A stretch of DNA of 42,476 nucleotides from sequence record MN850617.1; one strand, written 5' to 3'. The translations under genes were made by a program, and so were the position numbers. The notes below the pieces were generated by a model that saw only the letters and a list, made by a program, of their open reading frames with translations, made no database searches and was not told where the DNA came from. How positions within the stretch are numbered: the first letter of the stretch is position 1; each line of letters starts with the position of its first letter. The stretch is from Escherichia phage forsur. Below are positions 1 to 42,476 of the stretch, piece by piece.

Positions 1-487
1 CCGTATCATCTCCATGCTGTTGGAGAAGTTCCCGCAGGTTCACGTAGTGTGTGCCGAGGGCAACCACGATATGGCCAGCTCAATCTGGATGCGAGAGCTG
101 CTGCATGTACTGTACGCCGACGAGCCGCGTGTCACTGTTGACCGCAGCCCTGACCCGTACTACTGCTATGAGCATGGCGAGACGGCACTGTTCTTCCACC
201 ATGGTCACAAGCGTAAGGCTGAGCAACTGGAGACTGTGCTGGTTGCGAAGTTCCGCGAAGTGTATGGCCGAACCAAACATGCGTATGCACACGTTGGCCA
301 CCTGCATCACAAGAAGGTGCTGGAGTCTGCCGTCATGATTGTCGAGCAGCACCAGACGCTGGCAGCGAAAGATGCCTATGCTTCTCGTGGTGGTTGGCTG
401 AGCGAGCGCAGCGCGAGCGTGATTACTTACCACGCCCGGTACGGTGAGGTCGCACGATTCACCATTAGCCCGGAGATGTTGGAGTGA
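1..487 (+). CDS. calcineurin-like metallophosphoesterase, 3' portion of a gene that wraps around the window ends (5' portion at 41848..42476)
   Basis: Reading frame is open from position 2 with no upstream stop; contains phosphoesterase motifs GNHD, HHGH and GHLH. Motifs DYH and GDFLHWD sit at the window end in the same frame (the 2 terminal nt plus nt 1 form one codon). Stop TGA at 485..487. Confidence 0.75.
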   Translation, partial: RIISMLLEKFPQVHVVCAEGNHDMASSIWMRELLHVLYADEPRVTVDRSPDPYYCYEHGETALFFHHGHKRKAEQLETVLVAKFREVYGRTKHAYAHVGHLHHKKVLESAVMIVEQHQTLAAKDAYASRGGWLSERSASVITYHARYGEVARFTISPEMLE

Positions 488-708
488 GTAGAACCCTGTA
501 CCAAGAAGATGTGGTGCAGCTCAAAGATGACGGCCTCTCGATAGACTGGGAGGCCAACACGCAGGTCGAGCTGTACAAAGATGGCACCGTCTGTATCTCG
601 CAGGAAGGGGAGCAGGTGTGGGTGCCGTGGGCATATGTCAAAGATATTATCTTCGCTCTTGAGGAAGCACACGATGCACATGAAAGACACCGTAGTAGTA
701 GACCTTGA
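484..708 (+). CDS. hypothetical small acidic protein (GTG start overlapping upstream stop as GTGA)
   Basis: 74-codon ORF from the six-frame track; start codon overlaps the stop of the phosphoesterase gene. Overlaps the next gene by ~35 nt. No recognisable motif. Confidence 0.35.
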   Translation: MSRTLYQEDVVQLKDDGLSIDWEANTQVELYKDGTVCISQEGEQVWVPWAYVKDIIFALEEAHDAHERHRSSRP

Positions 709-1177
709 CGGCACACTGGCTGATGGCCGTTGGCGTCTGCACCTGCTGCCTCCACCGGAGCGTCGGCACCTTGATGAAGCGTGGGCCGAGTTCAACTTGG
801 CTGGCGCTGACGACCCAGCGTTTCAGGACACGATTGATATTGTGAACGCACTGGCCCTCACGTATCGCATTATCATCCTGACCGGACGCGGAGCCGTGGC
901 CCGTGAAGTAACCGAGCAGTGGCTCGATGACAATGGTGTGGTGTACGACAAGCTCATCATGCGTGAGATTGGCGACTGCCGCAAAGACACTGAGATGAAG
1001 CGTGCAGCGCTGGAAGACATTGGCATTGAGAATATTGTCTGTGCCTTTGATGACCTGCCGCACATCGTGGACTTCATGCGAAGCCTAGGCATTACCGTGT
1101 ATGAAGTTACCCGGTACGAGGACAACCATGAGTACGTCCACGCCAATGCGAAATACGATGGAGATAAAGATGCCTAA
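674..1177 (+). CDS. HAD-superfamily phosphatase-like protein
   Basis: ATG at 674 preceded by GAGGAAG; N-terminus MHMKDTVVVDLDGTLADG carries the HAD motif I (DxDGT). The ORF track starts it earlier at 581, but the RBS supports 674. Confidence 0.7.
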   Translation: MHMKDTVVVDLDGTLADGRWRLHLLPPPERRHLDEAWAEFNLAGADDPAFQDTIDIVNALALTYRIIILTGRGAVAREVTEQWLDDNGVVYDKLIMREIGDCRKDTEMKRAALEDIGIENIVCAFDDLPHIVDFMRSLGITVYEVTRYEDNHEYVHANAKYDGDKDA

Positions 1178-1706
1178 ACGTGGTGACAAGTTCTGTCTGG
1201 ATATCAACCGTGAATACCACAACGCTCGGCTCAATGAGCTGCGCGATAACGGTGTCATCCTAACCTACGACGAGCCTTACGATGTACCGAATGACAGTCG
1301 TGATTACTACACCTGCGTGTACAACGGCAAGACTGAGGTGCTGGTGCTGGAACCATATGAGGTGCAGGAAGTGCAGACGGCATTCATCCCGGTAGAGCCG
1401 GAGGCCGGGCCGGGCGGTATGAAGTATGACGGCGGCAAGCCACGCATGGCCCTGCTGCTCGACGGCTGCCCGAATGCACTGGAGGCTGTGGCCAGCGTGC
1501 TGACCTTCGGCGCTCAGAAGTATGCAGCTCACTCATGGCAGACTGTGCCGGAAGGTGAGGAACGTTACAAGTCAGCGCTGCTCCGGCACCTGACTGCGGT
1601 GGGTAAGGGCGAAGAACTCGACCCGGAATCTGGCCTGCACCATCTGGCGCACGCCGCTTGCAACGCACTGTTCATTCTCGAACTGGCATTAAGGAAAACT
1701 AAATGA
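1170..1706 (+). CDS. hypothetical protein with dATP/dGTP pyrophosphohydrolase-like N-terminal-type domain (tentative)
   Basis: ATG at 1170 after GGAGATAAAG; segment KYDGGKPRMALLLDGCPNALEAVASVLTFGAQKYAAHSW resembles, from memory, the KYD..GK..FGA.KY..NW signature of phage dNTP pyrophosphohydrolase N-domains. Domain call unverified. Confidence 0.5.
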   Translation: MPKRGDKFCLDINREYHNARLNELRDNGVILTYDEPYDVPNDSRDYYTCVYNGKTEVLVLEPYEVQEVQTAFIPVEPEAGPGGMKYDGGKPRMALLLDGCPNALEAVASVLTFGAQKYAAHSWQTVPEGEERYKSALLRHLTAVGKGEELDPESGLHHLAHAACNALFILELALRKTK

Positions 1707-1882
1707 GTGCTTTACTTTATGTGATTGCTATGGCATGGTTCGTATACTTCACGCTGGGTTGCCTGAACGCCTGCAAGTCATACAACCTGAGCCACTACCC
1801 GCAACGCGCCGGGTCTGCTGGCTTCATCGTATGGCTGCTGGTAGCTGTGCTGCCAACGTGGTTCATTTGTTACTTAGCATAG
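1703..1882 (+). CDS. small hydrophobic (membrane) protein, 59 aa
   Basis: ATG 1703 overlaps upstream stop (ATGA), RBS AAGGAAAA upstream; product MSALLYVIAMAWFVYFTLGCLNACKSY...FIVWLLVAVLPTWFICYLA has two hydrophobic segments. Absent from the ORF track, presumably because it is under 60 aa. Confidence 0.45.
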   Translation: MSALLYVIAMAWFVYFTLGCLNACKSYNLSHYPQRAGSAGFIVWLLVAVLPTWFICYLA

Positions 1883-1890
1883 GAGATACG

Positions 1891-2124
1891 ATGAGCAGAT
1901 ACCAACGAGCCATTGAGGATACCGTGGTCGAGAAAGGTGTGTGCGGGGAGTGCCACGGCTGTGGCACATTCACCAGCATGACCATTCGACACGAGCTTGT
2001 CCAAACTGAATGTGAAGCCTGTGGTGGCACAGGCGTGACTGACCCGGCACTGCAACGTTCAGTGCTGCGGGAACAAGGTATGCGCTGCCAAGTGCAGCCG
2101 GGCTATGACCAACCAACGGAGTAA
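1891..2124 (+). CDS. small zinc-finger protein (CxxC...CxxC)
   Basis: ATG 1891 preceded by AGGAG; product contains CGECHGCG and CEACGG Cys pairs. Confidence 0.6.
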   Translation: MSRYQRAIEDTVVEKGVCGECHGCGTFTSMTIRHELVQTECEACGGTGVTDPALQRSVLREQGMRCQVQPGYDQPTE

Positions 2125-4559
2125 TGATGGACTTACTTGCTGAGCAGATTCGACTGGAAGAAGAAGCGCGAGCCAGACACCGCGAGGGCTGGCTGGATAA
2201 TATCAGAGAGGCGTTGGCCGCTGGCCGGGCTGGTTCAGTACCATTGCTCCAGCGTATGATGGTTGAGGCGTATCCTCAAGTTGAAGCTGCGATGCAAGAA
2301 CTCCTGAATGAAACTGCCCGTGGCTATGGTGCGCAGTACCGGACATACATGCGGGAGCTGGGGCCGCGAGCTTGTGCCTCACTCGCGTTGAGCATGGCTG
2401 TGTCCGGTGCCGCTGCTGAGCAAGCAGTGCTTAACTTGCTCAAGGACATGGGCAAGGCTCTCATGGCTGAGGTGGTGTACCTTCGGGCCAAGGCTGCCGG
2501 GCCTGTGCAGGCTGCGTACATGGCCAAGGTTAAGACTGACGTTAAGCGCTCTCGTTCCAAGTCAGCTAACCATGTGTATAACAAGGCGAAAGCGTCGGCG
2601 TCTAACGTTGGCGTTGAGCTGGATATCCTGCCACAGCGTGCGCTCATCACCATTGGTAAGATGATGATGAAGTGCATCGAGCCTACTGGTCTGCTGGTCA
2701 CTATGCGTGTCGGCGGCAACCACCGTCAGCGCGGCACCGCGCACTTCGCACTGCATGAAGATGTGCTGGCAACGATGAAAGATTGGATGGACTTGCCACG
2801 GGCAGACGGCCTGTGCTGTCCTCCAATGATTATCCCGCCAGCGCAGATTGCACGCGATGGTCGTAGTGGTATGTGGCACTCGCCGGGGCAGGCTGCCATG
2901 TACCGGGCAATCAGCCGCATGAACCACCGTGGCTACCGTGCGCTGGGTGTTGACCCACTGCCCATCATAGAGCCGTGTATGATGCTCAGCAGCGTTCCGT
3001 ACCGAGTTAACCCAATGGTATTGGAGTTCCTGAGAACGAACCGTACAGGCGTTATGGGGCTGCCTGTGCCGCCTCGTGAGCCTAAGCTCCCGTTCACCAT
3101 CCCGGCTGGTGTCAGCTTCGCTCAGTACATTAGCAAGTTCCCACCAGAAATGCAGCAGCAGATGGAGTCGGAAGCCCACGAGTACAAGGTGAAGACCCGT
3201 CTGTATTACAACGAGCTGCGCAAGTTCACGTCACAAATGCTGGCGCTGAACGGTGCAGTCAAAGAGGCCGAGCGCTATGCGCCATACGATAGGGTATATC
3301 TCCCGACTTACGCCGATACGCGGGGCCGAATTTATTATTCTTCGACCCTTAACCCTCAGTCCATCGACGCGGTGCGAGCGCTGCTCGAACTTGCTGAACC
3401 AGTGGCTCTCGGAGACGAGGGGCTGTTCTGGCTCAAGGTACATGTTGCGAATTGTTTTGGATACGACGCCACCGACTTCGACGACCGGGCGGCGTGGACG
3501 GACAAAACACTCCCCCGACTACGTGAGGCGTGCCGTCTTCCAGAGGCATTTGATTCGTTCTGGTCAGAAGCCGATAGCCCTATCTCAGCGTGGGCTGCTG
3601 CTGTTGAACTCATTCGAGCTATCGACTCAGGAAGTCCTGAGACTTATCCCTGCCGAGTGGTTACGCAGTGGGACGCTACATGTTCAGGACTCCAGCACCT
3701 CAGTGCGATGCTACGCGATGAGGTTGGAGGTGCTGCTGTCAATCTTGTCGATAGCGTGGGAAGAAAAGCAGACATATATCTTAAGACGGCAGCAGCGGCG
3801 ATGCAGGCTCTTGAAGAAAGTGAAGCGGCTGCGCCGACGACAATGGGTTCGTGGCTTGTTTCCATCGGCATTGTTCGGGCTATGGCCAAGAAGCCAGTGA
3901 TGACCTACGTGTACGGGGCAACCCGGCACGGCATGGTTGACTACTACTGCCTGTATCTGCGTGAGAACCGGGTCAAGCTGCCGGAGGGTAAGAGCCTGCT
4001 GGAGTGTGCTCAGTTCATTGCTGAGTTTATGTGGGCTGCTATCCCCCGCGTCGTGCCGAAAGCTGCCGAGCTGATGGCATGGTTGCAGGCTATCGCAGTA
4101 GAGGCTGCGAGCATGGGTGAGTACGTGGAGTTCACTGCGCCGTCCGGTCTTCGTGTGGTCAATCTGTATCAGGCCAGCAAAGAGATTGCGCTGAACAACA
4201 TCAACCTCATGGGTATCCACGGCATCAAGCTGCGCGAGTATCTGGATAAGCCAGATGGTCGCAAGTGTGCCGCTGCGATTGCTCCGAATTTTGTACACGC
4301 CATGGATGCCAGTCACATGATGAAGGTTCTGTGGGAGATGTGGAATAACGGGGTATACATGGTATCCATCCACGACTCGTTCGGTGTAGCGGCAGCCCAT
4401 GCTGGGTTACTGCACAAGGTCATCCGTGAAAAGTTTGTGCAGATGTATGAGGAATGTGACCCTATTCAGCAACTTGCGTCAGCATATAACCGTGAAGCTC
4501 CAGCTCGCGGTAATCTGGACATCCAGCTTGTGAAGAAATCAAGCAAGTTCTTCTGCTGA
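2124..4559 (+). CDS. single-subunit DNA-dependent RNA polymerase (T7-like)
   Basis: 811-aa ORF; contains QWDATCSGLQHLSAM (cf. T7 RNAP motif A DGSCSGIQHF) and VSIHDSFGV (cf. T7 motif C IHDSFG). Position immediately upstream of the structural module. Confidence 0.95.
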   Translation: MMDLLAEQIRLEEEARARHREGWLDNIREALAAGRAGSVPLLQRMMVEAYPQVEAAMQELLNETARGYGAQYRTYMRELGPRACASLALSMAVSGAAAEQAVLNLLKDMGKALMAEVVYLRAKAAGPVQAAYMAKVKTDVKRSRSKSANHVYNKAKASASNVGVELDILPQRALITIGKMMMKCIEPTGLLVTMRVGGNHRQRGTAHFALHEDVLATMKDWMDLPRADGLCCPPMIIPPAQIARDGRSGMWHSPGQAAMYRAISRMNHRGYRALGVDPLPIIEPCMMLSSVPYRVNPMVLEFLRTNRTGVMGLPVPPREPKLPFTIPAGVSFAQYISKFPPEMQQQMESEAHEYKVKTRLYYNELRKFTSQMLALNGAVKEAERYAPYDRVYLPTYADTRGRIYYSSTLNPQSIDAVRALLELAEPVALGDEGLFWLKVHVANCFGYDATDFDDRAAWTDKTLPRLREACRLPEAFDSFWSEADSPISAWAAAVELIRAIDSGSPETYPCRVVTQWDATCSGLQHLSAMLRDEVGGAAVNLVDSVGRKADIYLKTAAAAMQALEESEAAAPTTMGSWLVSIGIVRAMAKKPVMTYVYGATRHGMVDYYCLYLRENRVKLPEGKSLLECAQFIAEFMWAAIPRVVPKAAELMAWLQAIAVEAASMGEYVEFTAPSGLRVVNLYQASKEIALNNINLMGIHGIKLREYLDKPDGRKCAAAIAPNFVHAMDASHMMKVLWEMWNNGVYMVSIHDSFGVAAAHAGLLHKVIREKFVQMYEECDPIQQLASAYNREAPARGNLDIQLVKKSSKFFC

Positions 4560-4586
4560 ATAAAGCATTGTATTCCTTGCTTATTT

Positions 4587-4609
4587 ATGAAAGTGACTAT
4601 AGTGATAGA
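4587..4609 (+). promoter_or_regulatory. candidate phage RNAP promoter (T7/SP6-class core ACTATAG), putative +1 G at 4602
   Basis: ATGAAAGTGACTATAGTGATAG; the ACTATAG heptamer matches the -6..+1 core shared by T7 and SP6 promoters. Lies in the intergenic gap just after the RNAP gene. Exact inverted copy at 26463..26485; 14-mer direct copy at 4854..4867. Confidence 0.5.
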
Positions 4610-4666
4610 ATCACGCTACCGGTAGCCCCGTCAGTGGCGGGGGTGCTGCCACTCAGAGAGGATTGT

Positions 4667-4852
4667 ATGGGTAAAGAATCTCCATTAGATAGAGTAACAT
4701 TCACTAAAGCTCAGATAGCTCTACTGGAAAAGCACTTCGGTACATGGGTACAGGTAGGCAGAACAGTAACACCTGACACTAACCTACCACTGATTAACAG
4801 AGAAGCTGGTAAGCAGGATGTACTGGACTTCATCCGTGAAAGAGTGATTTGA
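4667..4852 (+). CDS. hypothetical protein (61 aa)
   Basis: ATG 4667 preceded by GAGAGG; the ORF track starts it earlier at 4568 but that start lacks an RBS and covers the promoter-like element. Confidence 0.5.
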   Translation: MGKESPLDRVTFTKAQIALLEKHFGTWVQVGRTVTPDTNLPLINREAGKQDVLDFIRERVI

Positions 4853-4853
4853 A

Positions 4854-5273
4854 ATGAAAGTGACTATTATGGGAAATACAACGCACACGACTATGCCTCT
4901 TGACATTCGGCGTGCGGTGGCCGAGGGCATACAAGCCGAGCGGCCATGGTCAGACCTATCTCCCGATGTGATAGTCGAACGCATGTACGAGGCCACTGCC
5001 GCTGGTTGCGTTGACGTTTACATTACTGCCGACGACGATGGCCTCATGGCTGTTGCTCACATCGGCAGGTTATTCGATATTCATGTGGGCGAGATGGTGG
5101 TCATTATGGCCTCATACGTCTGGCCCCAGTACAGAAACCGTGGAGTGATGCGTGCCATCCTCCGTGTACTCAAAGACGTGGCCCGTTCCGAGGGTGTACG
5201 TTGGTGCGGTTACTCCCACATGGTGCGGCCTTACGTTCAGGAGTACCGCTTCATAGATTTGGAGAAACCGTAA
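4854..5273 (+). CDS. hypothetical protein (139 aa; alternative start 4869)
   Basis: ORF in track; first 14 nt are a copy of the promoter-like 14-mer ATGAAAGTGACTAT, so the true start may be the in-frame ATG at 4869. Confidence 0.6.
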   Translation: MKVTIMGNTTHTTMPLDIRRAVAEGIQAERPWSDLSPDVIVERMYEATAAGCVDVYITADDDGLMAVAHIGRLFDIHVGEMVVIMASYVWPQYRNRGVMRAILRVLKDVARSEGVRWCGYSHMVRPYVQEYRFIDLEKP

Positions 5274-5533
5274 TGGGTAGCGTAGGTAAAGTTTTCAAGG
5301 GGATTGGCTCGGTCTTTGGACTAGGTAGCCAGAAACCCCAGTACACGATTAAGACTGACCCGAATCAGGTCAAGGCTGAAACCTTGAATGCAAACTTGCA
5401 GGCTGATTTGGCGAACGATAACACCCCGACGATTCAGGCAGGTGGTCAGGTTACTTCGGCCTCCGACACTTTATCGAGCCGACGCCGCCGCACCGGAACG
5501 GGTGTAGCAAGCAACCTCGGCATCGGGAGTTAA
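5273..5533 (+). CDS. hypothetical small protein upstream of portal gene
   Basis: ATG 5273 overlaps upstream stop (TAATG) and follows GGAGAAACC; 86 aa, Gly/Ser-rich. Confidence 0.55.
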   Translation: MGSVGKVFKGIGSVFGLGSQKPQYTIKTDPNQVKAETLNANLQADLANDNTPTIQAGGQVTSASDTLSSRRRRTGTGVASNLGIGS

Positions 5534-5536
5534 CGA

Positions 5537-7102
5537 ATGGCATACGACGCGCAGAACGTCAGCTATGAATCGCTCTGGCAAAAGTACCGGGACAGTAACG
5601 TAGTCACCAAGGCTCGTGAGTACAGTCGTTACACGTTGGCCAAGCTGGTCAGTGAATACGACCGCGCCGAGGTAGACGACATGAACCGCCAGCAGATTAC
5701 TCGTGACTACCAATCTGTCGGCGCTCTGCTCGTTAACAACCTCGTCGCTCGACTGGGTGAGTTCCTGTTCCCGGCATCAGCCCGGTTCGTAAAGCTGAAA
5801 CTCGATAAGGTGTCTGACCAACAGCGGCAGCAAATGTCCAAGGTCAATCAGGCACTCATCACTATTGAAAAGGGCATCGTAGACAAAGCCAAAGAGAACG
5901 GCGGCTACGCTGACCTGTTAATGACCATTGCCCAACAAGCAGTCACTGGTAACGCCGCGCTGTACCGCGATATGGAAACTGGAACGTACCGAGTGTACGG
6001 GCTGGAATCCTTCGTGGTGCAGCGCGACGGTCGTGGCGTTGTTACGGACGCCGTGGTCAAAGAACGCATCCAGTGGGATTCCCTCGACAAAGCGTTTCAG
6101 GACATGCTGAACGCCAAGGGCTTCCGCTGTGGTGGTAACAAACGTGTGTGGCTGTACACTCGCGTCCTCCGGGTTAGGAAGGACAGTGGGCTGTATGGCT
6201 ATGAAGTAACGCAGCAGGTGGGCAACTACCAAGGCTGTGTCTACACCCCCGGTAAAGATTACTACCCTGAAAAAGTCTGCCCTTGGATTTTCCCAGTGTG
6301 GTCTTTGAAGTCTGGCGAGCATTATGGTCGCGGGATTGTCGAAGACCACGCTGGGGATTTCGCACGTCTGTCGATGCTGTCTGAGCACTCTGCTCTGTAC
6401 ATGCAAGAGGCGCTGCGTGTCCTGTGGATGCTGACTGGTTCTGGCGGCAACGTCGATGACATTGAATCCGCGCAGACTGGGCAGGTCGTACCTCTCCAGA
6501 ATGGCACCACGCTGTCTGGTCTTGAGGTCGGGGATTACCAGAAAGTTCAACAGGCCCGTGACGAAATTAACCAGATTGTGCAGCGACTCGCGCAGGCGTT
6601 CATGTACACTGGTGAGTTCCGTGACTCGGAGCGTACCACCGCAACCGAAGTGCAGCAGGTAGCAACCAGCGCCGAACGTGGGCTGGGTGGCCCGTACTCA
6701 ATGCAGGCAAAGACCCTCCAGATTCCTCTGGCATACGTCTTGCTCGCAGAGATTGACGAGTCCTCCGTACCTGACATTGTGGGCGATATCCTGACGCTTC
6801 AAGTTGAAGCTGGTCTGGATGCCCTCGGTCGCAGCATCGAAGCTGAGACGCTGATTCGTGCGCTCTCTGATTCGCAGGCAGCAATGGTTGCTGTCCAAAA
6901 CATTAACGGCGTTGCCAACGTCATTGACCCTCAGAAGGTCATTGAGGTTATCTTCGCTTCCAACGGCGTCGCGCTTGATGACTATCGTAAGTCAGCGCAA
7001 GACCTCGCAAATGAAGGTCAGCAAATCGACAGAGCAGCAGCCGCTGCCGCAGGCGTACAGCCGGGCGCAGTCGATGTAGCGCCGAACGTCGCTCAGATTT
7101 AA
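5537..7102 (+). CDS. portal (head-tail connector) protein
   Basis: 521 aa; segments FVVQRDGRGVV, KVCPWIFPV...GEHYGRGIVED and LGGPYSMQAKTLQIPLAYVLL parallel recalled T7 gp8 segments (YVVQRDAFGNVL, EACPYIPIR...GESYGRSYIEE, LGGVYSILSQELQLPLVRVLL). Confidence 0.9.
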   Translation: MAYDAQNVSYESLWQKYRDSNVVTKAREYSRYTLAKLVSEYDRAEVDDMNRQQITRDYQSVGALLVNNLVARLGEFLFPASARFVKLKLDKVSDQQRQQMSKVNQALITIEKGIVDKAKENGGYADLLMTIAQQAVTGNAALYRDMETGTYRVYGLESFVVQRDGRGVVTDAVVKERIQWDSLDKAFQDMLNAKGFRCGGNKRVWLYTRVLRVRKDSGLYGYEVTQQVGNYQGCVYTPGKDYYPEKVCPWIFPVWSLKSGEHYGRGIVEDHAGDFARLSMLSEHSALYMQEALRVLWMLTGSGGNVDDIESAQTGQVVPLQNGTTLSGLEVGDYQKVQQARDEINQIVQRLAQAFMYTGEFRDSERTTATEVQQVATSAERGLGGPYSMQAKTLQIPLAYVLLAEIDESSVPDIVGDILTLQVEAGLDALGRSIEAETLIRALSDSQAAMVAVQNINGVANVIDPQKVIEVIFASNGVALDDYRKSAQDLANEGQQIDRAAAAAAGVQPGAVDVAPNVAQI

Positions 7103-7114
7103 TTTGGAGATTAC

Positions 7115-8347
7115 ATGTCTGGTGAATACCAACCTACTGCCGCACCCGCTCCCCAAAACGTACCCGCTGGCCCGACCTATTCTCCCTCTGGTCACGGCGG
7201 TAATGATTATGGTGGAAGCCCACAGGTGGTACAGAACCCAGCGCTCGGACGCTTAGGCACGCCGATTGAACTGCCGCGAGGTGGTGCAACTCCGCAGCCG
7301 CAACAGCCGTTCGGTCAACAGCCGGGCCTGATTCCAAATCAGGAGTACAACCCGTATGCCCAACCGCAGCAGGGAAACCCAAGCCCTTACGCACCCGTAC
7401 CTCAGCAGAACCCGTATGGTGCTCCGCAACCGCAAAGCCCGTTTGCGGCACCACCTATTCCGATTAATGGGTATCCGCAACAGGGCTACACGCCTCCGGG
7501 CCAAGCGGCTCCGGCACAGCAGCCGGGCTTAGCACCGAACAACCCTGCGTATGGCTTCAACCCGTATGGGCAGCAGCCTCAGCAGCAGCAGCCGCAACAG
7601 CAGGCACCTCAGCAGCCGCAGCAGCCTTTCCAGCAGTTGCAGCCGCAGCCGGGCCAGCCGCCTCAGCAGTTCCAGAATCCGAACCTAACGGCAGAGAATC
7701 TGGCAAAGCAGGAAGGTGGACTGACCGCTGACCAAGTGGCTCAGATTTTCCCGGATGAAACCAGTCGTGCTGTGTTCCAAGGTATGGACACCATCGCCCG
7801 TGGCCAGAACATCGACCTGCTTGCAGCGTTCGGTTCTGCATACGAGCGTCGTGACCCTACTCTGGTGAATGAGCGCTATCTGGCGCAGTTCGACCCACAG
7901 ACTGTATCCATCCTCAAAGGTCAATTCGGCGCACTGGTTGCCGCTGGTCAGCAGCGCGATGCTGCAATCGAACAGCAGGTTTACCAGATGGCTGGTGGCC
8001 AAGAGCGTTGGGGTCTGGCAGTGCAGGCATTCAATACCGCTGCCGACAAAGGCACGATTGATGCTGTAGTAGCGGCTGTGAACTCCGGCGACCCTAATCA
8101 GGTACGTCTGGCAGTGAACACCATTCTCCAGTTTGCTGGTTCCCAAGGGAATATGATTCAGCGTTCTGGACAAAGTTTGACGCCTAATGGTGGCGGTCAA
8201 GCACCTCGTGACGTTATGACTAACGAGGCATTCCGTCAGCATCTTGGCTGGCTTGAGCAGGCGCATCCTGTTGGTTCCCCGGAATACAACAAGCATTACG
8301 CCGTACTGGTAGAGCAGCGCCGTCAGGCCAAAGCTCAAGGTTACTAA
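7115..8347 (+). CDS. scaffolding protein with long N-terminal Pro/Gln-rich low-complexity region
   Basis: Sits between portal and capsid genes; C-terminal part (AGGQERWGLAVQAF...) resembles recalled T7 gp9 (AGGRERFDALYNHL). The N-terminal ~180 aa are P/Q/N/Y-rich repeats. Confidence 0.8.
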   Translation: MSGEYQPTAAPAPQNVPAGPTYSPSGHGGNDYGGSPQVVQNPALGRLGTPIELPRGGATPQPQQPFGQQPGLIPNQEYNPYAQPQQGNPSPYAPVPQQNPYGAPQPQSPFAAPPIPINGYPQQGYTPPGQAAPAQQPGLAPNNPAYGFNPYGQQPQQQQPQQQAPQQPQQPFQQLQPQPGQPPQQFQNPNLTAENLAKQEGGLTADQVAQIFPDETSRAVFQGMDTIARGQNIDLLAAFGSAYERRDPTLVNERYLAQFDPQTVSILKGQFGALVAAGQQRDAAIEQQVYQMAGGQERWGLAVQAFNTAADKGTIDAVVAAVNSGDPNQVRLAVNTILQFAGSQGNMIQRSGQSLTPNGGGQAPRDVMTNEAFRQHLGWLEQAHPVGSPEYNKHYAVLVEQRRQAKAQGY

Positions 8348-8368
8348 TTTCTTTCGTAAGGATTTCCC

Positions 8369-9361
8369 ATGGCCGACAACTACTATCAGCCGAATCAGTT
8401 CCGTCCACACTGGGGTGGTGCGAACTCTGATAACGACATTCACCTTGAGGTGTATGACCGTGATGTGCAGACCCAGTTCATCTACAACTCCATCTTCCGC
8501 AGCGGCCTGACCAACTTCAAGTCTGTTGCGAACCAGTCCAACACTTGGCGTGGCGACCGTCTCGGCTCCGTGTCTGTGAAGGGCCGTAAGTCTGGTCAGT
8601 CTCTGGACAACCAGCCAGTTCGCTCTGAGAAGCTGATTGTCACTGTGGATACCGTGTCTTACATCCGTATCCCGATTGACTATCAGGACGACTGGACTGC
8701 GCCGGACTTCCGTGCTGAGCTGACCCGTAACATGGGTACTGCACAGGCGAAAGCGTTCGACCAAGCGCACGTCATCCAGCTCCAGAAGTCTGCTGACTTC
8801 GTTCCTCCGACCTCTCTGGCAGGCGCGTTCAACTCCGGTATCAAGGAGAAAGTAACGCTGACTGGCACCGTGGCTTCTGAGGAAGACGATGCAAGCGCAC
8901 TGGTGCATGGTCACAAGAAAGTCATTGAGGCGTTCATTCGCCGCGACGCCGACCTTGGCCGTCTGGTAACGCTGATTGACCCGGCGTGGTTCAGCATCCT
9001 GCTGGAGCACAAGAAACTGATGAACGTTGAGTTCACTGGTGGTCGTGGTGTGAACGACTTCGCTATGCGTCGTGTTGCTTACGTGAACGGTATCCGTATC
9101 ATCGAGAGCAACGCATTCCCGCAGGCAGCAATCACCAACCACATCCTCGGTGCCGACTTCAACGTCACCGCCGAAGAAATCAAGCGTAAGATGATTATCT
9201 TCGACCCGTCTCTGGCTCTGGTCACTGTCGAAGCCCAACCGCTATTCAACCGCGTGTGGGATGACGAACGTGAACTGACCAACGTTCTGGACAGCTTCCA
9301 CATGTACACCGTGGGTCAGCGTCGTCCTGACGTGGTAGGCGTGGTTACTACCGAAGCCTAA
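8369..9361 (+). CDS. major capsid protein
   Basis: 330-aa ORF in the conserved position after the scaffold gene, followed by a hairpin terminator as in T7-like phages; RBS AAGGA upstream. Confidence 0.85.
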   Translation: MADNYYQPNQFRPHWGGANSDNDIHLEVYDRDVQTQFIYNSIFRSGLTNFKSVANQSNTWRGDRLGSVSVKGRKSGQSLDNQPVRSEKLIVTVDTVSYIRIPIDYQDDWTAPDFRAELTRNMGTAQAKAFDQAHVIQLQKSADFVPPTSLAGAFNSGIKEKVTLTGTVASEEDDASALVHGHKKVIEAFIRRDADLGRLVTLIDPAWFSILLEHKKLMNVEFTGGRGVNDFAMRRVAYVNGIRIIESNAFPQAAITNHILGADFNVTAEEIKRKMIIFDPSLALVTVEAQPLFNRVWDDERELTNVLDSFHMYTVGQRRPDVVGVVTTEA

Positions 9362-9371
9362 TGGTAAACTC

Positions 9372-9394
9372 GAAGCCCTTCATTGAGGGGCTTC
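9372..9394 (+). terminator. hairpin downstream of capsid gene (terminator candidate)
   Basis: GAAGCCC-TTCATTGAG-GGGCTTC, a perfect 7-bp stem followed by TATGATTAT; position is analogous to the T7 terminator after gene 10. Confidence 0.5.
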
Positions 9395-9427
9395 TATGAT
9401 TATCGTTACTCACCCAAAGGAGGGTGC

Positions 9428-9616
9428 ATGAAAGTCATTGTTGCTGATAACGCTGGTGTTTCCTACCACATACCTGAGAGTCACATCTTCTGCTACTACG
9501 CAGATGCCACTGACCCTACGAAGACCACCGTTGTCCACGCAGCGAACGGCACGCAAATCTACAAGAGCACCTTCGACGGTACGCCTGCGGATTTGGATGC
9601 CATACTTACCAGTTAA
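9428..9616 (+). CDS. hypothetical protein (62 aa)
   Basis: ATG 9428 preceded by AAAGGAGGG; lies between capsid and tail tubular A genes. Confidence 0.5.
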   Translation: MKVIVADNAGVSYHIPESHIFCYYADATDPTKTTVVHAANGTQIYKSTFDGTPADLDAILTS

Positions 9617-9628
9617 TGGAGACATGCT

Positions 9629-10177
9629 GTGACTCTACTCGAAGCAGTTAACATTGTTCTTCGGGCATTGTCTGAGCACACCGTATCATCCACAGAGATT
9701 CGTAACCCGTCCGTCACGCTTGCCCTTGACAAGATTAACGTGGCGACGGAGGAAGTTCTCACTGATGGCTGGTGGTTCAACAATATCCGAATCACCATTC
9801 CACGCGAGTCGGATGGTCGAGTCAAATATCCCGCAGACGCACTGAGCTTCATCCCCGATGGGTTTGAGTGTATTGTGCGAGGCGGGTATCTTTACAACGC
9901 GCAATCCCAAACCTTTGTTTTTACTGAGGATGTTCCGGGATTGGTTACTTATGATTTGGGGTGGGATGACCTACCGAGTCCTGTTCAACGACTCATTGCA
10001 TATCAAGCAGCTATCTCAGCTTACGCCGACGACATTGGGGATAACCCTCCGGCCAGCGTGACAGGCGGCTATGCCATGGCGTTGCAGCAGTGCCAGTCAA
10101 TCCATACCCGTCAACGTCGATTCAATGCACGCCAGCGTCAGAGCTGGTGGCGATATGAGAGTGCTCGGAGAGGATAA
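9629..10177 (+). CDS. tail tubular protein A
   Basis: 182 aa, GTG start; N-terminus VNIVLRALSEHTVSS...DKINVATEEVLTDGWWFN parallels recalled T7 gp11 (VNDILASIGEPPVS...NKINRQIQSRGWTFN). Confidence 0.85.
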   Translation: MTLLEAVNIVLRALSEHTVSSTEIRNPSVTLALDKINVATEEVLTDGWWFNNIRITIPRESDGRVKYPADALSFIPDGFECIVRGGYLYNAQSQTFVFTEDVPGLVTYDLGWDDLPSPVQRLIAYQAAISAYADDIGDNPPASVTGGYAMALQQCQSIHTRQRRFNARQRQSWWRYESARRG

Positions 10178-12621
10178 TGCCAGTATACCAAGGCGCTTAT
10201 AAATCCATCCTCGGCGGCGTGAGCCAGCAGGTCTATACTGACCGCCAGCTATCGCAGGTTGAGGAACAGGTCAATATGACCTCTGACACCGTGCGTGGCC
10301 TGCGTAAACGCCCCGGCACCCGCGACACTAAACTGGTGGACTCCACCAACGCCAGTGTCTGGAGCCTTGGTAACTTTGGCCACCTGCGCTTTTACACAAC
10401 CAACCTCGGATGGGGTGTCACTACCTTCGTGGTCAATACGCTGACCGGGTACGTCACCTCATTCGTTGAGACTGAGACTGTCCAATTCATGGGGCAGTCC
10501 AACTACCTGATTACCTCCAACCCTGACGACATTGTATTCACGACCGTGGGCAACACGATGTATGTGGCCAACTGTTCTAAGCTGCCTGTTTTGCTTGAGA
10601 ACGAAACGCGAATGAATCCGGGTCGCCGGGGTTACTTTTTCGTTTTGGCTGGTGCCTATGGCAAGCAGTACACTGTTCGCATCGAGACGAGCGGCGGCGC
10701 ATACAGTGCCACGTACACTACACCGGATGGTACAGACCCCGGTGACTCTACACAAGCCACACCAGAGTACATCATTGGTCAGTTGAAGACTCAGCTCGAT
10801 ACTGCCATCGGAGGCGCTACCGGGCTTGAGGTTGTGCAGACGGACGGGGCGTACATGTACCTCCAGACGACTGCCGCTTACACTGACCTGAACGTGTCCA
10901 CGAACACTGGCTCAACGTATGCCATCGCATCAAACACTCACAGGGTTGACCTGACCACCAAGCTCCCGGCACGCCTGCCGACTCAGGCTGGTGGCTTCAT
11001 CATGACCGTGGGTGATGACAGCTTTGCGCAATACTTCCAGTGGGATTACGCCAACTCGCGCTGGGTGGAGAAGGGTGCCTACGGCTCACCGACCGGGATT
11101 AACCCCAGTGGTATGCCGCTGGTATTCAACACGACCAGCACGCTCAATCAGCACTCGTTCGCTCAAGGCTCTTGGCCGGGGCGTACTGCTGGCGATGACA
11201 AGACCAACGCCATTCCTGCATTCACCGACGCCAATGGCGTGGGTATCACTGGGCTGGCATCGTTCCAAGGTCGCCTGATTATCTTCTCTGGCCCGTACAT
11301 CACCATGGGTTCCAGCGACAAGGATGACCGGACTAACTTCTTCCGCACCACTGTGACCCAGTTGCTGGAGAGTGACCGCATTGAGTTCACCGCGTCGAGC
11401 TTCGCTGGCGCATCGTTCCGGTATGGCATCCCGTTCAACTCTGACCTGATTCTGGCCAGTGAAGAACATCAGGCCGTCATCCCCGGACGTAACCAGATTC
11501 TGTCACCGAGCAACGCCACGGCTGTGCTCACCTCGACGTACCAGATGGACACTGGCGTAGCGCCGACCACCTCTGGCCGCAGCCTGTATTATTCGTACCC
11601 GCGTTCGAACAGCTCGTTCTCCATCAAGGAGATGCTGCCGTCCGGCTACACGGATTTGCAGTACGTGAGTCAGGACGTGACCGACCACCTGCCGACCTAT
11701 CTGGAAGGGGCTAACAGCTACATCTCTGCCAGCACCACGAACAACATCGTCGTGTTTGGCTCGACCACTGAGCGCTCGACACTGTACGTGAACGAGTACC
11801 TCTGGTCAGGGGATGAGAAGGTAATGTCCTCGTGGCATCGCTGGGAGCTGTACGGCACTATCCACGCAGCGTGGTTCGTCCGTGAGGTTCTGGTGGCGCT
11901 GGTTGAGCAGAATGGCCACATGCACATGCTCACGCTGTCTATGCGTGATTCACCAGACCCGACTGACCCAGCACGATTCCTGCCTGCGATGGACTATGCG
12001 CAGAACATGACCGTGACCAACCCAAGCACTGATAGCTCGTACATCCAGTTCGCTGCCGATGGCGTGCAGAAAGCGCTGTGGGATATTATTCAGGCCCGGT
12101 ATCTGGCCGATGGCAACACTGACTTCATGACCACGGTTGTGCCGTCCGGCGACTACATTGGTGCCGAGGTCGGTATCAAGTCAGTGGATACCACGAACCG
12201 CCGTCTGTACCTGCAACCATCTTATGGCTCCACAACTCTGTGGGTTGGCCTGCGCTTCACAGCACTGTTCAGTCCGACGCCGCCGCGCATCTTCAATGGT
12301 GACGGCTCGTACATGGACGTGAACAAGATGGTCGTGATGTTCTACAACTTCACCCTGCGGTACACCAGCCTGTTCAATATCACGGCGACTGACCGGGGAG
12401 CATACGACGCCTACAACATTGAGTCCAGCCCGATTCGTTACACCAGTAAGGAACTCGGATTGGAATCTGCAATGCTGGCGAAACGTGCGCACCTGAAAGT
12501 TCGCATGGGCCTTGAGGTCGAATCCAGCAGCATGGTCGTTGATTCGTCTACGGCTGGCGACCTGAATATTCAGGGGCTGGGTTATTACGTCAAGTTCTAC
12601 AATCGCACTCGGAGAATTTAA
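10177..12621 (+). CDS. tail tubular protein B
   Basis: 814 aa; N-terminus KSILGGVSQQ...GLRKRP parallels recalled T7 gp12 (KNLKGGISQQ...GLQKRP); conserved position. Confidence 0.9.
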   Translation: MPVYQGAYKSILGGVSQQVYTDRQLSQVEEQVNMTSDTVRGLRKRPGTRDTKLVDSTNASVWSLGNFGHLRFYTTNLGWGVTTFVVNTLTGYVTSFVETETVQFMGQSNYLITSNPDDIVFTTVGNTMYVANCSKLPVLLENETRMNPGRRGYFFVLAGAYGKQYTVRIETSGGAYSATYTTPDGTDPGDSTQATPEYIIGQLKTQLDTAIGGATGLEVVQTDGAYMYLQTTAAYTDLNVSTNTGSTYAIASNTHRVDLTTKLPARLPTQAGGFIMTVGDDSFAQYFQWDYANSRWVEKGAYGSPTGINPSGMPLVFNTTSTLNQHSFAQGSWPGRTAGDDKTNAIPAFTDANGVGITGLASFQGRLIIFSGPYITMGSSDKDDRTNFFRTTVTQLLESDRIEFTASSFAGASFRYGIPFNSDLILASEEHQAVIPGRNQILSPSNATAVLTSTYQMDTGVAPTTSGRSLYYSYPRSNSSFSIKEMLPSGYTDLQYVSQDVTDHLPTYLEGANSYISASTTNNIVVFGSTTERSTLYVNEYLWSGDEKVMSSWHRWELYGTIHAAWFVREVLVALVEQNGHMHMLTLSMRDSPDPTDPARFLPAMDYAQNMTVTNPSTDSSYIQFAADGVQKALWDIIQARYLADGNTDFMTTVVPSGDYIGAEVGIKSVDTTNRRLYLQPSYGSTTLWVGLRFTALFSPTPPRIFNGDGSYMDVNKMVVMFYNFTLRYTSLFNITATDRGAYDAYNIESSPIRYTSKELGLESAMLAKRAHLKVRMGLEVESSSMVVDSSTAGDLNIQGLGYYVKFYNRTRRI

Positions 12622-12623
12622 AT

Positions 12624-13358
12624 ATGGGTTGGGCAGCTTTTGCTAAAGCTGGTGCCGACGCCACGAACTCTTTCATCACCACCTATGCTCAAGGACGAGC
12701 AGAGCGTGCGCAGATGAAAGCTGTGCAGGCAGAGAACGAACGCCTGAACAAGCAGACGTGGCAGGCAATGGGCCAGCGCATCAACACCGTCAATCTCCAG
12801 CGTGGCCTACTCCGGCAGCAAACTGGCACCGACCTGTACAACATCAACAAGGAAGCTAACCGGGCAGCAGGTGCCAGCATCAACAACGCCGCCGCCGCTG
12901 GTATTGAAGGTGCATCGGTTGACGAATCAGTCAACGATATCAGTCGTCAGAATCAGGAAAGCCAAGCGCAGACCCGGTTCAATGAGCAGATTCAGGAGAT
13001 GAATCTGGACACGAGCATTGAGGATATTGTGAACACGGCAGTCGCCGCACAGCGATACTCTCAGAAACCTGCAAGCAACAGCATGATTGTTGGCCGCGCC
13101 ATCGGCGTGTCTGCAATGCAGTTCGCTTCCAGCCTCGCGCAGACCAGCTTCGACTACATGCCTACTGAGGGTGCCAAAGGCACAGGTACTCAGGGTGGTA
13201 GCGGATTGGGCGGCCTGTCCGGGAATACTGGTGCGAGCACGGTTCAGCTCGGTACTACCAATTGGATGCAGAAAGCTGGGGAATTTGACCCGGTTCCTGC
13301 TCAGTACAGTTCTAATCGCTACACGGGCTACAGCTCCGGTAGCTTGTTTGGGGGCTAA
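12624..13358 (+). CDS. internal virion protein (gp14-like position)
   Basis: 244 aa, first of three consecutive ORFs between the tail tubular B and tail fiber genes; call is by position and size. Confidence 0.65.
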   Translation: MGWAAFAKAGADATNSFITTYAQGRAERAQMKAVQAENERLNKQTWQAMGQRINTVNLQRGLLRQQTGTDLYNINKEANRAAGASINNAAAAGIEGASVDESVNDISRQNQESQAQTRFNEQIQEMNLDTSIEDIVNTAVAAQRYSQKPASNSMIVGRAIGVSAMQFASSLAQTSFDYMPTEGAKGTGTQGGSGLGGLSGNTGASTVQLGTTNWMQKAGEFDPVPAQYSSNRYTGYSSGSLFGG

Positions 13359-13360
13359 TC

Positions 13361-16057
13361 ATGCCAATTATGCGTGACCAGCGTGGCGCAAATCTCAACG
13401 CTGCGCAACAGGGCGTACCGAATGTGCAGCAGGCTCAGACTCCGTTTAGTCTCGCAGGCCGCGATACTCGCATCGACACGTTCCCTACTGAGTCCATCCA
13501 GCGCGTACTCAACATGGCCAGTCAGTTGGCTGGCCGTGTCACTGAGCGTGCTAACGAGGAAGAATATCTCAAAGGTGCCAACGCCGCCGCGAGCGGTAAG
13601 GCTGTTGAGGATTTGGATTCGAACTGGCTGACTGCACAGTTCCAGAAAGCTGGTTATAACGACCAATTCAAGCGTATGCAGATGGCTGGCGTAGCCTCTG
13701 AAATCTCGGCCAACATGACCGAGTACGCTAAAATGTCTCCGCAAGACTTCCTGAAAGTCATTGATGAGAAGACTACCGGGCTGTTCGACAATACCGATGG
13801 TATGACCCTTCGCGGTCGCCAGTCGCTGCTGGAGAACCAGCTCACGTTCAGCAACACCCTGATTCGCACGCAGGCTGCGCAGCACGGTAAGTATCTGGTT
13901 GAGCAGCGTGCAGCAATGTACAACTCTCAGGGTAACACTCTGGTTACTCTGGCGGCTCAGGCCAAAGCATCCGGCGACGGCGGTGCGTATGCAAACGCCA
14001 CGGCTGCTACCATGGCTTGGGCTAAGTCCATTCTGGCCGATGACAAGCTGCCGCTGGAAACCCGGCGCACGCAGGTCACGTCCATGATGGGCCTGATGCT
14101 TTCGCAGGATTTGCGTACCCCGGTCGAGACGGCGGTTAACTCCGGCCTGTTCAACGACCTGCCTGCTGAGGACTTGGCCAAGCTGCAAGGTCAGATTCGT
14201 GAATCCAAATCTCGTACCGAGGTTCAGGATAACATGGGTCTGCTGGAGGCAAAGGGTCAGCTTGATGCTCGTCAGGCTGTGTTTGGTGACGTTACGCCGG
14301 GCCAGTACGGTCAGGTGCTCCAGCAGTTGGTGGACAACAAGCTCATCACTGCTTCCGGGTACAGCTCTGCTATCGAGTCCTTCTACAAGGATTACGCCAA
14401 GCAAGCCAAGGCCAGCCAGCTCGGTCAGGCATATGCCACCGGGAACCAGACGTACATGCTCCAGCAGGGCGCGAGTGAGCAGGATGGTGCTGACGCATTC
14501 ATCAAAGCTCGCATGAAGCAGCCGGGCGCTACGGCCAGTTCTGTGGCATTCGACCTGCTGCAAGTTGGCGCACAGACTGGCTTCCCATCTGCGTACAAAT
14601 CCGCAGCCAAACTGATTGAGCCATCCCTGTCGAACTTCGGCACCGTGGATGAGATGAACCCGGATGCTGCCCGTACTGTCACTGGTCTGATTGACCGTGT
14701 GACTGTGGCAGAAAATCAGGGTGACAAGACCGCATGGACTAAACTCCTGTCCGGTCTGTCTGAGGAAAACCAAGAGAAGATGGTGTACATGCGCGAGCAG
14801 ATTAAAGCTGGCCGCACCATCGACCAAGCTGGTCAGGGTTACATCAAGCAGCAGCAGGACTACGCTGGCTTGACCCCTGCTCAGAAATCCCAAATCTTAA
14901 CACAGCGTCAATCTGACGTGAACAGTGTAGTCAACTCACTTGAGTCCCAAGGCTTCTTATCTCGCACTTGGCAGGGCTTAGCTGGTCTGTTCTCAGACAC
15001 TCAGCAGAACCTGTTCCAAGCTCGCGTCGCATCTGGTGACATTACTGCTGCTCAGGAAATGTCGGAGGTGTCTGCCGCGTACCGCGAAGAACTGCAAGCC
15101 GTGGTGCTCAAGAACCCGAACATCACGAAAGACGGTATGGAAGCGCTTGCGTCTGCGAAGCTGGCCAACCGCGTGCTGCGCGTCGGGGAGACTACGTTCA
15201 GTCCCGGCTCTGTGCTTATCGCTCCGAGAAACCAAACTGTTCAGTCTATGCTTGGCCTGCCTGCTGACGTGGCACCTGACCGTATCGGTCGCGCCATCGC
15301 CTCACTTGACCAGAGCAAGGCACCAGAAGGTTTCGAATCGTCGTACTCGTTTATGCCCGATGGCTCACTGAACGTTCAGTTCTTCAACAAGACGGGTGAC
15401 GTTTCCCCGAACAGCTACCGGATTACGCCGCAGGCTATTCAGGAACGTATCCGTGAAGACGACCGTGCAGCCGCCACCGCAAATAACGAAGTCTACGGTG
15501 ATGGGAAACTCTTTGTCGATAAGTCCAGCAACATCGGGATTCGTGTCAATGGCGTGAATACTGCCGGGGTTGATGAGCAGCGTATGCTCTATGCCCGTGG
15601 TAAGCTGATTGAGTTCGAAGGTATCCGCAACACCACGTATCGTGACAGCACTGGCGTCCAGACCAACGGCATCGGTATCTCTGACCGCAGCCCGTACTTC
15701 TCTGAGGGTCAGGCTTCTGGTATGCGCGGTGGTACTGAATGGTCGCCTCGTACAATTCACGACACGTTCGTCAATCACACCAACATGGTAGCCCGGCAGA
15801 TGCCCGGTACTGCGGCAGCGCTGGGGTGGAGTCGTGACAACGACGCCCAGTTCCAGTTCATGATGCAGATTGGTTATCAGGCTGGCGCAAGCTGGTATCG
15901 CAACGAGGGTGCGTACAGCAAGCTGGCTGATGCTATCCGTGTTGGCGACCGTGACAAGGCTGTTCAGGCTCTGGCTGCGACTCCGGCTTACAAGCTGTCG
16001 CAGGATGAGCGCAAGCAGTATTACGTCCAAACTCTACTCGCAGGTATGCAGGAATGA
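13361..16057 (+). CDS. internal virion protein (gp15-like position)
   Basis: 898 aa; call is by position and size. Confidence 0.7.
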   Translation: MPIMRDQRGANLNAAQQGVPNVQQAQTPFSLAGRDTRIDTFPTESIQRVLNMASQLAGRVTERANEEEYLKGANAAASGKAVEDLDSNWLTAQFQKAGYNDQFKRMQMAGVASEISANMTEYAKMSPQDFLKVIDEKTTGLFDNTDGMTLRGRQSLLENQLTFSNTLIRTQAAQHGKYLVEQRAAMYNSQGNTLVTLAAQAKASGDGGAYANATAATMAWAKSILADDKLPLETRRTQVTSMMGLMLSQDLRTPVETAVNSGLFNDLPAEDLAKLQGQIRESKSRTEVQDNMGLLEAKGQLDARQAVFGDVTPGQYGQVLQQLVDNKLITASGYSSAIESFYKDYAKQAKASQLGQAYATGNQTYMLQQGASEQDGADAFIKARMKQPGATASSVAFDLLQVGAQTGFPSAYKSAAKLIEPSLSNFGTVDEMNPDAARTVTGLIDRVTVAENQGDKTAWTKLLSGLSEENQEKMVYMREQIKAGRTIDQAGQGYIKQQQDYAGLTPAQKSQILTQRQSDVNSVVNSLESQGFLSRTWQGLAGLFSDTQQNLFQARVASGDITAAQEMSEVSAAYREELQAVVLKNPNITKDGMEALASAKLANRVLRVGETTFSPGSVLIAPRNQTVQSMLGLPADVAPDRIGRAIASLDQSKAPEGFESSYSFMPDGSLNVQFFNKTGDVSPNSYRITPQAIQERIREDDRAAATANNEVYGDGKLFVDKSSNIGIRVNGVNTAGVDEQRMLYARGKLIEFEGIRNTTYRDSTGVQTNGIGISDRSPYFSEGQASGMRGGTEWSPRTIHDTFVNHTNMVARQMPGTAAALGWSRDNDAQFQFMMQIGYQAGASWYRNEGAYSKLADAIRVGDRDKAVQALAATPAYKLSQDERKQYYVQTLLAGMQE

Positions 16058-19000
16058 TTACACAAGAATCGCTCGACAAGTTCATGGCTCCCAAGCAGGG
16101 GGCCAACGCCCCTACGCTGGTGATTCCAGCTCCCGTAAAAGCTGAGACGCTCAGCACTCCACTGCAAGACGCCACTCGTCAGGGTGCCGTTGAGCAGTTT
16201 GATAAGATGCAGGAACTGGAAGCGACACCAATCGCCACGGCTTTGAGCGCTTCTGTGAAGAACTGGGATACCACTCAGCTCTTTGATGCGGCACTCAACA
16301 AGCCTGTGTTTCAGGCTGACCCGAACTTCCACCCGAACGAGGCATTGCAGAATGTCCAGTTCCCGGTGACTGAGGATGACCGCACATTCCTGTTCAAGTC
16401 CAAATCAATGGACGAGTTCAACTGGCGTACACAGCAGCTCCAAGAGATGCGCGAACGTACCCAGTTGGCTCACACTGCGCCAGTGATGAACGCAGTGCTG
16501 CAATTCGCTGACCCGCTGTACCTCGCCACTGACCTGCTCTCGATGGGAGCAGGCACTGCCCTGAAACTTGGTCGCCTCGGAACCGCCGCTGTCGGTGCAG
16601 CTTCAACTGCTGCCACTATGACAGCGGTGGGTAACGAAGCACGCCCAGTGTCTCAGAACGAGATTATCTTTGCGGCTGCCCTGCACGGGGCGGCCACCAC
16701 TGCATTCTATCGCCCCGCCGCTGCGCCAGCCCGTCGCCTTGATGAGCTGTCGCCGGAGGAATTTGCGGCAGAGATGCAGCGCCGTAACGGTATTGACCCG
16801 AACAACCCTCCGCAGTTCGACCCGAACAATGCCATGTCTCCGCTGGCAATGTCACTGGGCTTCGGGCGTCGCGGTGCCATGGAGACTGACGAGGTTCCTG
16901 AATCCATCCGGGCTGCGGCTCAGCGTGGACTCGACCTCGCTCGCCGTGGTGAGCAGACCAACCCTAAGCGTCCATTCCTTGAGTGGTCACTGTTCAAGTC
17001 GTTCAGTCAGCATTCTGACGAAGCCAGTGCTCTGGCCGGGCGTCTGCTGGATGACCCGCTGAATCCGAACATGACCTCTGCTGCTGCAATCCAGCGCGAG
17101 ACTCAGGCTCGCTTCGGTGTGCTGCTGAACCAGTATGAAGACACCCTGCGTAACGCCCTGACCACTGATGGCTGGAGTAACCTCCGGCGCTTCCGTGACC
17201 CGGTAGGCTATCGCCGGGCGCAGCAGGAGTTCGAGGCTGCTGTTCGTCTTGAGCTGGACAAGCGCATGATTGACAACAACTTCCGTGGCGCTAACCCGAA
17301 TGTGGCCGCTGCCGCCGACCGACTGGGCGAATACTCTCGCGCCGTGGGCCGGGAGCTGGAACGCAAGGGGATGGTTGAGCCGGGCTTCGTGGAGAAGAAC
17401 CCGTACTACTACCCTCGCCGGATGAACGTGACCAAGATTGAGCAGGCTGAGCAGTTGCTCGGTAAGAAGCCATTCATGAAGCAGATGACGACTGCTGTGC
17501 AGCGCGGCATCGGTACTGACCGACCGACTGCCAACGTCATTGCCCATGCCATGGTAGAGCGTGCTCGCCGTAAGGGTTACGGTATTGACAACTCCGGTAT
17601 GATTATCAACAAGGAGGGCCGCGATGAGCTGCTCGAAATCATTGAGAACTCGAAAGGACTCGACGAGGCTGCCAAGGCCCGTGCTTCCGCACTCCTTCGT
17701 GAATCTGGCTCGGACGCTGGCCGACCGTCGATGCTCAAGAGTCGTATCAACATCGACATGATGCACCAGCTCGGCCCTAACTTGCAGGTGCGTGACCTAT
17801 TCGACGACAGCATCACCAGCATGATGGATGCGTACAACCGCCGCATTACCGGGCGACTGGCTCTGCATGAAGCTGGACTGGGTACTGACGCCGAACGCGC
17901 TGCTGCTCGTGAGGCTCTGGCCAAATCCATCAAGGATGGTACGGCTCGTCGTCAGGCGCTGGAGCAGTATGACAACATCATGGCTTATTATCAGGGTGCT
18001 CCGGTCGGTGAGGAAATGCCGCAGTTCATGCGCCAGCTCTCAGCACTGACTCAGGCTACTGGTCTGGCTGCATCCGGTCTGTGGCAGTTGGTGGAATACG
18101 GCACGATGATGCAACGTTTTGGGGCGGTCAATACATTTCGCGCCATGATGCGCACAATCCCGGAAGCACGCGCATTATTTAAGCAGATGAGAGTGACTAC
18201 TAAGGAAGGTCGTCAGTTGGCCTTGGATGCTGAGGAAGCTCTGACTGCTGCGGTGGCGAGCGATATTCGTATGCGTCCAATCATGCAGCACTATGACGAC
18301 ATGTTCTCTGCTGACAAGTCACCGTGGGTTATGCGTCTTGAGCACGCCCGTGACGCCACGATGTTCATCAACATGCAGAAATACATCCACTTCCACCAGA
18401 CTCGAACCAACGCAGCTCTCGTGATGCAGACGCTGCGCAAGGCAGCAGAAGGTGATGCCAAGGCTATTGCCGCGATGAAAACCTATGGTGCCAATGATGC
18501 GCTGCTGGCTGATATCCGTAAGCAGGTTGCCAAGTCCGGCACCAAGCCGGATGCGTGGGATGAGGGTGTGTTCAACCGTACCCGCATCGTCATGATTAAC
18601 GCCATGGATGACGCTATTGTTCGCGCCCGTGTGGGCGAGCTGCCTGCATTCGCAGAGTTCAGTACCCTCGGTAAGTTCCTGTTTACGTTCCGTCGATTCG
18701 TCGCGGCTACGCACAACAAGACTCTGGTTGGTACTTGGAATCGTGAGGGTGCCCGTGGCATGGCTACGCTCATGGCGTACCAGTATCCGCTGGCGATGAT
18801 GGCCACCGCTGCCAACAACGTGATTTCCGGTAAAGCATTCTCTGACCCGGAAACCATGGCACCTAACAAGCTGGCTAGTCAAGCGCTGAATTACCTTGGT
18901 GCTATCGGCTTTGCCTCTGAGTTCACTGGTGTCCTGACTGGTCAGCAGCGTAGCTTCGGTGCGCCGGGGCTGCTGTTCCTTGACCGCGCTTATGGTGTGG

Positions 19001-19161
19001 CGGGTGCAGCTACCAGCGCTGCTGGCGGCGTGCTGACTGGCGATACCGAGCAGGCAGTGTCCGGCGCTCGTAAAGCGGCAGGTAACATCATCCAAGCTAT
19101 CCCACTCATCTCAATCGTGCCGGGCGTCCGAGCACTCAACGAAGCAGTTAAGGGTGAATAA
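16054..19161 (+). CDS. internal virion / ejection protein (gp16-like position)
   Basis: 1035 aa, start overlaps upstream stop (ATGA); call is by position and size; no lysozyme motif recognised. Confidence 0.7.
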   Translation: MITQESLDKFMAPKQGANAPTLVIPAPVKAETLSTPLQDATRQGAVEQFDKMQELEATPIATALSASVKNWDTTQLFDAALNKPVFQADPNFHPNEALQNVQFPVTEDDRTFLFKSKSMDEFNWRTQQLQEMRERTQLAHTAPVMNAVLQFADPLYLATDLLSMGAGTALKLGRLGTAAVGAASTAATMTAVGNEARPVSQNEIIFAAALHGAATTAFYRPAAAPARRLDELSPEEFAAEMQRRNGIDPNNPPQFDPNNAMSPLAMSLGFGRRGAMETDEVPESIRAAAQRGLDLARRGEQTNPKRPFLEWSLFKSFSQHSDEASALAGRLLDDPLNPNMTSAAAIQRETQARFGVLLNQYEDTLRNALTTDGWSNLRRFRDPVGYRRAQQEFEAAVRLELDKRMIDNNFRGANPNVAAAADRLGEYSRAVGRELERKGMVEPGFVEKNPYYYPRRMNVTKIEQAEQLLGKKPFMKQMTTAVQRGIGTDRPTANVIAHAMVERARRKGYGIDNSGMIINKEGRDELLEIIENSKGLDEAAKARASALLRESGSDAGRPSMLKSRINIDMMHQLGPNLQVRDLFDDSITSMMDAYNRRITGRLALHEAGLGTDAERAAAREALAKSIKDGTARRQALEQYDNIMAYYQGAPVGEEMPQFMRQLSALTQATGLAASGLWQLVEYGTMMQRFGAVNTFRAMMRTIPEARALFKQMRVTTKEGRQLALDAEEALTAAVASDIRMRPIMQHYDDMFSADKSPWVMRLEHARDATMFINMQKYIHFHQTRTNAALVMQTLRKAAEGDAKAIAAMKTYGANDALLADIRKQVAKSGTKPDAWDEGVFNRTRIVMINAMDDAIVRARVGELPAFAEFSTLGKFLFTFRRFVAATHNKTLVGTWNREGARGMATLMAYQYPLAMMATAANNVISGKAFSDPETMAPNKLASQALNYLGAIGFASEFTGVLTGQQRSFGAPGLLFLDRAYGVAGAATSAAGGVLTGDTEQAVSGARKAAGNIIQAIPLISIVPGVRALNEAVKGE

Positions 19162-21533
19162 TGGCGAACAGCTATAACACTTACGTGGCGAACGGTTCGC
19201 AGACCGCGTTCCTCGTTACGTTTGAGCAGCGCGTGTTCACACAGATTCAGGTGTACCTCAACTCCGAACTCCAAACGAGCGGGTACACCTACAACTCTGT
19301 GACCAAACAGATTGTCTTTGACACCGCCCCGCTCGCCGGGGTGATTGTCCGTTTGCAACGCTACACCTCTGAGACTCTGCTGAACAAGTTCGGACAGGAC
19401 GCTGCCTTTACGGGCAGCAACCTCGACGAGAACTTCGAGCAGATTCTGTTCAAGGCTGAGGAAACTCAGGAAGCATGGCTCGCGCCGCTTGACCGCGCCG
19501 TCCGTGTCCCGAACTCCGAAGTCTCCATCAACGCATTACCGAACGTCGCTGGCCGCCGCAACAAGGCACTGGGCTTTGACAGCAATGGCCAGCCGTTCAT
19601 GATTCCTCTGGTTGATATCCCTGACTCCGCGCTGGCGATTGCTCTGGCAATGGCTGACGGCGGTAAGTGGATTGGTACACTGGGCGGCGGTACGTTCCTC
19701 GACCGTCAGGATACCGTGTGCCTGTCAGAGTTCACCAACAACACCGGGTATGCCTCTGTCGCCGCTGCGGTACAAGCGTGCTTCGATTATGCCAAGGCTA
19801 ACCACAAGACTGTGGATGCCCGTGGTTGGGTCGGTACTGTCAACTCTACTGTCCTGATGGACGGTATTGAGGTTGTCGGCGGCACTTGGAACGGTACGGC
19901 TGATATCCGGCTGCTGGATTCCACATTCCGCGACTTCAAAGCCTCCACTGTCCGTGTCTGTTACTGGGGTGGTAAGGTTCGCATCTCTGATTATGAGTTC
20001 ACTGGTGCGCCGTCGAACTCCAAAGTAGCGAGCATCCTGTTCCAAGGTAACATCGCCGGGGGCAGCTACGTTATTGAGAACGGTATCCACCGCAATGGCA
20101 AGTTCGGTATTCTCCAGCAGGGTACTGGTGAGGCTATCGACAACGGCGTTATCCGCAACATCGCTATGATGAATATGCTGGGTGACGGCATCGAGATGAA
20201 CGTAATCAACAAGCACTATGATGGTGGCCTGCTGATTGAGAACATCTACCTCGAAGACCTCGACGGTACGACCGCTCCTATCCCTCTGTCCAACTGGGGC
20301 ATCGGTATCGGTATCGCTGGTCAAGGCCCGTTCGGTTGGGATGCTGCTGAAACGCAGTACGCCAAGAACGTGGTTGTCCGTAACGTCCATGCTCCGCGTG
20401 GTGTGCGTCAGGTTGTCCACTTCGAAGTTACCCGCGACAGCGTGTGCGAGAACGTGTTCTGTAACCCTGACCTCGCTGTGTCAACTGGTACTGGCCTGAC
20501 GGCGGCAGGTGTAATCACCTACGGCTGCAAGCGAATGACCATTGACGGCGTGGCTGGTGAGCCAATCAACACTGGCGCAACCTCTCCTAACGCGATTCGT
20601 CTCGTTATGTTGGAGTGGGGTGCGAACCAAGCAGGTGCAGGCGGTACGCCGGGCGCGGCATGTCCTTCGTTTGACATGACTGTGCGCAACGTGCAGACCC
20701 GTACCGGACGCTTCTATGCTGGCGTTGGCTCTGATGACGTGAACAACAACACGTACCATCTGGAAAACATCCACTGCCATACGATGAGTCTGTTCGGCGT
20801 GGCAACGCTGCTGAATATGACCAACGTGACCGGGGTAGTGTTCGATGCTGTAGGCGATGACTCCAGCGGCGGTACTTCATCCAACGGCCTATACCCGCGT
20901 AAGAAGACTGTTCTCAACATGGTGAACGTGAACTTCTACGGCGATGGCATGACTGAGGGTGCGCTGTACAGTAAGGCTCGCTATTCGGATATCAGTACGC
21001 TGAACTCCAACGTGCGTGCTATCCCGTACACCAACATCCAAGGTAACGTAGGCGTCATCCTGTCTCCGGTCAACCGCATGTACACGCTGCCGAATAACCT
21101 TGCAACCCTGACTGGTGGGGAGTTCCCGACTGGTAAAGAGTTCTGTGAGGGGACGGTGCTGTTTAAGACTGACGGCTCTGGTGGCAACTTCATCGTGACT
21201 GGCTTCGGCGCGTACATCCCGGATGACGGGAACAACTTCAAGGTGCGTGCTGCTGCCGCTGGCCAGACGTATCTTGAGCAGAACCTGACTCCGGCTGGTA
21301 CTCAGGCTTCCACCTCGTGGCTGTACCATAAGCCTATCTCGGCTGGTACTCGTCTACAGGTGCCGGGCGCTGGCGCTGGTGGTGCGCCCTTGACGGTTAC
21401 GGTGGTTCGTGCGCCTTATCAGGTGGACAATAACATCGGGAACCCGGTACGCATCGACATTACCCCGGCGCTCGTGACGGCTATCCCTGCTGGGACTCAG
21501 CTCGCCGCGACGTACCCGGTCACTTATATCTAA
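19161..21533 (+). CDS. tail fiber / tailspike with T7 gp17-like N-terminal anchor and probable right-handed beta-helix (depolymerase-like) body
   Basis: 790 aa; N-terminal ~110 aa (MANSYNTYVANGS...VRLQRYTSETLLNKFGQDAAF) parallel recalled T7 gp17 N-domain; middle region has repetitive (I/V)xNG(I/V) beta-helix-like rungs (IENGIHRNGKFGI, IDNGVIRNIAMMN). Confidence 0.85.
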   Translation: MANSYNTYVANGSQTAFLVTFEQRVFTQIQVYLNSELQTSGYTYNSVTKQIVFDTAPLAGVIVRLQRYTSETLLNKFGQDAAFTGSNLDENFEQILFKAEETQEAWLAPLDRAVRVPNSEVSINALPNVAGRRNKALGFDSNGQPFMIPLVDIPDSALAIALAMADGGKWIGTLGGGTFLDRQDTVCLSEFTNNTGYASVAAAVQACFDYAKANHKTVDARGWVGTVNSTVLMDGIEVVGGTWNGTADIRLLDSTFRDFKASTVRVCYWGGKVRISDYEFTGAPSNSKVASILFQGNIAGGSYVIENGIHRNGKFGILQQGTGEAIDNGVIRNIAMMNMLGDGIEMNVINKHYDGGLLIENIYLEDLDGTTAPIPLSNWGIGIGIAGQGPFGWDAAETQYAKNVVVRNVHAPRGVRQVVHFEVTRDSVCENVFCNPDLAVSTGTGLTAAGVITYGCKRMTIDGVAGEPINTGATSPNAIRLVMLEWGANQAGAGGTPGAACPSFDMTVRNVQTRTGRFYAGVGSDDVNNNTYHLENIHCHTMSLFGVATLLNMTNVTGVVFDAVGDDSSGGTSSNGLYPRKKTVLNMVNVNFYGDGMTEGALYSKARYSDISTLNSNVRAIPYTNIQGNVGVILSPVNRMYTLPNNLATLTGGEFPTGKEFCEGTVLFKTDGSGGNFIVTGFGAYIPDDGNNFKVRAAAAGQTYLEQNLTPAGTQASTSWLYHKPISAGTRLQVPGAGAGGAPLTVTVVRAPYQVDNNIGNPVRIDITPALVTAIPAGTQLAATYPVTYI

Positions 21534-21542
21534 GGAGAAACC

Positions 21543-21848
21543 ATGGCATCCGTGAACAAGCAGCTCGACGGGCTGCACCGGATGCTGGTGGAGTATCTGT
21601 CCGACCGCTTGGCCGACGCACGTAGGAAAGATGAGAACGGTAATATCATCGAACCTATGGCGGCGGCTGAGCTGTCCGTGCTTCGCCAGTTCCTGAAAGA
21701 CAACGGCATTCAGGCTGATAAAGACCACGCTGACGACCTGCTCGCGCTGCAAGAACAGCTCAACAACGAGAAGACCGAGGCTGGCCGCAAGGATATCATG
21801 ACTGCTGCCATCAACTCAATCGCAGAAGATAGCGGGATGATGCACTAA
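21543..21848 (+). CDS. terminase small subunit (putative)
   Basis: 101-aa ORF immediately upstream of the large terminase gene; call is by position and size. Confidence 0.6.
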   Translation: MASVNKQLDGLHRMLVEYLSDRLADARRKDENGNIIEPMAAAELSVLRQFLKDNGIQADKDHADDLLALQEQLNNEKTEAGRKDIMTAAINSIAEDSGMMH

Positions 21849-23608
21849 TGGATTTACAACGCCGCATGGTGATGGCAGGAATCGTTCGCGCTCACTACGA
21901 GAACAACTTCCCGCTGTTCCTGCACGACTACTTCGCATGGCTGGGCTTTGACCTCACTGAAATGCAGCTCGACATTGGCCGCTACATGGCCGACCGGACG
22001 CTCAAGAACAAGTGCGTCATGGCGCAGCGTGGTGAGGCTAAGTCCACCATCGGCATTGCTCGCGCTCTGTACGAATTTGTGCAGATGCCGAACGCTACTG
22101 TCCTGCTCGTATCCGGTTCCGACGACTATGCTGGTACGCTGTCGCACGCTATCGTGTCGGCTATCATGCAATGGGACAGGTTGGAATGGTTACGCCCGGA
22201 GACTCGCGCTGGCGCACGTACATCGTACACCGATGGCTTCGACGTGCATCACGCATTCCGTATCCCTGACAAACAACCCTCTGTAAAAGCGGTCGGTATC
22301 TTCGGCCAGTTACAGGGGAACCACGTATCGCTGTTGATTGCCGATGACGTGGAGACTACCAGTAACGGTAGCTCTCCTGCCAACCGCGCCCGTATCAACA
22401 CCCTGACCAAAGAGTTCGCGGCTATCGCCAACGATGGTGCAGAGATTCTGTACCTCGGCACGCCACAGACTCAGGACTCCATCTACAACACGCTCCCGCA
22501 GCGTGGCTTCGACGTTCGCATCTGGCCCGGTCGTTTCCCAACGGTTGAGGAAGAAGAACGCTATGGCGGTTGTCTGGCCCCATGGATTAAGCAGAAGATG
22601 GAGGGCCACCCGGAACTTCGCACAGGCTACGGTATCCTTGGAAACCGTGGTGCGCAGACCGACCCGCAACGCTACTCCGAAGAAAAGCAGTTGCAGAACG
22701 AACGAGACTACCAGCAGGCAGGCTTCCAGTTGCAGTTCATGCTGGACACTTCTCTGTCGGATGCTCTCAAACAGACCTTGCATCTCAAGGACTTAATCTT
22801 CTTCCACGGCTCGCCTATCTCCGCGCCGGAAGTCTTGCATTGGTCGAATCACCCACGGCACGCCGCCGAGCTGCCACTGGATTTCCCACTCGCTCGTGCG
22901 CAGCTATTCTTGGCTGCTGATTTCTCGGACACTTATGTACCATTCGAAAATGCCTCGGCGTTTCTTGACCCTGCTGGTGGTGGGTCGGATGAATCAGTTA
23001 TCATCGTCACCGCTTCTATCGGCCCGTTTATCCACGTCCTTGGTATGCACGTCTACCACGGCGGCCAGACGGAGGAAAACATCCAGACGGCGGTGGCGTG
23101 GCTAGGTGAGCTGGGCTGCAAACGTCTCGTCATTGAGGACAACATGGGCCACGGCACCGTGACCAACATGTACCGAGGTGAGATTAAGCGGCAGAAGCTG
23201 ACCATGGGCTGCGAGGGTGTATACTCGTCCGGCCAGAAAGAGGTGCGTATCATCAACCGCCTCGGCCCAATCATGCAGCGCCACCGTGTGGTTATCCACT
23301 GGAGCGTTGTTGAAGAAGACCTGCGGTTATGCCGGGGTATGGCCAACGGTGGCCGTGAGTACAGCCTGTTCTGGCAGCTCCAGAACCTGACTCAAGACCG
23401 TCAATCCATCCCGCATGATGACCGAATTGAAACCTTAGCCGCTGCCGTGTACCTCCACGCCGAGGTGTTGCAGCAAGACGAAAACGAAGAAGCGGAGCGC
23501 CGTGCAGTCGCTGTGGCCAAAGAGTTCATCGCTAACCCTATGGGGTATGATGACCCGAAATGGCGCAGCCACAAGCCTGTACGCGGTACGCGACGGAGAA
23601 TTAGATAA
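21848..23608 (+). CDS. terminase large subunit
   Basis: 586 aa; KAVGIFGQLQGNHVSLLIADDVETTSNGSS...ILYLGTPQTQDSIYNTLPQRGFDVRIWP parallels recalled T7 gp19 ([30 protein letters not shown]...VIYLGTPQTEMTLY). Confidence 0.95.
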   Translation: MDLQRRMVMAGIVRAHYENNFPLFLHDYFAWLGFDLTEMQLDIGRYMADRTLKNKCVMAQRGEAKSTIGIARALYEFVQMPNATVLLVSGSDDYAGTLSHAIVSAIMQWDRLEWLRPETRAGARTSYTDGFDVHHAFRIPDKQPSVKAVGIFGQLQGNHVSLLIADDVETTSNGSSPANRARINTLTKEFAAIANDGAEILYLGTPQTQDSIYNTLPQRGFDVRIWPGRFPTVEEEERYGGCLAPWIKQKMEGHPELRTGYGILGNRGAQTDPQRYSEEKQLQNERDYQQAGFQLQFMLDTSLSDALKQTLHLKDLIFFHGSPISAPEVLHWSNHPRHAAELPLDFPLARAQLFLAADFSDTYVPFENASAFLDPAGGGSDESVIIVTASIGPFIHVLGMHVYHGGQTEENIQTAVAWLGELGCKRLVIEDNMGHGTVTNMYRGEIKRQKLTMGCEGVYSSGQKEVRIINRLGPIMQRHRVVIHWSVVEEDLRLCRGMANGGREYSLFWQLQNLTQDRQSIPHDDRIETLAAAVYLHAEVLQQDENEEAERRAVAVAKEFIANPMGYDDPKWRSHKPVRGTRRRIR

Positions 23609-24288
23609 TGTCCATCATCACCATCACTGATGCTCAGCGGTATGAGCTTGGTTATCGCTGCGGTATCGCAGCTAACGAGACTCAGCGCTTCATCAATGAC
23701 ACCCGTGCAGTGACGGCAGCTCAGGCTGCTGACATTGAAACGGCTATCACCAATCTGGTGGCGGCACTTGAGGCTGCTGGCTATGCTGGTACGCCGGAAG
23801 GTTCCGCTCTGCTGGCTGACGGCGCTACTGTATCTGTGGTCAACTCCGCAGGCAACGACGCGCACAATGCCACAGCCAACGTTACTGGCACCACGCTGGA
23901 TAATGTACAGCTCGTCCTGTCTACCGCAGCACTGGTAGACCACACTGACGCAACTGAGATTCGTCGCTTCGACGGCTCTATCCTTGGCATCACCACCGCT
24001 ACGGCCCGTGTAGCTGATGGTCTGCTGAGCAACGTGCGGCTCCCGGCCAACGCTGATGCAGTGGTTAACGGTACGGCTTATTCCGTCCGTAACTCTGCTG
24101 GCGCTGATGGCCACAACGCCACCGCTGTCGTGGCAAGCAACGGTGCTCTCTCCGGCTTCAACCTCGCCGCTACTGTGGCTATGGTGGATAACGGTGATGC
24201 ACTGGCAATCCCGGTCACTGGCACGTACACCAACACCGTGACCTTCGCTGTTTCCGCTGGTGCAATCACTGGCATTACCCTCTCTTAA
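23608..24288 (+). CDS. hypothetical protein with internal sequence repeat
   Basis: 226 aa; two similar segments (TVSVVNSAGNDAHNATANVTG / YSVRNSAGADGHNATAVVASNG); Ala/Thr/Gly/Asn-rich; located between terminase and lysis genes. Confidence 0.6.
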   Translation: MSIITITDAQRYELGYRCGIAANETQRFINDTRAVTAAQAADIETAITNLVAALEAAGYAGTPEGSALLADGATVSVVNSAGNDAHNATANVTGTTLDNVQLVLSTAALVDHTDATEIRRFDGSILGITTATARVADGLLSNVRLPANADAVVNGTAYSVRNSAGADGHNATAVVASNGALSGFNLAATVAMVDNGDALAIPVTGTYTNTVTFAVSAGAITGITLS

Positions 24289-24299
24289 TAGGAGTCTTT

Positions 24300-24485
24300 A
24301 TGGCACTTGTAGATTCTACCGCAGCCGAACGTGCAGAGTTCGTGGCAGCCTGTAATATGGCGGCTAAGTACCTGAACGTGTGGACTGAGGACTACTTCTT
24401 CGATACCACCAACACCACTCTGGTGGCGGCGTATCAGGCGTATGTCACTCGTGTGTCCAACGCGCTCACTGCGCTGACCAACTAA
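24300..24485 (+). CDS. hypothetical protein (61 aa)
   Basis: ORF in track, RBS AGGAG upstream. Confidence 0.5.
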   Translation: MALVDSTAAERAEFVAACNMAAKYLNVWTEDYFFDTTNTTLVAAYQAYVTRVSNALTALTN

Positions 24486-24494
24486 GGGGTCAAT

Positions 24495-24983
24495 ATGAAA
24501 CTGTCTCGGCTTATGGCCGGGGCAGTCCTGTCACTGTCCTTGACTTTGACGGGCTGCTCCGCAACAAGCGCACTGTCTGCTGTAACCTCGGCTGTCTCTC
24601 CCAATAAGCCGGAACTAACGGCACAGGTTGGCGCAGAGAACACGAAACAGGGCATCGGCTTGACTGCGAAACAGTCCGACGAAACGAAGGTCGGTGACGT
24701 ATCTGGTAACGCGCAAGTGGATACCGCTAAACAGGGTAGTGATTCGACGACTGTGAAGGACGTCACAGGAGGCTCTGTAAACGCTTCTAAGCAGGGTTCG
24801 CAGATTACCAATGGAAACGTGCAGGCTAAGACTATCGTGGTCTCTCAGAGCGACCCACGCAGTCTCCTGTGGGCATTTGGCATGGGCCTTACTTGTATCT
24901 TAGGTCTGGTGATGTGGTTTGTACCATCTCCGTGGAAGAAGAAGGTGAAAGATGACGGAAGCAAAGAAGGAGCCAGCTCCTAA
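24495..24983 (+). CDS. lipoprotein with C-terminal transmembrane segment (unimolecular-spanin-like)
   Basis: N-terminus MKLSRLMAGAVLSLSLTLTGCS is a signal peptide with lipobox LTGC; C-terminus LLWAFGMGLTCILGLVMWFV is a hydrophobic helix followed by KKK; RBS AAGGGG upstream. Confidence 0.6.
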   Translation: MKLSRLMAGAVLSLSLTLTGCSATSALSAVTSAVSPNKPELTAQVGAENTKQGIGLTAKQSDETKVGDVSGNAQVDTAKQGSDSTTVKDVTGGSVNASKQGSQITNGNVQAKTIVVSQSDPRSLLWAFGMGLTCILGLVMWFVPSPWKKKVKDDGSKEGASS

Positions 24984-25335
24984 CATCCACTCGCGTATGG
25001 GCGCTGTGGAGGCTCGTATGCAATCCGTAGAAACACGCCTCGACAAACACGAGATTCAAATCGCCAACCTTGAGAAAGGTGACGCTGCTATGCTGGCCAA
25101 GCTATCGGAGAACGACTCCCGGTGGCTGGAGATTCAGCAGCAGCTCCGTGTCGTCGAGCAAATTCAGGACATTCAAAAGACTATGAGCCACATCGGTAAG
25201 CTGTTCTCTTACGCGGCTCACGCCGTCAAGTGGTGTCTCCTGACCGCTTCACTCGTTAGCGGTATCTATCTTGCGGTCAAGGCTGGCGACCTAACGGCGC
25301 TCCAGTCCTTTATCACAACGATTATGGGGATGTAA
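24952..25335 (+). CDS. holin candidate (coiled-coil N-terminal region, C-terminal TMD)
   Basis: 127 aa; hydrophobic segment VKWCLLTASLVSGIYLAV near the C-terminus; overlaps the lipoprotein gene and directly precedes the endolysin gene. Confidence 0.4.
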   Translation: MTEAKKEPAPNIHSRMGAVEARMQSVETRLDKHEIQIANLEKGDAAMLAKLSENDSRWLEIQQQLRVVEQIQDIQKTMSHIGKLFSYAAHAVKWCLLTASLVSGIYLAVKAGDLTALQSFITTIMGM

Positions 25336-25871
25336 TGACTAACTTTGAAATCTGTATGAAGTTCACCGGGCTGGCCGAGGGTGGATACACCAAGCTGCCC
25401 GGTGACACTGGAGGGGAAACCAACCATGGAATTAGTGACGCTCGTGATGGGAAGCTGGATGGCAGAGCTTGTGGTGTCCCTACTGGGCTTGGCGGCACTG
25501 TGTGCGTGCCTATCAAAGACCTCACCAAAGAGCAAGCCGAGGCAATCTATCGCCGGGACTACTACAGCCCCATCAGAGGTGACGAGCTTCACCCTGCGAT
25601 TGCATGTGCCGTGTTTGATTACGGCGTCAACTCCGGCATCTCCCGTGCTGCTAAAGCTCTACAGCGGGTATGCGGCGTTGCACAGGACGGGGACATTGGT
25701 ACTGTCACCTTGGAAGCAGCACAACGTCTGGAACCTCACGCCGCAGCAGCAGCCATCTGTGACCTTCGTATTGCGTTCCTAAAGGCTTCTAAAGCCCCGA
25801 CAGTCGTTCGGTATAGGGATGCCTTGGTTGCTCGTGCAAAACGCTGTAGCGCTTACTGTGCGACGCTGTAG
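25335..25871 (+). CDS. endolysin, GH108-type muramidase domain with peptidoglycan-binding-like C-terminal region
   Basis: N-terminus FTGLAEGGYTKLPGDTGGETNHGIS matches the recalled GH108 signature (EGGY...D.GG.T..GI); C-terminal AAKALQRVCGVAQDGDIGTVT resembles PG-binding repeats; no signal peptide. Confidence 0.8.
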   Translation: MTNFEICMKFTGLAEGGYTKLPGDTGGETNHGISDARDGKLDGRACGVPTGLGGTVCVPIKDLTKEQAEAIYRRDYYSPIRGDELHPAIACAVFDYGVNSGISRAAKALQRVCGVAQDGDIGTVTLEAAQRLEPHAAAAAICDLRIAFLKASKAPTVVRYRDALVARAKRCSAYCATL

Positions 25872-26039
25872 GGGCATCTGAAAGCTGACACATTGAACAG
25901 GCCGTGGGTGCAATACCCCGGCTTGAAAATTGAACGTTTATGCGTGGGCCTCCCTCGACCCGAATGACCGCGCGTACCCCCATGACGTGTGCGCGGATTA
26001 GCCTCGCGACGTGCGCGATATTGCTCGCGTGCGCTGCGC

Positions 26040-26450
26040 GGCGCGTCAAGAGGATTGCCTGCGTGCGGTATAGCTCGTGCGTGTCGCGTTTCATCGTCTG
26101 CCGTGTGGCGTGCTGTGCGCTGTCCTGCTGGCTGTGCTGTGCGGTGCTGTCCTATGGGGACGCTCTGCGCTGGCTGTGCTGTGCTGCGTGCTGCGCTCGG
26201 TCGGGCGGGTATCTGTCTCTTTTGCCGTGGTACGCTCTGCGCCGTGGTGGTGCTGTGTGGTGGTGGTGCTGCCGTGGTGCTGTCCTGTCTGCTGGTCTAC
26301 TGTCTGCGCCGCCAGCTCTGCGCGTCATGCTCTGCTACCTGCTGCTACTGTCCTACTGCGTTCACTGGCTGCCGCCTGTCATCCTGTCGGATTCCATCCG
26401 TTGCCGTTCCGCGCTCGCTTGTTTCGGCTGCGCCGCGCTCGCTCTGCGTA
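26040..26450. repeat. A-depleted (C/G/T only on + strand) low-complexity block with degenerate GCTG/CTGTG/GGTG repeats; candidate terminal-repeat region
   Basis: Adenine is nearly absent on the + strand over ~400 bp, so no + frame contains a stop; non-coding position between the last late gene and the early promoters. Confidence 0.6.
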
Positions 26451-26462
26451 TCTAGCGATACA

Positions 26463-26485
26463 TATCACTATAGTCACTTTCATAA
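26463..26485 (-). promoter_or_regulatory. inverted exact copy of the T7-class promoter-like element at 4585..4607 (would fire leftward into the A-depleted block)
   Basis: + strand TATCACTATAGTCACTTTCATAA is the reverse complement of 4585..4607 (23/23). Confidence 0.4.
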
Positions 26486-26499
26486 TTATCTATTGATAT

Positions 26500-26590
26500 C
26501 AGTAACTTATAACCTATCTGATAACGGTATCTATCCTATGCAATAACCTATTCAATCAAATATTTATTCCTAATGATTACAGTAACTTAT
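26500..26590. repeat. AT-rich segment with 11-bp direct repeat CAGTAACTTAT (26500..26510 and 26580..26590)
   Basis: Read directly; copies are 80 bp apart, each preceded by TGAT; candidate origin or packaging iterons. Confidence 0.4.
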
Positions 26591-26622
26591 CCACTATTTG
26601 AGCTATTCAGTGAAAATAAATC

Positions 26623-26651
26623 TTGCAATGCTGTTTGTGATTTGCTGTAAT
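26623..26651 (+). promoter_or_regulatory. host sigma70-type early promoter P1
   Basis: -35 TTGCAA (26623..26628), 17-bp spacer, extended -10 TGcTGTAAT (hexamer 26646..26651); A-rich UP-like tract upstream. Confidence 0.6.
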
Positions 26652-26726
26652 TCTCATCGCCGGGTAGCAGAACATCGCTACACGGTGGCAAGACGGTAAC
26701 ACTGCTCTTTAACAATCTGGAGTGTA

Positions 26727-26755
26727 TTGACAAGGCAAGCTCACTATGCTGTAAT
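26727..26755 (+). promoter_or_regulatory. host sigma70-type early promoter P2
   Basis: -35 TTGACA (26727..26732), 17-bp spacer, extended -10 TGcTGTAAT (hexamer 26750..26755). Confidence 0.65.
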
Positions 26756-26863
26756 GCTTCCAGTCAGCCAGACAAGCCAAACAGTCATGGATAAAGACGT
26801 TAAAACCCGCGCAGGCTAACTGGTACGGATTATTCATCTCAGAATGGGCGCTGAATAAAACGG

Positions 26864-26892
26864 TTGACAGGATGAAACGAGTATGCTGTAAT
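26864..26892 (+). promoter_or_regulatory. host sigma70-type early promoter P3
   Basis: -35 TTGACA (26864..26869), 17-bp spacer, extended -10 TGcTGTAAT (hexamer 26887..26892); AATAAAA upstream. Confidence 0.65.
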
Positions 26893-26944
26893 ACGCTCCA
26901 GATTGACAGGGCAAGCAAGCCTGACAGTCAGTAGTAAAAAGTAG

Positions 26945-26973
26945 TTGACAAGCTGAATACACTGTGTTGTAAT
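26945..26973 (+). promoter_or_regulatory. host sigma70-type early promoter P4
   Basis: -35 TTGACA (26945..26950), 17-bp spacer, extended -10 TGtTGTAAT (hexamer 26968..26973); GTAAAAAG upstream. Confidence 0.65.
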
Positions 26974-27451
26974 CAGCACCGAGTTGGAAGGATGCAAAAC
27001 ATCCTGCTCTGAGTGAACGCAAACTGGCCGCGTAGTGTCACGGCTCACTGGGTATCCGCCGCAGGTTGGAACTGGGTGAGGCATCGCCGAAAGGCAACGG
27101 TATCGCAACAATGCTAACGCCGTAGGGGTAGCGCCTGATGCAAGGTAACGGAGAAGCGCGATAGACGCAGCGCAGTATCAGTACAATACCAAACGTCTTA
27201 TAAGGCGCGGAGTATAGCGGGTAGGTAGTCAAACGGCTTGTTAGCTGGCAACGGTGAGCAAGATACGCGACGGACTGCTGGAAGACTCCTGAGAGTGGAT
27301 GCAGACAATATCCACAGCGCGAAATGGGCGGGGCGATTTTTCAGGGTAGTGAATCCGACAAGCCAATCAATGCCACTGAGTGCAGACTGTACGGCGCGTC
27401 ACAATGGGTTCACTATCCACCTGAAAATAGCCAACAACTGGAGAAATAACT

Positions 27452-27844
27452 ATGTACCGTATCTATGCAAGCGCATATCGTCAGAACAACGCTGAGTGTG
27501 TTAATCTGGCGCTTCATTGCAAGGCACTGCGAACGGTGCAGGATATGTTCGGAGTGATTCCGGTCACACTGACAGGCAAGTTCGACAATGCGTATGAGTT
27601 AAGCATGGTCTTTCCTGTCGATGGAATCTACGAAATCAGACAGGCTGTTAAGCTGTTCTGTAAAGCCTTTGAACAGGACTGCATCATGGTAGTGACCGAT
27701 GACAATGATGCAATCTTCATGGATTCACCATATCCGGGCAAGCCTGCTGGCAAGTTTGTCAGCAAGACAGAAGCGGAGATGGAAGCCGGGCAGTTCACTG
27801 CTTGGACTTACGATGGTGAGCAATTTTGGGTAGTGGAGGCGTAA
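27452..27844 (+). CDS. hypothetical early protein (130 aa), first gene after the leader
   Basis: ATG 27452 with GGAG 8 nt upstream; ORF in track. Confidence 0.7.
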   Translation: MYRIYASAYRQNNAECVNLALHCKALRTVQDMFGVIPVTLTGKFDNAYELSMVFPVDGIYEIRQAVKLFCKAFEQDCIMVVTDDNDAIFMDSPYPGKPAGKFVSKTEAEMEAGQFTAWTYDGEQFWVVEA

Positions 27845-27845
27845 T

Positions 27846-27917
27846 ATGTTCACTGCACTCTGTGTGATAGCGGCGGCGTGCTGGCTGATTGACCAGCGCC
27901 TGTCTAAGCGAGCCTGA
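27846..27917 (+). CDS. tiny hydrophobic peptide (23 aa), speculative
   Basis: ATG follows upstream stop by 1 nt with GGAGG 8 nt upstream; MFTALCVIAAACWLIDQRLSKRA. Confidence 0.25.
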   Translation: MFTALCVIAAACWLIDQRLSKRA

Positions 27918-27918
27918 T

Positions 27919-28002
27919 ATGTGGGACTTACTGGTAGCGTTGTTCTGGTTTGTCTTTGCAGGCTTGTGGATTTACTGGTTGACTCGTCCCAAATTATGGT
28001 GA
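27919..28002 (+). CDS. tiny hydrophobic peptide (27 aa), speculative
   Basis: MWDLLVALFWFVFAGLWIYWLTRPKLW; weak RBS. Confidence 0.25.
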   Translation: MWDLLVALFWFVFAGLWIYWLTRPKLW

Positions 28003-28008
28003 CTGCCT

Positions 28009-28030
28009 AATGCGTCTTGCGAGGCGCATT
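28009..28030 (+). promoter_or_regulatory. intergenic hairpin with UUGCGA hexaloop (copy 1 of 4)
   Basis: AATGCGTC-TTGCGA-GGCGCATT; 8-bp stem including one G-U pair. Confidence 0.45.
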
Positions 28031-28066
28031 GTGAAGTAACCAACCAACAACCCGACGAGGTGTATC

Positions 28067-28594
28067 ATGACTACTGTTAAATATACTGCATTCAAAGATG
28101 CTGCGGCGCTGGACAAAGCTATCGAAGCGACTGTCAAAAAGGCGCACTCACTCCGTAACGATATTCAGAATGTTGCGGTCGGTATTATCCTGCACGCTTA
28201 CCATCACGGCGACTACACTCGTGCTGAGTCGTTCACTCACCAACTGGGTGATGGCGTCCGTGGTAAGGCACTGGTTGACTGGTTCGTCCAGTTCGGCGGC
28301 CTGATTGTGGGTGAGCATGAAGATGGCAAGTCCGGCTTCGTTGGCTGGAAGGGTGCCGACTTCATCAAAGAGAACATCGACAAGGCGAAAGCCACGATGT
28401 GGTGGACTTGCAAGCCAGAAGCGGCCTTTGATGGCTTCGACCTGCAAGATGCGCTCGAAAAGCTGATTGCCAAAGCTGAAAAGGCAATGAACAAGGCGAA
28501 CGAGCTGCGCCACGAAGGGCGCGATGAGGATGCGAACAAGGTTGTCGTGCCTCAGAACGTGCTGGACGGCCTGCGCAAGCTGAAAGCTGCGTAA
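28067..28594 (+). CDS. hypothetical early protein (175 aa)
   Basis: ORF in track; RBS GAGG upstream. Confidence 0.7.
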   Translation: MTTVKYTAFKDAAALDKAIEATVKKAHSLRNDIQNVAVGIILHAYHHGDYTRAESFTHQLGDGVRGKALVDWFVQFGGLIVGEHEDGKSGFVGWKGADFIKENIDKAKATMWWTCKPEAAFDGFDLQDALEKLIAKAEKAMNKANELRHEGRDEDANKVVVPQNVLDGLRKLKAA

Positions 28595-28607
28595 GCGGGA
28601 TTGACTC

Positions 28608-28629
28608 AAGCCATCTTGCGAGGTGGCTT
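28608..28629 (+). promoter_or_regulatory. intergenic hairpin with UUGCGA hexaloop (copy 2 of 4)
   Basis: AAGCCATC-TTGCGA-GGTGGCTT; followed by GGCAATTCTGCC at 28633..28644. Confidence 0.45.
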
Positions 28630-28667
28630 TATGGCAATTCTGCCCCAACAATTACGGAGTATCATCC

Positions 28668-28952
28668 ATGACCACTAAAACTGTTCTGGCCTACGTCACC
28701 AAGAAAGGCGAAGAAGTGTACGGCTATGCTGTGTCTATCGACGGCGGCCACAACTACCTGCATCACGTTCGTGAAGAAGGTGAACCGACTGACCACGATG
28801 GCATTCTGGAAACGCTGAAAGGCATCCCGCTGCCGCACGAAATCATCTGTATGCTGGCTGGCCAGACGGAAGATGACCTGCAACTGCGTCACGGCGACGA
28901 CCTGACCATTCAGGGTATCGGCAGCTTCGAAGCTGACGTAGACGACGAATAA
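28668..28952 (+). CDS. hypothetical early protein with acidic C-terminal tail (...GSFEADVDDE)
   Basis: ATG 28668 preceded by GGAG; ORF track starts it earlier (GTG 28623) across the hairpin, which is unlikely. Confidence 0.7.
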   Translation: MTTKTVLAYVTKKGEEVYGYAVSIDGGHNYLHHVREEGEPTDHDGILETLKGIPLPHEIICMLAGQTEDDLQLRHGDDLTIQGIGSFEADVDDE

Positions 28953-28962
28953 GCGTTGTCCT

Positions 28963-28986
28963 GCTGCATCCTTGCGAGGGTGCAGC
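28963..28986 (+). promoter_or_regulatory. intergenic hairpin with UUGCGA hexaloop (copy 3 of 4)
   Basis: GCTGCATCC-TTGCGA-GGGTGCAGC; followed by GGCAATACTGCC at 28989..29000. Confidence 0.45.
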
Positions 28987-29025
28987 GTGGCAATACTGCC
29001 TTATTCCAATCTGAGGATTAATCCT

Positions 29026-29106
29026 ATGTCTACACTGAAACTGGTACTGATTTCTAACATCGCTGCTGACGCTTTCGACGCTGATGACGTGGACTTCTCT
29101 GCGTGA
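29026..29106 (+). CDS. tiny acidic peptide (26 aa), possible remnant of the acidic-tail family
   Basis: ATG 29026 with GAGG 8 nt upstream; MSTLKLVLISNIAADAFDADDVDFSA. Confidence 0.3.
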   Translation: MSTLKLVLISNIAADAFDADDVDFSA

Positions 29107-29113
29107 TACCTTA

Positions 29114-29135
29114 CTGCCTCGTTGCGACGGGGCAG
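29114..29135 (+). promoter_or_regulatory. intergenic hairpin with UUGCGA hexaloop (copy 4 of 4)
   Basis: CTGCCTCG-TTGCGA-CGGGGCAG; followed by GGCAATCATGCC at 29139..29150. Confidence 0.45.
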
Positions 29136-29171
29136 TGCGGCAATCATGCCCAACCTAACTGGAGATTTACC

Positions 29172-29453
29172 ATGGCTACAATCAACGTGTATTCCCTGAG
29201 CAACGGCGGTCTGGCATTCATCGCTGGTGATAAGGTAGACGAAGCGCCGTCGCTGGGCGTGACGCCGAAACCGGAGGCCAGCCGTGATGATGTTATCGCG
29301 GAAGTCAAGGGTGCGCTGGAAGACCTCGGCGGTCTGCTGTTCGTCCTGAATGGTGGCAAGCTGTCGGTTGAAAAGCTGGACGCGCTGGAACCTGTCTTTG
29401 TTGAGAGCTTCGAAGCTGACAACATCGACCTCGCTGCTTTCGCTGACGCCTAA
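29172..29453 (+). CDS. small acidic early protein, tandem paralog A (MATINVY...SFEADNIDLAAFADA)
   Basis: ATG 29172 preceded by GGAG; alignable end-to-end with 29791..30099. Confidence 0.75.
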   Translation: MATINVYSLSNGGLAFIAGDKVDEAPSLGVTPKPEASRDDVIAEVKGALEDLGGLLFVLNGGKLSVEKLDALEPVFVESFEADNIDLAAFADA

Positions 29454-29491
29454 GCATAACCCGAAACCCACAACCAAAGAGGACAATCAAC

Positions 29492-29722
29492 ATGGCTAAG
29501 TTTGAACTGGTACGCTTCATTGACCCGAACGATGGCGAAGAAACCTTCGCGCAGTTTGCTGATGACCGCTCGCTGGTCGCCATCTACAACACTGAGCGCA
29601 CGGCGCGGCGCTGGTTCAAGGAAGACGACGACATGGACAGCATCGAAGAAGCGCTGGCTATGCCGGGCTACGCTGAGGCTGTCGAGGCAGCACTGAAAGG
29701 CGAAGTCGTAGCGACTGCGTGA
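29492..29722 (+). CDS. hypothetical small acidic protein (76 aa)
   Basis: ORF in track; RBS AAGAGGA upstream. Confidence 0.7.
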   Translation: MAKFELVRFIDPNDGEETFAQFADDRSLVAIYNTERTARRWFKEDDDMDSIEEALAMPGYAEAVEAALKGEVVATA

Positions 29723-29790
29723 TTTCTGTCAGCCCATCCATAGCGGTGGGCTGTAGGGCAATCATGCCACAACAACTGAGGGTATACACC

Positions 29791-30099
29791 ATGGCAACTA
29801 TCAACGTCTACAAAACTATCACTGGCTCACTGGTATTCGTAGTGGGTGAACTGCGTGAAGATGCACCAATCGTTGGCGTGTCTCTGCGTGAAGGGGCAAC
29901 CGAGGCTGACGCCATCGCTGAGATTCGTCAGAACATTGAGAACCTCGGCGGCCTGTTCTTCCTGCTGCAAGGTGGCAGCCTGAACCTCGCTAAGTTGCAG
30001 GAGCATGAGCCTGTACTCGTGACCAGCTTCGAAGCGGAAGATGTAGACGCCAGTGACTTCGAAGCCAGCCGCGCTGACGAAGAAGAAGCAGGCGAGTAA
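29791..30099 (+). CDS. small acidic early protein, tandem paralog B (MATINVY...SFEAEDVDASDFEAS...)
   Basis: ATG 29791; upstream hairpin 29730..29753 and GGCAATCATGCC at 29757..29768 mirror paralog A. Confidence 0.75.
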   Translation: MATINVYKTITGSLVFVVGELREDAPIVGVSLREGATEADAIAEIRQNIENLGGLFFLLQGGSLNLAKLQEHEPVLVTSFEAEDVDASDFEASRADEEEAGE

Positions 30100-30212
30100 T
30101 GAGCGCCATCGAGGTGGCACTGATGTTGGGCTGTCATGCAGGTATTGGCAGCCTCGTCATCTACATCGTTGGCGCGGCACGCAAATCATACGATAGGAGA
30201 ACCAAGCTATGA
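30099..30212 (+). CDS. tiny hydrophobic peptide (37 aa), speculative
   Basis: ATG overlaps upstream stop (TAATG); MSAIEVALMLGCHAGIGSLVIYIVGAARKSYDRRTKL. Confidence 0.3.
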   Translation: MSAIEVALMLGCHAGIGSLVIYIVGAARKSYDRRTKL

Positions 30213-30385
30213 AGTTTGCAGTATCGCGCAGCGGTGCAAGCCATGCGGCACACAAGTTGCACTTCCTGTTCCACTCGCTGTACCTTACAGCGGCTGCGAT
30301 GGAGGGTCACTTGTTCTATAGCCTCATGGCTGGCGGCACCTTACTGTTCATGGTTGGCACGGCGGTGCTGGGCAATGAACATTAA
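30209..30385 (+). CDS. small hydrophobic protein (58 aa), speculative
   Basis: ATG overlaps upstream stop (ATGA), AGGAG upstream; contains LMAGGTLLFMVGTAVLG. Confidence 0.3.
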   Translation: MKFAVSRSGASHAAHKLHFLFHSLYLTAAAMEGHLFYSLMAGGTLLFMVGTAVLGNEH

Positions 30386-30548
30386 TCTGTTACAACGGGT
30401 CAAGGGTATGGAGCGTCGGCACTGGGAGACGGCCATCATCCTTAAGGTAAGCATAAGCGCTGGACTGGCTGCTGCTTATTTCCTGCCAACCACCGCAGCA
30501 ATAGCCGTTGGTATCAGCACCAACCTGCTATGGTTGTGGAAGTTGTAA
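30375..30548 (+). CDS. small membrane protein (57 aa)
   Basis: In-frame ATG within track ORF 30216..30548; contains AIAVGISTNLLWLW; followed by terminator-like hairpin. Confidence 0.4.
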   Translation: MNINLLQRVKGMERRHWETAIILKVSISAGLAAAYFLPTTAAIAVGISTNLLWLWKL

Positions 30549-30562
30549 GCAGTGGATTACTC

Positions 30563-30590
30563 AAGGCTGTCCAGCGGGTAGCCTTTTTGA
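30563..30590 (+). terminator. intrinsic terminator candidate
   Basis: AAGGCTGTCC-AGC-GGGTAGCCTT stem-loop followed by TTTTGA. Confidence 0.5.
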
Positions 30591-30612
30591 AATCCATTGA
30601 CGAGAGGGGAGC

Positions 30613-30951
30613 ATGGCACTACATCGAGTGAAGGTAATGCGTGGGCCTGACTTCGAAGACGGGCAAGAGATTGCTGCATTGCAGTACCGCTTGCCGTCCG
30701 GTCAGGAGGGGCTGGTCATCATTGACCAGATTGAAATCATGGGTGAGCACATGCTGATTGCTGATGCCACCGATGAGCAAATCATTGAGCGCTGCAAGGC
30801 ATACGCCGGGGGCAGACCGTTCATCATCGACCTGATGAATGACCAGCACATCAATGCTGATGGTTCGCTGCTGTTCAAGGCATGGCTTTATGCTCTCACA
30901 ACAATCTACGAAGGGGAGATGTATCTCTTTGGCGTAGACAACGAGGGTTAA
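30613..30951 (+). CDS. hypothetical protein (112 aa)
   Basis: ORF in track; RBS GAGAGGGGAG upstream. Confidence 0.7.
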   Translation: MALHRVKVMRGPDFEDGQEIAALQYRLPSGQEGLVIIDQIEIMGEHMLIADATDEQIIERCKAYAGGRPFIIDLMNDQHINADGSLLFKAWLYALTTIYEGEMYLFGVDNEG

Positions 30952-30954
30952 ATC

Positions 30955-31269
30955 ATGAAGGTAAGCAAAGGATATCTGTTCGTGCTGTTGATGCTGGCCA
31001 CCCTGTATCTCAGCACCGTGCATGTGGCACTGGCAGCCACTGTGGAGAAGGTGCATTTGGATGCGTATGACGTACCGCTGGGCGCACCTGATGGACAGGT
31101 GTACTCTGCTTGCGTCATTGACCTACGCAAAGGCGGCACTGTCAGCACACTGGCCTACGTTGGTGAGTGTGAGGATGTGCTGCCACACCTGAAAGAAAAG
31201 CTGGAGCATGATGGCGTGACCACCATCGTGACTCTCTCAATCAACGGTCATAACATCAACCTAACGTGA
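30955..31269 (+). CDS. secreted/periplasmic small protein with N-terminal signal peptide
   Basis: MKVSKGYLFVLLMLATLYLSTVHVALA-ATVEK: charged N-region, hydrophobic core, ALA-A cleavage-like site; mature part has two Cys. Confidence 0.7.
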   Translation: MKVSKGYLFVLLMLATLYLSTVHVALAATVEKVHLDAYDVPLGAPDGQVYSACVIDLRKGGTVSTLAYVGECEDVLPHLKEKLEHDGVTTIVTLSINGHNINLT

Positions 31270-31277
31270 GGTTTTAT

Positions 31278-31529
31278 ATGAGCACTCAAGCTAAGATTGT
31301 AATTCTGCGCAACGACTATGGCCGTCCTACTCCGTTCGGCACCTTCTGTCCGTTCCTCGATACCATTGAGGGTAAAGAGTACGATGTACTCATCCTTGAG
31401 CCGGGCGAAGTGGACGCCGAAGGGGATGAAGTTGACAAGCGCTCGGTCAGTTTCCGCGATGAAGTGGGTGACTTAGCTGGCGCACACATTGACTACCATG
31501 AAGGTAAGTCATTCAAGTTCGTCGAGTAA
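31278..31529 (+). CDS. hypothetical protein (83 aa)
   Basis: ATG 31278 with GAGG 6 nt upstream. Confidence 0.65.
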   Translation: MSTQAKIVILRNDYGRPTPFGTFCPFLDTIEGKEYDVLILEPGEVDAEGDEVDKRSVSFRDEVGDLAGAHIDYHEGKSFKFVE

Positions 31530-31587
31530 TAATCTACAGCCTCTGCTTGCTGGGGCTGTGTCACTATCAAATAAACGAGAGGCAAAC

Positions 31588-31833
31588 ATGGCTAAGTATG
31601 ACGTATACAAAGACGGTGAGGGTGACTGGACTATCGTACCGGAAGGGCAGCAGATTGTAGCCCCGGTCGATGTGATTGCAATGAACGGCGCGGCGGCTGA
31701 GACACTGGCTGATGTGCAGCGCATCGCAACCACCAAGCGTGCAGGCTTCGAAGCTAACCGCACGCATGTCAAGTCGCAGGCTGTCATCAATCGCTTCGGC
31801 CCGTATGAACTGGCCGGGACTATTGAAGTGTGA
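31588..31833 (+). CDS. hypothetical protein (81 aa)
   Basis: ATG 31588 with GAGAGG upstream; preceded by hairpin 31537..31558 and motif TGTCACTATCAAA. Confidence 0.65.
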   Translation: MAKYDVYKDGEGDWTIVPEGQQIVAPVDVIAMNGAAAETLADVQRIATTKRAGFEANRTHVKSQAVINRFGPYELAGTIEV

Positions 31834-31890
31834 TAAGCTACTGCCCCTGCGTGCCGGGGGCAGTGTCATTATCAAACGATGGAGGTGGGT

Positions 31891-32175
31891 ATGGTACTGG
31901 CATCTGAATCAATCATTGAACACGCTGCTGATATCCGGGCGGCGGTTGAAAAGCGCGGGGTCGCAGCTACCCGTGGTCATCTCTCTGGCAACGGTGGCCT
32001 GCGTGGTCACAGCGTAGGCGGTGTGTTTCCCTGCGTTATCTTTGCTCGTGGCAATCCTAATGTGAAGCTCGACTGGTGCTTCCTCACACCAGCGGGTGAT
32101 GAGTTCGATGGCTTCATTAGTTATGAGGATGCGTATGCAGCCGCGCAGGAATGGCTGGAGAAAAGAGAGGTGTAA
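31891..32175 (+). CDS. hypothetical protein (94 aa)
   Basis: ATG 31891 with GGAGG upstream; preceded by hairpin 31841..31863 and motif TGTCATTATCAAA. Confidence 0.65.
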   Translation: MVLASESIIEHAADIRAAVEKRGVAATRGHLSGNGGLRGHSVGGVFPCVIFARGNPNVKLDWCFLTPAGDEFDGFISYEDAYAAAQEWLEKREV

Positions 32176-32176
32176 C

Positions 32177-32470
32177 ATGAGCAGAAGTGCTAAGTGGGAT
32201 GCGCTGGTACAGTGGGTGAAGGATAGCTTCGGGCCACCGCCTACCCCTGACCACGATGACTCGCCGTTCCAATACGTCGAGAAGAAAACGCAGGAGCTTA
32301 AGCTGGGCGACTACGTTGTAGCATACGGTGGATACATCCAGCGCATCGGTGCCGTTGAATATGATGGCAGCCGACTGGTTGTAACCAAGCTGGGGCATGG
32401 CCCTGAACGTGAATGGCAGGCGTTTGAAGACGACGAGTTCACAATCCGCACACTGAAAGAAGGAAAGTAA
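32177..32470 (+). CDS. hypothetical protein (97 aa)
   Basis: ATG 32177 with AGAGAGG upstream. Confidence 0.65.
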   Translation: MSRSAKWDALVQWVKDSFGPPPTPDHDDSPFQYVEKKTQELKLGDYVVAYGGYIQRIGAVEYDGSRLVVTKLGHGPEREWQAFEDDEFTIRTLKEGK

Positions 32471-32472
32471 TC

Positions 32473-32988
32473 ATGGCTATTGACTTTAAATTATTCAACG
32501 CCGAGCAACTTGAAACTGTCAAGTCTCTGGCTGAGTTCATCGACAACCACCCGGAGCTGAGCGAACTGGTTGAGTTCAAGGGTGGCTACCTGCCGAAGCA
32601 AAGTTACATCGGCGCGGTGCGTAAAGGTCGTGAAGGTATGCTGGATATTATTCCGCAGACCAGAACCGGGGCGCTGCTGGCACGCAACGTCAGCGTGCTG
32701 ATTGGCATGAACGTGAAGCGTGCCAGTGAGCAGGGCAATGCGGCTGAGGTTGAGACGCTGCGCCTGACAGGTACGCTCGCAGCTAAGGCCATGTCGGAAC
32801 CGGACATTGCCGAGCGCTATCATGACTGGTACATGGCGTGCGCTAATGTGCCAAGCGATATCAGTGAGACGACGCTGGGCCTGCTGTTCGTAGGTGAGTT
32901 CATCGACGCAACCATCCGTGCAGTCAGCGGTCAGGTGGGTGAATTAATTCAGGCAATGCAGCAGGCCAAGAATGCAACACGTCACTAA
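32473..32988 (+). CDS. hypothetical protein (171 aa)
   Basis: ORF in track; RBS GAAGGAAAG upstream. Confidence 0.7.
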   Translation: MAIDFKLFNAEQLETVKSLAEFIDNHPELSELVEFKGGYLPKQSYIGAVRKGREGMLDIIPQTRTGALLARNVSVLIGMNVKRASEQGNAAEVETLRLTGTLAAKAMSEPDIAERYHDWYMACANVPSDISETTLGLLFVGEFIDATIRAVSGQVGELIQAMQQAKNATRH

Positions 32989-33213
32989 GCTCACCGTAAC
33001 CAAATCACCCACCGGATTATTCTGGTGGGTAGTTGATAAGCTGCAACCAAATAAACCTTTGGCTGTGCGTGATACAAAGTGGGAAGCCGAGAGTAAACTC
33101 GAAGACCTTCAACGTATTATGCGGAATGTTATTCCAGCTTAGCCATCTACTCATGCCAGTTATTATTTAGCTGGCATTATGAAGGTGACTATATTGGACA
33201 ACCCGGAGGAAAT

Positions 33214-33381
33214 ATGTTTCGTGTATTAATGTTATTCGTACTCGTCGTTATATTGTGGGGCGCGTTATGGGTAGGCGTTGCCTATTTAATTCAGCCTTAC
33301 ATTGGCGAACAGCTTACCTCTGTAATTGGTACGCTGCTTGGGCTTTGTTGTTGGCGCAGTTGGTATGTCCAAGTGCATTGA
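33214..33381 (+). CDS. small membrane protein (55 aa)
   Basis: ATG 33214 with GGAGG upstream; MFRVLMLFVLVVILWGALWVGVAYLIQPY... has two hydrophobic helices; preceded by promoter-like GGTGACTATAT. Confidence 0.45.
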   Translation: MFRVLMLFVLVVILWGALWVGVAYLIQPYIGEQLTSVIGTLLGLCCWRSWYVQVH

Positions 33382-33408
33382 CATTGGCTGGAGTAAGGGG
33401 TGGATTAA

Positions 33409-33849
33409 ATGGTAAAGCCAAAGTACAAAGTCGGGGATGAAATCGTGGGCGACGATGGCACTGGCACCCGGTCGGGTAAGCTGGGTATCATCGCATGGGT
33501 TAACCCTGACCGCCGAGCGTGGGAACGCAGCGGGGAAACTCGTTACATCGTGAGCTGGATTGGCGAGCGCTTGAATGCGCAGCCGGATATCAGCCACTAC
33601 AAATCTGACTGGCTGGAGGACAACACCAGTCTGGTCAGTACCCCGGCGCAGAAGCGCGGTCGGTTCATGTGTCTGCTTGAGGGCGGCAGCACGCCGCCGA
33701 AGATTGAACACATCACTGAACGTGAAGCGCGTGATGAAGCTGAGCGTCTGGCAGAACGCCACGGTGGTACTGTCCGTGTGCTGCAAGTTGTGGCCAGCGT
33801 GAAGATGAAGAAGAAGATTCAGTACATACCGGACTGGGATAACGAATGA
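33409..33849 (+). CDS. hypothetical protein (146 aa)
   Basis: ORF in track; RBS AAGGGGTGG upstream. Confidence 0.7.
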   Translation: MVKPKYKVGDEIVGDDGTGTRSGKLGIIAWVNPDRRAWERSGETRYIVSWIGERLNAQPDISHYKSDWLEDNTSLVSTPAQKRGRFMCLLEGGSTPPKIEHITEREARDEAERLAERHGGTVRVLQVVASVKMKKKIQYIPDWDNE

Positions 33850-34556
33850 TGAAATCAGTGAGCAACGACGAGTGGCCGGAGCTGGCGAAGCGTCTGCCTG
33901 TAGGACAAAAGCGAAGGACGTTTCACAGTTGCTCGCGGTCATTCAACAAGACCAACTTCGAGTATGGCCGTGCGCCGGATTACATCTGGTGCAAGTGCCA
34001 CCGCTGTGGGTACAGCCAGAAGCGTGACCTGACTCACGCTGTGTATGTGCCGCCAGCCGAGGTGCAGGTGAAGGTGCCGACTGATGTGGTGCCTATCACT
34101 GAGGTGATTGCCAAGCAGCCACGACTGCTGCTGCCAGTGCTGGAGCGGGAGAACCTGATGCCGCACCTGTCACTCCTGACTGCAAGCCCAACGTATGGCA
34201 GGCTGTATCTGCCGGACGACACGGGCAGCTACTGTGGTCTGGACTACACCGGGCGGCAGTTCATCCCGTGGCGCTCGCCGCATAAGCATAGCTTGGCGAT
34301 GAAGGTCAGTCCTCGTGGTGACGCGGAGACTAACTGCCTCTGGATTTATGGTGAGGTGGATGAGTATCTCCAGCAGGTGCGCGATGGTGGTAACTGTGCA
34401 TTCGTTCCGAACGTGGATGATGCAACGTTGCAGGCTCTGGTCAGTGTGACGCTGGCGTATGGGTACAACCTCGTAGTCGTCTGCCACCACCCAAGCGCCC
34501 AACGTATCCGCAGGGAGCTGCGTATTGTGGGGCGTGTGCAAATCGTAGGAGAGTGA
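33846..34556 (+). CDS. DNA primase-like protein (putative; Cys/His cluster)
   Basis: 236 aa directly upstream of the helicase gene, with CSRSF...CKCHRCG zinc-binding-like cluster; call is by position plus motif, weak. Confidence 0.5.
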   Translation: MMKSVSNDEWPELAKRLPVGQKRRTFHSCSRSFNKTNFEYGRAPDYIWCKCHRCGYSQKRDLTHAVYVPPAEVQVKVPTDVVPITEVIAKQPRLLLPVLERENLMPHLSLLTASPTYGRLYLPDDTGSYCGLDYTGRQFIPWRSPHKHSLAMKVSPRGDAETNCLWIYGEVDEYLQQVRDGGNCAFVPNVDDATLQALVSVTLAYGYNLVVVCHHPSAQRIRRELRIVGRVQIVGE

Positions 34557-34557
34557 T

Positions 34558-35823
34558 GTGCTTGACAAGCTGTTGTTAACGGTGATGCGCGAGCGCGGGA
34601 AGTTCAACTCCCTGCGACACGCCATCCCGGAAGATACGATGAGCCAGACCACGAGCTATATGCTCAAGGCTTACGGCTCATACTTTGATGCGTTCCCGGA
34701 CAGTGACTACATTGACATTGACACGCTGGGTACGCACGTTCGTTTAAAGACAGGCAGCACGCCTGAACAGATGGCAGCCTTTGATTCGTTGTGCTCGCAG
34801 CTTCGAGAGTACAAGCCAACGAAGGAACAGAAGGAAGGTGTGCTTGACCAGCTCGTCGAGTTGGATACCGCTGGCCGTGCTAACCTGCTAATGCAGAGGT
34901 ACGACAATGGTGAGGAACTGGATATTATCTATGAGCTGGGCCGTCTTGCTGAGGGCGCACGTCGCAGCCGGGGGCAGTCATCTGTCACTGATTACGTGGA
35001 CGATGATGTGGTTGATATTCTCAACCGGACGGATGATAATCACGGCCTCAAGTTCGGTCTGCTCTGCTTGCAAGACAGCGTTCGCGTACTTCTACCCGGC
35101 GACTCCGTTGCCATCGGTGCTCGACCTGACAGCGGAAAGACTTCCTTCATCGCGTTTAACCTTACGCGAATGGCGGCGACAGCAGCGAAGCTCTATCCGG
35201 GCAGGCCAATCCTCTGGTTCAACAACGAGGGGCAGGGCATCAACATCATCCCGCGCATCTACCAAGCGGCGCTCAACTGCACGCTCCCAGAACTGAAAGA
35301 ACTGGGAGAGGACAGGGCTAAGCTGCACGCTGCGTATGCCAAAGCGCTGGGTGCGCCAGCCAACATCATTCGTGTGAAGGATATGCACGGCGCATCGCTG
35401 GCGAAAGCTGAGCAGGTTATCGAAGCGATGAACCCATGCGTTGTGGTGTGGGATATGCTGGCGAACTTCAAGCTGTCTGTCTCCGATGCCAACAGCAACA
35501 AGGCGTCGCAGGTTGAGCAGCTATGGCAGGAGGTACGTGAGCTGGCTGTGCGCCATGACTTCGTATCAATGGCCACGGTGCAGGTATCAGCCGATGGCAA
35601 GGATGATATGTTCCCTGCGCTGGATGCACTCAAGGATTCCAAGACTGGTATCCAAGGTGCGACTGATGTTATCGTCATGCTCGGCAGCGTGGATGACCCA
35701 TCGCTGGCAGCACGGCGCGGCGTCAGCACCCCAAAGAACAAACGCCAGATTGCTGGGCGTCCATCCAACGTGCGGTCACAGGTTCACTTCTTTGCTGACC
35801 GCTGCCAATTCGAGGATATGTAA
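34558..35823 (+). CDS. DnaB-like replicative DNA helicase
   Basis: 421 aa; Walker A GARPDSGKTSF resembles the DnaB/T7 gp4 family P-loop; GTG start after AGGAGAG. Confidence 0.8.
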   Translation: MLDKLLLTVMRERGKFNSLRHAIPEDTMSQTTSYMLKAYGSYFDAFPDSDYIDIDTLGTHVRLKTGSTPEQMAAFDSLCSQLREYKPTKEQKEGVLDQLVELDTAGRANLLMQRYDNGEELDIIYELGRLAEGARRSRGQSSVTDYVDDDVVDILNRTDDNHGLKFGLLCLQDSVRVLLPGDSVAIGARPDSGKTSFIAFNLTRMAATAAKLYPGRPILWFNNEGQGINIIPRIYQAALNCTLPELKELGEDRAKLHAAYAKALGAPANIIRVKDMHGASLAKAEQVIEAMNPCVVVWDMLANFKLSVSDANSNKASQVEQLWQEVRELAVRHDFVSMATVQVSADGKDDMFPALDALKDSKTGIQGATDVIVMLGSVDDPSLAARRGVSTPKNKRQIAGRPSNVRSQVHFFADRCQFEDM

Positions 35824-36176
35824 TGAGCGTGATTAAGGTAGGCGACCGAGTTCGTAACTGTGACACCAAGAGCGTACACTATGGCGCGACTGGTACTGTG
35901 GTTGATATCGACAGCAAGTGTATCAGCATCAAGCGCGACGATGGCTCTCGCGGTTCCGGTATCTATGGCTCGTGGACTGCGCGGCCTGAGTGCTGGGAGC
36001 TGCTGGTTGAGGTAGCCGAGGTGCCGGAGCCGACGACCACTGACGAGGACTGGAGCTACGCTGAGGCTGAGCGTCTGTATCAGGCAGCGTGTGATGCGAT
36101 GGCCAAGTACAATCAGTACGTTGAGCGTAAGCCAACGACCAGCTACCTGCCCGGTAGCAAGCCGAGTAAGTGGTGA
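35823..36176 (+). CDS. hypothetical protein (117 aa)
   Basis: ORF in track. Confidence 0.7.
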   Translation: MSVIKVGDRVRNCDTKSVHYGATGTVVDIDSKCISIKRDDGSRGSGIYGSWTARPECWELLVEVAEVPEPTTTDEDWSYAEAERLYQAACDAMAKYNQYVERKPTTSYLPGSKPSKW

Positions 36177-36340
36177 AGGGGCGCAGCTATCGCCGTTGCT
36201 CTTGCGGCGGCTGCCTGCTGGTTGAGCAGGTCAAGGGCAAAGCCACTGGCAAACCGCTGGTGATTTACGAGTGTGAAAAGTGTGGAGCTAAGCAGTATGG
36301 AAGACAAGGTGTATCGAGCAGCACCCTTAACCCAGCGTGA
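36173..36340 (+). CDS. small zinc-ribbon protein (55 aa), speculative
   Basis: GTG start overlapping upstream stop (GTGA); product has CSCGGC...CEKCG (two Cys pairs ~20 residues apart); not in ORF track; overlaps next ORF. Confidence 0.35.
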   Translation: MKGRSYRRCSCGGCLLVEQVKGKATGKPLVIYECEKCGAKQYGRQGVSSSTLNPA

Positions 36341-36488
36341 ACAAGACACCATCCGGGCGCAGTACCGGAAGGGTGATGCGTTCCGTGGGGAAGAAGCATT
36401 GGGTGAGCGCTACAATGTGGCACCCGAAGATATCGTGGCTGTGGTTAACTTCACCTACCGTAAGGGGAAACAGAAGCATGATAAGTAA
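36297..36488 (+). CDS. hypothetical protein (63 aa)
   Basis: In-frame ATG within track ORF 36273..36488; weak RBS. Confidence 0.45.
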   Translation: MEDKVYRAAPLTQREQDTIRAQYRKGDAFRGEEALGERYNVAPEDIVAVVNFTYRKGKQKHDK

Positions 36489-37161
36489 TGCCGAAGCTAA
36501 GCGCGTGTGGGCAGAAGACATCTGCCGTCTGCTGCAATCCGAAGAACTGAACTTCGTGGTTGCCGGGGGAGGGGCAAGGGATACCGCGTTGGGTGTTGAG
36601 CCGAAGGACTACGACATTGTGGTCTTTGGTTGGGGTGGTGATGTGAGCCGTGTGGCTGGCCGACTGGACTGGCTGGACTCCAGACTGGAGGACTATGCCA
36701 AGCAGCACGAGCTGTCGTATGAATACATGCCGAGCTATCACGATGCAGCAGAGGGTGGCGACTTCGGCTCCCGGCTGTGGGGTGTGTATAAGATTGGCCC
36801 GGTCGATGTGATTATCAGTAAGTGTGGGTGCTGGTCACAGGTACTGAACGAGTTCGACTTCAACCTGAACCAGTTCTACTTCCCGTCCAGTATCCCGCGT
36901 TACTCCGGCCAGTACAGCCGTGACCCCGGCGAGTTCATGGCGTATCCGTATGAGCCGAACCTCACTGCCGAAGATGTGCAGTGGTTCCCGGCGCTGGCCA
37001 GCCTGGTAGAAAGCTATGATGACCTGCTGACTCTCCGTGTCTGCCGACCGGATGCCAGCCTGAGTCGTGTGGCTTACATGCTGGAGAAGCACGAGAAGTA
37101 TCTGCCAGCCATTGAAGCATACGTTAATCGTATGCCCGACCACTTAGGTGGCAAAGCATAG
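36478..37161 (+). CDS. Pol-beta-superfamily nucleotidyltransferase (CCA-adding / poly(A) polymerase head-domain-like)
   Basis: ATG 36478 with AAGGGGAAA upstream; VVAGGGARDTALGVEPKDYDIVVFG matches the recalled GG.VRD...DxD head-domain signature. Confidence 0.6.
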   Translation: MISNAEAKRVWAEDICRLLQSEELNFVVAGGGARDTALGVEPKDYDIVVFGWGGDVSRVAGRLDWLDSRLEDYAKQHELSYEYMPSYHDAAEGGDFGSRLWGVYKIGPVDVIISKCGCWSQVLNEFDFNLNQFYFPSSIPRYSGQYSRDPGEFMAYPYEPNLTAEDVQWFPALASLVESYDDLLTLRVCRPDASLSRVAYMLEKHEKYLPAIEAYVNRMPDHLGGKA

Positions 37162-37171
37162 CGGGGGATTG

Positions 37172-39637
37172 ATGGCTATTCGAGCACAGATTATCGACGT
37201 TGAAACTGAGAACCATGAGTGGTATGGGGAGCTGGCATCACCTCGCTGCCCTGACAACTACGTGGTGATGCAGGGACAGCGCGACTGTGTGCTGACCAAG
37301 GATGGCTGGGAGTTCTACAAGCGTGAGGAATATCGGTACGCATCCCGTGAGGATTGGCTGGCGAACAAGAGCCTGCACCTCCACCCGGATACGAACATAC
37401 TGGTTGCACACAACGCGCCGTATGAACTGAGCTGGTGGTTCGAGCATTACGGTGACGAGTTCAAGGCATTCCTCTTACGAGGTGGCCGCGTATTCTGTAC
37501 CGCTTATGCTGAGTATCTGCTGACACACCAGCAATCCCAGTACCCATCCTTGAACGAGACAGCACCGAAGTATGGTGGTACTCACAAGGTGGATGCAGTC
37601 AAGGCAATGTGGGAGTCAGGTTATCTGACCAGCCAGATTGACGCTGAGCTGCTGAGCGAGTATCTGTCCGGGCCGTCCGGCGATATCGAGAACACGACCA
37701 AGCTGTTCGTTGGTCAGTGGGCAGAGCTGACGAAGCAGGGCATGTTGCAGATGGCACTGACCCGGTTCGAAGGTATGCTCATGTGGGCGTACATGATGCA
37801 CTCCGGTCTGCACGTTGACCGTGAGGTAGCAGAGCGTAACCGCCGTGAGTTGCAGGATTCAATCAGTGGGTTAACCGAGACACTGATGGGCTACCTGCCT
37901 GCCGACATGCCGAGTGAAGCGCGTGAGCAATTCAAGTTCACGTCTGCATATCACATGAGCGCGTTCGTGTTCGGCGGCGTGATGAAGTACAAGGCGCGGG
38001 TCGAGCGCCGGGATGCCGATGGCAATCTCATTTACGTGAAGGTGGATGCACCACTGTTCAAGCGTGGCAAGGACAAGTGGCTCAAGCATACCAGCGAGTG
38101 CGTGTGGGATGATGAGACTGGGTTGTGGTATGACCCGGTTGAGAAGGTACACCAGACTATCTACTCCAGCGGCAAGCACAAAGGCGAGCCGAAGTTTGAG
38201 AAGCTGGCGACCGATGAGGTGGACACTAAGTGGGGTGAGGTACTGTTCCGGCTGCCCGGTCTGCTGCGTGTGCAGGACAGACGGGCGCGGGAGATTGCCG
38301 ACAACCTTGAGTGGGAAGACCCGAAGCGTCCGGGTGAATATCTCCGGCGCACTGGTGACTGGGTAGGTAAGCGCAAGCTGGCTGACGGTTCTCCTGTATT
38401 CAGTACGGCGGGTGAGGTGCTGGACATTCTGGCAGCTCGTAAGATTCCCGGCGTCGTGGAGATTGCTGACCGGGCCAAGGCGCAGAAAGACCTAGGCACC
38501 TACTACCTCAGCGAGACGTTTGATGAGGATGGCAACGTGACTGGCCAGTCGGGGATGATGCAGTTCATCCAGCCGGACAGTATCGTACACCACACCATCA
38601 ACATGACCGCGACTGAGACGACACGCTTGTCGTCGCAGCGACCGAACAGCCAGAACCTGCCGCGTAAAGGTACGAGTAAAGTTAAGCAGATGTTCACCTC
38701 CCGCTTTGGCGAAGGTGGCCGCATCGTTGAGGCTGACTACTCGGCACTGGAAGTGGTGGGGTTGGCCGGGTTCAGTAAGGACAAGAACCTGATTCGTGCA
38801 TTGCTCGATGGTATCGACATGCACTGTATGCGATTGTCTGCTCAACTCAATGAGCCATACGAGGACGTGCTTAAGAAGTGCAAGGATGAGTCCCATCCTG
38901 ACCATGCACGATACAGTCAGATGCGTACTGACATCAAGCCCAAGGCGTTCTCCTATCAGTATGGTGCAACAGCGCGGGGCATTGCCTACTCGACTGGTTG
39001 CTCGGAGGAAGAAGCACAGGCGTTCATCGACAACGAGAAGGGTCTGTTCCCGGAAGTTGAAGAATGGTTCGACGCTGTAATCTTCCCCGCCGTTGAGCGT
39101 AGTGGACAGAGCAACGTGTTCAAGGAACAAGATGAGAACGGACGGTGGCAGGTGTATCGCCGTGGTCACTTCCGCTCGCCGGGTGGAACTTGTTATTCAT
39201 TCCGTCAGTACGAGAAATGGAACAAGGCGGCGCGTGCTTATCTGATGGAATACAAACCAACCCAAATGCGTAACTATCCTATTCAGGGTGAGACAGCGTT
39301 TTGGGTACAGGGAATTGGTGGGCTGCTGTTCCGCTGGCTGCTGGCCAATGACTTCTTTGGTGGGCGTGTGGTTCCCATCAACCAAGTGCATGACGCATTC
39401 TATTTCGACGTGGCACCTGACTGCCCTCACGAGTTCTTCGTTGGACTCAAGGCAATCATGGAATCCATACCGGAATACTACAACCACATCTGGCCTGAAT
39501 ATAACCTGACAGTTCCGTTTCCGGCAGAGGTAGAAGCTGGGCCAAGCATGTACGAAAAGCATCACGTAGAGACGACAGCCGAAGAAGTGCTGGAGTTCAA
39601 ACGTAACTTCCTGACGAGTAAGGGTATTAGCATATGA
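37172..39637 (+). CDS. family A DNA polymerase with 3'-5' exonuclease domain
   Basis: Exo motif IIDVETE; polymerase motif A ADYSALEVV, motif B KPKAFSYQYGATARG, motif C QVHDAFYFD; ATG 37172 with GGGGGA upstream (track lists GTG 37148). Confidence 0.95.
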   Translation: MAIRAQIIDVETENHEWYGELASPRCPDNYVVMQGQRDCVLTKDGWEFYKREEYRYASREDWLANKSLHLHPDTNILVAHNAPYELSWWFEHYGDEFKAFLLRGGRVFCTAYAEYLLTHQQSQYPSLNETAPKYGGTHKVDAVKAMWESGYLTSQIDAELLSEYLSGPSGDIENTTKLFVGQWAELTKQGMLQMALTRFEGMLMWAYMMHSGLHVDREVAERNRRELQDSISGLTETLMGYLPADMPSEAREQFKFTSAYHMSAFVFGGVMKYKARVERRDADGNLIYVKVDAPLFKRGKDKWLKHTSECVWDDETGLWYDPVEKVHQTIYSSGKHKGEPKFEKLATDEVDTKWGEVLFRLPGLLRVQDRRAREIADNLEWEDPKRPGEYLRRTGDWVGKRKLADGSPVFSTAGEVLDILAARKIPGVVEIADRAKAQKDLGTYYLSETFDEDGNVTGQSGMMQFIQPDSIVHHTINMTATETTRLSSQRPNSQNLPRKGTSKVKQMFTSRFGEGGRIVEADYSALEVVGLAGFSKDKNLIRALLDGIDMHCMRLSAQLNEPYEDVLKKCKDESHPDHARYSQMRTDIKPKAFSYQYGATARGIAYSTGCSEEEAQAFIDNEKGLFPEVEEWFDAVIFPAVERSGQSNVFKEQDENGRWQVYRRGHFRSPGGTCYSFRQYEKWNKAARAYLMEYKPTQMRNYPIQGETAFWVQGIGGLLFRWLLANDFFGGRVVPINQVHDAFYFDVAPDCPHEFFVGLKAIMESIPEYYNHIWPEYNLTVPFPAEVEAGPSMYEKHHVETTAEEVLEFKRNFLTSKGISI

Positions 39638-40521
39638 CCGCATCAGTATTGAACCGCATGAACTCCATCGTCGAACAGTATGTTGACGAGGAAGAACTTG
39701 ACTTTAACGAAGCCACGTCTGGTGGTGGTAAGCTCCTGCCGGAAGGTAAGGCGCTGGCCCGTCTGGTTGGCTACGTTGAGGTGGGGCCGCACGCCACTAA
39801 GCAGGCACCGGACAAACCGCCAGTCAATAAGTTCTTCCTCCAGTTCGCACTGTGGGGCAAGGCCAAGAACGGCGAGACTTACCACGAAGTTGTCAATGGT
39901 AAGATGGTGCCGGGCAAAGTTCGCACGCAGTTCATCGCTGTGAAGAAAGACCTGAACAGTAAGTCCGGCGCTTACAAATTGTTCAAGCGCATGAACCCGG
40001 ACAAGACTGCGAAGCACTTCGCGCAGTTGCTGAACCACACGTTCATCGTTCCGATTACCCACAACGAATCTGGTGAGGGTGATAACAAGAAGGTGTATGC
40101 GAACATCGACCTTGAGAACATCATGCTCGCTGTTGACCCGGTAACTGACCAGCCGTACCCGGTGCCGGAAGTCGAAGACGAGACGCTGTTCAAGCTGTTC
40201 CTGTGGAACCGTCCGACCAAGGAAGACTGGGAATCGCTGTACATCGACGGCAAGAACGACGATGGTAAATCCAAGAACTGGATTCAGGACAAGCTGCTTG
40301 AGTCTCCTGAGTTCCCCGGCTCACCGCTCGACCTGCTGCTCAATGGTGCTGGCGCTGGCTCTGCCATCGCTGAGCTGCCGGAGCTGGGTGATGCAGGCCA
40401 GCCGGAGGAAGTGAAGGAAGTCAAGCAGGAAGTCGCTGAGCTTCCGGTGAAGGGTGAAGCCGACAGCAAGAAAGAGCCGGACGTGACTGGCGAAGCTGAC
40501 TTCGGTTTGCCTAGCCTGTAA
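39634..40521 (+). CDS. hypothetical protein with strongly acidic C-terminal tail (possible ssDNA-binding protein)
   Basis: 295 aa; C-terminal ~60 aa rich in E/D ending ...GEADFGLPSL, reminiscent of T7 gp2.5-type acidic tails; function unverified. Confidence 0.7.
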   Translation: MTASVLNRMNSIVEQYVDEEELDFNEATSGGGKLLPEGKALARLVGYVEVGPHATKQAPDKPPVNKFFLQFALWGKAKNGETYHEVVNGKMVPGKVRTQFIAVKKDLNSKSGAYKLFKRMNPDKTAKHFAQLLNHTFIVPITHNESGEGDNKKVYANIDLENIMLAVDPVTDQPYPVPEVEDETLFKLFLWNRPTKEDWESLYIDGKNDDGKSKNWIQDKLLESPEFPGSPLDLLLNGAGAGSAIAELPELGDAGQPEEVKEVKQEVAELPVKGEADSKKEPDVTGEADFGLPSL

Positions 40522-40557
40522 GACTGGTGGCCACAGGGACGTGGCCGGAGGACAACG

Positions 40558-41532
40558 ATGAGTAGACTTCAACGCTTACTCCACAATGCAGAGGAACTTG
40601 ATGACCAGTTTGATGGTTACGTGTCTGGTCGTATCTTGCTGTGCGATGCTGACTCCACGGTCTACGTCGCGGCAGCAACCACGAAGAACATCGAGACAGC
40701 GAAGACACGATTCTGTTCCGGGGTACTGACCGCCAAGTTCCTCGCCAATGCTCAGTCAGTTCGTATCGAGTTGACCGCTGCGGAGTGTACGAAAGCTGGA
40801 CGGTACAAGCTGCGTGGGGCCAAGCTGTACCAAGGCAACCGAGACAAAGACCGCAAGCCCGGTCTGGTCGAACCGTTGCGTAAAGCAATTGGCCGGAACA
40901 TGTTCAACGTCCCGGATGGTGAGGACTGGTACGTCCACCTGAACTTTGAGTTCGAGGCAGACGATACCTTAATCATGGATGCGTGGACGATTGGCATTAA
41001 CGATGCAGTAATCTACAGCGCGGATAAAGACCTGCGTTGTTGGCCGGGCAGATTCCTTGACCCGTATGACAACAAGGTGCTGGAGCCGTGCGTTGGTATT
41101 GGCAGGCTGTGGTGGCATGAAACGAAAAGCGACAAGTCGCTGGTCGGCCATGGGCCTATCTTCTTTTGGGCGCAGATGTTGATGGGCGACACCGCCGACA
41201 ACATTGCTGGCGTGAAGAAGGTTGGTAAGCAGACTGCCTACGACATGCTGGTTGATTATCAAGAGATTGATGATGAATCAGTGGTTGCGGAATTGGTGCT
41301 GCGTGAGTACATGCAGCGTGACCAGAACCCGTGGCCGGAGGCAGTGGCGCTGTGGCTGTACCGCACGCCGACCTACTCATTCGCAGCCCACTTGAACACG
41401 CTGACCTTGAGCAAGGAGCTGCGTGTCTGGCTGCATAAGAAACTGGGTGAGGAATGGTATGCGGAAAGTGACTGGCGCGACTCTGTTGCAGCTTCGGAAG
41501 AATGCGATGGGTTGCAACTGCCCACTCTGTGA
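40558..41532 (+). CDS. 5'-3' exonuclease (T7 gp6-like)
   Basis: ILLCDADSTVYVAAA, FEADDTLIMDAW...AVIYSADKDLRCWP and FFWAQMLMGDTADNIAGV parallel recalled T7 gp6 segments (ILVMDGDWLVFQAM, LEGDDVMGVI...AVIISCDKDFKTIP, WHLFQTIKGDITDGYSGI). Confidence 0.85.
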   Translation: MSRLQRLLHNAEELDDQFDGYVSGRILLCDADSTVYVAAATTKNIETAKTRFCSGVLTAKFLANAQSVRIELTAAECTKAGRYKLRGAKLYQGNRDKDRKPGLVEPLRKAIGRNMFNVPDGEDWYVHLNFEFEADDTLIMDAWTIGINDAVIYSADKDLRCWPGRFLDPYDNKVLEPCVGIGRLWWHETKSDKSLVGHGPIFFWAQMLMGDTADNIAGVKKVGKQTAYDMLVDYQEIDDESVVAELVLREYMQRDQNPWPEAVALWLYRTPTYSFAAHLNTLTLSKELRVWLHKKLGEEWYAESDWRDSVAASEECDGLQLPTL

Positions 41533-41839
41533 TGAGCCGATGGTTGACCTCAAGCTCATGGTGGTTGACCACGACCATGTGACTGGAGAGATTCGCGGTG
41601 TTATCTGCCGCTGGTGTAATGCTCAGCTCGGTAAGGTGGAGAACTCTGCCAACCGAGCAAAGCGCCAGCGCACAGTGGATGACTGGTTGGATAGCGCCAT
41701 CGAGTGGCGACGTAAGCAGCACACTGGTCTGATGTATCCGACACATAAGACAGAGGCTGAGAAGAAAGCGGCAGCAGCCGACAGACGTAAAAAGGCAGCA
41801 GCAGCTAAAGCGCGTGCCATAATCACTAAGGGGAAATGA
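41459..41839 (+). CDS. recombination endonuclease VII
   Basis: CNCPLCDEPM...VDHDHVTGEIRGVICRWCNAQLG matches the Endonuclease VII zinc-binding/catalytic signature; start uncertain (41459 with GAGGA upstream, or 41507); overlaps exonuclease gene end. Confidence 0.8.
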   Translation: MRKVTGATLLQLRKNAMGCNCPLCDEPMVDLKLMVVDHDHVTGEIRGVICRWCNAQLGKVENSANRAKRQRTVDDWLDSAIEWRRKQHTGLMYPTHKTEAEKKAAAADRRKKAAAAKARAIITKGK

Positions 41840-41847
41840 TGACGAAG

Positions 41848-42476
41848 TTAAGTAACGCACAGCTCAAGGCAGATATCGCTGAGGGTCTTGGCACCACTGA
41901 GATTGCTGAGAAGCATGACATGACCACGGGTGCCATTCGATACCGGAAGCGCCAGCTTGCCAAGAGCGGCTGGAGTCCTGAGCACGACATGACCAAGGAA
42001 GTGCCGGAGCCGTATGCGGTTAAGGGTACGTCCACGCTGTATGATAAGGACGGCAACGTGGTCATGCAGTGGGTGAAGACTGCGCTCGACCGTGAGCAGG
42101 AGCTGGCCCTGCTGCAAGAGGCAGTGGATGCAATCAGCGAAACCATTACCCCGGAAGTGGCCCGGCCATTCAGCGGTGGCCCGGCACCTGCTGAGCTGCT
42201 GAACCTGTTCATCCTCACTGACTACCACCTCGGTATGCTGGCGTGGTCAGAGGAAACTGGTGATGACTGGGATATGAAGATTGCCGAAGACCTGCTGGTC
42301 AAGTGGTTCGCGGCAGCCATTGCCAGTGCGCCACCAGCACAGGTTGCTATCTTCGGACAGCTCGGTGACTTCCTACACTGGGATGGGTTAGATGCAGTGA
42401 CGCCATCGAGTGGGCATGTGCTGGATGCTGACACGCGATTCCAGAAGCTGGTGCGTGTGGCTATCCGGGCGCAGCG
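41848..42476 (+). CDS. calcineurin-like metallophosphoesterase, 5' portion (continues into 1..487); N-terminal HTH-like segment
   Basis: No stop before window end; carries phosphoesterase motif I (LTDYH) and II (GDFLHWD); N-terminal TEIAEKHDMTTGAIRYRKRQLAKSGW looks like a helix-turn-helix. Confidence 0.75.

Follow-up and report, generated by a model that had tools for sequence, protein, structure and literature searches.

What is a row of nucleotide-phosphate hydrolase-type genes doing upstream of the RNA polymerase gene of a coliphage, and do its products act together in nucleotide-pool or DNA-end processing? The locus belongs to Escherichia phage forsur (Bonnellvirus; MN850617), an already published phiKMV-like coliphage, and the window analysed here is the whole stretch of 42,476 nucleotides, which constitutes the complete, circularly permuted genome. 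The original prediction, made from the letters alone, placed a metallophosphoesterase (MPE) with an N-terminal HTH, a HAD phosphatase and a protein with a dNTP-pyrophosphohydrolase-like segment in a row within 674-1706 and proposed that they act in a coordinated manner. The three family calls stand, each being borne out by motifs and profile matches, with neither the profile searches nor the motif alignments assigning unrelated folds or placing motifs away from catalytic positions.

The layout of the locus departs from that prediction at its upstream end. The MPE does not lie within 674-1706: its open reading frame occupies 41836-42476 of the plus strand (5′ part, codons 1-213) and continues in frame across the circular junction into 1-487, where the 3′ part encodes the motifs GNHD, HHGH and GHLHH and completes a protein of 375 aa. 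Nor is it directly next to the HAD gene (674-1177, plus strand, 167 aa), as a small conserved gene of 74 codons, orf74 (484-708, plus strand), intervenes; every Bonnellvirus relative has an intact copy of it (44-91% amino-acid identity). Because orf74 separates MPE from HAD and overlaps both, the run consists of four genes, not three, the last of which encodes a two-domain DUF5664 protein (1170-1706, plus strand, 178 aa). The product of orf74 shows a weak SH3-like IN_DBD_C match (8.8e-5); its equation with the small ORF between MPE and DUF5664 in Vibrio phage K373 was rejected, the two sharing no similarity and the Vibrio ORF being DUF7768.

Overlapping start and stop codons, as had been claimed, run through the locus. 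The stop of an endonuclease VII gene (Holliday-junction resolvase; 41507-41839, plus strand, start codon uncertain; PF02945, 3.5e-14; phrog_423, 1.4e-31) overlaps the MPE start as ATGATGA, the GTG start of orf74 overlaps the MPE stop (GTGA), the 3′ end of orf74 overlaps the HAD start by 35 nt, HAD and DUF5664 overlap by 8 nt (ATGCCTAA), and the DUF5664 stop shares an ATGA with the start of the next ORF. The latter encodes a predicted small membrane protein of 59 aa (1703-1882, plus strand), which has two hydrophobic segments in its hydropathy profile and no family match in Pfam and PHROG searches. It is followed by a 77-aa zinc-ribbon protein annotated as antitermination-Q-like (1891-2124, plus strand; phrog_6060, 1.5e-13; CxxCxGxG-type cysteine pairs), whose gene is directly upstream of that for a single-subunit phage RNA polymerase (2124-4559, plus strand, 811-aa ORF), the equivalent of which is annotated as RNA polymerase in phage glasur. 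The run is thus flanked by exonuclease/endonuclease VII on one side and by the RNA polymerase gene on the other, upstream of the latter as originally described, with two small ORFs before it. Candidate internal promoters and terminators that would split it were rejected, their matches being no commoner than in shuffled sequence.

Assignment of the HAD protein as a phosphatase, first made from its DLDGTL motif, is supported by matches to PF25109 HAD_PNKP over residues 5-146 (1.5e-15; 58 bits against a cut-off of 27.6) and to phrog_415 (1e-55), as well as by conservation of catalytic residues of the T4 Pnkp type. Compared with the PDB, its family profile retrieved Capnocytophaga gingivalis Pnkp1 (4xrp, 2.3e-18) and T4 Pnkp (1ltq, 1.6e-10), whose phosphatase domains belong to the same PF25109 fold family. 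Motifs I-IV, defined as a DxDxT nucleophile, S/T, K and DD, are (near-)invariant in 36 homologues as D10-L-D12-G-T14 (within the N-terminal D10-L-D12-G-T14-L), T70, K109 and D126-D127. Alongside the DxDxT motif the protein keeps equivalents of all residues essential in the T4 Pnkp phosphatase: D10, D12, R21, T70 and R72 correspond to T4 D165, D167, R176, S211 and R213, and D105, K109, D126 and D127 to D254, K258, D277 and D278. All three of R21, R72 and D105 are invariant; the latter two align directly with T4 R213 and D254, and R21 is paired with R176 by a spacing of 11 residues from the nucleophile in both proteins. In contrast to T4 Pnkp, the forsur HAD is a stand-alone protein of 167 aa with no P-loop 5′-kinase and no partner ligase encoded: it begins nine residues before the nucleophile, with no N-terminal P-loop kinase domain, and the 120 listed homologues (149-264 aa) carry only phosphatase-type (HAD superfamily) Pfam domains and lack a kinase domain. 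We predict from these sequence features a stand-alone PNKP-type polynucleotide/nucleotide 3′-phosphatase that would act on DNA or RNA ends. Because there is no kinase domain, the GenBank label '5′ kinase/3′ phosphatase' overstates its function.

The dNTP-pyrophosphohydrolase-like segment could similarly be placed in a family. Residues 83-176 of the DUF5664 protein match PF18909 dGTP_diPhyd_N/DUF5664 (3.3e-34; 117.2 bits against a cut-off of 27) and form a predicted all-alpha domain behind a variable SH3/KOW-like N-domain (1-67), a lineage-specific feature that sets the forsur protein apart from two other carriers of PF18909. These are Arthrobacter phage Wayne gp51, a stand-alone DUF5664 enzyme for which dATP/dUTP/dGTP→dNMP activity has been measured (PMC12884076), and a DUF5664-DUF550 enzyme from Acinetobacter phage SH-Ab 15497, from which the forsur protein differs in ending after the PF18909 domain, with no C-terminal DUF550 (Pfam). 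The core is 46% identical to gp51 over 69 residues, the residues invariant in 42 homologues (K117, Y118, H121, W123, Y133, R139, H140, E148, D151, E153 and H158) are all matched in gp51, and both proteins keep the signature GAxKY…H.W…RH…GE..DPE.G..HLA. This retention of residues conserved in a characterised enzyme points to a predicted dNTP pyrophosphohydrolase, for which single-sequence and profile searches returned no PDB match. A Z-genome (2-aminoadenine)/MazZ-type context was considered and rejected, as PurZ, DatZ, DpoZ and DUF550 are lacking and the genome inventory holds no PurA-like or HD-type gene; given the absence of PurZ, DatZ and DpoZ, forsur is not a Z-genome phage. Hydrolysis of dATP and dGTP seems to run counter to the phage's own interest in replicating, and the actual substrate of the DUF5664 protein may therefore be another.

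The MPE family is divergent within the calcineurin-like superfamily. The forsur protein has no Pfam match at E ≤ 0.1 and does not reach the PF00149 threshold, a precomputed PF00149 match exists for only one of 120 homologues, and no PDB match was obtained by single-sequence or profile search; the family is captured by phrog_704 'DNA repair exonuclease' (8.4e-145). The five superfamily motifs (DxH, GDxx(D/H), GNH(D/E), H and GHxH) are nevertheless invariant in 50 sequences as D129/H131, D178, N235/H236, H283 and H314/H316, in the contexts G177-D178, G234-N235-H236-D237 and G313-H314-L-H316. An AlphaFold model made from the 99%-identical P0001 (mean pLDDT 80) contains an HTH built from three helices (residues 6-42), followed by a beta-hairpin (59-83). 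Together with precomputed HTH Pfam matches in several homologues (GerE, HTH_8, HTH_1, HTH_23), this upholds the N-terminal HTH of the original prediction, and an HTH of DNA-binding type is present in every family member. Foldseek returned 80 PDB matches to the model at E ≤ 0.001, its beta-sandwich superposing on known calcineurin-like members; the top listed matches all have the MPE fold (PolD DP1, Mre11, Rv0805, Vps29, YfcE and GpdQ), with E about 1e-6 for the PolD DP1 exonuclease, Mre11 and Rv0805. Members of the family are present in 2,041 phage records and, at 50% identity, form about 5,700 clusters, and the invariance of their metal-binding residues across these clusters argues for catalysis. 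The C-terminal ASRGGW loop is likewise invariant, and this loop and the combination of N-terminal HTH and beta-hairpin are unique to what is a large HTH-MPE family with no Pfam model or solved structure.

Mre11/SbcD, PolD-DP1 and the mycobacteriophage cluster-A MPEs A10ZJ24 gp48 and Bxb1 gp47, all of them phage or repair proteins that act on DNA, have the same calcineurin-like fold and the same five metal-binding motifs; of these, A10ZJ24 gp48 causes breakage of host DNA and aids phage replication (PMC12287305). Unlike Mre11/SbcD, to which it has no sequence-level kinship and a structural TM of about 0.4, the forsur MPE has no Rad50/SbcC partner, no Rad50/SbcC-type SMC-like ATPase gene being present in the genome. 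Orthology with A10ZJ24 gp48 or Bxb1 gp47 was rejected: hhalign against Bxb1 gp47 gave a probability of 5%, the likeness being confined to motifs and the similarity to the superfamily level. In sequence comparisons, then, the MPE has no relative of established function; hydrolysis of nucleotide phosphodiesters, dephosphorylation of proteins and regulation are all conceivable roles for it.

The original prediction recognised no DNA ligase or polynucleotide kinase P-loop nearby, and this observation extends to the entire genome. In a Walker-A scan the sole match within a recognised NTPase gene was the helicase, with none in HAD or unassigned ORFs, and no ligase is annotated in phage glasur, which is 95% identical to forsur. 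One unassigned protein, whose gene precedes that for the DNA polymerase, was considered as an overlooked ligase and rejected, as it is a pol-beta-type nucleotidyltransferase (NTase) with a GGxxRD…DxD motif (phrog_1614, 4e-42) and no significant match to CCA-adding enzymes. PADLOC and NCBIfam scans gave no informative match for any protein, including no match to a defence-system model.

As for coordinated processing, the gene neighbourhoods favour no more than a loose link. In support of such a link, MPE-HAD and MPE-DUF5664 neighbourhoods recur in unrelated phage backbones, whereas 62 of 80 DUF5664 loci lack both partners (MPE and HAD) and HAD is absent from 71 of 80 MPE loci. MPE-HAD is found in Kagunavirus, Jedunavirus (in the order MPE-HAD-dNMP kinase) and L090-type contigs, and MPE-DUF5664 in at least five lineages, some of which have the two genes the other way round; the unrelated phages concerned include about 250 Vibrio phage records, and these neighbourhoods are often found beside a dNMP kinase, junction resolvase or ligase. 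The whole trio is present in a very divergent podovirus, as exo-endoVII-MPE-HNH-HAD-DUF5664-ATP-dependent ligase. The HAD-DUF5664 pair was seen only within one syntenic phiKMV-like lineage, and owing to this confinement common ancestry accounts for it no less well than a common function would. Within 3 kb of the MPE, the 80 loci contain DUF5664 (14), DUF6378 (15), HAD (9) and dNMP kinase (7); a junction resolvase or Vsr-like nuclease directly precedes the MPE in 30 of them, and a Q-like gene directly follows it in 22. The data do not separate nucleotide-pool from DNA-end processing, between which the original prediction did not choose either. We read the genes as separate, loosely linked accessory enzymes of a DNA-metabolism operon and not as a proven cascade.

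Our preferred explanation, which we advance tentatively and at slightly less than an even chance, is that the locus comprises four co-transcribed and translationally coupled accessory genes of the middle operon, encoding independent substrate-conditioning enzymes that form no obligate complex. The MPE would act as a Mn/Mg-dependent phosphodiesterase, brought to DNA by its N-terminal HTH and beta-hairpin, and would most likely nick or resect host or branched DNA; in a mycobacteriophage, an MPE breaks down the DNA of the host, and the phage requires it to replicate (PMC12287305). Judging from its catalytic residues, the HAD would strip 3′-phosphates through an aspartyl-phosphate at D10 in the manner of T4 Pnkp, possibly acting also on 2′,3′-cyclic phosphates or on the phosphate of 3′-dNMPs, and would leave 3′-OH ends usable by the phage polymerase, the exonuclease and host ligase. 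Such ends matter to a phage which, because it encodes neither ligase nor kinase, depends on host LigA and its need for clean 3′-OH/5′-P nicks. The DUF5664 domain may convert dUTP, dATP, dGTP or damaged analogues to dNMP and PPi, a reaction shown in its homologue, with the variable SH3-like N-domain probably serving as a lineage-specific adaptor. Together the genes would feed and clean the route from host DNA through dNMPs to phage DNA, with putative roles in cleaning up DNA ends, breaking down host DNA and editing the dNTP pool. That MPE and DUF5664, and MPE and HAD, repeatedly lie side by side in unrelated genomes hints, however, that the enzymes may cooperate more closely than independent ones would. 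Furthermore, the Kagunavirus MPE-HAD cassette lies among tail genes and adjoins a superinfection-immunity gene, a placement that looks more like that of an accessory or anti-defence moron than of a replication function.

A coupled nucleotide cascade, in which, for example, the HAD would convert dNTPs to dNDPs, the MPE dNDPs to dNMPs and the DUF5664 protein dNTPs to dNMPs, finds support in this adjacency, and in the frequency of dNMP kinase and DUF6378 genes as neighbours. The cascade might remodel or drain the pool for host shut-off, exclude rival phages or destroy immune nucleotides such as chain terminators and signalling molecules; we consider this combined reading unlikely. Its closest parallel is the PUA-Calcineurin-CE-HAD system of E. 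coli ECOR28, in which a calcineurin-fold (or MazG-like) enzyme and a HAD act sequentially on dNTPs, the same fold combination serving as a two-enzyme dNTP sink, and in rare variants of which a MazG-like enzyme replaces the calcineurin domain with the HAD kept (bioRxiv 10.64898/2026.01.15.699771). That system is, however, an effector of host defence that carries a PUA sensor domain and assembles into filaments, whereas the phage proteins have no PUA, the forsur HAD is of polynucleotide-phosphatase type and no PADLOC model matches, such that the resemblance is one of analogy only. Weak matches of the HAD to class B acid phosphatase (nucleotidase) models accord with a nucleotide substrate, but the protein retains the Arg/Asp residues specific to polynucleotide 3′-phosphatases, every MPE family member carries a DNA-binding-type HTH, and the three genes are mostly found singly. 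Bolder still would be the proposal that MPE, HAD and DUF5664, with or without the small proteins, form a mobile nucleotide-destroying module directed against the host or its immunity instead of serving routine replication, a phage counterpart of the bacterial calcineurin/MazG plus HAD nucleotide-depletion effectors, which could remove immune or alarm nucleotides, such as chain-terminating ddhNTPs or the dNMP triggers released by chromosome breakdown, or starve competing phages; to this we attach little credence.

Similarly improbable, in our estimation, is a role, like that of T4 Pnkp, in healing RNA (tRNA) ends left by anticodon nucleases or other RNases, as a counter to host ribotoxins, for which the HAD, and possibly the MPE as a 2′,3′-cyclic phosphodiesterase, would process the ends and the NTase might rebuild 3′ termini. 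The best solved relatives of the HAD are indeed phosphatase domains from two enzymes of RNA repair, Pnkp1 and T4 Pnkp, bacterial Pnkp, as in Clostridium thermocellum, includes a healing domain with the MPE fold, and the NTase itself is encoded. However, because the genome has no 5′-kinase domain and neither RNA nor DNA ligase, the T4 route would not be available for resealing a broken tRNA; once the 3′-phosphate had been removed, host RtcB would be blocked as well, the NTase does not resemble CCA-adding enzymes at a significant level, and the gene context is that of DNA metabolism.

Very doubtful, finally, is the view that the MPE functions not as a nuclease but as a regulatory or protein phosphatase, or through its HTH mainly as a transcription or recombination factor, and that the hydrolase run is coincidental: the forsur order endoVII-MPE…Q-like zinc ribbon-RNAP and the resolvase and Q-like neighbours counted above recall lambda NinI (the lambda protein phosphatase), an MPE-fold gene which, like many HTH-MPE genes in lambdoid-type loci, sits between a junction resolvase and Q, and the MPE-fold protein Bxb1 gp47 is a recombination directionality factor, but the forsur MPE differs from NinI in being about 150 residues longer, in having an HTH and in lacking the PPP signatures GDxxDRG and GNHE (it reads GDFLHWDG and GNHD), its structural neighbours are nucleases and phosphodiesterases with no PPP phosphatase in the top 50 Foldseek matches, and its metal-binding residues do not vary across the family.

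As found, the locus matters little, being part of a published coliphage and composed of large, common and largely ordinary phage families whose members are already annotated in public records of close relatives. Its wider relevance lies in how such families are labelled and in where they recur. Database labels are wrong or overstated in many records, with the HAD given as '5′ kinase/3′ phosphatase' and DUF5664 proteins mislabelled 'endolysin' or 'endolysin; inhibits RNA polymerase', and the HTH-MPE family recurs beside nucleotide enzymes (DUF5664, DUF6378, dNMP kinase and PNKP-type HAD) and junction resolvases. Simple biochemistry on a single phage could assign function to thousands of genes, and could reveal whether phages share the enzyme toolkit of bacterial dNTP-depletion immunity.

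The 42,476-base window is the complete genome of phage forsur (MN850617, 42,476 bp; Bonnellvirus, Autographiviridae), which Olsen et al. 2020 list (PMC7552041). Its sequence is circularly permuted, since an ORF leaving the 3' end of the window resumes in frame at base 1. The deposited start falls within the gene for the metallophosphoesterase (MPE, 375 aa; 41836-42476 continuing at 1-487, +), so that each end of the linear record carries what looks like a truncated gene and ORF tools miss it. The original prediction placed three consecutive nucleotide-phosphate hydrolase-type genes at 674-1706; this interval holds the overlapping genes for the HAD phosphatase (167 aa; 674-1177, +) and the DUF5664 protein (178 aa; 1170-1706, +), whereas the MPE gene lies outside it, split by the window ends, and is separated from the HAD gene by a 74-codon ORF, orf74 (484-708, +). 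The closest record in the searched phage collection, phage glasur (95% identity over window 1-4600), has an annotation collinear with the window.

Genes for DNA polymerase (37148-39637, +), a phrog_862 protein (39634-40521, +), a 5'-3' exonuclease (40558-41532, +) and endonuclease VII (ending at 41839, +) precede the MPE; the DUF5664 gene is followed by those for a 59-aa membrane-type protein (1703-1882, +) and a 77-aa Q-like zinc ribbon (phrog_6060; 1891-2124, +), which directly precedes the phage RNA polymerase gene (2124-4559, +). From DNA polymerase to RNA polymerase the genes are tightly packed, those from endonuclease VII to the 59-aa protein overlapping, as predicted for the enzyme genes, at their junctions (ATGATGA, GTGA, a 35-nt overlap, ATGCCTAA and ATGA), and promoter-like and terminator-like sites within window 1-5600 are no commoner than in shuffled sequence, so that the run is most simply read as a single, translationally coupled transcription unit. 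Small as it is, orf74 is a genuine gene, which every close relative keeps intact (44-91% amino-acid identity) and which overlaps both neighbours each time. It evolves fast, its overlaps in all Bonnellvirus relatives fall on the stop of the MPE and the start of the HAD, and it has a weak SH3-like Pfam match (IN_DBD_C); in the podovirus contig L110 its slot is occupied by an HNH homing endonuclease.

Further observations concern the upstream genes. Within window 41423-41839 (+), the glasur annotation starts endonuclease VII at ATG 41540, downstream of where the Pfam Endonuclease_7 match begins, and such a start would drop the N-terminal CxxC (MGCNCPLCDEPM); the true start is probably at about 41507, or further upstream, within the last part of the exonuclease gene. 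The phrog_862 protein (295 aa), whose gene separates those for DNA polymerase and the exonuclease, finishes in an extended acidic C-terminal tail with final residues DFGLPSL, a feature that recalls single-stranded DNA-binding proteins of the T7 gp2.5 type. A protein encoded immediately before DNA polymerase, at 36337-37161 (+; probable start near 36475), matches phrog_1614 'nucleotidyltransferase' (4e-42), carries a pol-beta/CCA-adding-type motif (VVAGGGARDTALGVEPKDYDIVV) and occupies the position of DNA ligase in some relatives; its other matches, to poly(A) polymerase and PcnB, were insignificant.

The predicted family assignments proved correct for all three enzymes, with no unrelated folds recovered and motifs at catalytic positions. 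The HAD matches the phosphatase domain of polynucleotide kinase PNKP (PF25109, 1.5e-15) and phrog_415 (1e-55), while a profile of 36 homologues matches the phosphatase domains of Capnocytophaga Pnkp1 (4xrp, 2.3e-18) and T4 Pnkp (1ltq, 1.6e-10). Among these homologues D10, D12, R21, R72, D105, K109 and D126 are invariant, and T70 and D127 nearly so. In sequence order, D10, D12, R21, T70, R72, D105, K109, D126 and D127 correspond to T4 Pnkp D165, D167, R176, S211, R213, D254, K258, D277 and D278, all essential in that enzyme. The phosphatase residues are thus common to both proteins, but the kinase domain of T4 Pnkp is absent from the HAD. Since only nine residues precede the nucleophile, the homologues listed all consist of phosphatase-type domains only (149-264 aa), and no kinase-type Walker A motif occurs elsewhere in the window genome, the HAD is predicted to be a stand-alone 3'-phosphatase-type enzyme rather than a kinase/phosphatase.

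The MPE yielded no match in Pfam, NCBIfam or PDB sequence searches, profile included, and matches phrog_704 ('DNA repair exonuclease') at 8.4e-145. Five MPE motifs (D129/H131, D178, N235/H236, H283 and H314/H316) are invariant in 50 homologues, as is a family-specific C-terminal ASRGGW loop. The structural model (mean pLDDT 80) bears out the predicted N-terminal HTH, in which three helices lead through a beta-hairpin and a helix into the MPE core; the core's nearest Foldseek neighbours are the PolD-DP1 exonuclease, Mre11, Rv0805, Vps29 and YfcE, with E only about 1e-6 and TM about 0.4. The MPE belongs to a very large family of uniform architecture: one search recovered 4,969 proteins at E ≤ 1e-5, and among the best-scoring 150 of 5,682 cluster representatives (50% identity) most are about 370-480 aa, the shorter ones covering only part of the profile. 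Members occur in 2,041 phage records, spanning Kagunavirus, Jerseyvirus-type, Dhillonvirus-type, Drexlerviridae, Klebsiella siphoviruses, Jedunavirus, and Vibrio and Campylobacter phages. The mycobacteriophage MPE A10ZJ24 gp48, which breaks down the host's DNA and switches off defence genes (PMC12287305), is related to the window MPE at the superfamily level only; hhalign against the gp48 homologue Bxb1 gp47 gives a probability of 5%.

Residues 83-176 of the DUF5664 protein match PF18909 (3.3e-34) and are strongly conserved, whereas the first ~80 residues are hypervariable or missing in homologues; in its AlphaFold model (mean pLDDT 87) a disordered linker joins an SH3/KOW/Tudor-like barrel (residues 1-67) to a four-helix domain. 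For Arthrobacter phage Wayne, a 2026 NAR paper (PMC12884076) demonstrated that a stand-alone DUF5664 protein turns dATP, dUTP and dGTP into dNMPs, with kcat 0.48 s-1 and Km 20 µM on dATP. The family profile finds this protein, gp51, at 1.4e-14, and it shares 46% identity with the window protein over a 69-residue core, including the GE..DPE.G..HLA signature. PurZ, DatZ and DUF550 are absent from the window genome, and we therefore rejected the possibility that forsur is a 2-aminoadenine phage. Many of the 795 phage records with a DUF5664 domain (Vibrio and Pseudomonas phages; most of 60 rows sampled) carry the label 'endolysin' or 'endolysin; inhibits RNA polymerase', traceable to phrog_5033 and phrog_2252; because the domain is a dNTP pyrophosphohydrolase, this looks like a propagated annotation error. 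Relatives concerned include locus L168:5358-5882, LUZ24 gp38 and PaP3 orf30.

All three families were sought by profile in two sets of 80 IMG/VR loci, one surrounding relatives of the DUF5664 protein and one surrounding relatives of the MPE, the latter falling into 22 clusters at 75% identity. Neither partner lay within 10 kb in 62 of the DUF5664 loci; 12, each from a phiKMV-like phage whose RNA polymerase gene lies downstream, had the HAD immediately upstream, and six, from Bonnellvirus and LIMEzero relatives, had all three genes. Within 3 kb of the MPE we found HAD in 9/80 loci (3 MPE clusters), DUF5664 in 14/80 (5 clusters), DUF6378 in 15/80 (4 clusters) and dNMP kinase in 7/80 (2 clusters). 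Arrangements vary: in some loci DUF5664 directly precedes the MPE (e.g. L100:5546-5992; PF18909, 2.5e-23), in Kagunavirus phiEc3 the MPE and an 'acid phosphatase' (phrog_415) form a cassette that lies among tail genes and is encoded on the opposite strand, Jedunavirus VLCpiM12a has the order MPE-HAD-dNMP kinase, about 250 Vibrio phage records (e.g. K373) have MPE-DUF7768-DUF5664, and L110, whose backbone shares ≤26% identity with the window where detectable at all, has exo-endoVII-MPE-HNH-HAD-DUF5664 with an ATP-dependent DNA ligase immediately behind and the portal gene after that. The three genes move independently of one another. For the HAD-DUF5664 pair the linkage is indistinguishable from common descent; inherited synteny by itself does not explain how often, and in how many arrangements, MPE-HAD and MPE-DUF5664 neighbourhoods recur. 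The L110 ligase (8563-9564; phrog_114, 7e-53) begins within the 3' end of the DUF5664 gene, in the place taken in the window by small ORFs and the RNA polymerase gene. DUF7768 and DUF6378, uncharacterised families that are often found beside the HTH-MPE (L168:5020-5355, L161:4460-5068 and similar loci), are candidates for sharing its functional neighbourhood.

These folds, catalytic residues, neighbourhoods and operon structure best support three separate accessory enzymes of a DNA-metabolism operon, and from them we infer the substrates of the MPE and HAD, each protein's physiological role and any cooperation among them. The MPE would act as a DNA-targeted phosphodiesterase or nuclease, the HAD would convert blocked 3'-P ends, or 3'-nucleotides, to 3'-OH, and the DUF5664 domain, by the activity measured in its homologue, would edit or sanitise the dNTP pool. 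Since no kinase was found in the window genome, and no ligase candidate either there (some of the short early ORFs having been profile-scanned) or in the annotation of near-identical glasur, clean 3'-OH ends would be needed by the phage's own polymerase and host LigA. The main rival, a coupled nucleotide-degrading cascade, is suggested by the PUA-Calcineurin-HAD defence system, in which the HAD makes dADP from dATP and the calcineurin domain, for which a MazG-like enzyme can substitute, makes dAMP from dADP (bioRxiv 10.64898/2026.01.15.699771); this likeness is an analogy of fold combinations and not a demonstrated homology.

A resolvase (endo VII, RusA or RuvC) or Vsr-like nuclease lies directly upstream of the MPE in 30/80 loci, and a Q-like gene directly downstream in 22/80 (2 MPE clusters). 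The order resolvase-MPE-Q-like recurs in many unrelated loci, e.g. lambdoid-type L108, L114 and L164 (cf. window 41507-2124), and matches that of the lambda nin region, with its resolvase-type gene, NinI phosphatase and Q. This position would suit a NinI-like protein phosphatase, but the MPE motifs, HTH and structural neighbours do not fit such a role. RNA-end healing in the manner of T4 is unlikely, neither a kinase nor a ligase having been found in the window genome.

The trio, read as separate accessory enzymes, are ordinary members of known phage families in a lineage-typical arrangement, with equivalents already annotated in close relatives as 'phosphoesterase', 'putative polynucleotide 5' kinase/3' phosphatase' and 'putative phosphodiestherase'. 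Interest remains in the HTH-MPE family, very large and uncharacterised, whose genes repeatedly lie near those of nucleotide enzymes.

Follow-up and report, generated by a model that had tools for sequence, protein, structure and literature searches.

Putative cognate promoters of the phage RNA polymerase in Escherichia phage forsur vary together with the polymerase specificity loop among Bonnellvirus genomes

The stretch of DNA analyzed here, referred to as the window, spans 42,476 nucleotides of Escherichia phage forsur (MN850617.1) and is a complete Bonnellvirus genome in rotated form, in which the long ORFs all reside on the plus strand. An 811-aa ORF at 2124..4559 (+) matches T7 RNA polymerase structures (phmmer, E = 5e-57), aligning with T7 over its C-terminal part only, and its orthologs in relatives carry the annotation RNA polymerase. 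The genome thus encodes a phage single-subunit RNA polymerase (RNAP), of phiKMV-type organisation, and this enzyme is the proposed reader of the motif described below. Its gene closes the DNA-metabolism genes and immediately precedes the structural genes, which is a phiKMV-type arrangement, and is followed by a gap of 108 nt with the next gene starting at 4668. In this gap, 28 nt past the RNAP stop codon, begins a site that we term P1 (ATGAAAGTGACTATAGTG, 4587..4604, +), an exact copy of an 18-mer that is conserved in variant form at the orthologous site of relatives. The original prediction had pointed to this place as a promoter of the T7/SP6 class. The string it was based on, ATGAAAGTGACTATAGTGATAG, is indeed found at 4587-4608, and the heptamer ACTATAG (4596..4602, +), with its G at 4602, is located inside P1, is identical to the -6..+1 core of T7 and SP6 promoters and is not conserved in the motif. 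In the region around P1, the window shares 98.3% identity with Escherichia phage glasur and 77-91% with 16 further records, all from the Autographiviridae genus Bonnellvirus. Our comparisons covered nine complete relatives, Lidtsur, LIMEzero and three IMG/VR loci. A search of the whole window against Rfam returned no known RNA families.

Several further features reside next to P1. An inverted repeat, GTGAT-AGA-ATCAC, is found at 4602-4614, at the presumed start of the P1 transcript, and relatives contain GTGATATGTATCAC as their version of it. ROV85, RZ4, megetsur and altidsur have a second copy of TAGTGATATGTATCA, located some 40 bp ahead of P1; in ROV85 (L006) the inverted repeat is situated at about 2477-2490 and the upstream copy at about 2437-2451. 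A G+C-rich hairpin (GGTAGCCCCGTCAGTGGCGGGGGTGCTGCC, 4620..4648, +) forms a local stem in the fold of the 5' leader predicted for the P1 transcript. It is conserved in the motif groups A, B and D, which are defined below, and absent from J8-65 and Lidtsur. Its interpretation as an intrinsic terminator was rejected on account of the missing U-tract, the position downstream of the promoter and a z-score of only -0.78 for the whole leader.

The P1 sequence is repeated in the genome. With up to one mismatch the 18-mer ATGAAAGTGACTATNNTG occurs four times in the window, three of them on the plus strand (4587, 4854, 33179) and one on the minus strand (26483-26466), and not once in 100 shuffles. The shorter string ATGAAAGTGACTAT has exact copies at 4587 (+), 4854 (+) and 26483-26470 (-) and a copy with a single mismatch at 33179 (+); in each of the four, two free bases and then TG follow. 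These four copies, together with a fifth, covarying copy at 18187, constitute the repetition expected of phage-RNAP promoters. The non-random unit is the 18-mer and not the heptamer. ACTATAG is present at two loci, giving four hits as the core is palindromic, against about two expected; 16 of 100 shuffles equal this number, which is chance level. The remaining three sites of the window read ACTATTA, ACTATAT and ACTACTA in its place.

The second copy, P2 (ATGAAAGTGACTATTATG, 4854..4871, +), resides 267 bp downstream of P1 and overlaps the start codon of a 139-aa gene (4854-5273). In Lidtsur this gene bears the annotation GNAT-family N-acetyltransferase, and the GNAT-annotated gp28 is located at the corresponding place in LUZ19. 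P5 (ATGAGAGTGACTACTAAG, 18187..18204, +), a weaker copy, lies within the gene for a 1035-aa internal virion protein (16054-19161). P4 (ATGAAGGTGACTATATTG, 33179..33196, +) is situated ahead of the DNA-metabolism genes and is followed by a Shine-Dalgarno sequence and an ATG at 33215. P3, an exact copy on the minus strand (26466..26483), has the terminal-repeat region on one side and the early host-type promoters on the other and points leftward to the genome end. P1 and P4 are intergenic and co-oriented; P2 lies over a start codon, P5 is intragenic and P3 antisense, exceptions to a placement ahead of co-oriented gene modules that LUZ19 displays too. Directly before P4, TGCCAG and CTGGCA enclose an 11-nt loop in a hairpin at 33154-33176. 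J8-65 features a hairpin of other sequence and the same shape before its P4 (GTGGCAT...ATGCCAC), and the LIMEzero equivalent is annotated as a terminator. This suggests that an early terminator is immediately followed by a middle promoter at 33154-33196. A further hit at 9428 was not counted among the sites; it falls on the ordinary start of a gene, and a search of the relatives did not recover its flank.

The surroundings of P3 deserve a closer description. Position and orientation of this site are the same in all ten Bonnellvirus genomes and in LIMEzero; in J8-65 it is located at 531-548 (-) (L004), about 290 bp to the right of the annotated repeat (1-259). P1 and P3 agree in sequence as far as about motif position 22. 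Right of P3, three tandem host-type early promoters (TTGACA, 17 nt, TGTAAT) reside at 26727-26755, 26864-26892 and 26945-26973 (+), three matches where 0.13 are expected. A simple sigma-70 scan misses all three because the second hexamer has a G at position 2. The segment that separates the leftward-pointing P3 from the rightward host promoters (26484-26720) is very A/T-rich, includes two direct copies of CAGTAACTTA, at 26500 and 26580, and is a candidate replication origin. On the other side of P3, the sequence from about 25955-26142 onward is homologous to the first approximately 190 bp of the annotated 259-bp direct terminal repeat of J8-65. This homology places the physical genome end probably about 85 bp past the endolysin gene, and as judged from the sequence the physical ends are probably situated near 25,950-26,500 of the rotated window. 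The G+C-rich stretch from the genome end to P3 bears conflicting ORF annotations, on the minus strand in glasur (glasur_55) and on the plus strand in Kc261 and ROV85, and is probably non-coding. We rejected glasur_55 as a minus-strand gene downstream of P3, as the window, which is 98% identical, lacks an equivalent ORF and the P3 frame stops after 34 codons.

Each of the ten Bonnellvirus genomes, the window included, carries its own variant of the motif at all four orthologous sites, with GTGAC, GCTAC, GTGTC or GTAAC..G as the distinguishing sequence, and an exact copy of another group's variant was found in none of the ten. Group A (GTGACTAT; ATGAAAGTGACTAT) is made up of the window, glasur, ROV85 and RZ4, group B (GCTACTAT; ATGAAAGCTACTAT) of Kc261 and usur, group C (GTAACTGT; ATGAAAGTAACTGT) of J8-65 and smaasur and group D (GTGTCTAT; ATGAAAGTGTCTAT) of megetsur and altidsur. 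When 44 sites are aligned, the conserved block comprises exactly positions 1-18 and the flanks are unconserved. Within the block, positions 1-4, 7, 11, 12 and 18 are invariant, while positions 8, 9, 10 and 13 are uniform within genomes (0.97-1.0) and differ between them. Such concerted change at dispersed sites is expected if one trans-acting reader recognises all of them. The changes extend into proteins. Codons 3-5 of the P2 gene shift non-synonymously with the motif of the respective genome (MKVTI, MKATT, MKVST, MKVTV). P5 also covaries at the expense of amino acid identity, with MRVTTK in group A, MRATTK in group B, MRVSTK in group D and MRASTK in LIMEzero, and is degenerate in group C (J8-65, smaasur). 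Read from these alignments, a DNA-level constraint shapes two unrelated proteins via P2 and P5 (V/A and T/S at codons 3-4). A further look-alike at 17422 with three mismatches keeps GTGAC in all groups, hence does not covary, and was discarded as a chance resemblance.

The variation of the motif has its counterpart in the polymerase. RNAP residues 686-705 (KEIALNNINLMGIHGIKLRE, 4179..4238, +) align with the T7 specificity loop (phmmer), pairing N692 with R746, N694 with N748, K702 with R756 and R704 with Q758 of T7 in a part of the alignment that is of moderate confidence. The loop reads EIALNNINLMGIHG in group A, ESPM-HLHLMGVHQ in group B, ETTM-GIKLMGVHA in group C and ETMLNNINLMGIHS in group D. 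This segment differs exactly by promoter group, and its flanks are nearly invariant. Between the window and Kc261 the loop is the most divergent 20-aa stretch of the whole RNAP, with 9 of 20 residues exchanged as compared to about 10% overall. LIMEzero combines the motif WTRAAGGCAAKCACTAWG with the loop ETSM-RLNLLGVHAIQLRE, locus L018 the motif ATGAACATCCGTACTA with the loop EMRVGLNLMGVHRVQIQE, locus L020 the motif ATGAARACTACTAT with the loop DTIMKLQLMGIHGIKVRE, and Lidtsur a motif close to that of group C, ATGAAAGTA(A/T)CTG, with the loop EAAMGLNLMGVHGIKIRE. The four Bonnellvirus groups, Lidtsur, LIMEzero, L018 and L020 thus each possess a loop of their own, as covariation with the polymerase demands. 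The motif groups are at the same time phylogenetic lineages, such that the covariation is partly confounded with descent, a confounding that the mosaic genome of usur lessens and does not remove.

The backbone of usur is 97-99% identical to the window nearly throughout. Its RNAP gene region, in contrast, shares 80-87% identity with the window and 95-98% with Kc261 (18501-21000 of the reverse-complemented usur record, L008, against 2287-4790 of the window). All five usur sites bear the Kc261-type (B) motif and have been converted by very short patches. Of the informative positions in the 300 bp on each side of P4, usur shares 120 with the window and 14 with Kc261, and three of these 14 fall within the motif. 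B-type sites on a window-type backbone imply that the promoters follow the polymerase allele and not the backbone, and it follows that the motif copies are very probably cognate promoters of the phage RNAP.

Taking repetition, concerted change and loop covariation together, we consider it highly probable that 4587-4604 is a cognate promoter of the phage single-subunit RNAP and one of five copies in the genome. The promoter assignment of the original prediction is very probably correct, and the arguments for it are the genome-specific repeat, the covariation with the loop, the polymerase swap in usur and the positions of the LUZ19 and KP34 promoters; judged by sequence comparison, P1 is very probably a real phage-RNAP promoter and an expected element of this phage group. 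One point that speaks against promoters is the location of two sites in coding sequence and of one in antisense orientation, which is unusual for T7 and not for LUZ19. By analogy with T7-type polymerases, the A/T-rich invariant 5' part of the motif, ATGAAAG, would be held by the N-terminal domain of the RNAP. The specificity loop would read positions 8-10 and 13, melting would take place in the A/T-rich stretch of positions 14-17, and transcription would begin with the invariant G of position 18, located at 4604. After the polymerase has built up, P1 and P2 would activate the late structural genes, with P1 probably serving as the main late promoter. P4 would drive the DNA-metabolism genes, P5 may boost the distal late genes and P3 would send antisense transcripts leftward over the terminal repeat.

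The choice of G4604 (position 18) as +1 is derived from conservation; we favour it with modest confidence and an uncertainty of about 2 nt. It is preferred as this G is invariant, as the block then extends from -17 to +1 as in T7 and SP6, as the group-specific positions come to lie at -10, -9, -8 and -5 and as the 3' pattern resembles that of LUZ19. In T7, positions -10 to -8 are within the zone read by the specificity loop. Two observations argue against a start at position 18: at two sites of Lidtsur a 1-nt insertion shifts the G to position 19, and a start at position 16 places GTGAT-AGA-ATCAC exactly at the RNA 5' end at P1 and P3. This second point is shared by an alternative along the lines of the original prediction, in which the heptamer ACTATAG is the essential core of the promoter and transcription begins at G4602. 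The heptamer does equal the T7/SP6 -6..+1 sequence at P1 and P3, and the inverted repeat at 4602-4614 would then open the RNA. Position 16 is, on the other hand, the least conserved of the block, with G in 47% of the 44 sites (A at P2 and P5, T at P4), whereas position 18 is G in 44 of 44. The heptamer occupies two of the five window sites and is lost at P1 of J8-65 (ACTGTTC) and in LIMEzero. A +1 at 4602 would furthermore shift the group-specific positions to -8, -7, -6 and -3 and the beginning of the block to -15, while +1 at 4604 yields -10, -9, -8, -5 and -17, which is the layout of T7. We regard initiation at G4602 from a T7/SP6-type core as unlikely. The resemblance of P1 to the T7/SP6 core is largely coincidental, and the original prediction was very probably right in calling a promoter and probably wrong in its T7-core argument and its start base.

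Recognition of the motif by another phage protein, be it a replication initiator, a terminase or an enzyme that introduces a site-specific nick of the sort reported for phiKMV-type phages, is an alternative of a quite different kind. The binding protein cannot be named from sequence alone, P3 adjoins the A/T-rich, repeat-bearing region near the genome end, nick sites have been proposed as an alternative for a KP34 motif (PMC4411677), and usur contains one other Kc261-like patch, at the primase/helicase junction. The variant nevertheless tracks the allele of the RNAP loop, even in usur where nearly all other genes are of window type, and the mapped RNAP promoters of LUZ19 match the positions of the sites one for one, so that we deem a different reader highly improbable. 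Least probable of all, with hardly any chance of being correct, are a host sigma-70 promoter, for which TTGCTT, 15 nt, TATAGT can be read at P1 but the spacer is too short, a scan of 4000-10500 gave no candidates and the concerted changes at positions 8-10 would fall in the spacer, and the start of a short conserved peptide (MKVTI...), in line with the ATG that opens every copy and the annotated start codon at P2 but contradicted by the absence of Shine-Dalgarno sequences before P1, P3 and P4, by frames ending after 12-34 codons and by the antisense and intragenic locations of P3 and P5.

If the sites are promoters of the phage RNAP, Bonnellvirus and Waewaevirus may contain at least seven mutually selective pairs of RNAP and promoter, switched by a few residues of the loop (N692, N694, G700 and 688-690). 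After recombinational exchange of the polymerase allele as in usur, all five promoters would be rewritten, including the two coding sites where the promoter would dictate amino acids. We see an even chance that this scenario holds. The closely related RNAP/promoter variants are candidates for orthogonal expression pairs and may serve as a route to the specificity code of phiKMV-type polymerases. Promoters are not mentioned in two published descriptions of Bonnellvirus phages (one of them PMC7552041), and the main text of a 2025 genome-mining study (PMC11880802) does not name these phages. The sites described here supply a predicted transcription map for Bonnellvirus, which those descriptions lack.

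Among known systems, the closest is the Pantoea phage LIMEzero (FR751545, Waewaevirus), whose RNAP is 70% identical to that of the window. The LIMEzero record contains a 'putative phage specific promoter' at the P1 ortholog directly after the RNAP gene (20330-20349) and another putative phage-specific promoter at the P4 ortholog (7294-7313), after a terminator and before the primase gene. Two of five sites are thus annotated, both as predictions only. Copies are also found, unannotated, at the positions of P2, P3 and P5, with the P3 equivalent at about 637-654 (-) (L013). The LIMEzero motif has the same length and register as that of the window, with the final G at position 18. The central eight bases differ (GCAAGCAC versus GTGACTAT) and so does the RNAP loop. 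With these annotations, and with experimentally mapped promoters in LUZ19 and KP34, the original view that a promoter of this sort stands out as notable in this phage type is outdated.

T7 (TAATACGACTCACTATAG) and SP6 (ATTTAGGTGACACTATAG) promoters have the same length up to +1 as the window motif, 17 nt plus G, and like it they begin with an A/T-rich segment and have their specificity region around -12 to -8. With position 18 set as +1, 12 of the 18 bases of P1 agree with SP6, among them GTGAC at -11 to -7. P1 and P3 contain ACTATAG; the core common to T7 and SP6, CACTATAG, is unconserved among the window sites, and measured from the invariant G it is displaced by 2 nt. The strong promoter of phage KP34, T(A/G)ATGTTACAGGAGTA, resides right behind the RNAP gene and has been established by in vitro transcription and 5'-RACE (PMC6834552). 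It is short, with 16 nt upstream of the G start, and one of only four promoters in the genome (PMC6834552). Its sequence is different from that of the window motif, and KP34 additionally uses an unrelated weak promoter class, of which we saw no sign in the window.

The most instructive comparison is that with LUZ19 (Phikmvvirus), in which phage promoters of the sequence 5'-GgtTATGTCACacACAnnGG-3' have been mapped by ONT-cappable-seq, four in number: a pair behind the RNAP gene, a single one in the structural part of the genome and an antisense one in the early region (PMC10914365). The pattern is conserved in 15 Phikmvvirus species (PMC10914365). When we scanned the LUZ19 genome with the published motif, copies were located at 21118, 21315 and 35593, the latter in gp37, whose product is the internal virion protein with an endolysin domain, and at 748 on the minus strand. 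These four sites correspond one for one to P1, P2, P5 and P3 of the window, while P4 has no LUZ19 counterpart. Paired promoters follow the RNAP gene in both phages, the second 200-300 bp further on (4587/4854 in the window, 21118/21315 in LUZ19), and both have one in the internal virion protein gene (18187 in ORF 16054-19161, and 35593). An antisense promoter is situated between the left repeat and the host promoters in the window (26483-26466), in J8-65 (548, -) and in LUZ19 (748, -), where it lies at about 733-748 (-, L021), between the terminal repeat (1-472) and the sigma-70 promoters. The two motifs have a similar 3' architecture, consisting of two free bases, G/T and G, and both genomes contain few promoters. 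The RNAPs are only about 32% identical and the core motif sequences are unrelated; similarity of the window motif to the LUZ19 or KP34 motif beyond the 3' pattern was not found. The LUZ19 promoters are supported by experiment, and the sites in the window are sequence-based predictions. From Bonnellvirus to LUZ19, the left genome end retains an antisense copy of the phage promoter, for which a role in replication origin function or packaging is conceivable; the authors of the LUZ19 study proposed that it may block read-through into the early genes (PMC10914365). The four-site layout of the Pseudomonas phage LUZ19 extends, with its left-end antisense promoter included, to a distant enterobacterial lineage.

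Follow-up and report, generated by a model that had tools for sequence, protein, structure and literature searches.

Phage promoter layouts and a dispersed 14-mer in the window

In the Pseudomonas phage LUZ19, ONT-cappable-seq has mapped four phage-specific promoters that share the motif GgtTATGTCACacACAnnGG (PMC10914365). Two of them lie just after the RNA polymerase (RNAP) gene, one is structural and one is antisense near the left end of the genome, a type of layout that is also found in KP34 and in 15 other Phikmvvirus species (PMC10914365). That the promoter cores of phage single-subunit polymerases co-vary with the specificity loops has been established by a study whose main text makes no mention of Bonnellvirus, J8-65 or LIMEzero (PMC11880802), and we found no promoter descriptions in the Bonnellvirus literature that was searched.

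The window, by which we mean the whole stretch of 42,476 nucleotides analysed here (Escherichia phage forsur, MN850617.1), represents an essentially complete Bonnellvirus genome, that of a coliphage of the phiKMV type. It encodes a T7-type polymerase, and in glasur, J8-65, LIMEzero and others the counterpart carries the annotation RNA polymerase. The 2-kb region around the repeat described below shares 98.6% identity with Escherichia phage glasur and 77-92% with 18 other records; wherever their taxonomy was retrieved, these relatives belong to the genus Bonnellvirus of the Autographiviridae. The window genes lie on the + strand, in the local order RNAP, 61-aa gene, GNAT, small virion protein and portal (Table 1). 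The GNAT reading frame matched Pfam PF00583 with 24.1 bits (cutoff 20.7) and gave a full-length match to PHROG 3986 that starts at residue 1.

The 14-mer ATGAAAGTGACTAT matches exactly at 4587-4600 and at 4854-4867, both on the + strand and offset by 267 nt. As originally predicted, the small ORF 4667..4852 lies between these two copies, and the second copy forms the opening codons of the next gene, a 139-aa ORF (4854..5273, MKVTIMGN...) in which ATG 4869 is in frame. Between the RNAP stop codon, which ends at 4559, and the first copy lie 27 nt. A third exact copy is present on the minus strand (26483..26470), and near-copies with one and two mismatches were found on the + strand at 33179 and 18187, respectively. 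With up to two mismatches allowed, the motif thus has five matches, while none of 100 dinucleotide-preserving shuffles reached five (shuffle mean 0.14, maximum 1). Four of the five copies lie on the coding strand, one before the replication genes, two after the RNAP gene and one upstream of the tailspike, terminase and lysis genes; the fifth is antisense. Since it belongs to a motif with five dispersed copies, far above chance, the repeat is not a local two-copy duplication. We also rejected a scar of local duplication or recombination: the repeat is exactly 14 nt long, and the similarity between the copies at 4587 and 4854 stops there, with dissimilar flanks on either side.

A motif scan of the LUZ19 genome gave sites at 21115, 21312, 35590 and 751(-), which we equated by position with the mapped promoters P007, P008, P009 and P001. 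Site 21115 lies 5 nt past the RNAP stop codon, the second site follows about 200 bp further, and 35590 is inside gp37. The LUZ19 gene order is that of the window (RNAP, small gene, GNAT, virion protein, portal), and LUZ19 gp27 and gp28 (GNAT) are homologous to the 61-aa protein and the GNAT protein of the window, respectively. The window in turn holds two copies after the RNAP gene, one structural copy (18187, +) and one antisense copy (26483, -). We read the pair 4587/4854 as the Bonnellvirus counterpart of P007/P008; similarly, 18187 would correspond to P009 and 26483(-) to P001, with 33179 as an additional candidate promoter before the replication genes. Either genome would carry a handful of promoters of about 20 bp, including one within the internal virion protein gene and an antisense one between the terminal repeat and the host-type early promoters. 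The two sets differ in consensus (GgtTATGTCACacACAnnGG in LUZ19, tATGAAAGTGACTATnnnGG in the window) and in the position of the second post-RNAP promoter, which sits at the annotated 5' end of gp27 in LUZ19 and on the GNAT start codon in the window. The fifth promoter, ahead of the replication genes, belongs to the Bonnellviruses and LIMEzero, unlike LUZ19. Furthermore, the LUZ19 promoters have been mapped by their transcripts, whereas those of the window are predicted from sequence.

In Pantoea phage LIMEzero (Waewaevirus), five syntenic sites were found. The record NC_015585 annotates two of the five as 'putative phage specific promoter': 20330-20349, which lies directly after the RNAP gene and is syntenic with 4587, and 7294-7313, which follows an annotated terminator, precedes the primase gene and is syntenic with 33179. 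Our scan placed the counterpart of the second copy at 20740, on the GNAT ATG, and that of the minus-strand copy at 656(-), near the left end. LIMEzero differs from the window in its genus, in its own consensus, ATGAAGGCAAGCACTAAGG, and in an extra gene, ORF35, between the two post-RNAP promoters. The layout of LUZ19, with its antisense promoter at the genome end, extends in this way to enterobacterial phages of two further genera and therefore appears to be a conserved design, not a peculiarity of Pseudomonas phages. The window sites are best described as phage single-subunit RNAP promoters in the phiKMV-type layout, a kind already known, to which they add a Bonnellvirus set. Together they make up a complete candidate promoter map for the genus, deduced from the DNA itself.

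Table 1. Candidate promoters and neighbouring features of the window.
Feature	Position	Strand	Description
RNA polymerase, T7-type single-subunit, 811 aa	2124..4559	+	phmmer to T7 RNAP structures 1cez, 2pi4, E ~5e-57
RNAP residues 686-700, tip of specificity-loop equivalent	4179..4223	+	placed by T7 alignment
P_B, first copy	4587..4609	+	directly after RNAP gene; written -17..+6; likely +1 G4604, alternative G4602
Predicted 5' leader of P_B transcript	4604..4666	+	hairpin, stem-loop, ribosome-binding site
61-aa gene, J8-65 gp29/LIMEzero ORF34/LUZ19 gp27 family	4667..4852	+	PHROG 6575, function unknown
P_C, second copy	4854..4876	+	overlaps first GNAT codons; written -17..+6; likely +1 G4871, alternative A4869
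GNAT acetyltransferase, 139 aa	4854..5273	+	Pfam PF00583, PHROG 3986, LUZ19 gp28 homologue
Small virion protein	5273..5533	+	
Portal	5537..7102	+	
P_D	18187..18209	+	in frame within 1035-aa internal virion protein gene
P_E	26461..26483	-	between terminal-repeat region and early genes; points to left genome end
P_A	33179..33201	+	after conserved hairpin, before DNA-replication genes; syntenic with LIMEzero 7294-7313

Co-variation of the motif core and the polymerase specificity loop

The interval from the RNAP stop codon to the GNAT start was aligned for 11 genomes, and nine whole Bonnellvirus genomes were scanned with the motif. P_B and P_C were found in all 11 aligned Bonnellvirus loci, and the five sites occupied syntenic places in the nine whole genomes, with P_D decayed in two of them, J8-65 and smaasur; not every copy is therefore indispensable. 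Motif positions 8-10 form a genome-specific trinucleotide core, which differs between genomes: TGA in the window, glasur, ROV85 and RZ4, CTA in usur and Kc261, TGT in LF82-23 and altidsur, and TAA in J8-65 and smaasur. In six whole genomes (the window, ROV85, usur, Kc261, LF82-23 and altidsur), the class core was present at 30 of 30 sites, and the antisense site P_E was conserved and co-varied in all nine. The TAA clade is not uniform, as P_C of J8-65 reads TAT and Lidtsur mixes TAA, TAT and TGA, which may reflect either looser recognition in this clade or the decay of some of its sites.

Two of the sites lie in coding sequence, and there the encoded proteins follow the core. The GNAT N-terminus reads MKVTI, MKATT or MKVST according to core class, and the internal virion protein at P_D reads MRVTT, MRATT or MRVST. 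Because both proteins change with the core, the constraint is on the DNA and not on the protein. The mirrored core changes at five sites across 40 kb require one trans-acting reader whose specificity differs between phages; they also rule out shared ancestry of each site, or selection at the protein level, as the cause of the pattern. A scan of IMG/VR with ATGAAAGNNNCTATAGTGATA returned 12 loci, among which IMGVR_UViG_2751185941_000001 (TGT class) was the only true relative. The other loci were considered as further promoter classes and rejected, being single matches in contexts unlike those of the Bonnellvirus sites.

We propose that the reader is the phage's own T7-type RNA polymerase. In T7, the specificity loop reads promoter positions -10 to -8. 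Residues R746, N748, Q754, R756 and Q758 of T7 RNAP align to N692, N694, G700, K702 and R704 of the window polymerase, so that the T7 contact positions are occupied by N, N, G, K and R in the window phage, compared to R, N, Q, R and Q in T7. The specificity-loop segment itself changes with the promoter class, reading IALNNINLMGIHG in the TGA class, SPM-HLHLMGVHQ in the CTA class, TMLNNINLMGIHS in the TGT class and TTM-GIKLMGVHA in the TAA class, and the sequence that flanks it is almost invariant across the relatives. When six polymerases of about 90% identity were compared, nine of the 15 columns at residues 686-700 varied, as against 108 of 796 elsewhere (Fisher p=4.8e-5), making this the most variable 15-residue stretch of the 811. 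Seven columns were diagnostic for all three classes, and three of them (688, 689 and 700) fell within 686-700 (p=1.7e-4). The difference between the TGA and TGT cores pairs with G700S plus I688T/A689M. Since the promoter classes coincide with clades, this association between polymerase and promoter rests on some three to four independent switches.

These features resemble those of the class II/III promoters of T7, T3 and SP6, which are likewise served by a single-subunit polymerase homologous to T7 RNAP and likewise have some 17 conserved bp ahead of a start at G, in the window a predicted one. In these systems, too, core changes, which in the window would fall at -10 to -8, pair with substitutions at residues aligned to R746, N748 and Q754. 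T7 carries 17-18 promoters, whereas the window phage would have five per genome, one of them antisense. The promoter sequence of the window is unlike every characterised promoter; its core, GTGAC-TATAG, resembles the SP6 promoter, GGTGACACTATAG.

Taken together, the five syntenic copies and their co-variation with the specificity loop uphold the premise that the repeat is promoter sequence. The two 14-mers are very probably the recognition cores of tandem promoters, two of a set of five, for the phage's own T7-type polymerase. A conspicuous repeat would thereby be explained as ordinary phage biology. On this reading, the Bonnellviruses hold four natural polymerase/promoter specificities on a polymerase background that is about 90% identical, a natural series with one to three core bases changed between promoters and a few residues between loops. 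Minimal natural specificity switches of this sort are sought by engineers of orthogonal T7-type expression systems (PMC11880802). With two promoters embedded in coding sequence, a change of specificity would also force amino-acid changes in two unrelated proteins.

Predicted transcription starts and translation of the GNAT gene

The arrangement of the tandem pair also recalls a replication origin. In T7, gene 1 is immediately followed by two tandem promoters, phi1.1A and phi1.1B, with AT-rich DNA beyond them. This pair constitutes the primary replication origin of T7 (PMC8373140). The window pair likewise directly follows the polymerase gene, and the interval between its promoters is persistently GC-poor in three genera, so we considered that the tandem promoters and the AT-richer small gene between them might form a transcription-primed origin, a role that would be compatible with promoter function. 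However, the interval is moderately AT-rich (37-48% GC in 60-nt windows) and is a conserved protein-coding gene, and priming could at least equally well come from the minus-strand promoter near the genome end. We regard an origin here as unlikely; if one exists, the arrangement of a polymerase gene followed by tandem promoters that serve as origin would be ancestral and kept across the Autographiviridae despite the differing position of the polymerase gene.

As for initiation from the proposed promoters, the most plausible +1 is motif position 18, that is G4604 for P_B and G4871 for P_C. This position is a G at all five window sites, with a purine next, and the G is retained at almost all sites in the relatives and in LIMEzero. 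Counting from it, the motif starts at -17 and its variable core falls at -10 to -8. The polymerase encoded by 2124..4559 would then bind ATGAAAGTGACTATnnn, roughly 17 bp long, and initiate at the conserved G downstream of it, at about G4604 and about G4871. Transcripts from P_B would cover the 61-aa gene, the GNAT gene and the structural genes, whereas those from P_C would begin inside the GNAT gene and add to the transcription of the downstream virion genes. Starting where they do, P_C transcripts could not encode full-length GNAT, and we infer that P_B and P_C divide the labour between them.

P_C itself is most probably a genuine promoter, an alternative that the original prediction had raised and that agrees with its conserved site, its genome-specific core and its analogy to LUZ19 P008. 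The same prediction held this promoter to be the weaker one, which its sequence does not bear out: the 14-nt recognition part is identical to that of the first copy, and the start region is GGGAAA. In T7, the optimum start region is GGGAGA, which that of P_C resembles.

A further part of the prediction was that P_C makes a near-leaderless transcript for ATG 4869. In its strict form, transcription would start at A4869 and yield a leaderless mRNA whose AUG 4869 opens a GNAT protein five residues shorter. T7-type polymerases have a strong preference for G at +1. The T7/SP6-type register, in which CTATA is followed by +1, does equate G4602 with A4869, the A of the in-frame ATG, and the codon is ATG in eight of 11 genomes; but J8-65 and smaasur have GTG there, and Lidtsur and LIMEzero AAG. 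Moreover, this register would place T, A and A at +1 of the other copies, with T or A at three of the five sites, a poor fit to the preference for G, whereas the register two bases downstream gives G at +1 in five of five with a purine at +2. The -50..+1 regions of the mapped LUZ19 starts gave a motif that likewise ends in GG (PMC10914365). With +1 at G4871, the AUG at 4869 would be left out of the transcript altogether, and we consider a leaderless isoform improbable.

Translation of full-length GNAT probably occurs instead by coupling on P_B transcripts, as ATG 4854 adjoins the stop codon of the small gene. This ATG, which makes up bases 1-3 of the P_C motif, is invariant and is located 1 nt past that stop codon; in J8-65 and Lidtsur, the annotated small gene and GNAT overlap by one base in a TAATG junction. 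GNAT codons 8-13 show synonymous changes between clades, indicating that translation starts upstream of them, with ATG 4854 as the start by parsimony.

Finally, P_C could bind the polymerase without launching transcripts, acting as a pause, roadblock or occlusion element that modulates read-through or GNAT translation. Co-variation proves recognition and not initiation, the site overlaps a start codon, and a polymerase at P_C would clash with elongating polymerases from P_B, 267 nt upstream. On the other hand, the recognition core of P_C is the same as that of the intergenic copies, its G-rich start region appears suited to initiation, and both LUZ19 promoters downstream of the RNAP gene are reported as transcript start sites (PMC10914365). 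Binding at P_C without productive initiation is accordingly a very slight prospect beside that of an initiating promoter.

The gene between the two copies

The original prediction took the 61-aa gene for a moron, inserted by recombination between promoter copies, and proposed to look in related genomes for its presence or absence between them. The gene was present in 19 of 19 Bonnellvirus records. Its LIMEzero counterpart, ORF34, also lies between the two post-RNAP promoter copies of that phage, and the gene is syntenic with LUZ19 gp27 in a third genus. Among 5.8 billion proteins, the 61-aa protein had only five homologue clusters, of which the named one came from J8-65; the longest contigs were of genome size, and none of its homologues came from outside the phage clade. 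It gave no match in Pfam and no relative among solved structures (best E 0.55).

In its base composition, the gene does resemble a moron. The GC content of the gene is 42.5%, against 55.4% for the genome and about 55% in its neighbours, which places it in the 1st percentile of windows, and its GC3 is 34% against about 61%. Its homologues are similarly GC-poor, at 36-45% in Bonnellvirus and LIMEzero and below the genome average for LUZ19 gp27. That homologues in three genera share it argues for a low GC that has been long maintained and against a recent import. We conclude from these comparisons that the 61-aa gene is best regarded as an old core gene, not a recent insertion.

Morons of lambdoid phages and prophages (Hendrix-type 'more DNA') likewise consist of a small gene with a promoter directly upstream and a GC content below that of its neighbours. 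Unlike them, the 61-aa gene is not variably present, lacks a terminator of its own and stays at the same locus in three genera, and its upstream promoter would be part of the core late-transcription programme. Although a promoter lies upstream of the gene, a consensus scan of 4300..5600 found neither a sigma-70 promoter nor an intrinsic terminator, and there is no terminator-like site between the promoter copies. The presence of the extra small ORF35 in LIMEzero shows that the promoter-bracketed interval can accept genes. Even so, that 4667..4852 was inserted, or is kept as a mobile cassette, by recombination between duplicated promoters is extremely unlikely, despite the identical 14-mers that bracket it, because all relatives carry the gene, a homologue of LUZ19 gp27, and the repeats on either side of it belong to a dispersed set of five that varies together with the polymerase; with this, a false lead is removed.

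Upstream of the 61-aa gene, the predicted leader of P_B transcripts comprises a 5'-terminal hairpin (GUGAU/AUCAC), a G+C-rich stem-loop and then GAGAGGA, the ribosome-binding site, ahead of ATG 4667. It is near-identical in eight relatives and differs in the J8-65 clade and in Lidtsur. Its fold, at -27.4 kcal/mol, is weakly better than that of shuffled sequences (z = -2.03), and because the margin is so small we make no claim of a riboregulator; at gathering thresholds, no Rfam family was matched in the leader or elsewhere in the window.

At 26400..27500, the sigma-70 consensus scan, which demands an A at position 2 of the -10 hexamer, gave no match. Three TTGACA-N17-TGTAAT repeats are nevertheless visible within this stretch, and they escape the scan because they do not have that A.

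Probable antisense promoter copy and the left genome end

One complete copy of the promoter motif, the five-copy element proposed to be read by the phage's own T7-type RNA polymerase (RNAP), lies between the end of the late genes and the early region and is directed at the physical left genome end, approximately 510 nt away. This copy is kept, with co-variation, in all nine Bonnellvirus genomes, and a counterpart was found in the Pantoea phage LIMEzero at 656 on the minus strand. It is the counterpart of P001, an antisense promoter that has been mapped experimentally in the Pseudomonas phage LUZ19, whose authors proposed that it stops read-through into the early genes (PMC10914365).

The stretch that this promoter faces, 25975..26460, is nearly devoid of A on the plus strand, falling to 4.8% A in its lowest 400 nt, compared with 22.9% on average across the genome (sd 2.9), and it also contains short degenerate TGCTG/GTG repeats. 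An antisense transcript starting at this promoter would thus contain little U (7.2% over 500 nt). The same was seen in eight other Bonnellviruses (7-9% U), and the corresponding predicted RNAs of LIMEzero and LUZ19 have 10.8% and 6.4% U, respectively. This composition is a conserved property.

The left end of the Bonnellvirus J8-65 (TCGACCCGAAGG...) aligns with the window at about 25955, which places the physical genome end within ~25955..~26200 and, at the same position, one collapsed copy of a direct terminal repeat of ~240-260 bp. As assembled, the window is circularly permuted. The sequence ATCTGTCTCTTTT is retained in 9/9 Bonnellviruses, taking the form ATCTATCT(C/T)TTTT in the J8-65 clade and in Lidtsur; in J8-65, it follows the right-hand edge of the terminal repeat, annotated as 259 bp long, at a distance of 13 nt. 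This sequence is similar to ATCTGTT, the class II pause signal located at the T7 concatemer junction.

Coordinates of sequence features (in the window unless another phage is named)
Feature	Position	Strand	Context
Complete promoter copy, ATGAAAGTGACTATAGTGATATG...	26483..26461	-	opposite to all genes
ATCTGTCTCTTTT	26211..26223	+	single occurrence in window, both strands counted
TTGACA-N17-TGTAAT, three repeats	26727..26755, 26864..26892, 26945..26973	+	start of early region
Hairpin TGCCAG-ttattattta-CTGGCA	33155..33178	+	immediately upstream of promoter copy 33179
Decayed promoter copy	J8-65 ~32965..32994 and syntenic smaasur site		counterpart of window 18187
12-nt exact direct repeat TCATCCGTGAAA	4420..4431, 4830..4841	+	RNAP gene (VIREK), small gene (FIRER)
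LIMEzero ORF35, extra 53-aa ORF	20583..20744		between small gene and GNAT gene, promoter-bracketed interval

Candidate host-type promoters and the other phage promoter copies

Where the window has the TTGACA-N17-TGTAAT repeats, the LIMEzero record has three annotated host-type promoters. None of the three repeats was called in a consensus promoter scan, because position 2 of the -10 hexamer is G. The hairpin ahead of promoter copy 33179 carries a compensatory stem pair (TGCCTG...CAGGCA) in LF82-23 and altidsur, J8-65 and Lidtsur have other stems at the same position, and the syntenic spot in the LIMEzero record is annotated as a factor-independent terminator.

In the J8-65 clade, the promoter copy located within the gene for the internal virion protein is decayed (ATGCGAGCATCTAC), indicating that it is dispensable there. 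In this respect the two promoter copies that follow the RNAP gene differ from it.

The small gene and its interval

The 61-aa gene between these two copies (4667..4852) has a GC content of 42.5% and a GC3 of 34%, compared to about 55% and 61% for the neighboring genes, which puts it in the 1st percentile among 186-nt windows. Low GC is common to its homologues, at 36-45% in Bonnellvirus and LIMEzero, with a weaker depression in LUZ19. ORF35 of LIMEzero, of normal GC (51%), looks like the most insertion-like gene at the RNAP-GNAT locus. The 12-nt repeat shared by the RNAP gene and the small gene is probably due to chance.

In LUZ19, the second motif site (21312-21331), which we equate with the transcript-mapped promoter P008, falls within the annotated 5' end of gp27 (region 21283..21331), and the homology of gp27 to the small protein of the window starts only from gp27 residue 29. 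Together, these two observations suggest that the annotated gp27 start may be too far upstream.

Follow-up and report, generated by a model that had tools for sequence, protein, structure and literature searches.

The forsur scaffold gene and its neighbours

We analysed a 42,476-nucleotide stretch of DNA from Escherichia phage forsur (MN850617.1; referred to below as the window), a small and easily manipulated phage of E. coli K-12. All coordinates are on the + strand unless stated otherwise. The head scaffolding protein gene occupies 7115..8347, starts with an ATG and encodes a protein of 410 aa (43.9 kDa, pI 5.25). It is flanked by the genes for the portal (5537..7102; PF12236, E=1.9e-46) and the major capsid protein (8369..9361; PHROG 267, E=7e-80), and the same portal-scaffold-capsid order was found in glasur, LIMEzero and phikF77. 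In profile searches, PHROG 36307 matched the entire protein (aa 1–410, E=1.2e-217) and PHROG 1018 matched aa 155–410 (E=1.3e-14); phikF77 gp31 matches both of these families. A Foldseek search of BFVD with the predicted model gave 14 matches at E<=1e-3, all of which are scaffolding proteins of Autographiviridae. The GenBank homologues from Bonnellvirus also carry the annotation "scaffolding protein".

Searches of more general collections were negative. Pfam returned no family at E<=0.1, a PDB sequence search with the profile of the C-terminal part gave only chance-level matches to RFC (E ~1), the same search with T7 gp9 gave nothing, and no solved structure was similar to the predicted model. 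From the gene position, the matches to PHROG 36307 and PHROG 1018 and the fold matches to Autographiviridae scaffolds, we concluded that this ORF is a phiKMV-type head scaffolding protein of Bonnellvirus (Autographiviridae), in agreement with the role assigned to it in the original prediction.

A disordered N-terminal tail precedes a helical domain

The first 190 residues (7115..7684) constitute an intrinsically disordered low-complexity region, as defined by composition, AlphaFold2 and dN/dS, which we refer to as the tail. It consists of 24% P, 23% Q, 12% G and 8.4% aromatic residues, and has only six charged residues (fraction 0.03), of which four are D/E. The composition is not uniform along the tail: aa 1–57 are G/P/A/S-rich and not PQ-rich, aa 61–190 contain 30% Q and 27% P, and the minimum of the windowed entropy (1.9–2.3 bits) falls within aa 141–190. 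P and Q together account for up to 32 residues in 40 aa of this ORF, far more than chance would give, compared to 12 or fewer in any other + strand ORF of the window (mean P+Q content 8.5%). The Pro/Gln/Asn/Tyr-rich low-complexity N-terminal part noticed earlier is therefore confirmed over ∼190 aa with the exception of its G/P/A/S-rich beginning, and the motifs named at that time are present (NPY[AG] at aa 79, 99 and 149, nine PQQ and seven QQP). AlphaFold2 also gave aa 1–190 as disordered, with no secondary structure and 10-residue block means of pLDDT between 38 and 58, and in the model nothing folded precedes the tail.

For aa 193–410, AlphaFold2 confidently predicted a helical domain and, at the C-terminal end, a helix-turn-helix. 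The helical core (7691..8155; aa 193–347) has nine predicted helices and is shared with the phiKMV-type scaffolds. Its pLDDT exceeds 90 over most of aa 201–347 (10-residue block means of 87–98 for aa 201–340), and its homologues were found in 384 phage records by tblastn and in 239 representative clusters by hmmsearch. A flexible linker (8156..8221; aa 348–369), devoid of predicted secondary structure and with pLDDT below 50 at aa 347–364, connects it to the helix-turn-helix (8222..8344), made of helices 370–383 and 389–407 (pLDDT ∼94 for aa 370–407). The most conserved residues of the family are located in this terminal region: in 96 family members R402 never changes, while L398 and G409 hardly vary.

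The scaffold of P22, gp8, has to our knowledge no P/Q-rich tail, and we detected no sequence or fold relationship between the two proteins (the P22 scaffold chain 9kyw_A appeared in Foldseek with only E=7). P22 gp8 is an internal scaffold that is disordered in some segments and binds coat through a helix-turn-helix at its C-terminus (10.1101/2022.12.13.520362). The forsur model likewise ends in a conserved helix-turn-helix, and by analogy we infer that this element binds coat.

The tail is a genuine translated region

A GGAG ribosome-binding site (7106..7109) is located 5 nt 5' of the ATG and 4 nt past the portal stop codon (7100–7102). This arrangement of GGAG and ATG right behind the portal stop was present in 13/13 relatives checked, and the full scaffold ORF was open at 16 related loci (374–411 aa). 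The dN/dS of the tail was 0.21–0.35, compared to 0.06–0.11 for the C-terminal part (aa 191–410). We concluded that aa 1–190 is a genuine translated, disordered low-complexity region. A sequencing error or a frameshift, which the original prediction had named as an alternative, is ruled out by the intact ORF in the 16 related genomes, the GGAG site and the dN/dS of 0.2–0.35.

Another way to dispose of the tail would be a mis-set start, such that the true protein begins downstream and the shorter annotations of RZ4 (277 aa) and JGI P0003 (305 aa) are the correct ones. Both of these public gene calls indeed begin within the tail region. However, in both records the ORF is open in frame upstream to an ATG with GGAG after the portal stop, and the Met used as the RZ4 start occurs in three genomes only. 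Internal starts in the window all lack a ribosome-binding site, synonymous changes exceed nonsynonymous ones in the frame of the tail, and a downstream start would leave 300–570 nt of non-coding DNA amid otherwise tightly packed genes. We therefore regard this explanation as extremely improbable. P0003 is not a natural short variant either, as it is a truncated gene call whose real ORF has 397 aa. A short isoform from an internal start was rejected on similar grounds: no internal start is preceded by a ribosome-binding site, and Met224 lies within a predicted helix. On the minus strand, a 517-aa ORF (7685..9238) overlapping the gene was rejected as a codon-register shadow ORF. As gene callers truncate the tail region in public records, the scaffold lengths in databases are unreliable.

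Conserved motifs and variable tract within the clade

Two segments of the tail stand out by their conservation. The first is a short hydrophobic linear motif, VVQNPALGRLGTPIELPR, at aa 37–54 (7223..7276). Its consensus VV(x)NPALGxLxxP(I/V)x(L/M)P is retained in Bonnellvirus and in LIMEzero-like and metagenomic relatives, the N-terminal parts of which share only ∼50–60% identity. This conserved motif could be a docking site. The second is an aromatic-motif core (7349..7570; aa 79–152) containing five [NS]P[YF] motifs (at aa 79, 90, 99, 108 and 149) together with NGY and NPAYGF. Five [NS]P[YF] in aa 58–190 correspond to a 16-fold over-representation (0.31 expected), and none of 5000 shuffles reached this number. 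Each of the nine clade members with a settable tail boundary has 3–7 such motifs. Among 10 diverged sequences, aa 81, 92, 101, 110, 120, 146 and 148 are aromatic in at least 90%, and the number of aromatic residues in the tail is also conserved across the clade (13–16).

Smith-Waterman scores between tails within the clade had z values of 9–22 against composition-preserving shuffles. The alignments thus indicate that in this clade individual positions of the tail are conserved, and not its composition alone. In comparisons of the tail with distant family members z was ∼0–2, and composition alone is shared. VVxNPALG and repeated [NS]P[YF] were not detectable in phiKMV-like tails, and by this comparison the conserved aromatic motifs are specific to this clade. 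Selection on composition alone could account for part of the purifying selection on the tail.

The most variable part of the tail is the Q/P tract that follows (7571..7684; aa 153–190). It includes a direct repeat family, D1, and most of the only imperfect tandem repeat of the tail at the DNA level (7570–7625; periods 3, 12 and 15 in Tandem Repeats Finder). Indels among the relatives are of 1–3 codons and occur mainly in this tract (aa 152–186), with one further site at aa 68. The proposal that the region is a hotspot of expansion and contraction is weakly supported by this clustering; against it, the indels are just 1–3 codons and the Bonnellvirus scaffolds vary only from 406 to 411 aa.

These features bear on the possibility that the whole tail arose neutrally through replication slippage in CAG/CCG-rich DNA and is tolerated without having a function. 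The tandem repeat, the clustered codon indels and the differences in tail length among clades (∼50–190 aa) would be in line with such an origin. It is contradicted by the dN/dS of 0.2–0.35, by the near-fixed length within the genus, by the presence of conserved motifs outside the repeat and by the small extent of the DNA-level repeats, which cover only ∼56 of 570 nt. We consider a neutral expansion very improbable.

N-terminal tails across the scaffold family

We surveyed 93 representative homologues, taking the region N-terminal of the helical domain as the tail. The tails are almost always P/A/Q-rich and charge-poor, with 32% P+Q, 6% D+E and a median length of 73 aa, which is probably an underestimate because the lengths rest on third-party gene calls that sometimes truncate this region. 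In 71/93 representatives the tail has at least 25% P+Q, whereas only 2/93 have a tail of at least 150 aa. The scaffolds of LIMEzero and phikF77 also carry P/Q-rich, charge-poor N-terminal tails, and a few members of the family have acidic tails instead. Judging by these sequences, phiKMV-type scaffolds in general begin with a tail that is P/A/Q-rich and poor in charge.

The original prediction had held the extension to be unusual for scaffolds, and its common occurrence in homologous scaffolds was to count against that view. In kind, the extension is common in the family, and what is unusual in forsur is its length and the clade-specific aromatic motifs. The comparison of lengths among relatives, proposed at the same time, places the tails of the Bonnellvirus/Waewaevirus lineage (155–190 aa) at the long extreme of the family range. 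As nearly all related scaffolds carry a shorter tail of this type, the forsur tail is an ordinary feature of the family in enlarged form. The phiKMV-type scaffolds (PHROG 1018; phikF77 gp31, LIMEzero ORF39 and Ar-KM gp36) share with it the gene position, a homologous helical core, the C-terminal helix-turn-helix and an uncharged P/Q/A-rich N-terminal tail; the forsur tail differs in being ∼2.5 times the family median and in having more Q, N and Tyr in addition to the motifs. Homology searches with the N-terminal 190 aa alone were uninformative (8000 word candidates, none with E<=0.01), presumably due to the low-complexity correction, and a scan of IMG/VR gave only 5 loci.

T7 gp9, to which the C-terminal part had also been likened earlier, proved only marginally similar. 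PHROG 1052 (T7 gp9) matched aa 167–338 weakly (E=4.5e-4), and a weak collinear similarity was seen between scaffold aa 216–351 and gp9 aa 126–254, including an AGGxERW/F motif. However, hhalign of the 96-sequence alignment against gp9 gave E=0.0058 with 6% probability, there was no Pfam match, and the clear relatives are of the phiKMV type. T7 gp9 belongs to the same virus family, and has the same gene position, role and overall plan, with disorder in the N-terminal part and helices in the C-terminal part. Its N-terminal part is acidic (30% D+E and 6% P+Q in aa 1–125), whereas the forsur tail is uncharged and P/Q-rich.

We found no description of such a tail in the literature on phage scaffolds that we searched for proline/glutamine-rich, low-complexity or phase-separating regions, and neither of two papers on Bonnellvirus refers to the scaffold. 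The scaffold of the phiKMV-like phage Ar-KM was detected by LC-MS/MS, is invisible in cryo-EM and has AlphaFold models of low confidence (10.64898/2026.05.18.726046). How scaffolds nucleate heads and set their size is still poorly understood, chiefly because structural methods do not show a large part of the protein.

Possible role of the tail in procapsid assembly

The best explanation of these observations, and in our judgement probably the right one, is that the tail is a disordered arm of an internal scaffold that faces the procapsid interior and makes multivalent weak contacts via its conserved motifs. The C-terminal helix-turn-helix would anchor the scaffold to the inside of the coat shell and the helical core would self-associate, so that the flexible tails project into the procapsid interior (estimated contour length ∼68 nm; coil end-to-end distance roughly 12 nm). 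There the tails would fill space, with [NS]P[Y/F] acting as turn-like aromatic motifs that give many weak contacts and the variable Q/P stretch after them acting as a linker. The partners might be other tails, the portal/core or coat subunits, and such contacts may raise the local concentration and aid nucleation and completion of the shell. Being uncharged and unfolded, the tail would be easily expelled through the shell upon DNA entry.

Multivalent weak contacts of this kind are known from CsoS2 of α-carboxysomes, which is mostly disordered, carries repeated short motifs and organises an icosahedral protein shell from inside. The five [NS]P[YF] motifs in the disordered forsur tail are reminiscent of this organisation and might likewise bind shell protein. 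The two proteins are not homologous, and the forsur scaffold also has a folded helical domain.

A generic physical role could nevertheless suffice, since distant tails share composition only, a few are acidic and the N-terminus of T7 gp9 is acidic as well. The tail would then act as a passive spacer through its bulk properties, occupying the procapsid interior, keeping the scaffold soluble and easing its exit, with no sequence-specific contacts. This would fit the variation of composition in the family, the acidic tail of gp9 at the same position and the dN/dS of the tail, which is ∼3 times that of the folded part. E. coli, the host species, offers a precedent in ZipA, whose 100-aa P/Q domain (aa 86–185) is seen as a tether that is flexible and unstructured (PMC6904479). 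The ZipA domain resembles the tail in being P/Q-rich and unstructured, a likeness of composition without homology, and differs in lying between a membrane anchor and a globular domain, whereas the tail is a free N-terminus with conserved aromatic motifs. A pure spacer would not need conserved positions and motifs, and therefore the z values within the clade far beyond composition, the seven aromatic positions and the aa 37–54 motif kept at 50–60% overall identity, and the over-representation of [NS]P[YF] all count against it. We regard the spacer as unlikely, though it is the alternative to be taken most seriously.

A further possibility, raised in the original prediction, is condensate-like assembly. 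If the tail were a true sticker-and-spacer sequence, regularly spaced Tyr/Phe residues among uncharged P, Q and G would cause the scaffold to demix, and the resulting dense liquid-like phase or internal gel would recruit coat and portal/core, concentrate the coat for polymerisation and nucleate the procapsid. The 16 aromatic residues of the tail, many of them 9–12 residues apart and conserved in number across the clade, the near absence of charge and the density of Q+N are what such a sequence might look like. Simulations cited in a 2026 review indicate that condensates can speed shell assembly and raise its robustness (PMC13185644). On the other hand, 24% proline favours expanded, well-solvated chains, most homologues manage with aromatic-poor tails of ∼70 aa, and we found no report in the literature of phase separation by a tailed-phage scaffold. 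We consider demixing improbable, appreciably more so than the spacer. If true, the forsur scaffold would do in a tailed phage what disordered scaffolds do in carboxysomes, and the P/A/Q tails of the family would be weaker versions of it.

The tail had also been called prion-like. Under the Michelitsch-Weissman criterion, at least 30 Q+N are required in a window of 80 residues, and aa 116–195 have 33; the same 80 residues include 19 prolines. Proline is an amyloid-breaking residue, and high P and G are atypical of amyloid-forming prion domains. The description is thus apt for the density of Q/N with interspersed Tyr, a likeness of composition only, while the 24% P and 12% G of the tail argue against amyloid or prion behaviour. 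The PQQPF-type strings similarly resemble, in composition only, the repeats of gliadins, which are P/Q-rich storage proteins of cereals.

The family thus presents a natural series of tails of ∼50–190 aa on one homologous helical core, mostly P/A/Q-rich, acidic in a few members, and Q/N/Tyr-rich with motifs in the forsur clade. This makes it a convenient system in which passive fillers, docking arms and drivers of demixing could be told apart.

Identity and predicted architecture of the scaffolding protein

The head scaffolding protein of Escherichia phage forsur carries an N-terminal low-complexity tail (aa 1–190) that is a genuine, conserved and enlarged form of the disordered tail ordinary for its scaffold family. 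The phage, whose circularly permuted genome appears complete, belongs to the Autographiviridae, genus Bonnellvirus (J8-65-like). Its large ORFs all lie on one strand and its G+C content is 55.4%. The scaffold ORF (7115–8347, plus strand; ATG start, 410 aa) lies between the portal gene (5537–7102; Pfam PF12236, E = 1.9e-46), whose stop is 12 nt before the scaffold start, and the major capsid gene (8369–9361; PHROG 267, E = 7e-80), which begins 21 nt past the scaffold end. Its DNA is 96.8% identical to the phage glasur counterpart, and 19 phage records gave matches covering ≥97% of the gene. The gene is already carried in public records as a scaffolding protein; the Kc261 and ROV85 records label it merely 'hypothetical protein'.

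The entire protein matched PHROG 36307 (E = 1e-217), and aa 155–410 matched the broad 'head scaffolding protein' family PHROG 1018 (E = 1e-14). The C-terminal 220 residues found 384 phage genomes by tblastn (phiKMV-like, KP34-like and PP16-like, 21–31% identity), and an exhaustive profile search gave 239 representative clusters at E ≤ 1e-3. The original prediction had likened the C-terminal part to T7 gp9. This resemblance is marginal: the scaffold matched PHROG 1052, the family of gp9, at E = 4.5e-4, hhalign against gp9 gave E = 0.006 and a probability of 6% (126 collinear columns, including the AGGxERW/F motif), and a Pfam search of the scaffold returned no match.

AlphaFold2, run with a 96-sequence alignment, predicted the tail to be disordered, without secondary structure and with block mean pLDDT of 38–58 over aa 1–190. 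This is followed by a confident all-helical domain (aa 193–347, pLDDT mostly >90), a loop of low confidence (aa 348–366) and a confident helix-turn-helix (aa 370–407). The family's most conserved residues sit in this last element (R402 invariant; L398 and G409 nearly invariant). Positions 94–151 of the helical-domain profile also hit a very large repeat protein (P0012, 2870 aa) weakly at 20 separate places (summed E 1e-26). The N-terminus of this protein resembles a signal peptide and precedes N-, T- and E-rich repeats of ~90 aa; the hits are probably a spurious accumulation across the repeats.

The tail is translated

The low-complexity extension was borne out, with the composition described and all the named strings present. 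Over aa 1–190, P makes up 24%, Q 23%, G 12% and aromatic residues 8.4%, and only six residues are charged. Q and P reach 30% and 27% in aa 61–190, while aa 1–57 are rich in G/P/A/S, not PQ. P+Q rises to 32 per 40 residues in the scaffold and to at most 12 in the other plus-strand ORFs of the window, whose mean P+Q is 8.5%. Five [NS]P[YF] motifs lie in aa 58–190, where composition alone predicts 0.31, and none of 5000 shuffles gave five. At the DNA level, a recognisable imperfect tandem repeat was present only at 7570–7625.

A sequencing error or frameshift as the cause of this region was excluded, since the whole ORF is open in 16 related loci (11 Bonnellvirus, 406–411 aa; four LIMEzero-like, 387–397 aa; one metagenomic, 374 aa), in all relatives examined a GGAG ribosome-binding site and ATG immediately follow the portal stop, and dN/dS (Nei–Gojobori) in the tail is 0.21–0.35, compared to 0.06–0.11 in the C-terminal part. 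Purifying selection thus acts on the tail frame, though about 3-fold more loosely than on the folded part. None of the in-frame internal starts of the window's scaffold ORF has a ribosome-binding site. We conclude from these sequence comparisons that the tail is translated and is not an artefact.

Two public gene calls are shorter, 277 aa in Cronobacter phage RZ4 (BES79676.1; L010 703–1536) and 305 aa in the homologue P0003 (JGI; L017 2001–2918). The complete ORFs span 411 and 397 aa, respectively, and both begin right behind the portal stop; we rejected the called starts and regard both calls as truncations.

The tail is unusual in length, not in kind

The extension had been held to be unusual for scaffolds, which is true of its degree but not of its kind. 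We surveyed 93 family representatives, taking as tail the region ahead of the profile position equivalent to window residue 191. Across all 93, the median tail has 73 aa, 32% P+Q and 6% D+E. P+Q is at least 25% in 71 of them, and the LIMEzero scaffold (387 aa) and phikF77 gp31 (323 aa) also start with P/Q(/A)-rich low-complexity sequence; homologous scaffolds commonly have such an extension. In a few representatives the tail is acidic, and the first 125 residues of T7 gp9 are 30% D+E. The window's tail was the longest seen (190 aa), and only two representatives, both the nearest relatives of this phage, have tails of at least 150 aa. The family median of 73 aa is likely an underestimate, because the lengths rest on others' gene calls that sometimes truncate the region.

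Conservation and variation within the tail

In alignments scored relative to composition-preserving shuffles, the window's tail gave z = 9–22 with the tails of LIMEzero, one related locus (L007) and three homologues (P0001, P0006 and P0007), and z ~0–2 with those of phiKMV-like and other distant members. Judged by sequence, the tail carries information beyond its composition. Conserved in the clade (the Bonnellvirus/Waewaevirus lineage with LIMEzero-like and metagenomic relatives) are the motif VV(x)NPALGxLxxP(I/V)x(L/M)P at aa 37–54 and the elements NPYA, NPSPYAP, QQNPYG, SP(F/Y)AAPP, NGY, PPGQAAP and NPAYxFxPY. Positions 81, 92, 101, 110, 120, 146 and 148 keep an aromatic residue in ≥90% of the ten diverged sequences compared, and the nine sequences with a settable tail boundary keep 13–16 aromatics in total and 3–7 [NS]P[YFW] motifs.

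The suggestion of a hotspot for expansion and contraction holds only weakly: indels of 1–3 codons occur, mostly in the variable Q/P tract (aa 153–190), but net length varies by five residues within the genus. Comparison of 7475–7570 (aa 121–152) with L001–L015 showed two short segments, each with two alternative forms among Bonnellviruses: PQQGYT or QNPGAT in one, QPGLAPNNPAYGFNPYGQ or QFQQPVAPQPYAFDPYGR in the other. All four combinations exist (the window; RZ4/Kc261/ROV85; L009/LF82-23/altidsur; J8-65/smaasur), which implies recombination within tail-coding DNA. Synonymous divergence at codons 1–57 (7115–7285) is far below that of the C-terminal part against J8-65 (L005; 0.20 versus 0.94) and Lidtsur (L006; 0.23 versus 1.44), a deficit absent against L009 (0.39 versus 0.31). 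This pattern points to mosaic recombination or nucleotide-level constraint near the portal–scaffold junction.

Possible role in procapsid assembly

The 'prion-like' description fits in Q/N density, with 33 Q+N in 80 aa, a region classically counted as Q/N-rich, but not in amyloid-type composition. The same 80 aa contain 19 prolines, and P/G-rich chains (24% P and 12% G in this tail) are typically expanded or elastomeric and disordered rather than amyloid-forming. The closest compositional analogue in the host is the P/Q domain of ZipA (100 aa), which is viewed as an unstructured flexible tether (PMC6904479).

The tail is uncharged and its aromatic residues are often 9–12 apart, a sticker-and-spacer look compatible with multivalent self-association. 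The literature searched contained neither a description of a tailed-phage scaffold undergoing demixing nor a published discussion of this tail; a 2026 review only cites simulations in which condensates can help shell assembly (PMC13185644). The tail would be of more interest only if its conserved aromatic motifs drive assembly via multivalent or condensate-like interactions.

The results above establish the protein's identity, its translation, the predicted disorder of the tail, the occurrence of such tails across the family and their conservation within the clade; for the tail's orientation, partners and role we infer the following. The conserved helix-turn-helix would bind the coat shell from the inside, by analogy with the coat-binding element of the P22 scaffold (10.1101/2022.12.13.520362), the helical core would self-associate, and the tails would be directed into the procapsid interior. 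There they may occupy space (rough polymer estimates give a contour length of ~68 nm and a coil end-to-end distance of ~12 nm), and the aa 37–54 motif and [NS]P[YF] cluster may provide many weak contacts with other tails, portal/core proteins or coat. An uncharged, unfolded tail could be readily expelled while DNA is packaged. The scaffold of the phiKMV-like phage Ar-KM is detected by LC-MS/MS in virion preparations, is invisible in cryo-EM and gives low-confidence AlphaFold models (10.64898/2026.05.18.726046), behaviour that fits a largely disordered protein.

Neighbouring ORFs

A 517-aa minus-strand ORF (7685–9238) covers the C-terminal half of the scaffold gene and nearly the entire capsid gene, matching the codon register of both exactly. 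Its limits are the sole sense CTA codons of the stretch (7685 and 9242), and TTA, CTA and TCA are absent between them; we therefore rejected it as a gene and consider it a shadow ORF arising from codon bias.

An 86-aa plus-strand ORF (5273–5533) lies directly 5′ of the portal gene; its product is K-rich/G-rich at the N-terminus, polar and of low complexity in the middle, and carries an SSRRRRTG cluster at the C-terminus. In phiKMV-like phages, the gp7.3/gp34 'ejection wedge' orthologues combine basic termini with a low-complexity A/Q/P centre (10.64898/2026.05.18.726046); the 86-aa product is similar to them in position and pattern, although its own centre is not notably P/Q-rich.

Follow-up and report, generated by a model that had tools for sequence, protein, structure and literature searches.

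A tailspike of Escherichia phage forsur very probably degrades colanic acid and belongs to an already characterised colanidase family

The gene at the tail fibre position of Escherichia phage forsur, a T7-like coliphage, almost certainly encodes a tailspike with a beta-helix enzyme that degrades colanic acid; the enzyme family has already been characterised, and the finding is one already known. The window was the whole stretch of DNA analysed, 42,476 nt of sequence record MN850617.1, and its features are listed in Table 1. The tailspike showed full-length homology to the characterised colanic acid-degrading enzyme (CAE) of NST1, with 93% identity over 790 aa, no gaps and 56 substitutions. The NST1 CAE (GenBank HM214492 / ADI49571), reportedly that of Firozi et al. 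2010, has the same length, anchor, helix and C-terminal domain. It differs by these substitutions, which are scattered along the protein, and in that its activity is known from the recombinant protein, whereas the forsur allele is known from its sequence. The recombinant protein is reported to act on colanic acid, yielding a product of 1,148 Da, the mass of the intact repeat unit, with reducing ends.

Other matches agreed with this identity. Residues 89 to 790 matched PHROG 6117, 'colanic acid degradation', with an E value of 2.5e-228. The amino acid identity to gp40 of J8-65 was 86%, and the Phi92 gp150 colanidase tailspike (6E0V) was matched at the sequence level with an E value of 2.6e-63. 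A precomputed PF27800 match was present on all close homologs. The initial annotation had proposed a polysaccharide depolymerase; the PHROG 6117 and NST1 matches sustained that proposal and allowed the substrate to be named. The reading was right yet ordinary, because the protein is so nearly identical to a laboratory-characterised enzyme. Since it can be correctly recognised as belonging to a family of known enzymes, the tailspike does not call for further study as something new.

The ORF list bore out the 790-codon frame claimed for the plus strand. The genome is a complete one of the genus Bonnellvirus (Autographiviridae), in which the ORF lies in the place of the tail fibre gene, gp17. An Autographiviridae structural module and an RNA polymerase gene were both present, and Pfam and PHROGs gave the gene order as RNA polymerase, then portal, scaffold, capsid, tube, nozzle, gp14-like protein, two internal virion proteins, tailspike, TerS and TerL. 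The gene upstream encodes the 1035-aa internal virion protein, and its TAA stop shares one base with the ATG of the tailspike gene (TAATG), which suggests that translation of the two genes may be coupled. PHROG and Pfam scans detected no second receptor-binding gene among the neighbouring genes. In the 226-aa ORF located 3' of TerL, a search for a DNA-level internal repeat gave only two short, weak two-copy matches.

Table 1. Features of the forsur tailspike gene and its surroundings in the window
Feature	Position (nt)	Strand	Extent	Basis
Tailspike gene (very probable colanidase)	19161-21533	+	790 aa + TAA stop; ATG start	ORF list
SD-like AAGGGTG 5' of the tailspike ATG	19150-19156	+		Read directly from the sequence
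T7 gp17-type N-terminal anchor	19161-19472	+	aa 1-104	PF03906, PHROG, PDB 8es4_G, tblastn
Linker/neck	19473-19715	+	aa 105-185	Low pLDDT; co-segregates with the anchor
Right-handed parallel beta-helix, predicted catalytic body	19716-20975	+	aa 186-605	AF2 model, Foldseek, hhalign
WcaM-homologous core (PF27800)	Within the aa 186-605 body		aa 302-605	hhalign versus E. coli WcaM
Conserved putative active-site region	20106-20426	+	aa 316-422	Conservation, 40 family members
Motifs of this region			GILQQG, aa 316-321; GDGIEMNV, aa 341-348; NWGIGIGIAG, aa 378-387; RQVVHFE, aa 416-422	
Distal C-terminal beta-barrel domain	20976-21530	+	aa 606-790	Separate domain; not in WcaM
gp16-like internal virion protein gene, upstream neighbour	16054-19161		1035 aa	Pfam + PHROGs
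TerS, downstream neighbour	21543-21848			Pfam + PHROGs
Phage RNA polymerase gene	2124-4559			PF00940

The N-terminal resemblance to T7 gp17 that had been noted was borne out, at a modest level. PF03906 (Phage_T7_tail) matched aa 2-104 over profile positions 2-109 of 157 with an E value of 5.8e-6 and 26.5 bits, exceeding the gathering threshold of 25.2 by a small margin. This assignment was corroborated by PHROG tail-fibre families matching aa 4-104, by Gp44 of PDB 8es4_G matching aa 1-104 (E value of 8e-4) and by tblastn, which recovered gp17-type tail fibres of LIMEzero, P-SSP7, cyanophages and pelagiphages. The N-terminal domain is thus predicted from sequence to be the one attaching the spike to the tail. 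The structure model was that of a monomer, with low confidence across the N-terminal 183 residues (pLDDT < 50), and pLDDT was below 50 over the linker, aa 105-185. One homolog (P0019) shared 51% identity over aa 1-150 and had a different body. Three others (P0005-P0007) were at least 95% identical to about aa 200 and 35-50% identical beyond it, and in homologs with foreign anchors the similarity began only at about aa 180-200. These alignments place the module junction at about aa 180-220, with the linker apparently travelling with the anchor.

The AF2 model had high pLDDT and 53% strand over aa 186-605, and the predicted body was an all-beta solenoid. The best solved match was the Phi92 colanidase tailspike 6E0V (Foldseek E value of 3.5e-35; TM 0.68 on target), whose fold of a beta-helix followed by a distal beta-barrel was matched by the predicted model. 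The next Foldseek matches were the classical right-handed beta-helix tailspikes of HK620, Sf6, CBA120 TSP3 and Det7, with E values of 1e-6 to 1e-4; when Pam1 and Klebsiella depolymerases are counted in, the values run from 2e-6 to 1e-3. These matches indicate that the predicted model contains a beta-helix body matching known tailspikes. The periodic short rungs described in the initial annotation were also found. The three peptides quoted there are located at aa 305-317, 326-338 and 405-415, all in predicted beta-strands, and a rung motif of hydrophobic-x-[R/E/D]-N-hydrophobic occurred 6 times over aa 304-432 against 0.73 expected, a count reached in 0 of 2000 shuffles. The beta-helix had been claimed for all of the remaining ~680 aa; the helix is real but spans only about aa 186-605, with the linker before it and a separate domain after it. 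The PGAGAGG loop of that C-terminal domain (aa 735-741) was invariant.

Structure prediction and HMM searches, proposed as checks, gave the expected beta-helix and tailspike matches but no pectate-lyase family. In a Pfam scan at E <= 1 with a library lacking PF27800, the pectate-lyase and generic Beta_helix families (e.g., PF12708 and PF13229) were unmatched and PF03906 was the only hit. The tailspike belongs to the beta-helix fold class but lies outside the pectate-lyase and Beta_helix Pfam sequence families.

Across 40 phage and bacterial family members, D342, N347, W379, H420 and E422 were invariant, and Q320, E345, R416 and Q417 were at least 90% conserved. The forsur tailspike has kept all of these residues, and the motifs in which they lie are also conserved in Phi92 gp150 and E. 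coli WcaM. Conservation points to D342, E345 and E422 as candidate catalytic carboxylates, and these are specific targets for mutagenesis.

Two other readings of the enzyme were weighed. Cleavage by a polysaccharide lyase, through beta-elimination at glucuronic acid in the manner of pectate lyases and of many capsule depolymerases, would fit the pectate-lyase analogy drawn earlier and the lyases (K1 lyase and AP22 gp54) found among the structural neighbours of the C-terminal domain. Colanic acid does contain glucuronic acid, which would also favour a lyase, but this sugar is in the side chain and not in the backbone. The Pfam scan, in which only the T7 anchor was detected, argues against a lyase. 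The invariant Asp and Glu residues do so too, resembling the carboxylate pairs of the hydrolytic HK620, P22 and Sf6 tailspikes. The products point the same way, since the NST1 enzyme is reported to yield reducing ends and a mass equal to the intact repeat unit, and Phi92 gp150 is reported to hydrolyse the Glc-Fuc bond of the colanic acid backbone. A lyase mechanism is extremely improbable and was rejected on the missing pectate-lyase family match and the hydrolytic products reported for these two enzymes. A beta-helix depolymerase whose specificity has drifted to another polysaccharide, such as an O-antigen or group 1 capsule, could be argued from the 56 substitutions relative to NST1, from Bonnellvirus bodies whose identity falls to about 45% although the anchor in front of them is conserved, and from the 'unique version' of the spike that Lidtsur is reported to carry. 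Near relatives come from Enterobacter, Cronobacter and Kosakonia phages, which might also suggest a drifted substrate. These enterobacterial genera have colanic acid in common, however, and a host list that spans several genera therefore agrees better with colanic acid than with an antigen specific to a serotype. Together with the gapless identity to the characterised NST1 enzyme and the retention of every family-invariant residue, this led us to reject a changed specificity, which is very unlikely.

Colanic acid, the M-antigen exopolysaccharide of Enterobacteriaceae, is the most probable substrate. The protein is very probably the single tailspike, or receptor-binding protein, of a Bonnellvirus podophage and, by analogy with solved tailspikes, would form a homotrimer. 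The T7 gp17-type domain with its linker to about aa 185 would dock onto the tail, the beta-helix would bind colanic acid and cut it by endo-hydrolysis to single repeat units, and the distal beta-barrel would cap the spike. Digestion of the slime layer may let the virion tunnel to the cell surface, and spikes freed at lysis may diffuse and produce expanding halos. Colanic acid would then be the primary receptor that defines host range. This analysis itself established where the gene lies, how its domains are arranged, the predicted fold, its relationship to characterised colanidases and which residues are conserved; hydrolysis to the repeat unit (NST1), Glc-Fuc cleavage (Phi92 gp150) and halos (J8-65) are taken from the literature on close relatives. 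By analogy with the published product analysis of those relatives, endo-hydrolysis of colanic acid is the most likely activity of the tailspike.

The claim that the tailspike defines host range is plausible in view of the halos reported for J8-65 on mucoid hosts. It is also possible, though somewhat doubtful, that cleavage of colanic acid only clears a barrier and that host range depends mainly on a different tail component, which would recognise LPS core or an outer-membrane protein as secondary receptor. The strain on which close relatives were isolated, K-12 MG1655, is not mucoid, so colanic acid may not be the sole determinant of infection. K-12 strain IJ1133 was reportedly chosen because it does not support growth of J8-65, and this phage by itself is reported to be a poor killer of mucoid cells; both observations favour a secondary receptor. 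A nozzle and internal proteins are present as further tail components, though a second receptor-binding gene was not found in the vicinity of the structural module. Against this stands the spike as the only recognisable receptor-binding protein. A glycan is the primary receptor for other tailspike podophages. A secondary receptor would in any case refine the best explanation, colanic acid as primary receptor, and is not an exclusive alternative to it.

The helix core is homologous to E. coli WcaM, and this homology is already recorded in Pfam as PF27800. By hhalign, aa 302-605 aligned with WcaM 152-444 at 99.4% probability (E value of 5e-22), and BLASTP gave 32% identity over 253 aa. WcaM (b2043) shares the motifs GDxIExNV, NWGIGIGxAG and RQxxHxE with the tailspike but differs as a bacterial protein of 464 aa that carries a twin-arginine signal (SRRTFL) and lacks both the virion anchor and the distal beta-barrel. 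Its gene is the last in the colanic acid (wca/cps) operon; the product is Tat exported and is labelled in RefSeq as 'putative colanic acid biosynthesis protein'. Against the WcaM equivalogs TIGR04004 and NF007517, the tailspike scored 63.8 and 62.1 bits over aa 304-464 only, missing the cutoffs of 794.6 and 808, respectively; a genuine WcaM representative (P0066) scored 858 bits. The tailspike is a homolog and not a WcaM ortholog, because its score is far below the equivalog cutoff. The colanidase/WcaM family is small: at 50% identity, 1.84 billion proteins contained only 55 representatives of it.

With a probability that we put at slightly under even, WcaM may itself be an endogenous periplasmic endo-colanidase, one that uses carboxylates equivalent to D342 and E422 and serves the pathway as its glycanase for trimming or clearance, and the spike body may derive from such a host gene by capture or share a recent ancestor with it. 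PslG, BcsZ and AlgL are trimming or clearance glycanases of other exopolysaccharide systems. In the literature searched, no explicit link of WcaM to a colanidase or hydrolase was found, and a paper on phage ZCKP1 goes no further than naming a 'wcaM superfamily protein'. The core that WcaM has in common with the tailspike points to an inexpensive way of probing an E. coli gene that has long gone without an assignment.

Colanidase spikes are of practical use. They strip the colanic acid slime overproduced by mucoid, phage-resistant E. coli mutants and help other phages in cocktails, as in the synergy of J8-65 with T7. Other uses are the removal of colanic acid from plasmid preparations and the production of colanic acid oligosaccharides.

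Among the closest systems are the Bonnellvirus tailspike colanidases (J8-65 gp40, usur, glasur, megetsur and others), which share the genus-level genome and gene position at 82-97% nt identity and differ allelically only; helix loops of the J8-65 protein contain two insertions, one of 3 residues and one of 1 residue. Phage usur has the same gene order at 97.2% nt identity, and its gene is annotated 'tailspike colanidase'. Phi92 gp150 (PDB 6E0V, apo; 6E0W, product bound) is about 28-34% identical to the tailspike, but Phi92 is a myovirus with a multivalent baseplate, and the N-terminal attachment of gp150 is different, without a T7-type anchor. The hydrolytic tailspikes of HK620, Sf6, P22 and CBA120 share a right-handed parallel beta-helix glycanase body, a modular N-terminal attachment and a C-terminal cap; they differ in having 9-13% identity in structural alignments, O-antigen substrates and other sequence families. 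T7 gp17 shares the homologous N-terminal tail-attachment domain (PF03906) and the position after gp16. Its distal part consists of a coiled-coil shaft and a small non-enzymatic tip domain, whereas that of the forsur spike is a predicted enzymatic beta-helix. Some members of the colanidase family carry the P22 head-binding domain PF09008.

The tailspike ORF proposed in the initial annotation was confirmed in the ORF list of the window, with an ATG start and a length of 790 aa (see the table). In megablast comparisons, the gene was 97.2% identical to that of usur and 96.3% identical to that of glasur, whose counterparts are both annotated as "tailspike colanidase," and 82 to 88% identical to those of further Bonnellvirus phages, among them NST1, J8-65, and isolates from Enterobacter, Cronobacter, and Kosakonia. 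The protein shared 93% identity (734/790, zero gaps) with the colanic acid-degrading protein of NST1 and 86% identity with J8-65 gp40. Judged by sequence, this is an almost identical allele of an enzyme already characterized by experiment. The beta-helix depolymerase suggested initially was supported and can be sharpened to a tailspike colanidase. This finding is already known, since the near-identical enzyme has been characterized and the sister genomes annotate the gene likewise.

The three peptides first cited as helix rungs were located at aa 305-317, 326-338, and 405-415, each in a predicted beta-strand. The claimed rung periodicity is real and not due to chance, because the hydrophobic-x-R/E/D-N-hydrophobic motif occurs six times in aa 304-432 against 0.73 expected, a count reached by 0 of 2,000 shuffles of the protein. 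Of the two kinds of family proposed for an HMM search, a tailspike family was matched (PHROG 6117, "colanic acid degradation," aa 89-790; E = 2.5e-228), whereas the Pfam scan gave no match to the pectate-lyase family. The solved colanidase tailspike Phi92 gp150 (6E0V/6E0W) was matched by sequence alone over aa 162-790 (E = 2.6e-63). An AlphaFold2 monomer model, based on 19 homologs, was confident throughout the region beyond about aa 185 and nearly all beta-strand; the first 183 residues were poorly modelled, as expected for a trimeric anchor modelled as a monomer. In agreement with the predicted beta-helix, the best Foldseek match in the PDB was 6E0V (E = 3.5e-35; TM of 0.68 on the target), followed by the right-handed beta-helix tailspikes of HK620, Sf6, CBA120 (TSP3), Det7, and Pam1. 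Several depolymerases from Klebsiella and Acinetobacter also matched, as did other beta-helix enzymes, AlgE4 among them.

Digestion with the recombinant NST1 enzyme yielded reducing ends together with a product of 1,148 Da, which the authors regard as the colanic acid repeat unit, and no monosaccharides (PMC9143390). According to Xu et al. 2025, cited in PMC13450770, Phi92 gp150 hydrolyzes the beta-1,4 bond between glucose and fucose. On mucoid E. coli, J8-65 gives expanding halos, the outer one phage-free yet aiding T7 (PMC4179555), which is compatible with a diffusible free spike enzyme. Because of this literature on close relatives, the tailspike reads as an endo-acting hydrolase. By analogy with solved tailspikes, it is expected to be trimeric. 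A lyase was considered and set aside in view of the hydrolysis data for NST1 and Phi92 gp150; the absence of a pectate-lyase family match also agrees with a hydrolase.

Residues D342, N347, W379, H420, and E422 were invariant in 40 sequences of phage spikes and bacterial relatives, and E345, R416, Q417, and Q320 were at least 90% conserved in the same set. They sit in GDGIEMNV, NWGIGIGIAG, and RQVVHFE, in predicted strands of the central coils. The HK620, P22, and Sf6 spikes use Asp/Glu pairs. From the conservation and the likeness to these pairs, we infer that the conserved residues are candidate catalytic residues. The recombinant NST1 hydrolase was published as 73.3 kDa (PMC9143390); the window homolog, which at 790 aa is as long as the NST1 protein and 93% identical to it, computes to 84.1 kDa and its residues 111-790 alone to 71.7 kDa. 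Truncation or proteolysis may have removed the N-terminal anchor from the NST1 preparation, or the mass read from the gel may be inaccurate.

The claimed T7 gp17-like N terminus was borne out by PF03906 (Phage_T7_tail) on aa 2-104, although the margin over the gathering score was small (26.5 versus 25.2 bits). This call was corroborated by PHROG tail-fibre families (aa 4-104), by PDB 8es4_G (aa 1-104), and by a tblastn search with aa 1-160, which retrieved, at 29 to 50% identity, tail fibres of the gp17 type from LIMEzero, LIMElight, P-SSP7, cyanophages, and pelagiphages. The anchor module extends somewhat past the Pfam domain. One protein relative (P0019) shared 51% identity over aa 1-150 and thereafter had an unrelated beta-helix body (PF13229); three others (P0005-P0007) were at least 95% identical to about aa 200 and then dropped to 35 to 50%.

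The PF27800 body was found behind three distinct attachment domains. Homologs with foreign anchors resemble the window tailspike only from about aa 180-200 onward, and the spike genes of the two P22-like genomes directly follow gp7/gp20/gp16-type ejection genes. Sequence comparison shows a colanidase body exchanged across three virion architectures. Such anchor/body exchange is familiar among tailspikes and not new.

Coordinates of the tailspike, its neighbors, and related loci
Feature	Sequence	Position	Strand	Remark
Single-subunit RNA polymerase	window	2124-4559		first in gene order listed
Portal, scaffold, major capsid, tail tube A, nozzle	window			next in gene order
gp14-like protein, two large internal virion proteins	window			directly before tailspike gene
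Tailspike gene	window	19161-21533	+	PF27800 body, T7-type anchor; gp17 (tail fibre) position; followed by TerS, TerL, spanin, endolysin
WcaM-homologous helix core	window	20064-20975 (aa 302-605)	+
226-aa ORF	window	23608-24288	+	immediately 3' of TerL
E. coli K-12 wcaM	L004	4503-5897	-
PF27800 body, P22 head-binding domain PF09008	L005	4936-7146		~41-kb P22-like genome
PF27800 body, P22 head-binding domain PF09008	L006	6001-8211		~41-kb P22-like genome
PF27800 body, Tail_spike_N PF18668/phiTE_241_N	L007	6001-9048		154-kb myovirus contig

[quoted passage not shown] In NCBIfam, aa 304-464 were similar to WcaM at 64 bits, against an equivalog cutoff of 795. BLASTP gave 32% identity to E. coli K-12 WcaM (b2043) over 253 aa (E = 2e-17), and profile comparison aligned aa 302-605 with WcaM residues 152-444 (99.4% probability; 273 columns). 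All family-invariant tailspike residues are present in WcaM. An exhaustive HMMER search with the helix core, run against 1.84 billion cluster representatives, yielded only 55 relatives (E ≤ 1e-3) in two groups, spike-sized proteins and WcaM or WcaM-like proteins of 410-500 aa. One of the latter (P0066) is a true WcaM equivalog (858 bits), and most others carry RR signal motifs together with the tailspike catalytic-region motifs. The homology is already on record, since the newer Pfam family PF27800 is named "WcaM." RefSeq describes WcaM only as a "putative colanic acid biosynthesis protein," and no paper in the literature searched states that it is a colanic acid glycanase or colanidase. That WcaM would be a colanic acid glycanase is a reasonable, testable proposal.

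Relatives of the window phage were isolated on non-mucoid MG1655 (PMC7552041), and one K-12 strain fails to support J8-65 growth (PMC4179555), so colanic acid may not be the sole host-range determinant. Spikes with 81 to 85% nucleotide identity occur in Bonnellvirus-like phages of the Enterobacter cloacae complex, E. hormaechei, Cronobacter sakazakii, and Kosakonia cowanii. This multi-genus spread fits a receptor common to enterobacterial genera, colanic acid, over a serotype-specific antigen.

The window is an entire podophage genome of the T7 supergroup (42,476 bp; 55.4% GC), and its gene order places the tailspike gene at the gp17 position. The neighboring genes, scanned against PHROGs and Pfam, showed no second receptor-binding gene. 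The upstream 1035-aa gene ends in a TAA that overlaps the tailspike ATG by one base (TAATG), and an SD-like AAGGGTG lies just 5' of this ATG; the next gene starts 9 bases past the tailspike TAA and is preceded by a strong AAGGAGA. The genome appears complete with an arbitrary start point, as seen from the location of the RNA polymerase gene and from the many small early-type ORFs at ~26-42 kb. At 26-27 kb, GC falls to 0.51 and the AT skew is strongly negative (-0.16); beyond this dip, the GC skew is persistently positive across the small-ORF region to the window end. The composition shift at 26001-28000 may mark a genome end or an early promoter region. The 226-aa ORF is conserved in usur, J8-65, and LIMEzero, where it is annotated "hypothetical protein." Its product is internally duplicated at the protein level (SVVNSAGNDAHNATANV and SVRNSAGADGHNATAVV), with only short, weak repeats in the DNA, and is matched by two PHROGs of unknown function, each in two stretches.

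Follow-up and report, generated by a model that had tools for sequence, protein, structure and literature searches.

Which protein opens the inner membrane for the endolysin when Escherichia phage forsur (Bonnellvirus, Autographiviridae) lyses its Gram-negative host? No holin is named for Bonnellvirus in the annotations and literature examined. We analyzed a stretch of 42,476 nt of forsur DNA (record MN850617.1; the window in the following), in which a sequence-only reading had recognized a lysis cassette with a gene for a u-spanin-like lipoprotein, a holin candidate, and a GH108-type endolysin gene. All three ORFs (24495-24983, 24952-25335, and 25335-25871) were present on the plus strand at the coordinates first given. 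The product of the middle gene is probably the holin of forsur, which we infer from its position, its topology, its conserved linkage to endolysin genes, and its remote similarity to XhlA.

Organization and conservation of the cassette

The three ORFs are judged to be real genes and not chance ORFs, since the middle protein is 100% identical to the annotated protein forsur_26 and the trio is conserved across 19-21 phage records. The u-spanin gene overlaps the middle gene by 32 nt (24952-24983), and the stop codon of the middle gene shares 1 nt with the start codon of the endolysin gene (TAATG). Within the cassette (24495-25871), neither promoter nor terminator signals were found. The cassette would form a late, translationally coupled lysis unit at the right end of the Bonnellvirus genome and would supply the three functions required for lysis of a Gram-negative host.

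The position of the spanin gene at the front of the cassette had been regarded as uncommon. For the lineage of forsur this view did not hold up: annotations of KP34-like (Drulisvirus) and PhiM1-like (Phimunavirus) phages place the spanin gene first, the holin gene second, and the endolysin gene third, and this arrangement was already described for these relatives in 2015 (PMC4411677). Spanin-first order is normal for related Autographiviridae. The KP34-like and PhiM1-like phages resemble forsur in that the cassette follows TerL and the conserved small genes that precede the spanin gene, its genes overlap and stand in the same order, and the u-spanins are homologous. They differ in the remaining two components: the relatives have a P21/HP1-type pinholin and a SAR lysozyme, whereas in forsur an unrelated protein, with a coiled coil and a TMD at its C-terminus, is combined with a soluble GH108 enzyme. 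Within the cassette only the middle gene is new; u-spanin, GH108 endolysin, and gene order had already been catalogued or annotated in Bonnellvirus and its relatives.

The first gene encodes a u-spanin of the T1 gp11 family

The first gene (24495-24983, plus strand) encodes a protein of 162 aa. A Shine-Dalgarno-like sequence, TAAGGGG, can be read 5 nt 5' of its ATG (24483-24489). Regular expression search and sequence analysis identified a lipoprotein signal peptide (24495-24557) of the form MKLSRLMAGAVLSLSLT-LTGC, with the lipobox LTGC at residues 18-21 (codons 24546-24557). Lipidation is predicted at Cys21, with Ser at position +2. By the sorting rule of the Lol pathway, the absence of Asp at +2 predicts localization to the outer membrane. 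A lipobox scan of all ORFs of the window on both strands revealed no second credible lipoprotein gene; Cys-rich "lipoprotein-like" ORFs at 25940-26455 were considered spurious, as they lie within the non-coding, GC-rich terminal-repeat region.

Hydropathy and AF2 predicted a C-terminal TM helix at about residues 124-145 (24864-24929). The hydrophobic segment, LWAFGMGLTCILGLVMWFV, has a KD19 value of 2.01 and is followed by a basic cytoplasmic tail, KKKVK. In the single-sequence AF2 model the TM helix spans residues 121-142 (pLDDT 71-80); for the whole protein the pLDDT is 50.7, and the model contains only the signal and TMD helices and no fold for the periplasmic domain. The only cysteines are Cys21 and Cys134, the latter within the TMD, so that the periplasmic part is free of Cys. 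Periplasmic Cys is absent from all 58 u-spanins in SpaninDB (PMC6139136).

The protein matched PHROG 1804 ("Rz-like spanin") with an E value of 2e-37, and BLASTP aligned it to T1 gp11 with 36% identity over 141 aa (E 5e-16). An alignment of seven u-spanin homologs, which included those from T1, KpV74, PhiM1, LIMEzero, and J8-65, showed 20 invariant columns, and the motif TAQVGAENTKQ is invariant and common to the forsur protein and T1 gp11. The sequence-only reading had proposed a u-spanin rather than an Rz/Rz1 pair and had named signal-peptide/lipobox and TM prediction as a check. LTGC and the C-terminal TMD were both predicted, and together with the T1 gp11 homology they identify the product, at the level of sequence, as a genuine member of the T1 gp11 family of unimolecular spanins. 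In Bonnellvirus this architecture had been noted before: the J8-65 ortholog, which is 91% identical to the forsur protein, is already listed as a T1 gp11-family u-spanin in SpaninDB (Kongari 2018, PMC6139136, Table 5).

The forsur u-spanin resembles T1 gp11 in that its N-terminal lipoprotein signal contains a canonical lipobox, its C-terminus carries a TMD, and its periplasmic part lacks cysteine. It is about 30 residues longer, which is due to one additional periplasmic repeat of about 20 aa. Three such degenerate repeats ([TA][AS]KQ...) start at residues 58, 78, and 98 (24666-24839), one more than in the T1, KP34, and PhiM1 homologs, while LIMEzero has four; TRF detected no tandem repeat in the spanin gene at the DNA level. 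The spanin gene is the first of the cassette in forsur and the last in T1, and the forsur u-spanin is paired with a cytoplasmic endolysin, whereas T1 gp11 is paired with a pinholin and SAR endolysin. J8-65 and LIMEzero are the only members of the T1 gp11 family without a pinholin/SAR endolysin partner (Kongari et al., PMC6139136).

While the family membership follows from these comparisons, the proposed action of the protein is taken from the literature model. The u-spanin would be anchored in the outer membrane by the lipid at Cys21 and in the inner membrane by its TMD. As proposed for T1 gp11, it would be caged by the intact wall and, once the wall is gone, would collapse and fuse or disrupt both membranes. 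Within the family, complementation of a lambda Rz/Rz1 defect was shown for T1 gp11 alone (PMC6139136).

The third gene encodes a signal-less GH108 endolysin

The third gene (25335-25871, plus strand) encodes 178 aa with a GH108 N-acetylmuramidase domain (residues 12-101) and a PG_binding_3-like domain (residues 105-149), as deduced from Pfam, PHROG, and a PDB relative. Glyco_hydro_108 (PF05838) matched with 78.7 bits (GA 21.2), and PF09374 reached 19.8 bits, which is below its GA of 24.6. A catalytic-type motif, AEGGY, is present (LAEGGY at residues 12-18). PHROG 315 (endolysin) was matched with an E value of 2e-39 and the PDB entry 7dnp with 7e-22. Within the first 40 residues no signal or SAR sequence was detected (maximal KD19 0.19), in agreement with the earlier claim of a signal-less GH108-type endolysin. 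By its domain content the protein is a soluble GH108 muramidase. It also lacks the weakly hydrophobic N-terminal SAR domain that would place it in a pinholin/SAR-endolysin system. The muramidase would build up in the cytoplasm, exit through the holin lesion, and degrade peptidoglycan; this export route is deduced, while the enzyme family is directly given by the matches.

An ORF in the +1 frame inside the endolysin gene (25381-25782) has a strong TMD and was considered as an embedded holin. It was rejected on three grounds. Between relatives, amino-acid changes are twice as numerous in this frame as in the main frame, and the substitutions cluster at position 3 of the main-frame codons. In LIMEzero the ORF is interrupted and lacks a TMD. 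Several other genes likewise contain +1-frame stretches that stay open over 130-216 codons.

The middle gene encodes a predicted coiled-coil protein with a C-terminal membrane anchor

The middle gene (24952-25335, plus strand) encodes the holin candidate, a protein of 127 aa that is predicted to resemble XhlA, with a coiled coil and a membrane anchor at the C-terminus. It is annotated as "hypothetical" in every record, forsur_26 included. A Shine-Dalgarno-like AAGGTG (24942-24947) can be read within the u-spanin coding sequence, 4 nt 5' of the ATG, and the start at 24952 is supported by the invariance of M1, T2, and E3 among close homologs.

AF2, the heptad pattern, and hhalign all pointed to a coiled-coil helix at residues 12-90 (24985-25221). 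The heptad pattern is unbroken over about residues 12-70, and AF2 modeled a single continuous helix of about 100 residues (12-111; mean pLDDT 82.7). As the protein has no export signal for the coil, a cytoplasmic location is predicted for it. A single TM segment is predicted at residues 91-109 (AVKWCLLTASLVSGIYLAV; 25222-25278), between K93 and K110. It is moderately hydrophobic (KD19 1.65) and short, with 16 residues between the flanking lysines. The charges flanking the TMD favor a predicted N-in/C-out topology. The segment is followed by a K-A-G-D turn and a short amphipathic C-terminal helix (residues 114-127), which alignments and AF2 delimit (25279-25332) and which is predicted to be periplasmic. 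G112 and D113 of the turn are invariant across the whole family; in the AF2 model the long helix breaks at 112-113 and a second one spans 114-126 (tail muH 1.33). The C-terminal 18 residues, KAGDLTALQSFITTIMGM, have a net charge of 0, and the charged domain of the protein is N-terminal.

Searches of Pfam, PHROGs, and NCBIfam yielded no holin-family match; the protein is covered by PHROG 35530 ("unknown function"). The family is tiny. An exhaustive profile search of 1.84 billion cluster representatives recovered about nine full-length members, all with the same architecture. Among phage records the gene was found in 21 of the 21 that carry the cassette, with 53% identity in LIMEzero. Foldseek of the model against BFVD gave no match below an E value of 0.25, which is uninformative because the model is a single long helix, and a profile search of PDB sequences returned only generic coiled coils (E > 0.02).

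Remote relationship of the N-terminal domain to XhlA

Residues 9-58 of the middle protein align with the N-terminal domain of XhlA (R..VE.RLDKHE.QI ... ENDSRW). Comparison of the middle-protein family with XhlA by hhalign gave a probability of 91.8% and an E value of 7.3e-7 over 45 columns. In the controls, reversed profiles reached at most 10.4%, and thirty heptad-block shuffles at most 16.8% (median 1.2%). The Pfam profile PF10779 matched the middle protein with 18.8 bits (E 0.0018), short of its gathering threshold of 34.7, and it matched 9 of 15 family members, with a best E value of 5e-4 and all under the cut-off. These results indicate that the N-terminal domain is remotely homologous to XhlA and SPP1 gp24.1.

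Like XhlA (PBSX) and gp24.1 (SPP1), the middle protein is small, combines a coiled coil at the N-terminus with one TMD at the C-terminus, and is encoded beside an endolysin gene. Common to the middle protein and XhlA are the motifs R..LE.R.D[KR]H[ED].QI ... EN..W, as well as DxH(E/D)xQI. The C-terminal parts differ. In XhlA, which has about 80-95 aa, the TMD comes straight after ENTTW, whereas in the 127-aa middle protein about 35 extra helical residues separate ENDSRW, whose last residue is 58, from the TMD, which begins at about residue 91. The TMD itself is unrelated to that of XhlA and is followed by the invariant Gly-Asp and an extra helix. The hosts differ as well: XhlA (PF10779) is found in Bacillus and Enterococcus phages, and forsur has a Gram-negative host.

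Distant homologs are linked to unrelated endolysins

Distant homologs of the middle protein were found on uncultured T7-like contigs. These contigs are short and metagenomic and give a partial view of the gene sets; subgroup alignments used as queries for locus searches added one new locus each. We looked up seven distant homologs, and six of the contigs had readable downstream sequence. In all six, the homolog lies 0-30 nt upstream of an endolysin gene; on the seventh contig just 23 codons of an overlapping downstream gene are present. The linked endolysins belong to PF00959, a family different from GH108, and likewise have no signal or SAR sequence. A u-spanin gene lies upstream in locus L009, while the linkage to the endolysin persists without it in L010, L014, L017, and L024.

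The middle protein as the probable holin

Several observations make the middle gene, already a holin candidate in the sequence-only reading, the best holin candidate in the genome. The protein is small (127 aa) with one predicted TMD (supported by KD19 and an AF2 helix), and its gene is adjacent to and co-inherited with the gene of a signal-less endolysin. The gene occupies the slot that holds an annotated P21/HP1-type pinholin in PhiM1 and an annotated holin in KpV74. Outside the early region, the coding strand encodes only three predicted membrane proteins, namely the middle protein, the u-spanin, and the product of a 59-aa ORF; other hydrophobic segments that were flagged belong to large soluble proteins or to ORFs in alternative frames. 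One typical holin feature, a strongly charged, hydrophilic tail at the C-terminus, is absent from the middle protein.

As holin, the middle protein would insert into the inner membrane via its single C-terminal TMD, with the coiled coil of about 90 residues in the cytoplasm and the short tail in the periplasm. Oligomerization of the coiled coil would, at a critical level, lead to a lesion that releases the endolysin. This would set the cassette apart in a single point from its relatives (KP34, PhiM1, LIMElight, and T1), whose module of pinholin and SAR endolysin, between or adjacent to the spanin, would be replaced by an XhlA-like protein and a cytoplasmic endolysin. The sequence of events would resemble that of lambda (S105, R, Rz/Rz1), with a membrane lesion freeing a cytoplasmic muralytic enzyme, followed by disruption of the outer membrane by a periplasm-spanning protein. 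Unlike in lambda, the gene order is reversed and the spanin is unimolecular, no component shows sequence similarity to its lambda counterpart, and the proposed holin has one (C-terminal) TMD instead of the three of the lambda holin. More specifically, the middle protein may be a tail-anchored (N-in/C-out) protein of XhlA/gp24.1 "co-holin" stock that is now independent of a partner and whose coiled coil of about 90 residues drives oligomerization and timing; we put this forward tentatively, at somewhat less than even chances.

XhlA and gp24.1 themselves do not act alone. Both were reported to be non-lethal when expressed without the two-TMD holin that they require, XhlB or gp26, respectively (PMC6316719; PMC10630273). 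With the PBSX (XhlA and XhlB) and SPP1 (gp24.1 and gp26) systems as models, the remote XhlA homology raises the question whether the middle protein, as a co-holin of XhlA type or an accessory factor, depends on a two-TMD holin encoded outside the cassette. We consider this unlikely. XhlA and gp24.1 are always accompanied by a two-TMD partner, whereas no such gene adjoins the forsur middle gene and no multi-TMD gene lies beside a homolog in any related locus. Two candidates were found elsewhere in the window. The first is a two-segment membrane protein of the J8-65 gp11 family (66-79 aa; 33214-33381), which is encoded genus-wide, in 19 of 19 Bonnellvirus records. However, its gene lies in the early region, it was undetectable in LIMEzero, and in forsur it carries a 1-nt insertion near 33338 that shifts the frame and destroys the second hydrophobic segment, although the phage was isolated as viable. 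The second is a 59-aa protein with two strong TMDs encoded before the RNA polymerase gene (1703-1882). It is real and annotated in glasur, but it was undetectable in five relatives (J8-65, smaasur, Lidtsur, LF82-23, and LIMEzero). Neither candidate matches a holin family, and both were rejected as the holin. No partner holin conserved across all genomes carrying the middle gene was found.

Even less probable is that the middle protein acts as an antiholin or timing regulator, or has an unrelated membrane function, and that the GH108 enzyme is exported by another route. The architecture is indeed atypical for a holin, with its large cytoplasmic coiled coil and without a charged C-terminal tail, and the lack of a holin-family match would fit such a role. 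A possible second in-frame start at Met23, with GGAGG upstream (25008-25012), also recalls the dual starts of holin/antiholin genes and the internal starts of SPP1 24.1 (PMC6316719), but Met23 is not conserved among the distant homologs. Moreover, a signal-less endolysin requires a hole-former, for which no better candidate is conserved across the cassette-bearing genomes, and the tight coupling to two unrelated endolysin families is a classic holin signature.

It is hardly credible that the first two genes jointly encode an Rz/Rz1-like spanin of two components, in which the lipoprotein would be the o-spanin and the coiled-coil protein the i-spanin. In favor of this reading, "Rz1A" or "Rz1-like" is the name of the lipoprotein in some database records, i-spanins belong to the coiled-coil membrane proteins, and overlaps are frequent among spanin genes. 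Against it, the product of the single lipoprotein gene carries a C-terminal TMD itself and shows homology to T1 gp11 from end to end, the TMD of the coiled-coil protein is at the wrong end for an i-spanin, its homologs adjoin endolysin genes with no lipoprotein gene nearby, and no i-spanin-type late protein (N-terminal TMD followed by a coiled coil) was found.

Implications for Bonnellvirus lysis

The assignment of the middle protein as the probable holin provides a testable proposal for the one missing function of the Bonnellvirus cassette. If the XhlA-like protein is the holin, this would allow a correction of about twenty annotations that now read "hypothetical protein". The XhlA lineage would then reach from phages of Firmicutes into the lysis cassettes of enterobacterial podophages, and the cassette would illustrate a modular swap of the holin-endolysin pair beside a fixed spanin. 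It would also offer a model, tractable in E. coli, for hole-making by a single-TMD protein anchored by a coiled coil. Should the tail-anchored, partner-independent reading be true, XhlA-type proteins may perhaps be hole-formers in their own right.

Genomic setting and layout of the lysis cassette

The DNA at 23600-26000 shared 99% identity with Escherichia phage usur and 84-93% with the other members of the genus Bonnellvirus (Autographiviridae), of which J8-65 is the type species. Forsur (MN850617) was entered at 42,476 bp by Olsen et al. (PMC7552041). All genes of the window are encoded on the + strand. The genes for the small (21543-21848) and the large terminase (21848-23608) are located upstream of the lysis cassette, followed by a pair of conserved, functionally unassigned genes (23608-24288 and 24300-24485) that precede the spanin gene. 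The products of the latter two have a common N-terminal module, both match PHROG 9732, and neither contains a transmembrane domain (TMD). They are probably not lysis genes. Counterparts at the same position are found in LIMEzero and in metagenomic T7-like contigs, and small genes likewise occupy the slot between TerL and spanin in PhiM1 and KpV74.

The three ORFs that the sequence-only reading had grouped as a lysis cassette were all present: gene 1 (24495-24983, 162 aa), gene 2 (24952-25335, 127 aa) and gene 3 (25335-25871, 178 aa). No promoter-like or terminator-like sites were found within this unit, which is the final coding unit ahead of a GC-rich terminal-repeat region. In J8-65, 73 bp separate the endolysin stop from the start of the direct terminal repeat. 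The region 25940-26500 is GC-rich and non-coding. Its short, degenerate direct repeats (GCTGTGC-type) are numerous and give rise to spurious Cys-rich ORFs in three reading frames. Since this is the terminal-repeat and concatemer-junction region, the window represents the linear genome in circularly permuted form, the physical end being just past the endolysin gene.

The spanin-first order had been regarded as uncommon, which does not apply to this lineage. TerL is followed by conserved small genes, u-spanin, holin and endolysin in PhiM1 and KpV74, and the same spanin-holin-endolysin order was reported for KP34-like viruses in 2015 (PMC4411677). The difference lies in what occupies the last two positions: PhiM1 harbors a P21/HP1-type pinholin (Pfam matches) and a SAR lysozyme, whereas the window encodes the 127-aa protein and a soluble GH108 enzyme.

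Spanin and endolysin genes

The gene 1 product has the signal MKLSRLMAGAVLSLSLT-LTGC with Ser at +2, a polar periplasmic region of 102 residues without cysteine, and a C-terminal hydrophobic helix (KD19 2.01) followed by KKKVK. It matched PHROG 1804 ('Rz-like spanin', 2e-37) and aligned over the whole length with its homologue T1 gp11, the experimentally validated u-spanin prototype (36% identity, E 5e-16, TAQVGAENTKQ core in both). With tblastn, homologues were detected in 537 phage records, among them Drexlerviridae, Drulisvirus and Phimunavirus. When all ORFs on the two strands of the window were scanned for a lipobox, no other credible lipoprotein and therefore no hidden Rz1 emerged. Together, these results supported the earlier view of the lipoprotein as a unimolecular spanin. 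Kongari et al. assigned the J8-65 (163 aa) and LIMEzero (188 aa) proteins to the T1 gp11 family, as unusually long members and as the only ones without an associated pinholin and SAR endolysin (PMC6139136). The extra length of the gene 1 product is due to one added [TA][AS]KQ repeat of about 20 aa; the LIMEzero u-spanin has two.

The first base of gene 3 is the final base of the gene 2 stop codon. Its product showed a GH108 domain (78.7 bits), a PG_binding_3 domain below threshold, and no N-terminal hydrophobic segment, in agreement with the proposed GH108-type endolysin without a signal. A 133-codon ORF in the +1 frame of the endolysin gene (25381-25782), which encodes a strong hydrophobic segment and is uninterrupted in each of the four bonnellviruses compared, was rejected as a holin: substitution patterns indicated no selection, and it is therefore a by-product of codon usage.

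The middle gene product and the relation of its N-terminal domain to XhlA

Gene 2 starts within gene 1 (32-nt overlap) and is preceded by the Shine-Dalgarno-like sequence AAGGTG. The first residues of its product are invariant in close homologues, and the overlap is retained in LIMEzero (41 nt) and in one metagenomic relative (8 nt). A strong Shine-Dalgarno-like GGAGG (25008-25012) stands 5 nt ahead of a possible in-frame start at Met23 (stretch 25008-25020), and the resulting 105-aa form is used by some database entries (P0026, P0029, PHROG 35530). By analogy to holin/antiholin pairs and SPP1 gene 24.1, this may represent a dual-start arrangement; Met23 is not conserved in distant homologues.

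The 127-aa protein is 100% identical to forsur_26 ('hypothetical protein') and belongs to PHROG 35530 (unknown function). The gene is labelled 'hypothetical' in all 21 phage records carrying it (Bonnellvirus and LIMEzero), with 53% protein identity between LIMEzero and the window. A word-indexed search retrieved close relatives only. When 1.84 billion cluster representatives were searched exhaustively with a profile, about nine full-length family representatives (126-149 aa) were retrieved, all other matches being to the coiled coil alone. Database entries P0035 and P0037 matched LIMEzero gp54 over the full length in reciprocal tblastn (E 1e-10 to 2e-11) and were thus confirmed as distant members. 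The family is small and confined to a few T7-like lineages.

All members share an N-terminal helical region with heptads, then a basic residue followed by about 16-19 hydrophobic residues and K/R/H-x-G-D with invariant Gly-Asp, and a short amphipathic C-terminal helix. AlphaFold2 on the family alignment (mean pLDDT 82.7) predicted two helices, a continuous one spanning residues 12-111 and another at 114-126, separated by a break at G112-D113. Judged from the charges flanking the TMD (K83 and K93 on the N-terminal side; K110, D113 and the C-terminal carboxylate on the other), the N-terminus is probably cytoplasmic and the tail periplasmic.

XhlA (PF10779) was the sole recurrent Pfam match of the family, with matches in 9 of 15 members (18.8 bits for the window protein), all under the 34.7-bit cut-off. 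Profile-profile comparison with an alignment of 20 XhlA proteins, obtained by a search seeded with SPP1 gp24.1, resulted in a probability of 91.8% (E 7.3e-7, 45 columns) and matched residues 9-58 to XhlA 17-61, including the motifs R..LE.R.D[KR]H[ED].QI and EN..W. Since coiled coils can give spurious matches, we included controls: reversed profiles reached at most 10.4% and heptad-block shuffles (n=30) at most 16.8% (median 1.2%). We concluded from these comparisons that the N-terminal domain is truly, if remotely, related to XhlA.

Holin-like and anchored by the C-terminus, the Bacillus phage proteins XhlA and gp24.1 work with the two-TMD holin XhlB/gp26, neither protein being lethal alone (PMC6316719; PMC10630273; PMC6834076). 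As the main alternative to a self-sufficient holin, the middle protein could be a co-holin that needs a partner encoded elsewhere, which we consider unlikely. In contrast to XhlA, it has about 35 additional helical residues ahead of the TMD, an unrelated TMD followed by the GD-helix tail, no adjacent partner, and a Gram-negative host.

Other small membrane proteins encoded in the genome

When every + strand ORF of the window was scanned for hydropathy, the u-spanin and the middle protein were the only plausible membrane proteins of the late region; the remaining flagged segments there belong to large soluble proteins or to ORFs in alternative frames. Shortly before the RNA polymerase gene, a 59-aa ORF (1703-1882, + strand), annotated in glasur, encodes two TMDs, both strong, and its ATG overlaps the stop codon of the preceding gene. 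Of 21 related records, 13 carry this ORF, and its product could not be detected in J8-65, smaasur, Lidtsur, LF82-23 or LIMEzero. For the mechanically listed ORF 1735-2124, the true start is probably at 1891, which makes the product a Q-like antiterminator of 77 aa (PHROG 6060, E 1.5e-13).

Several small proteins of the early region were also flagged, among them one with two hydrophobic segments (33214-33381, + strand) of the J8-65 gp11 family, which is found in 19 of 19 Bonnellvirus records and absent from LIMEzero. Compared to glasur and usur (66 aa), forsur has a single extra T near 33338, and the frameshift results in a 55-aa product without the second hydrophobic segment. Either the sequence is in error at this base or the gene has truly been inactivated by mutation, in a phage that is viable. 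None of these small membrane proteins, including those from 1703-1882 and 33214-33381, showed a holin-family match.

Linkage of the middle gene to endolysin genes

We examined the genomic context of seven distant homologues, six with readable downstream sequence. In all six contigs the homologue was located 0-30 nt upstream of an endolysin gene. These endolysins are PF00959 lysozymes, not GH108, and no signal or SAR segment was found in them. In the seventh contig (L008) the downstream gene is represented by only 23 codons and begins on the final base of the homologue. A partnership that outlasts a swap of the endolysin family is, as judged from gene context, the behaviour expected of a holin; that the protein is a regulator or an unrelated membrane protein appears improbable.

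Contig L009 has the order u-spanin, homologue, lysozyme, and no u-spanin was found in the available upstream sequence at L010, L014, L017 and L024. The homologues thus adjoin signal-less lysozymes, at four loci with no u-spanin in that sequence, and their partner is a holin-dependent endolysin rather than the spanin; an i-spanin-like role is very improbable.

In several uncultured T7-like contigs with a homologue and no nearby u-spanin, a highly basic peptide of 41-42 aa (for example MVKKEGSKWVVRSTTGKKLGEHPTKAKANAQLRAIEANKHK) adjoins the lysis genes (L024 5848-5973, L014 1430-1558 and L007 3235-3363). It may disrupt the outer membrane like the phiKT disruptin or be an unrelated small protein.

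Proposed mechanism of lysis

The three lysis proteins would be produced together, late in infection. The XhlA-like middle protein would assemble into coiled-coil oligomers as it accumulates in the inner membrane, trigger and form a lesion; that it does so alone is the reading we favour, with some reservation. The cytoplasmic muramidase, a GH108 family member, would then escape by this route and degrade the wall. The u-spanin, by homology to T1 gp11 and according to the literature model, would be tethered to both membranes through the wall and on release fuse or disrupt them.

For the u-spanin, the endolysin and the gene order, descriptions or annotations already exist. The holin assignment of the middle gene and its link to XhlA were not found in the annotations or literature searched, and this assignment is directly testable in E. 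coli.
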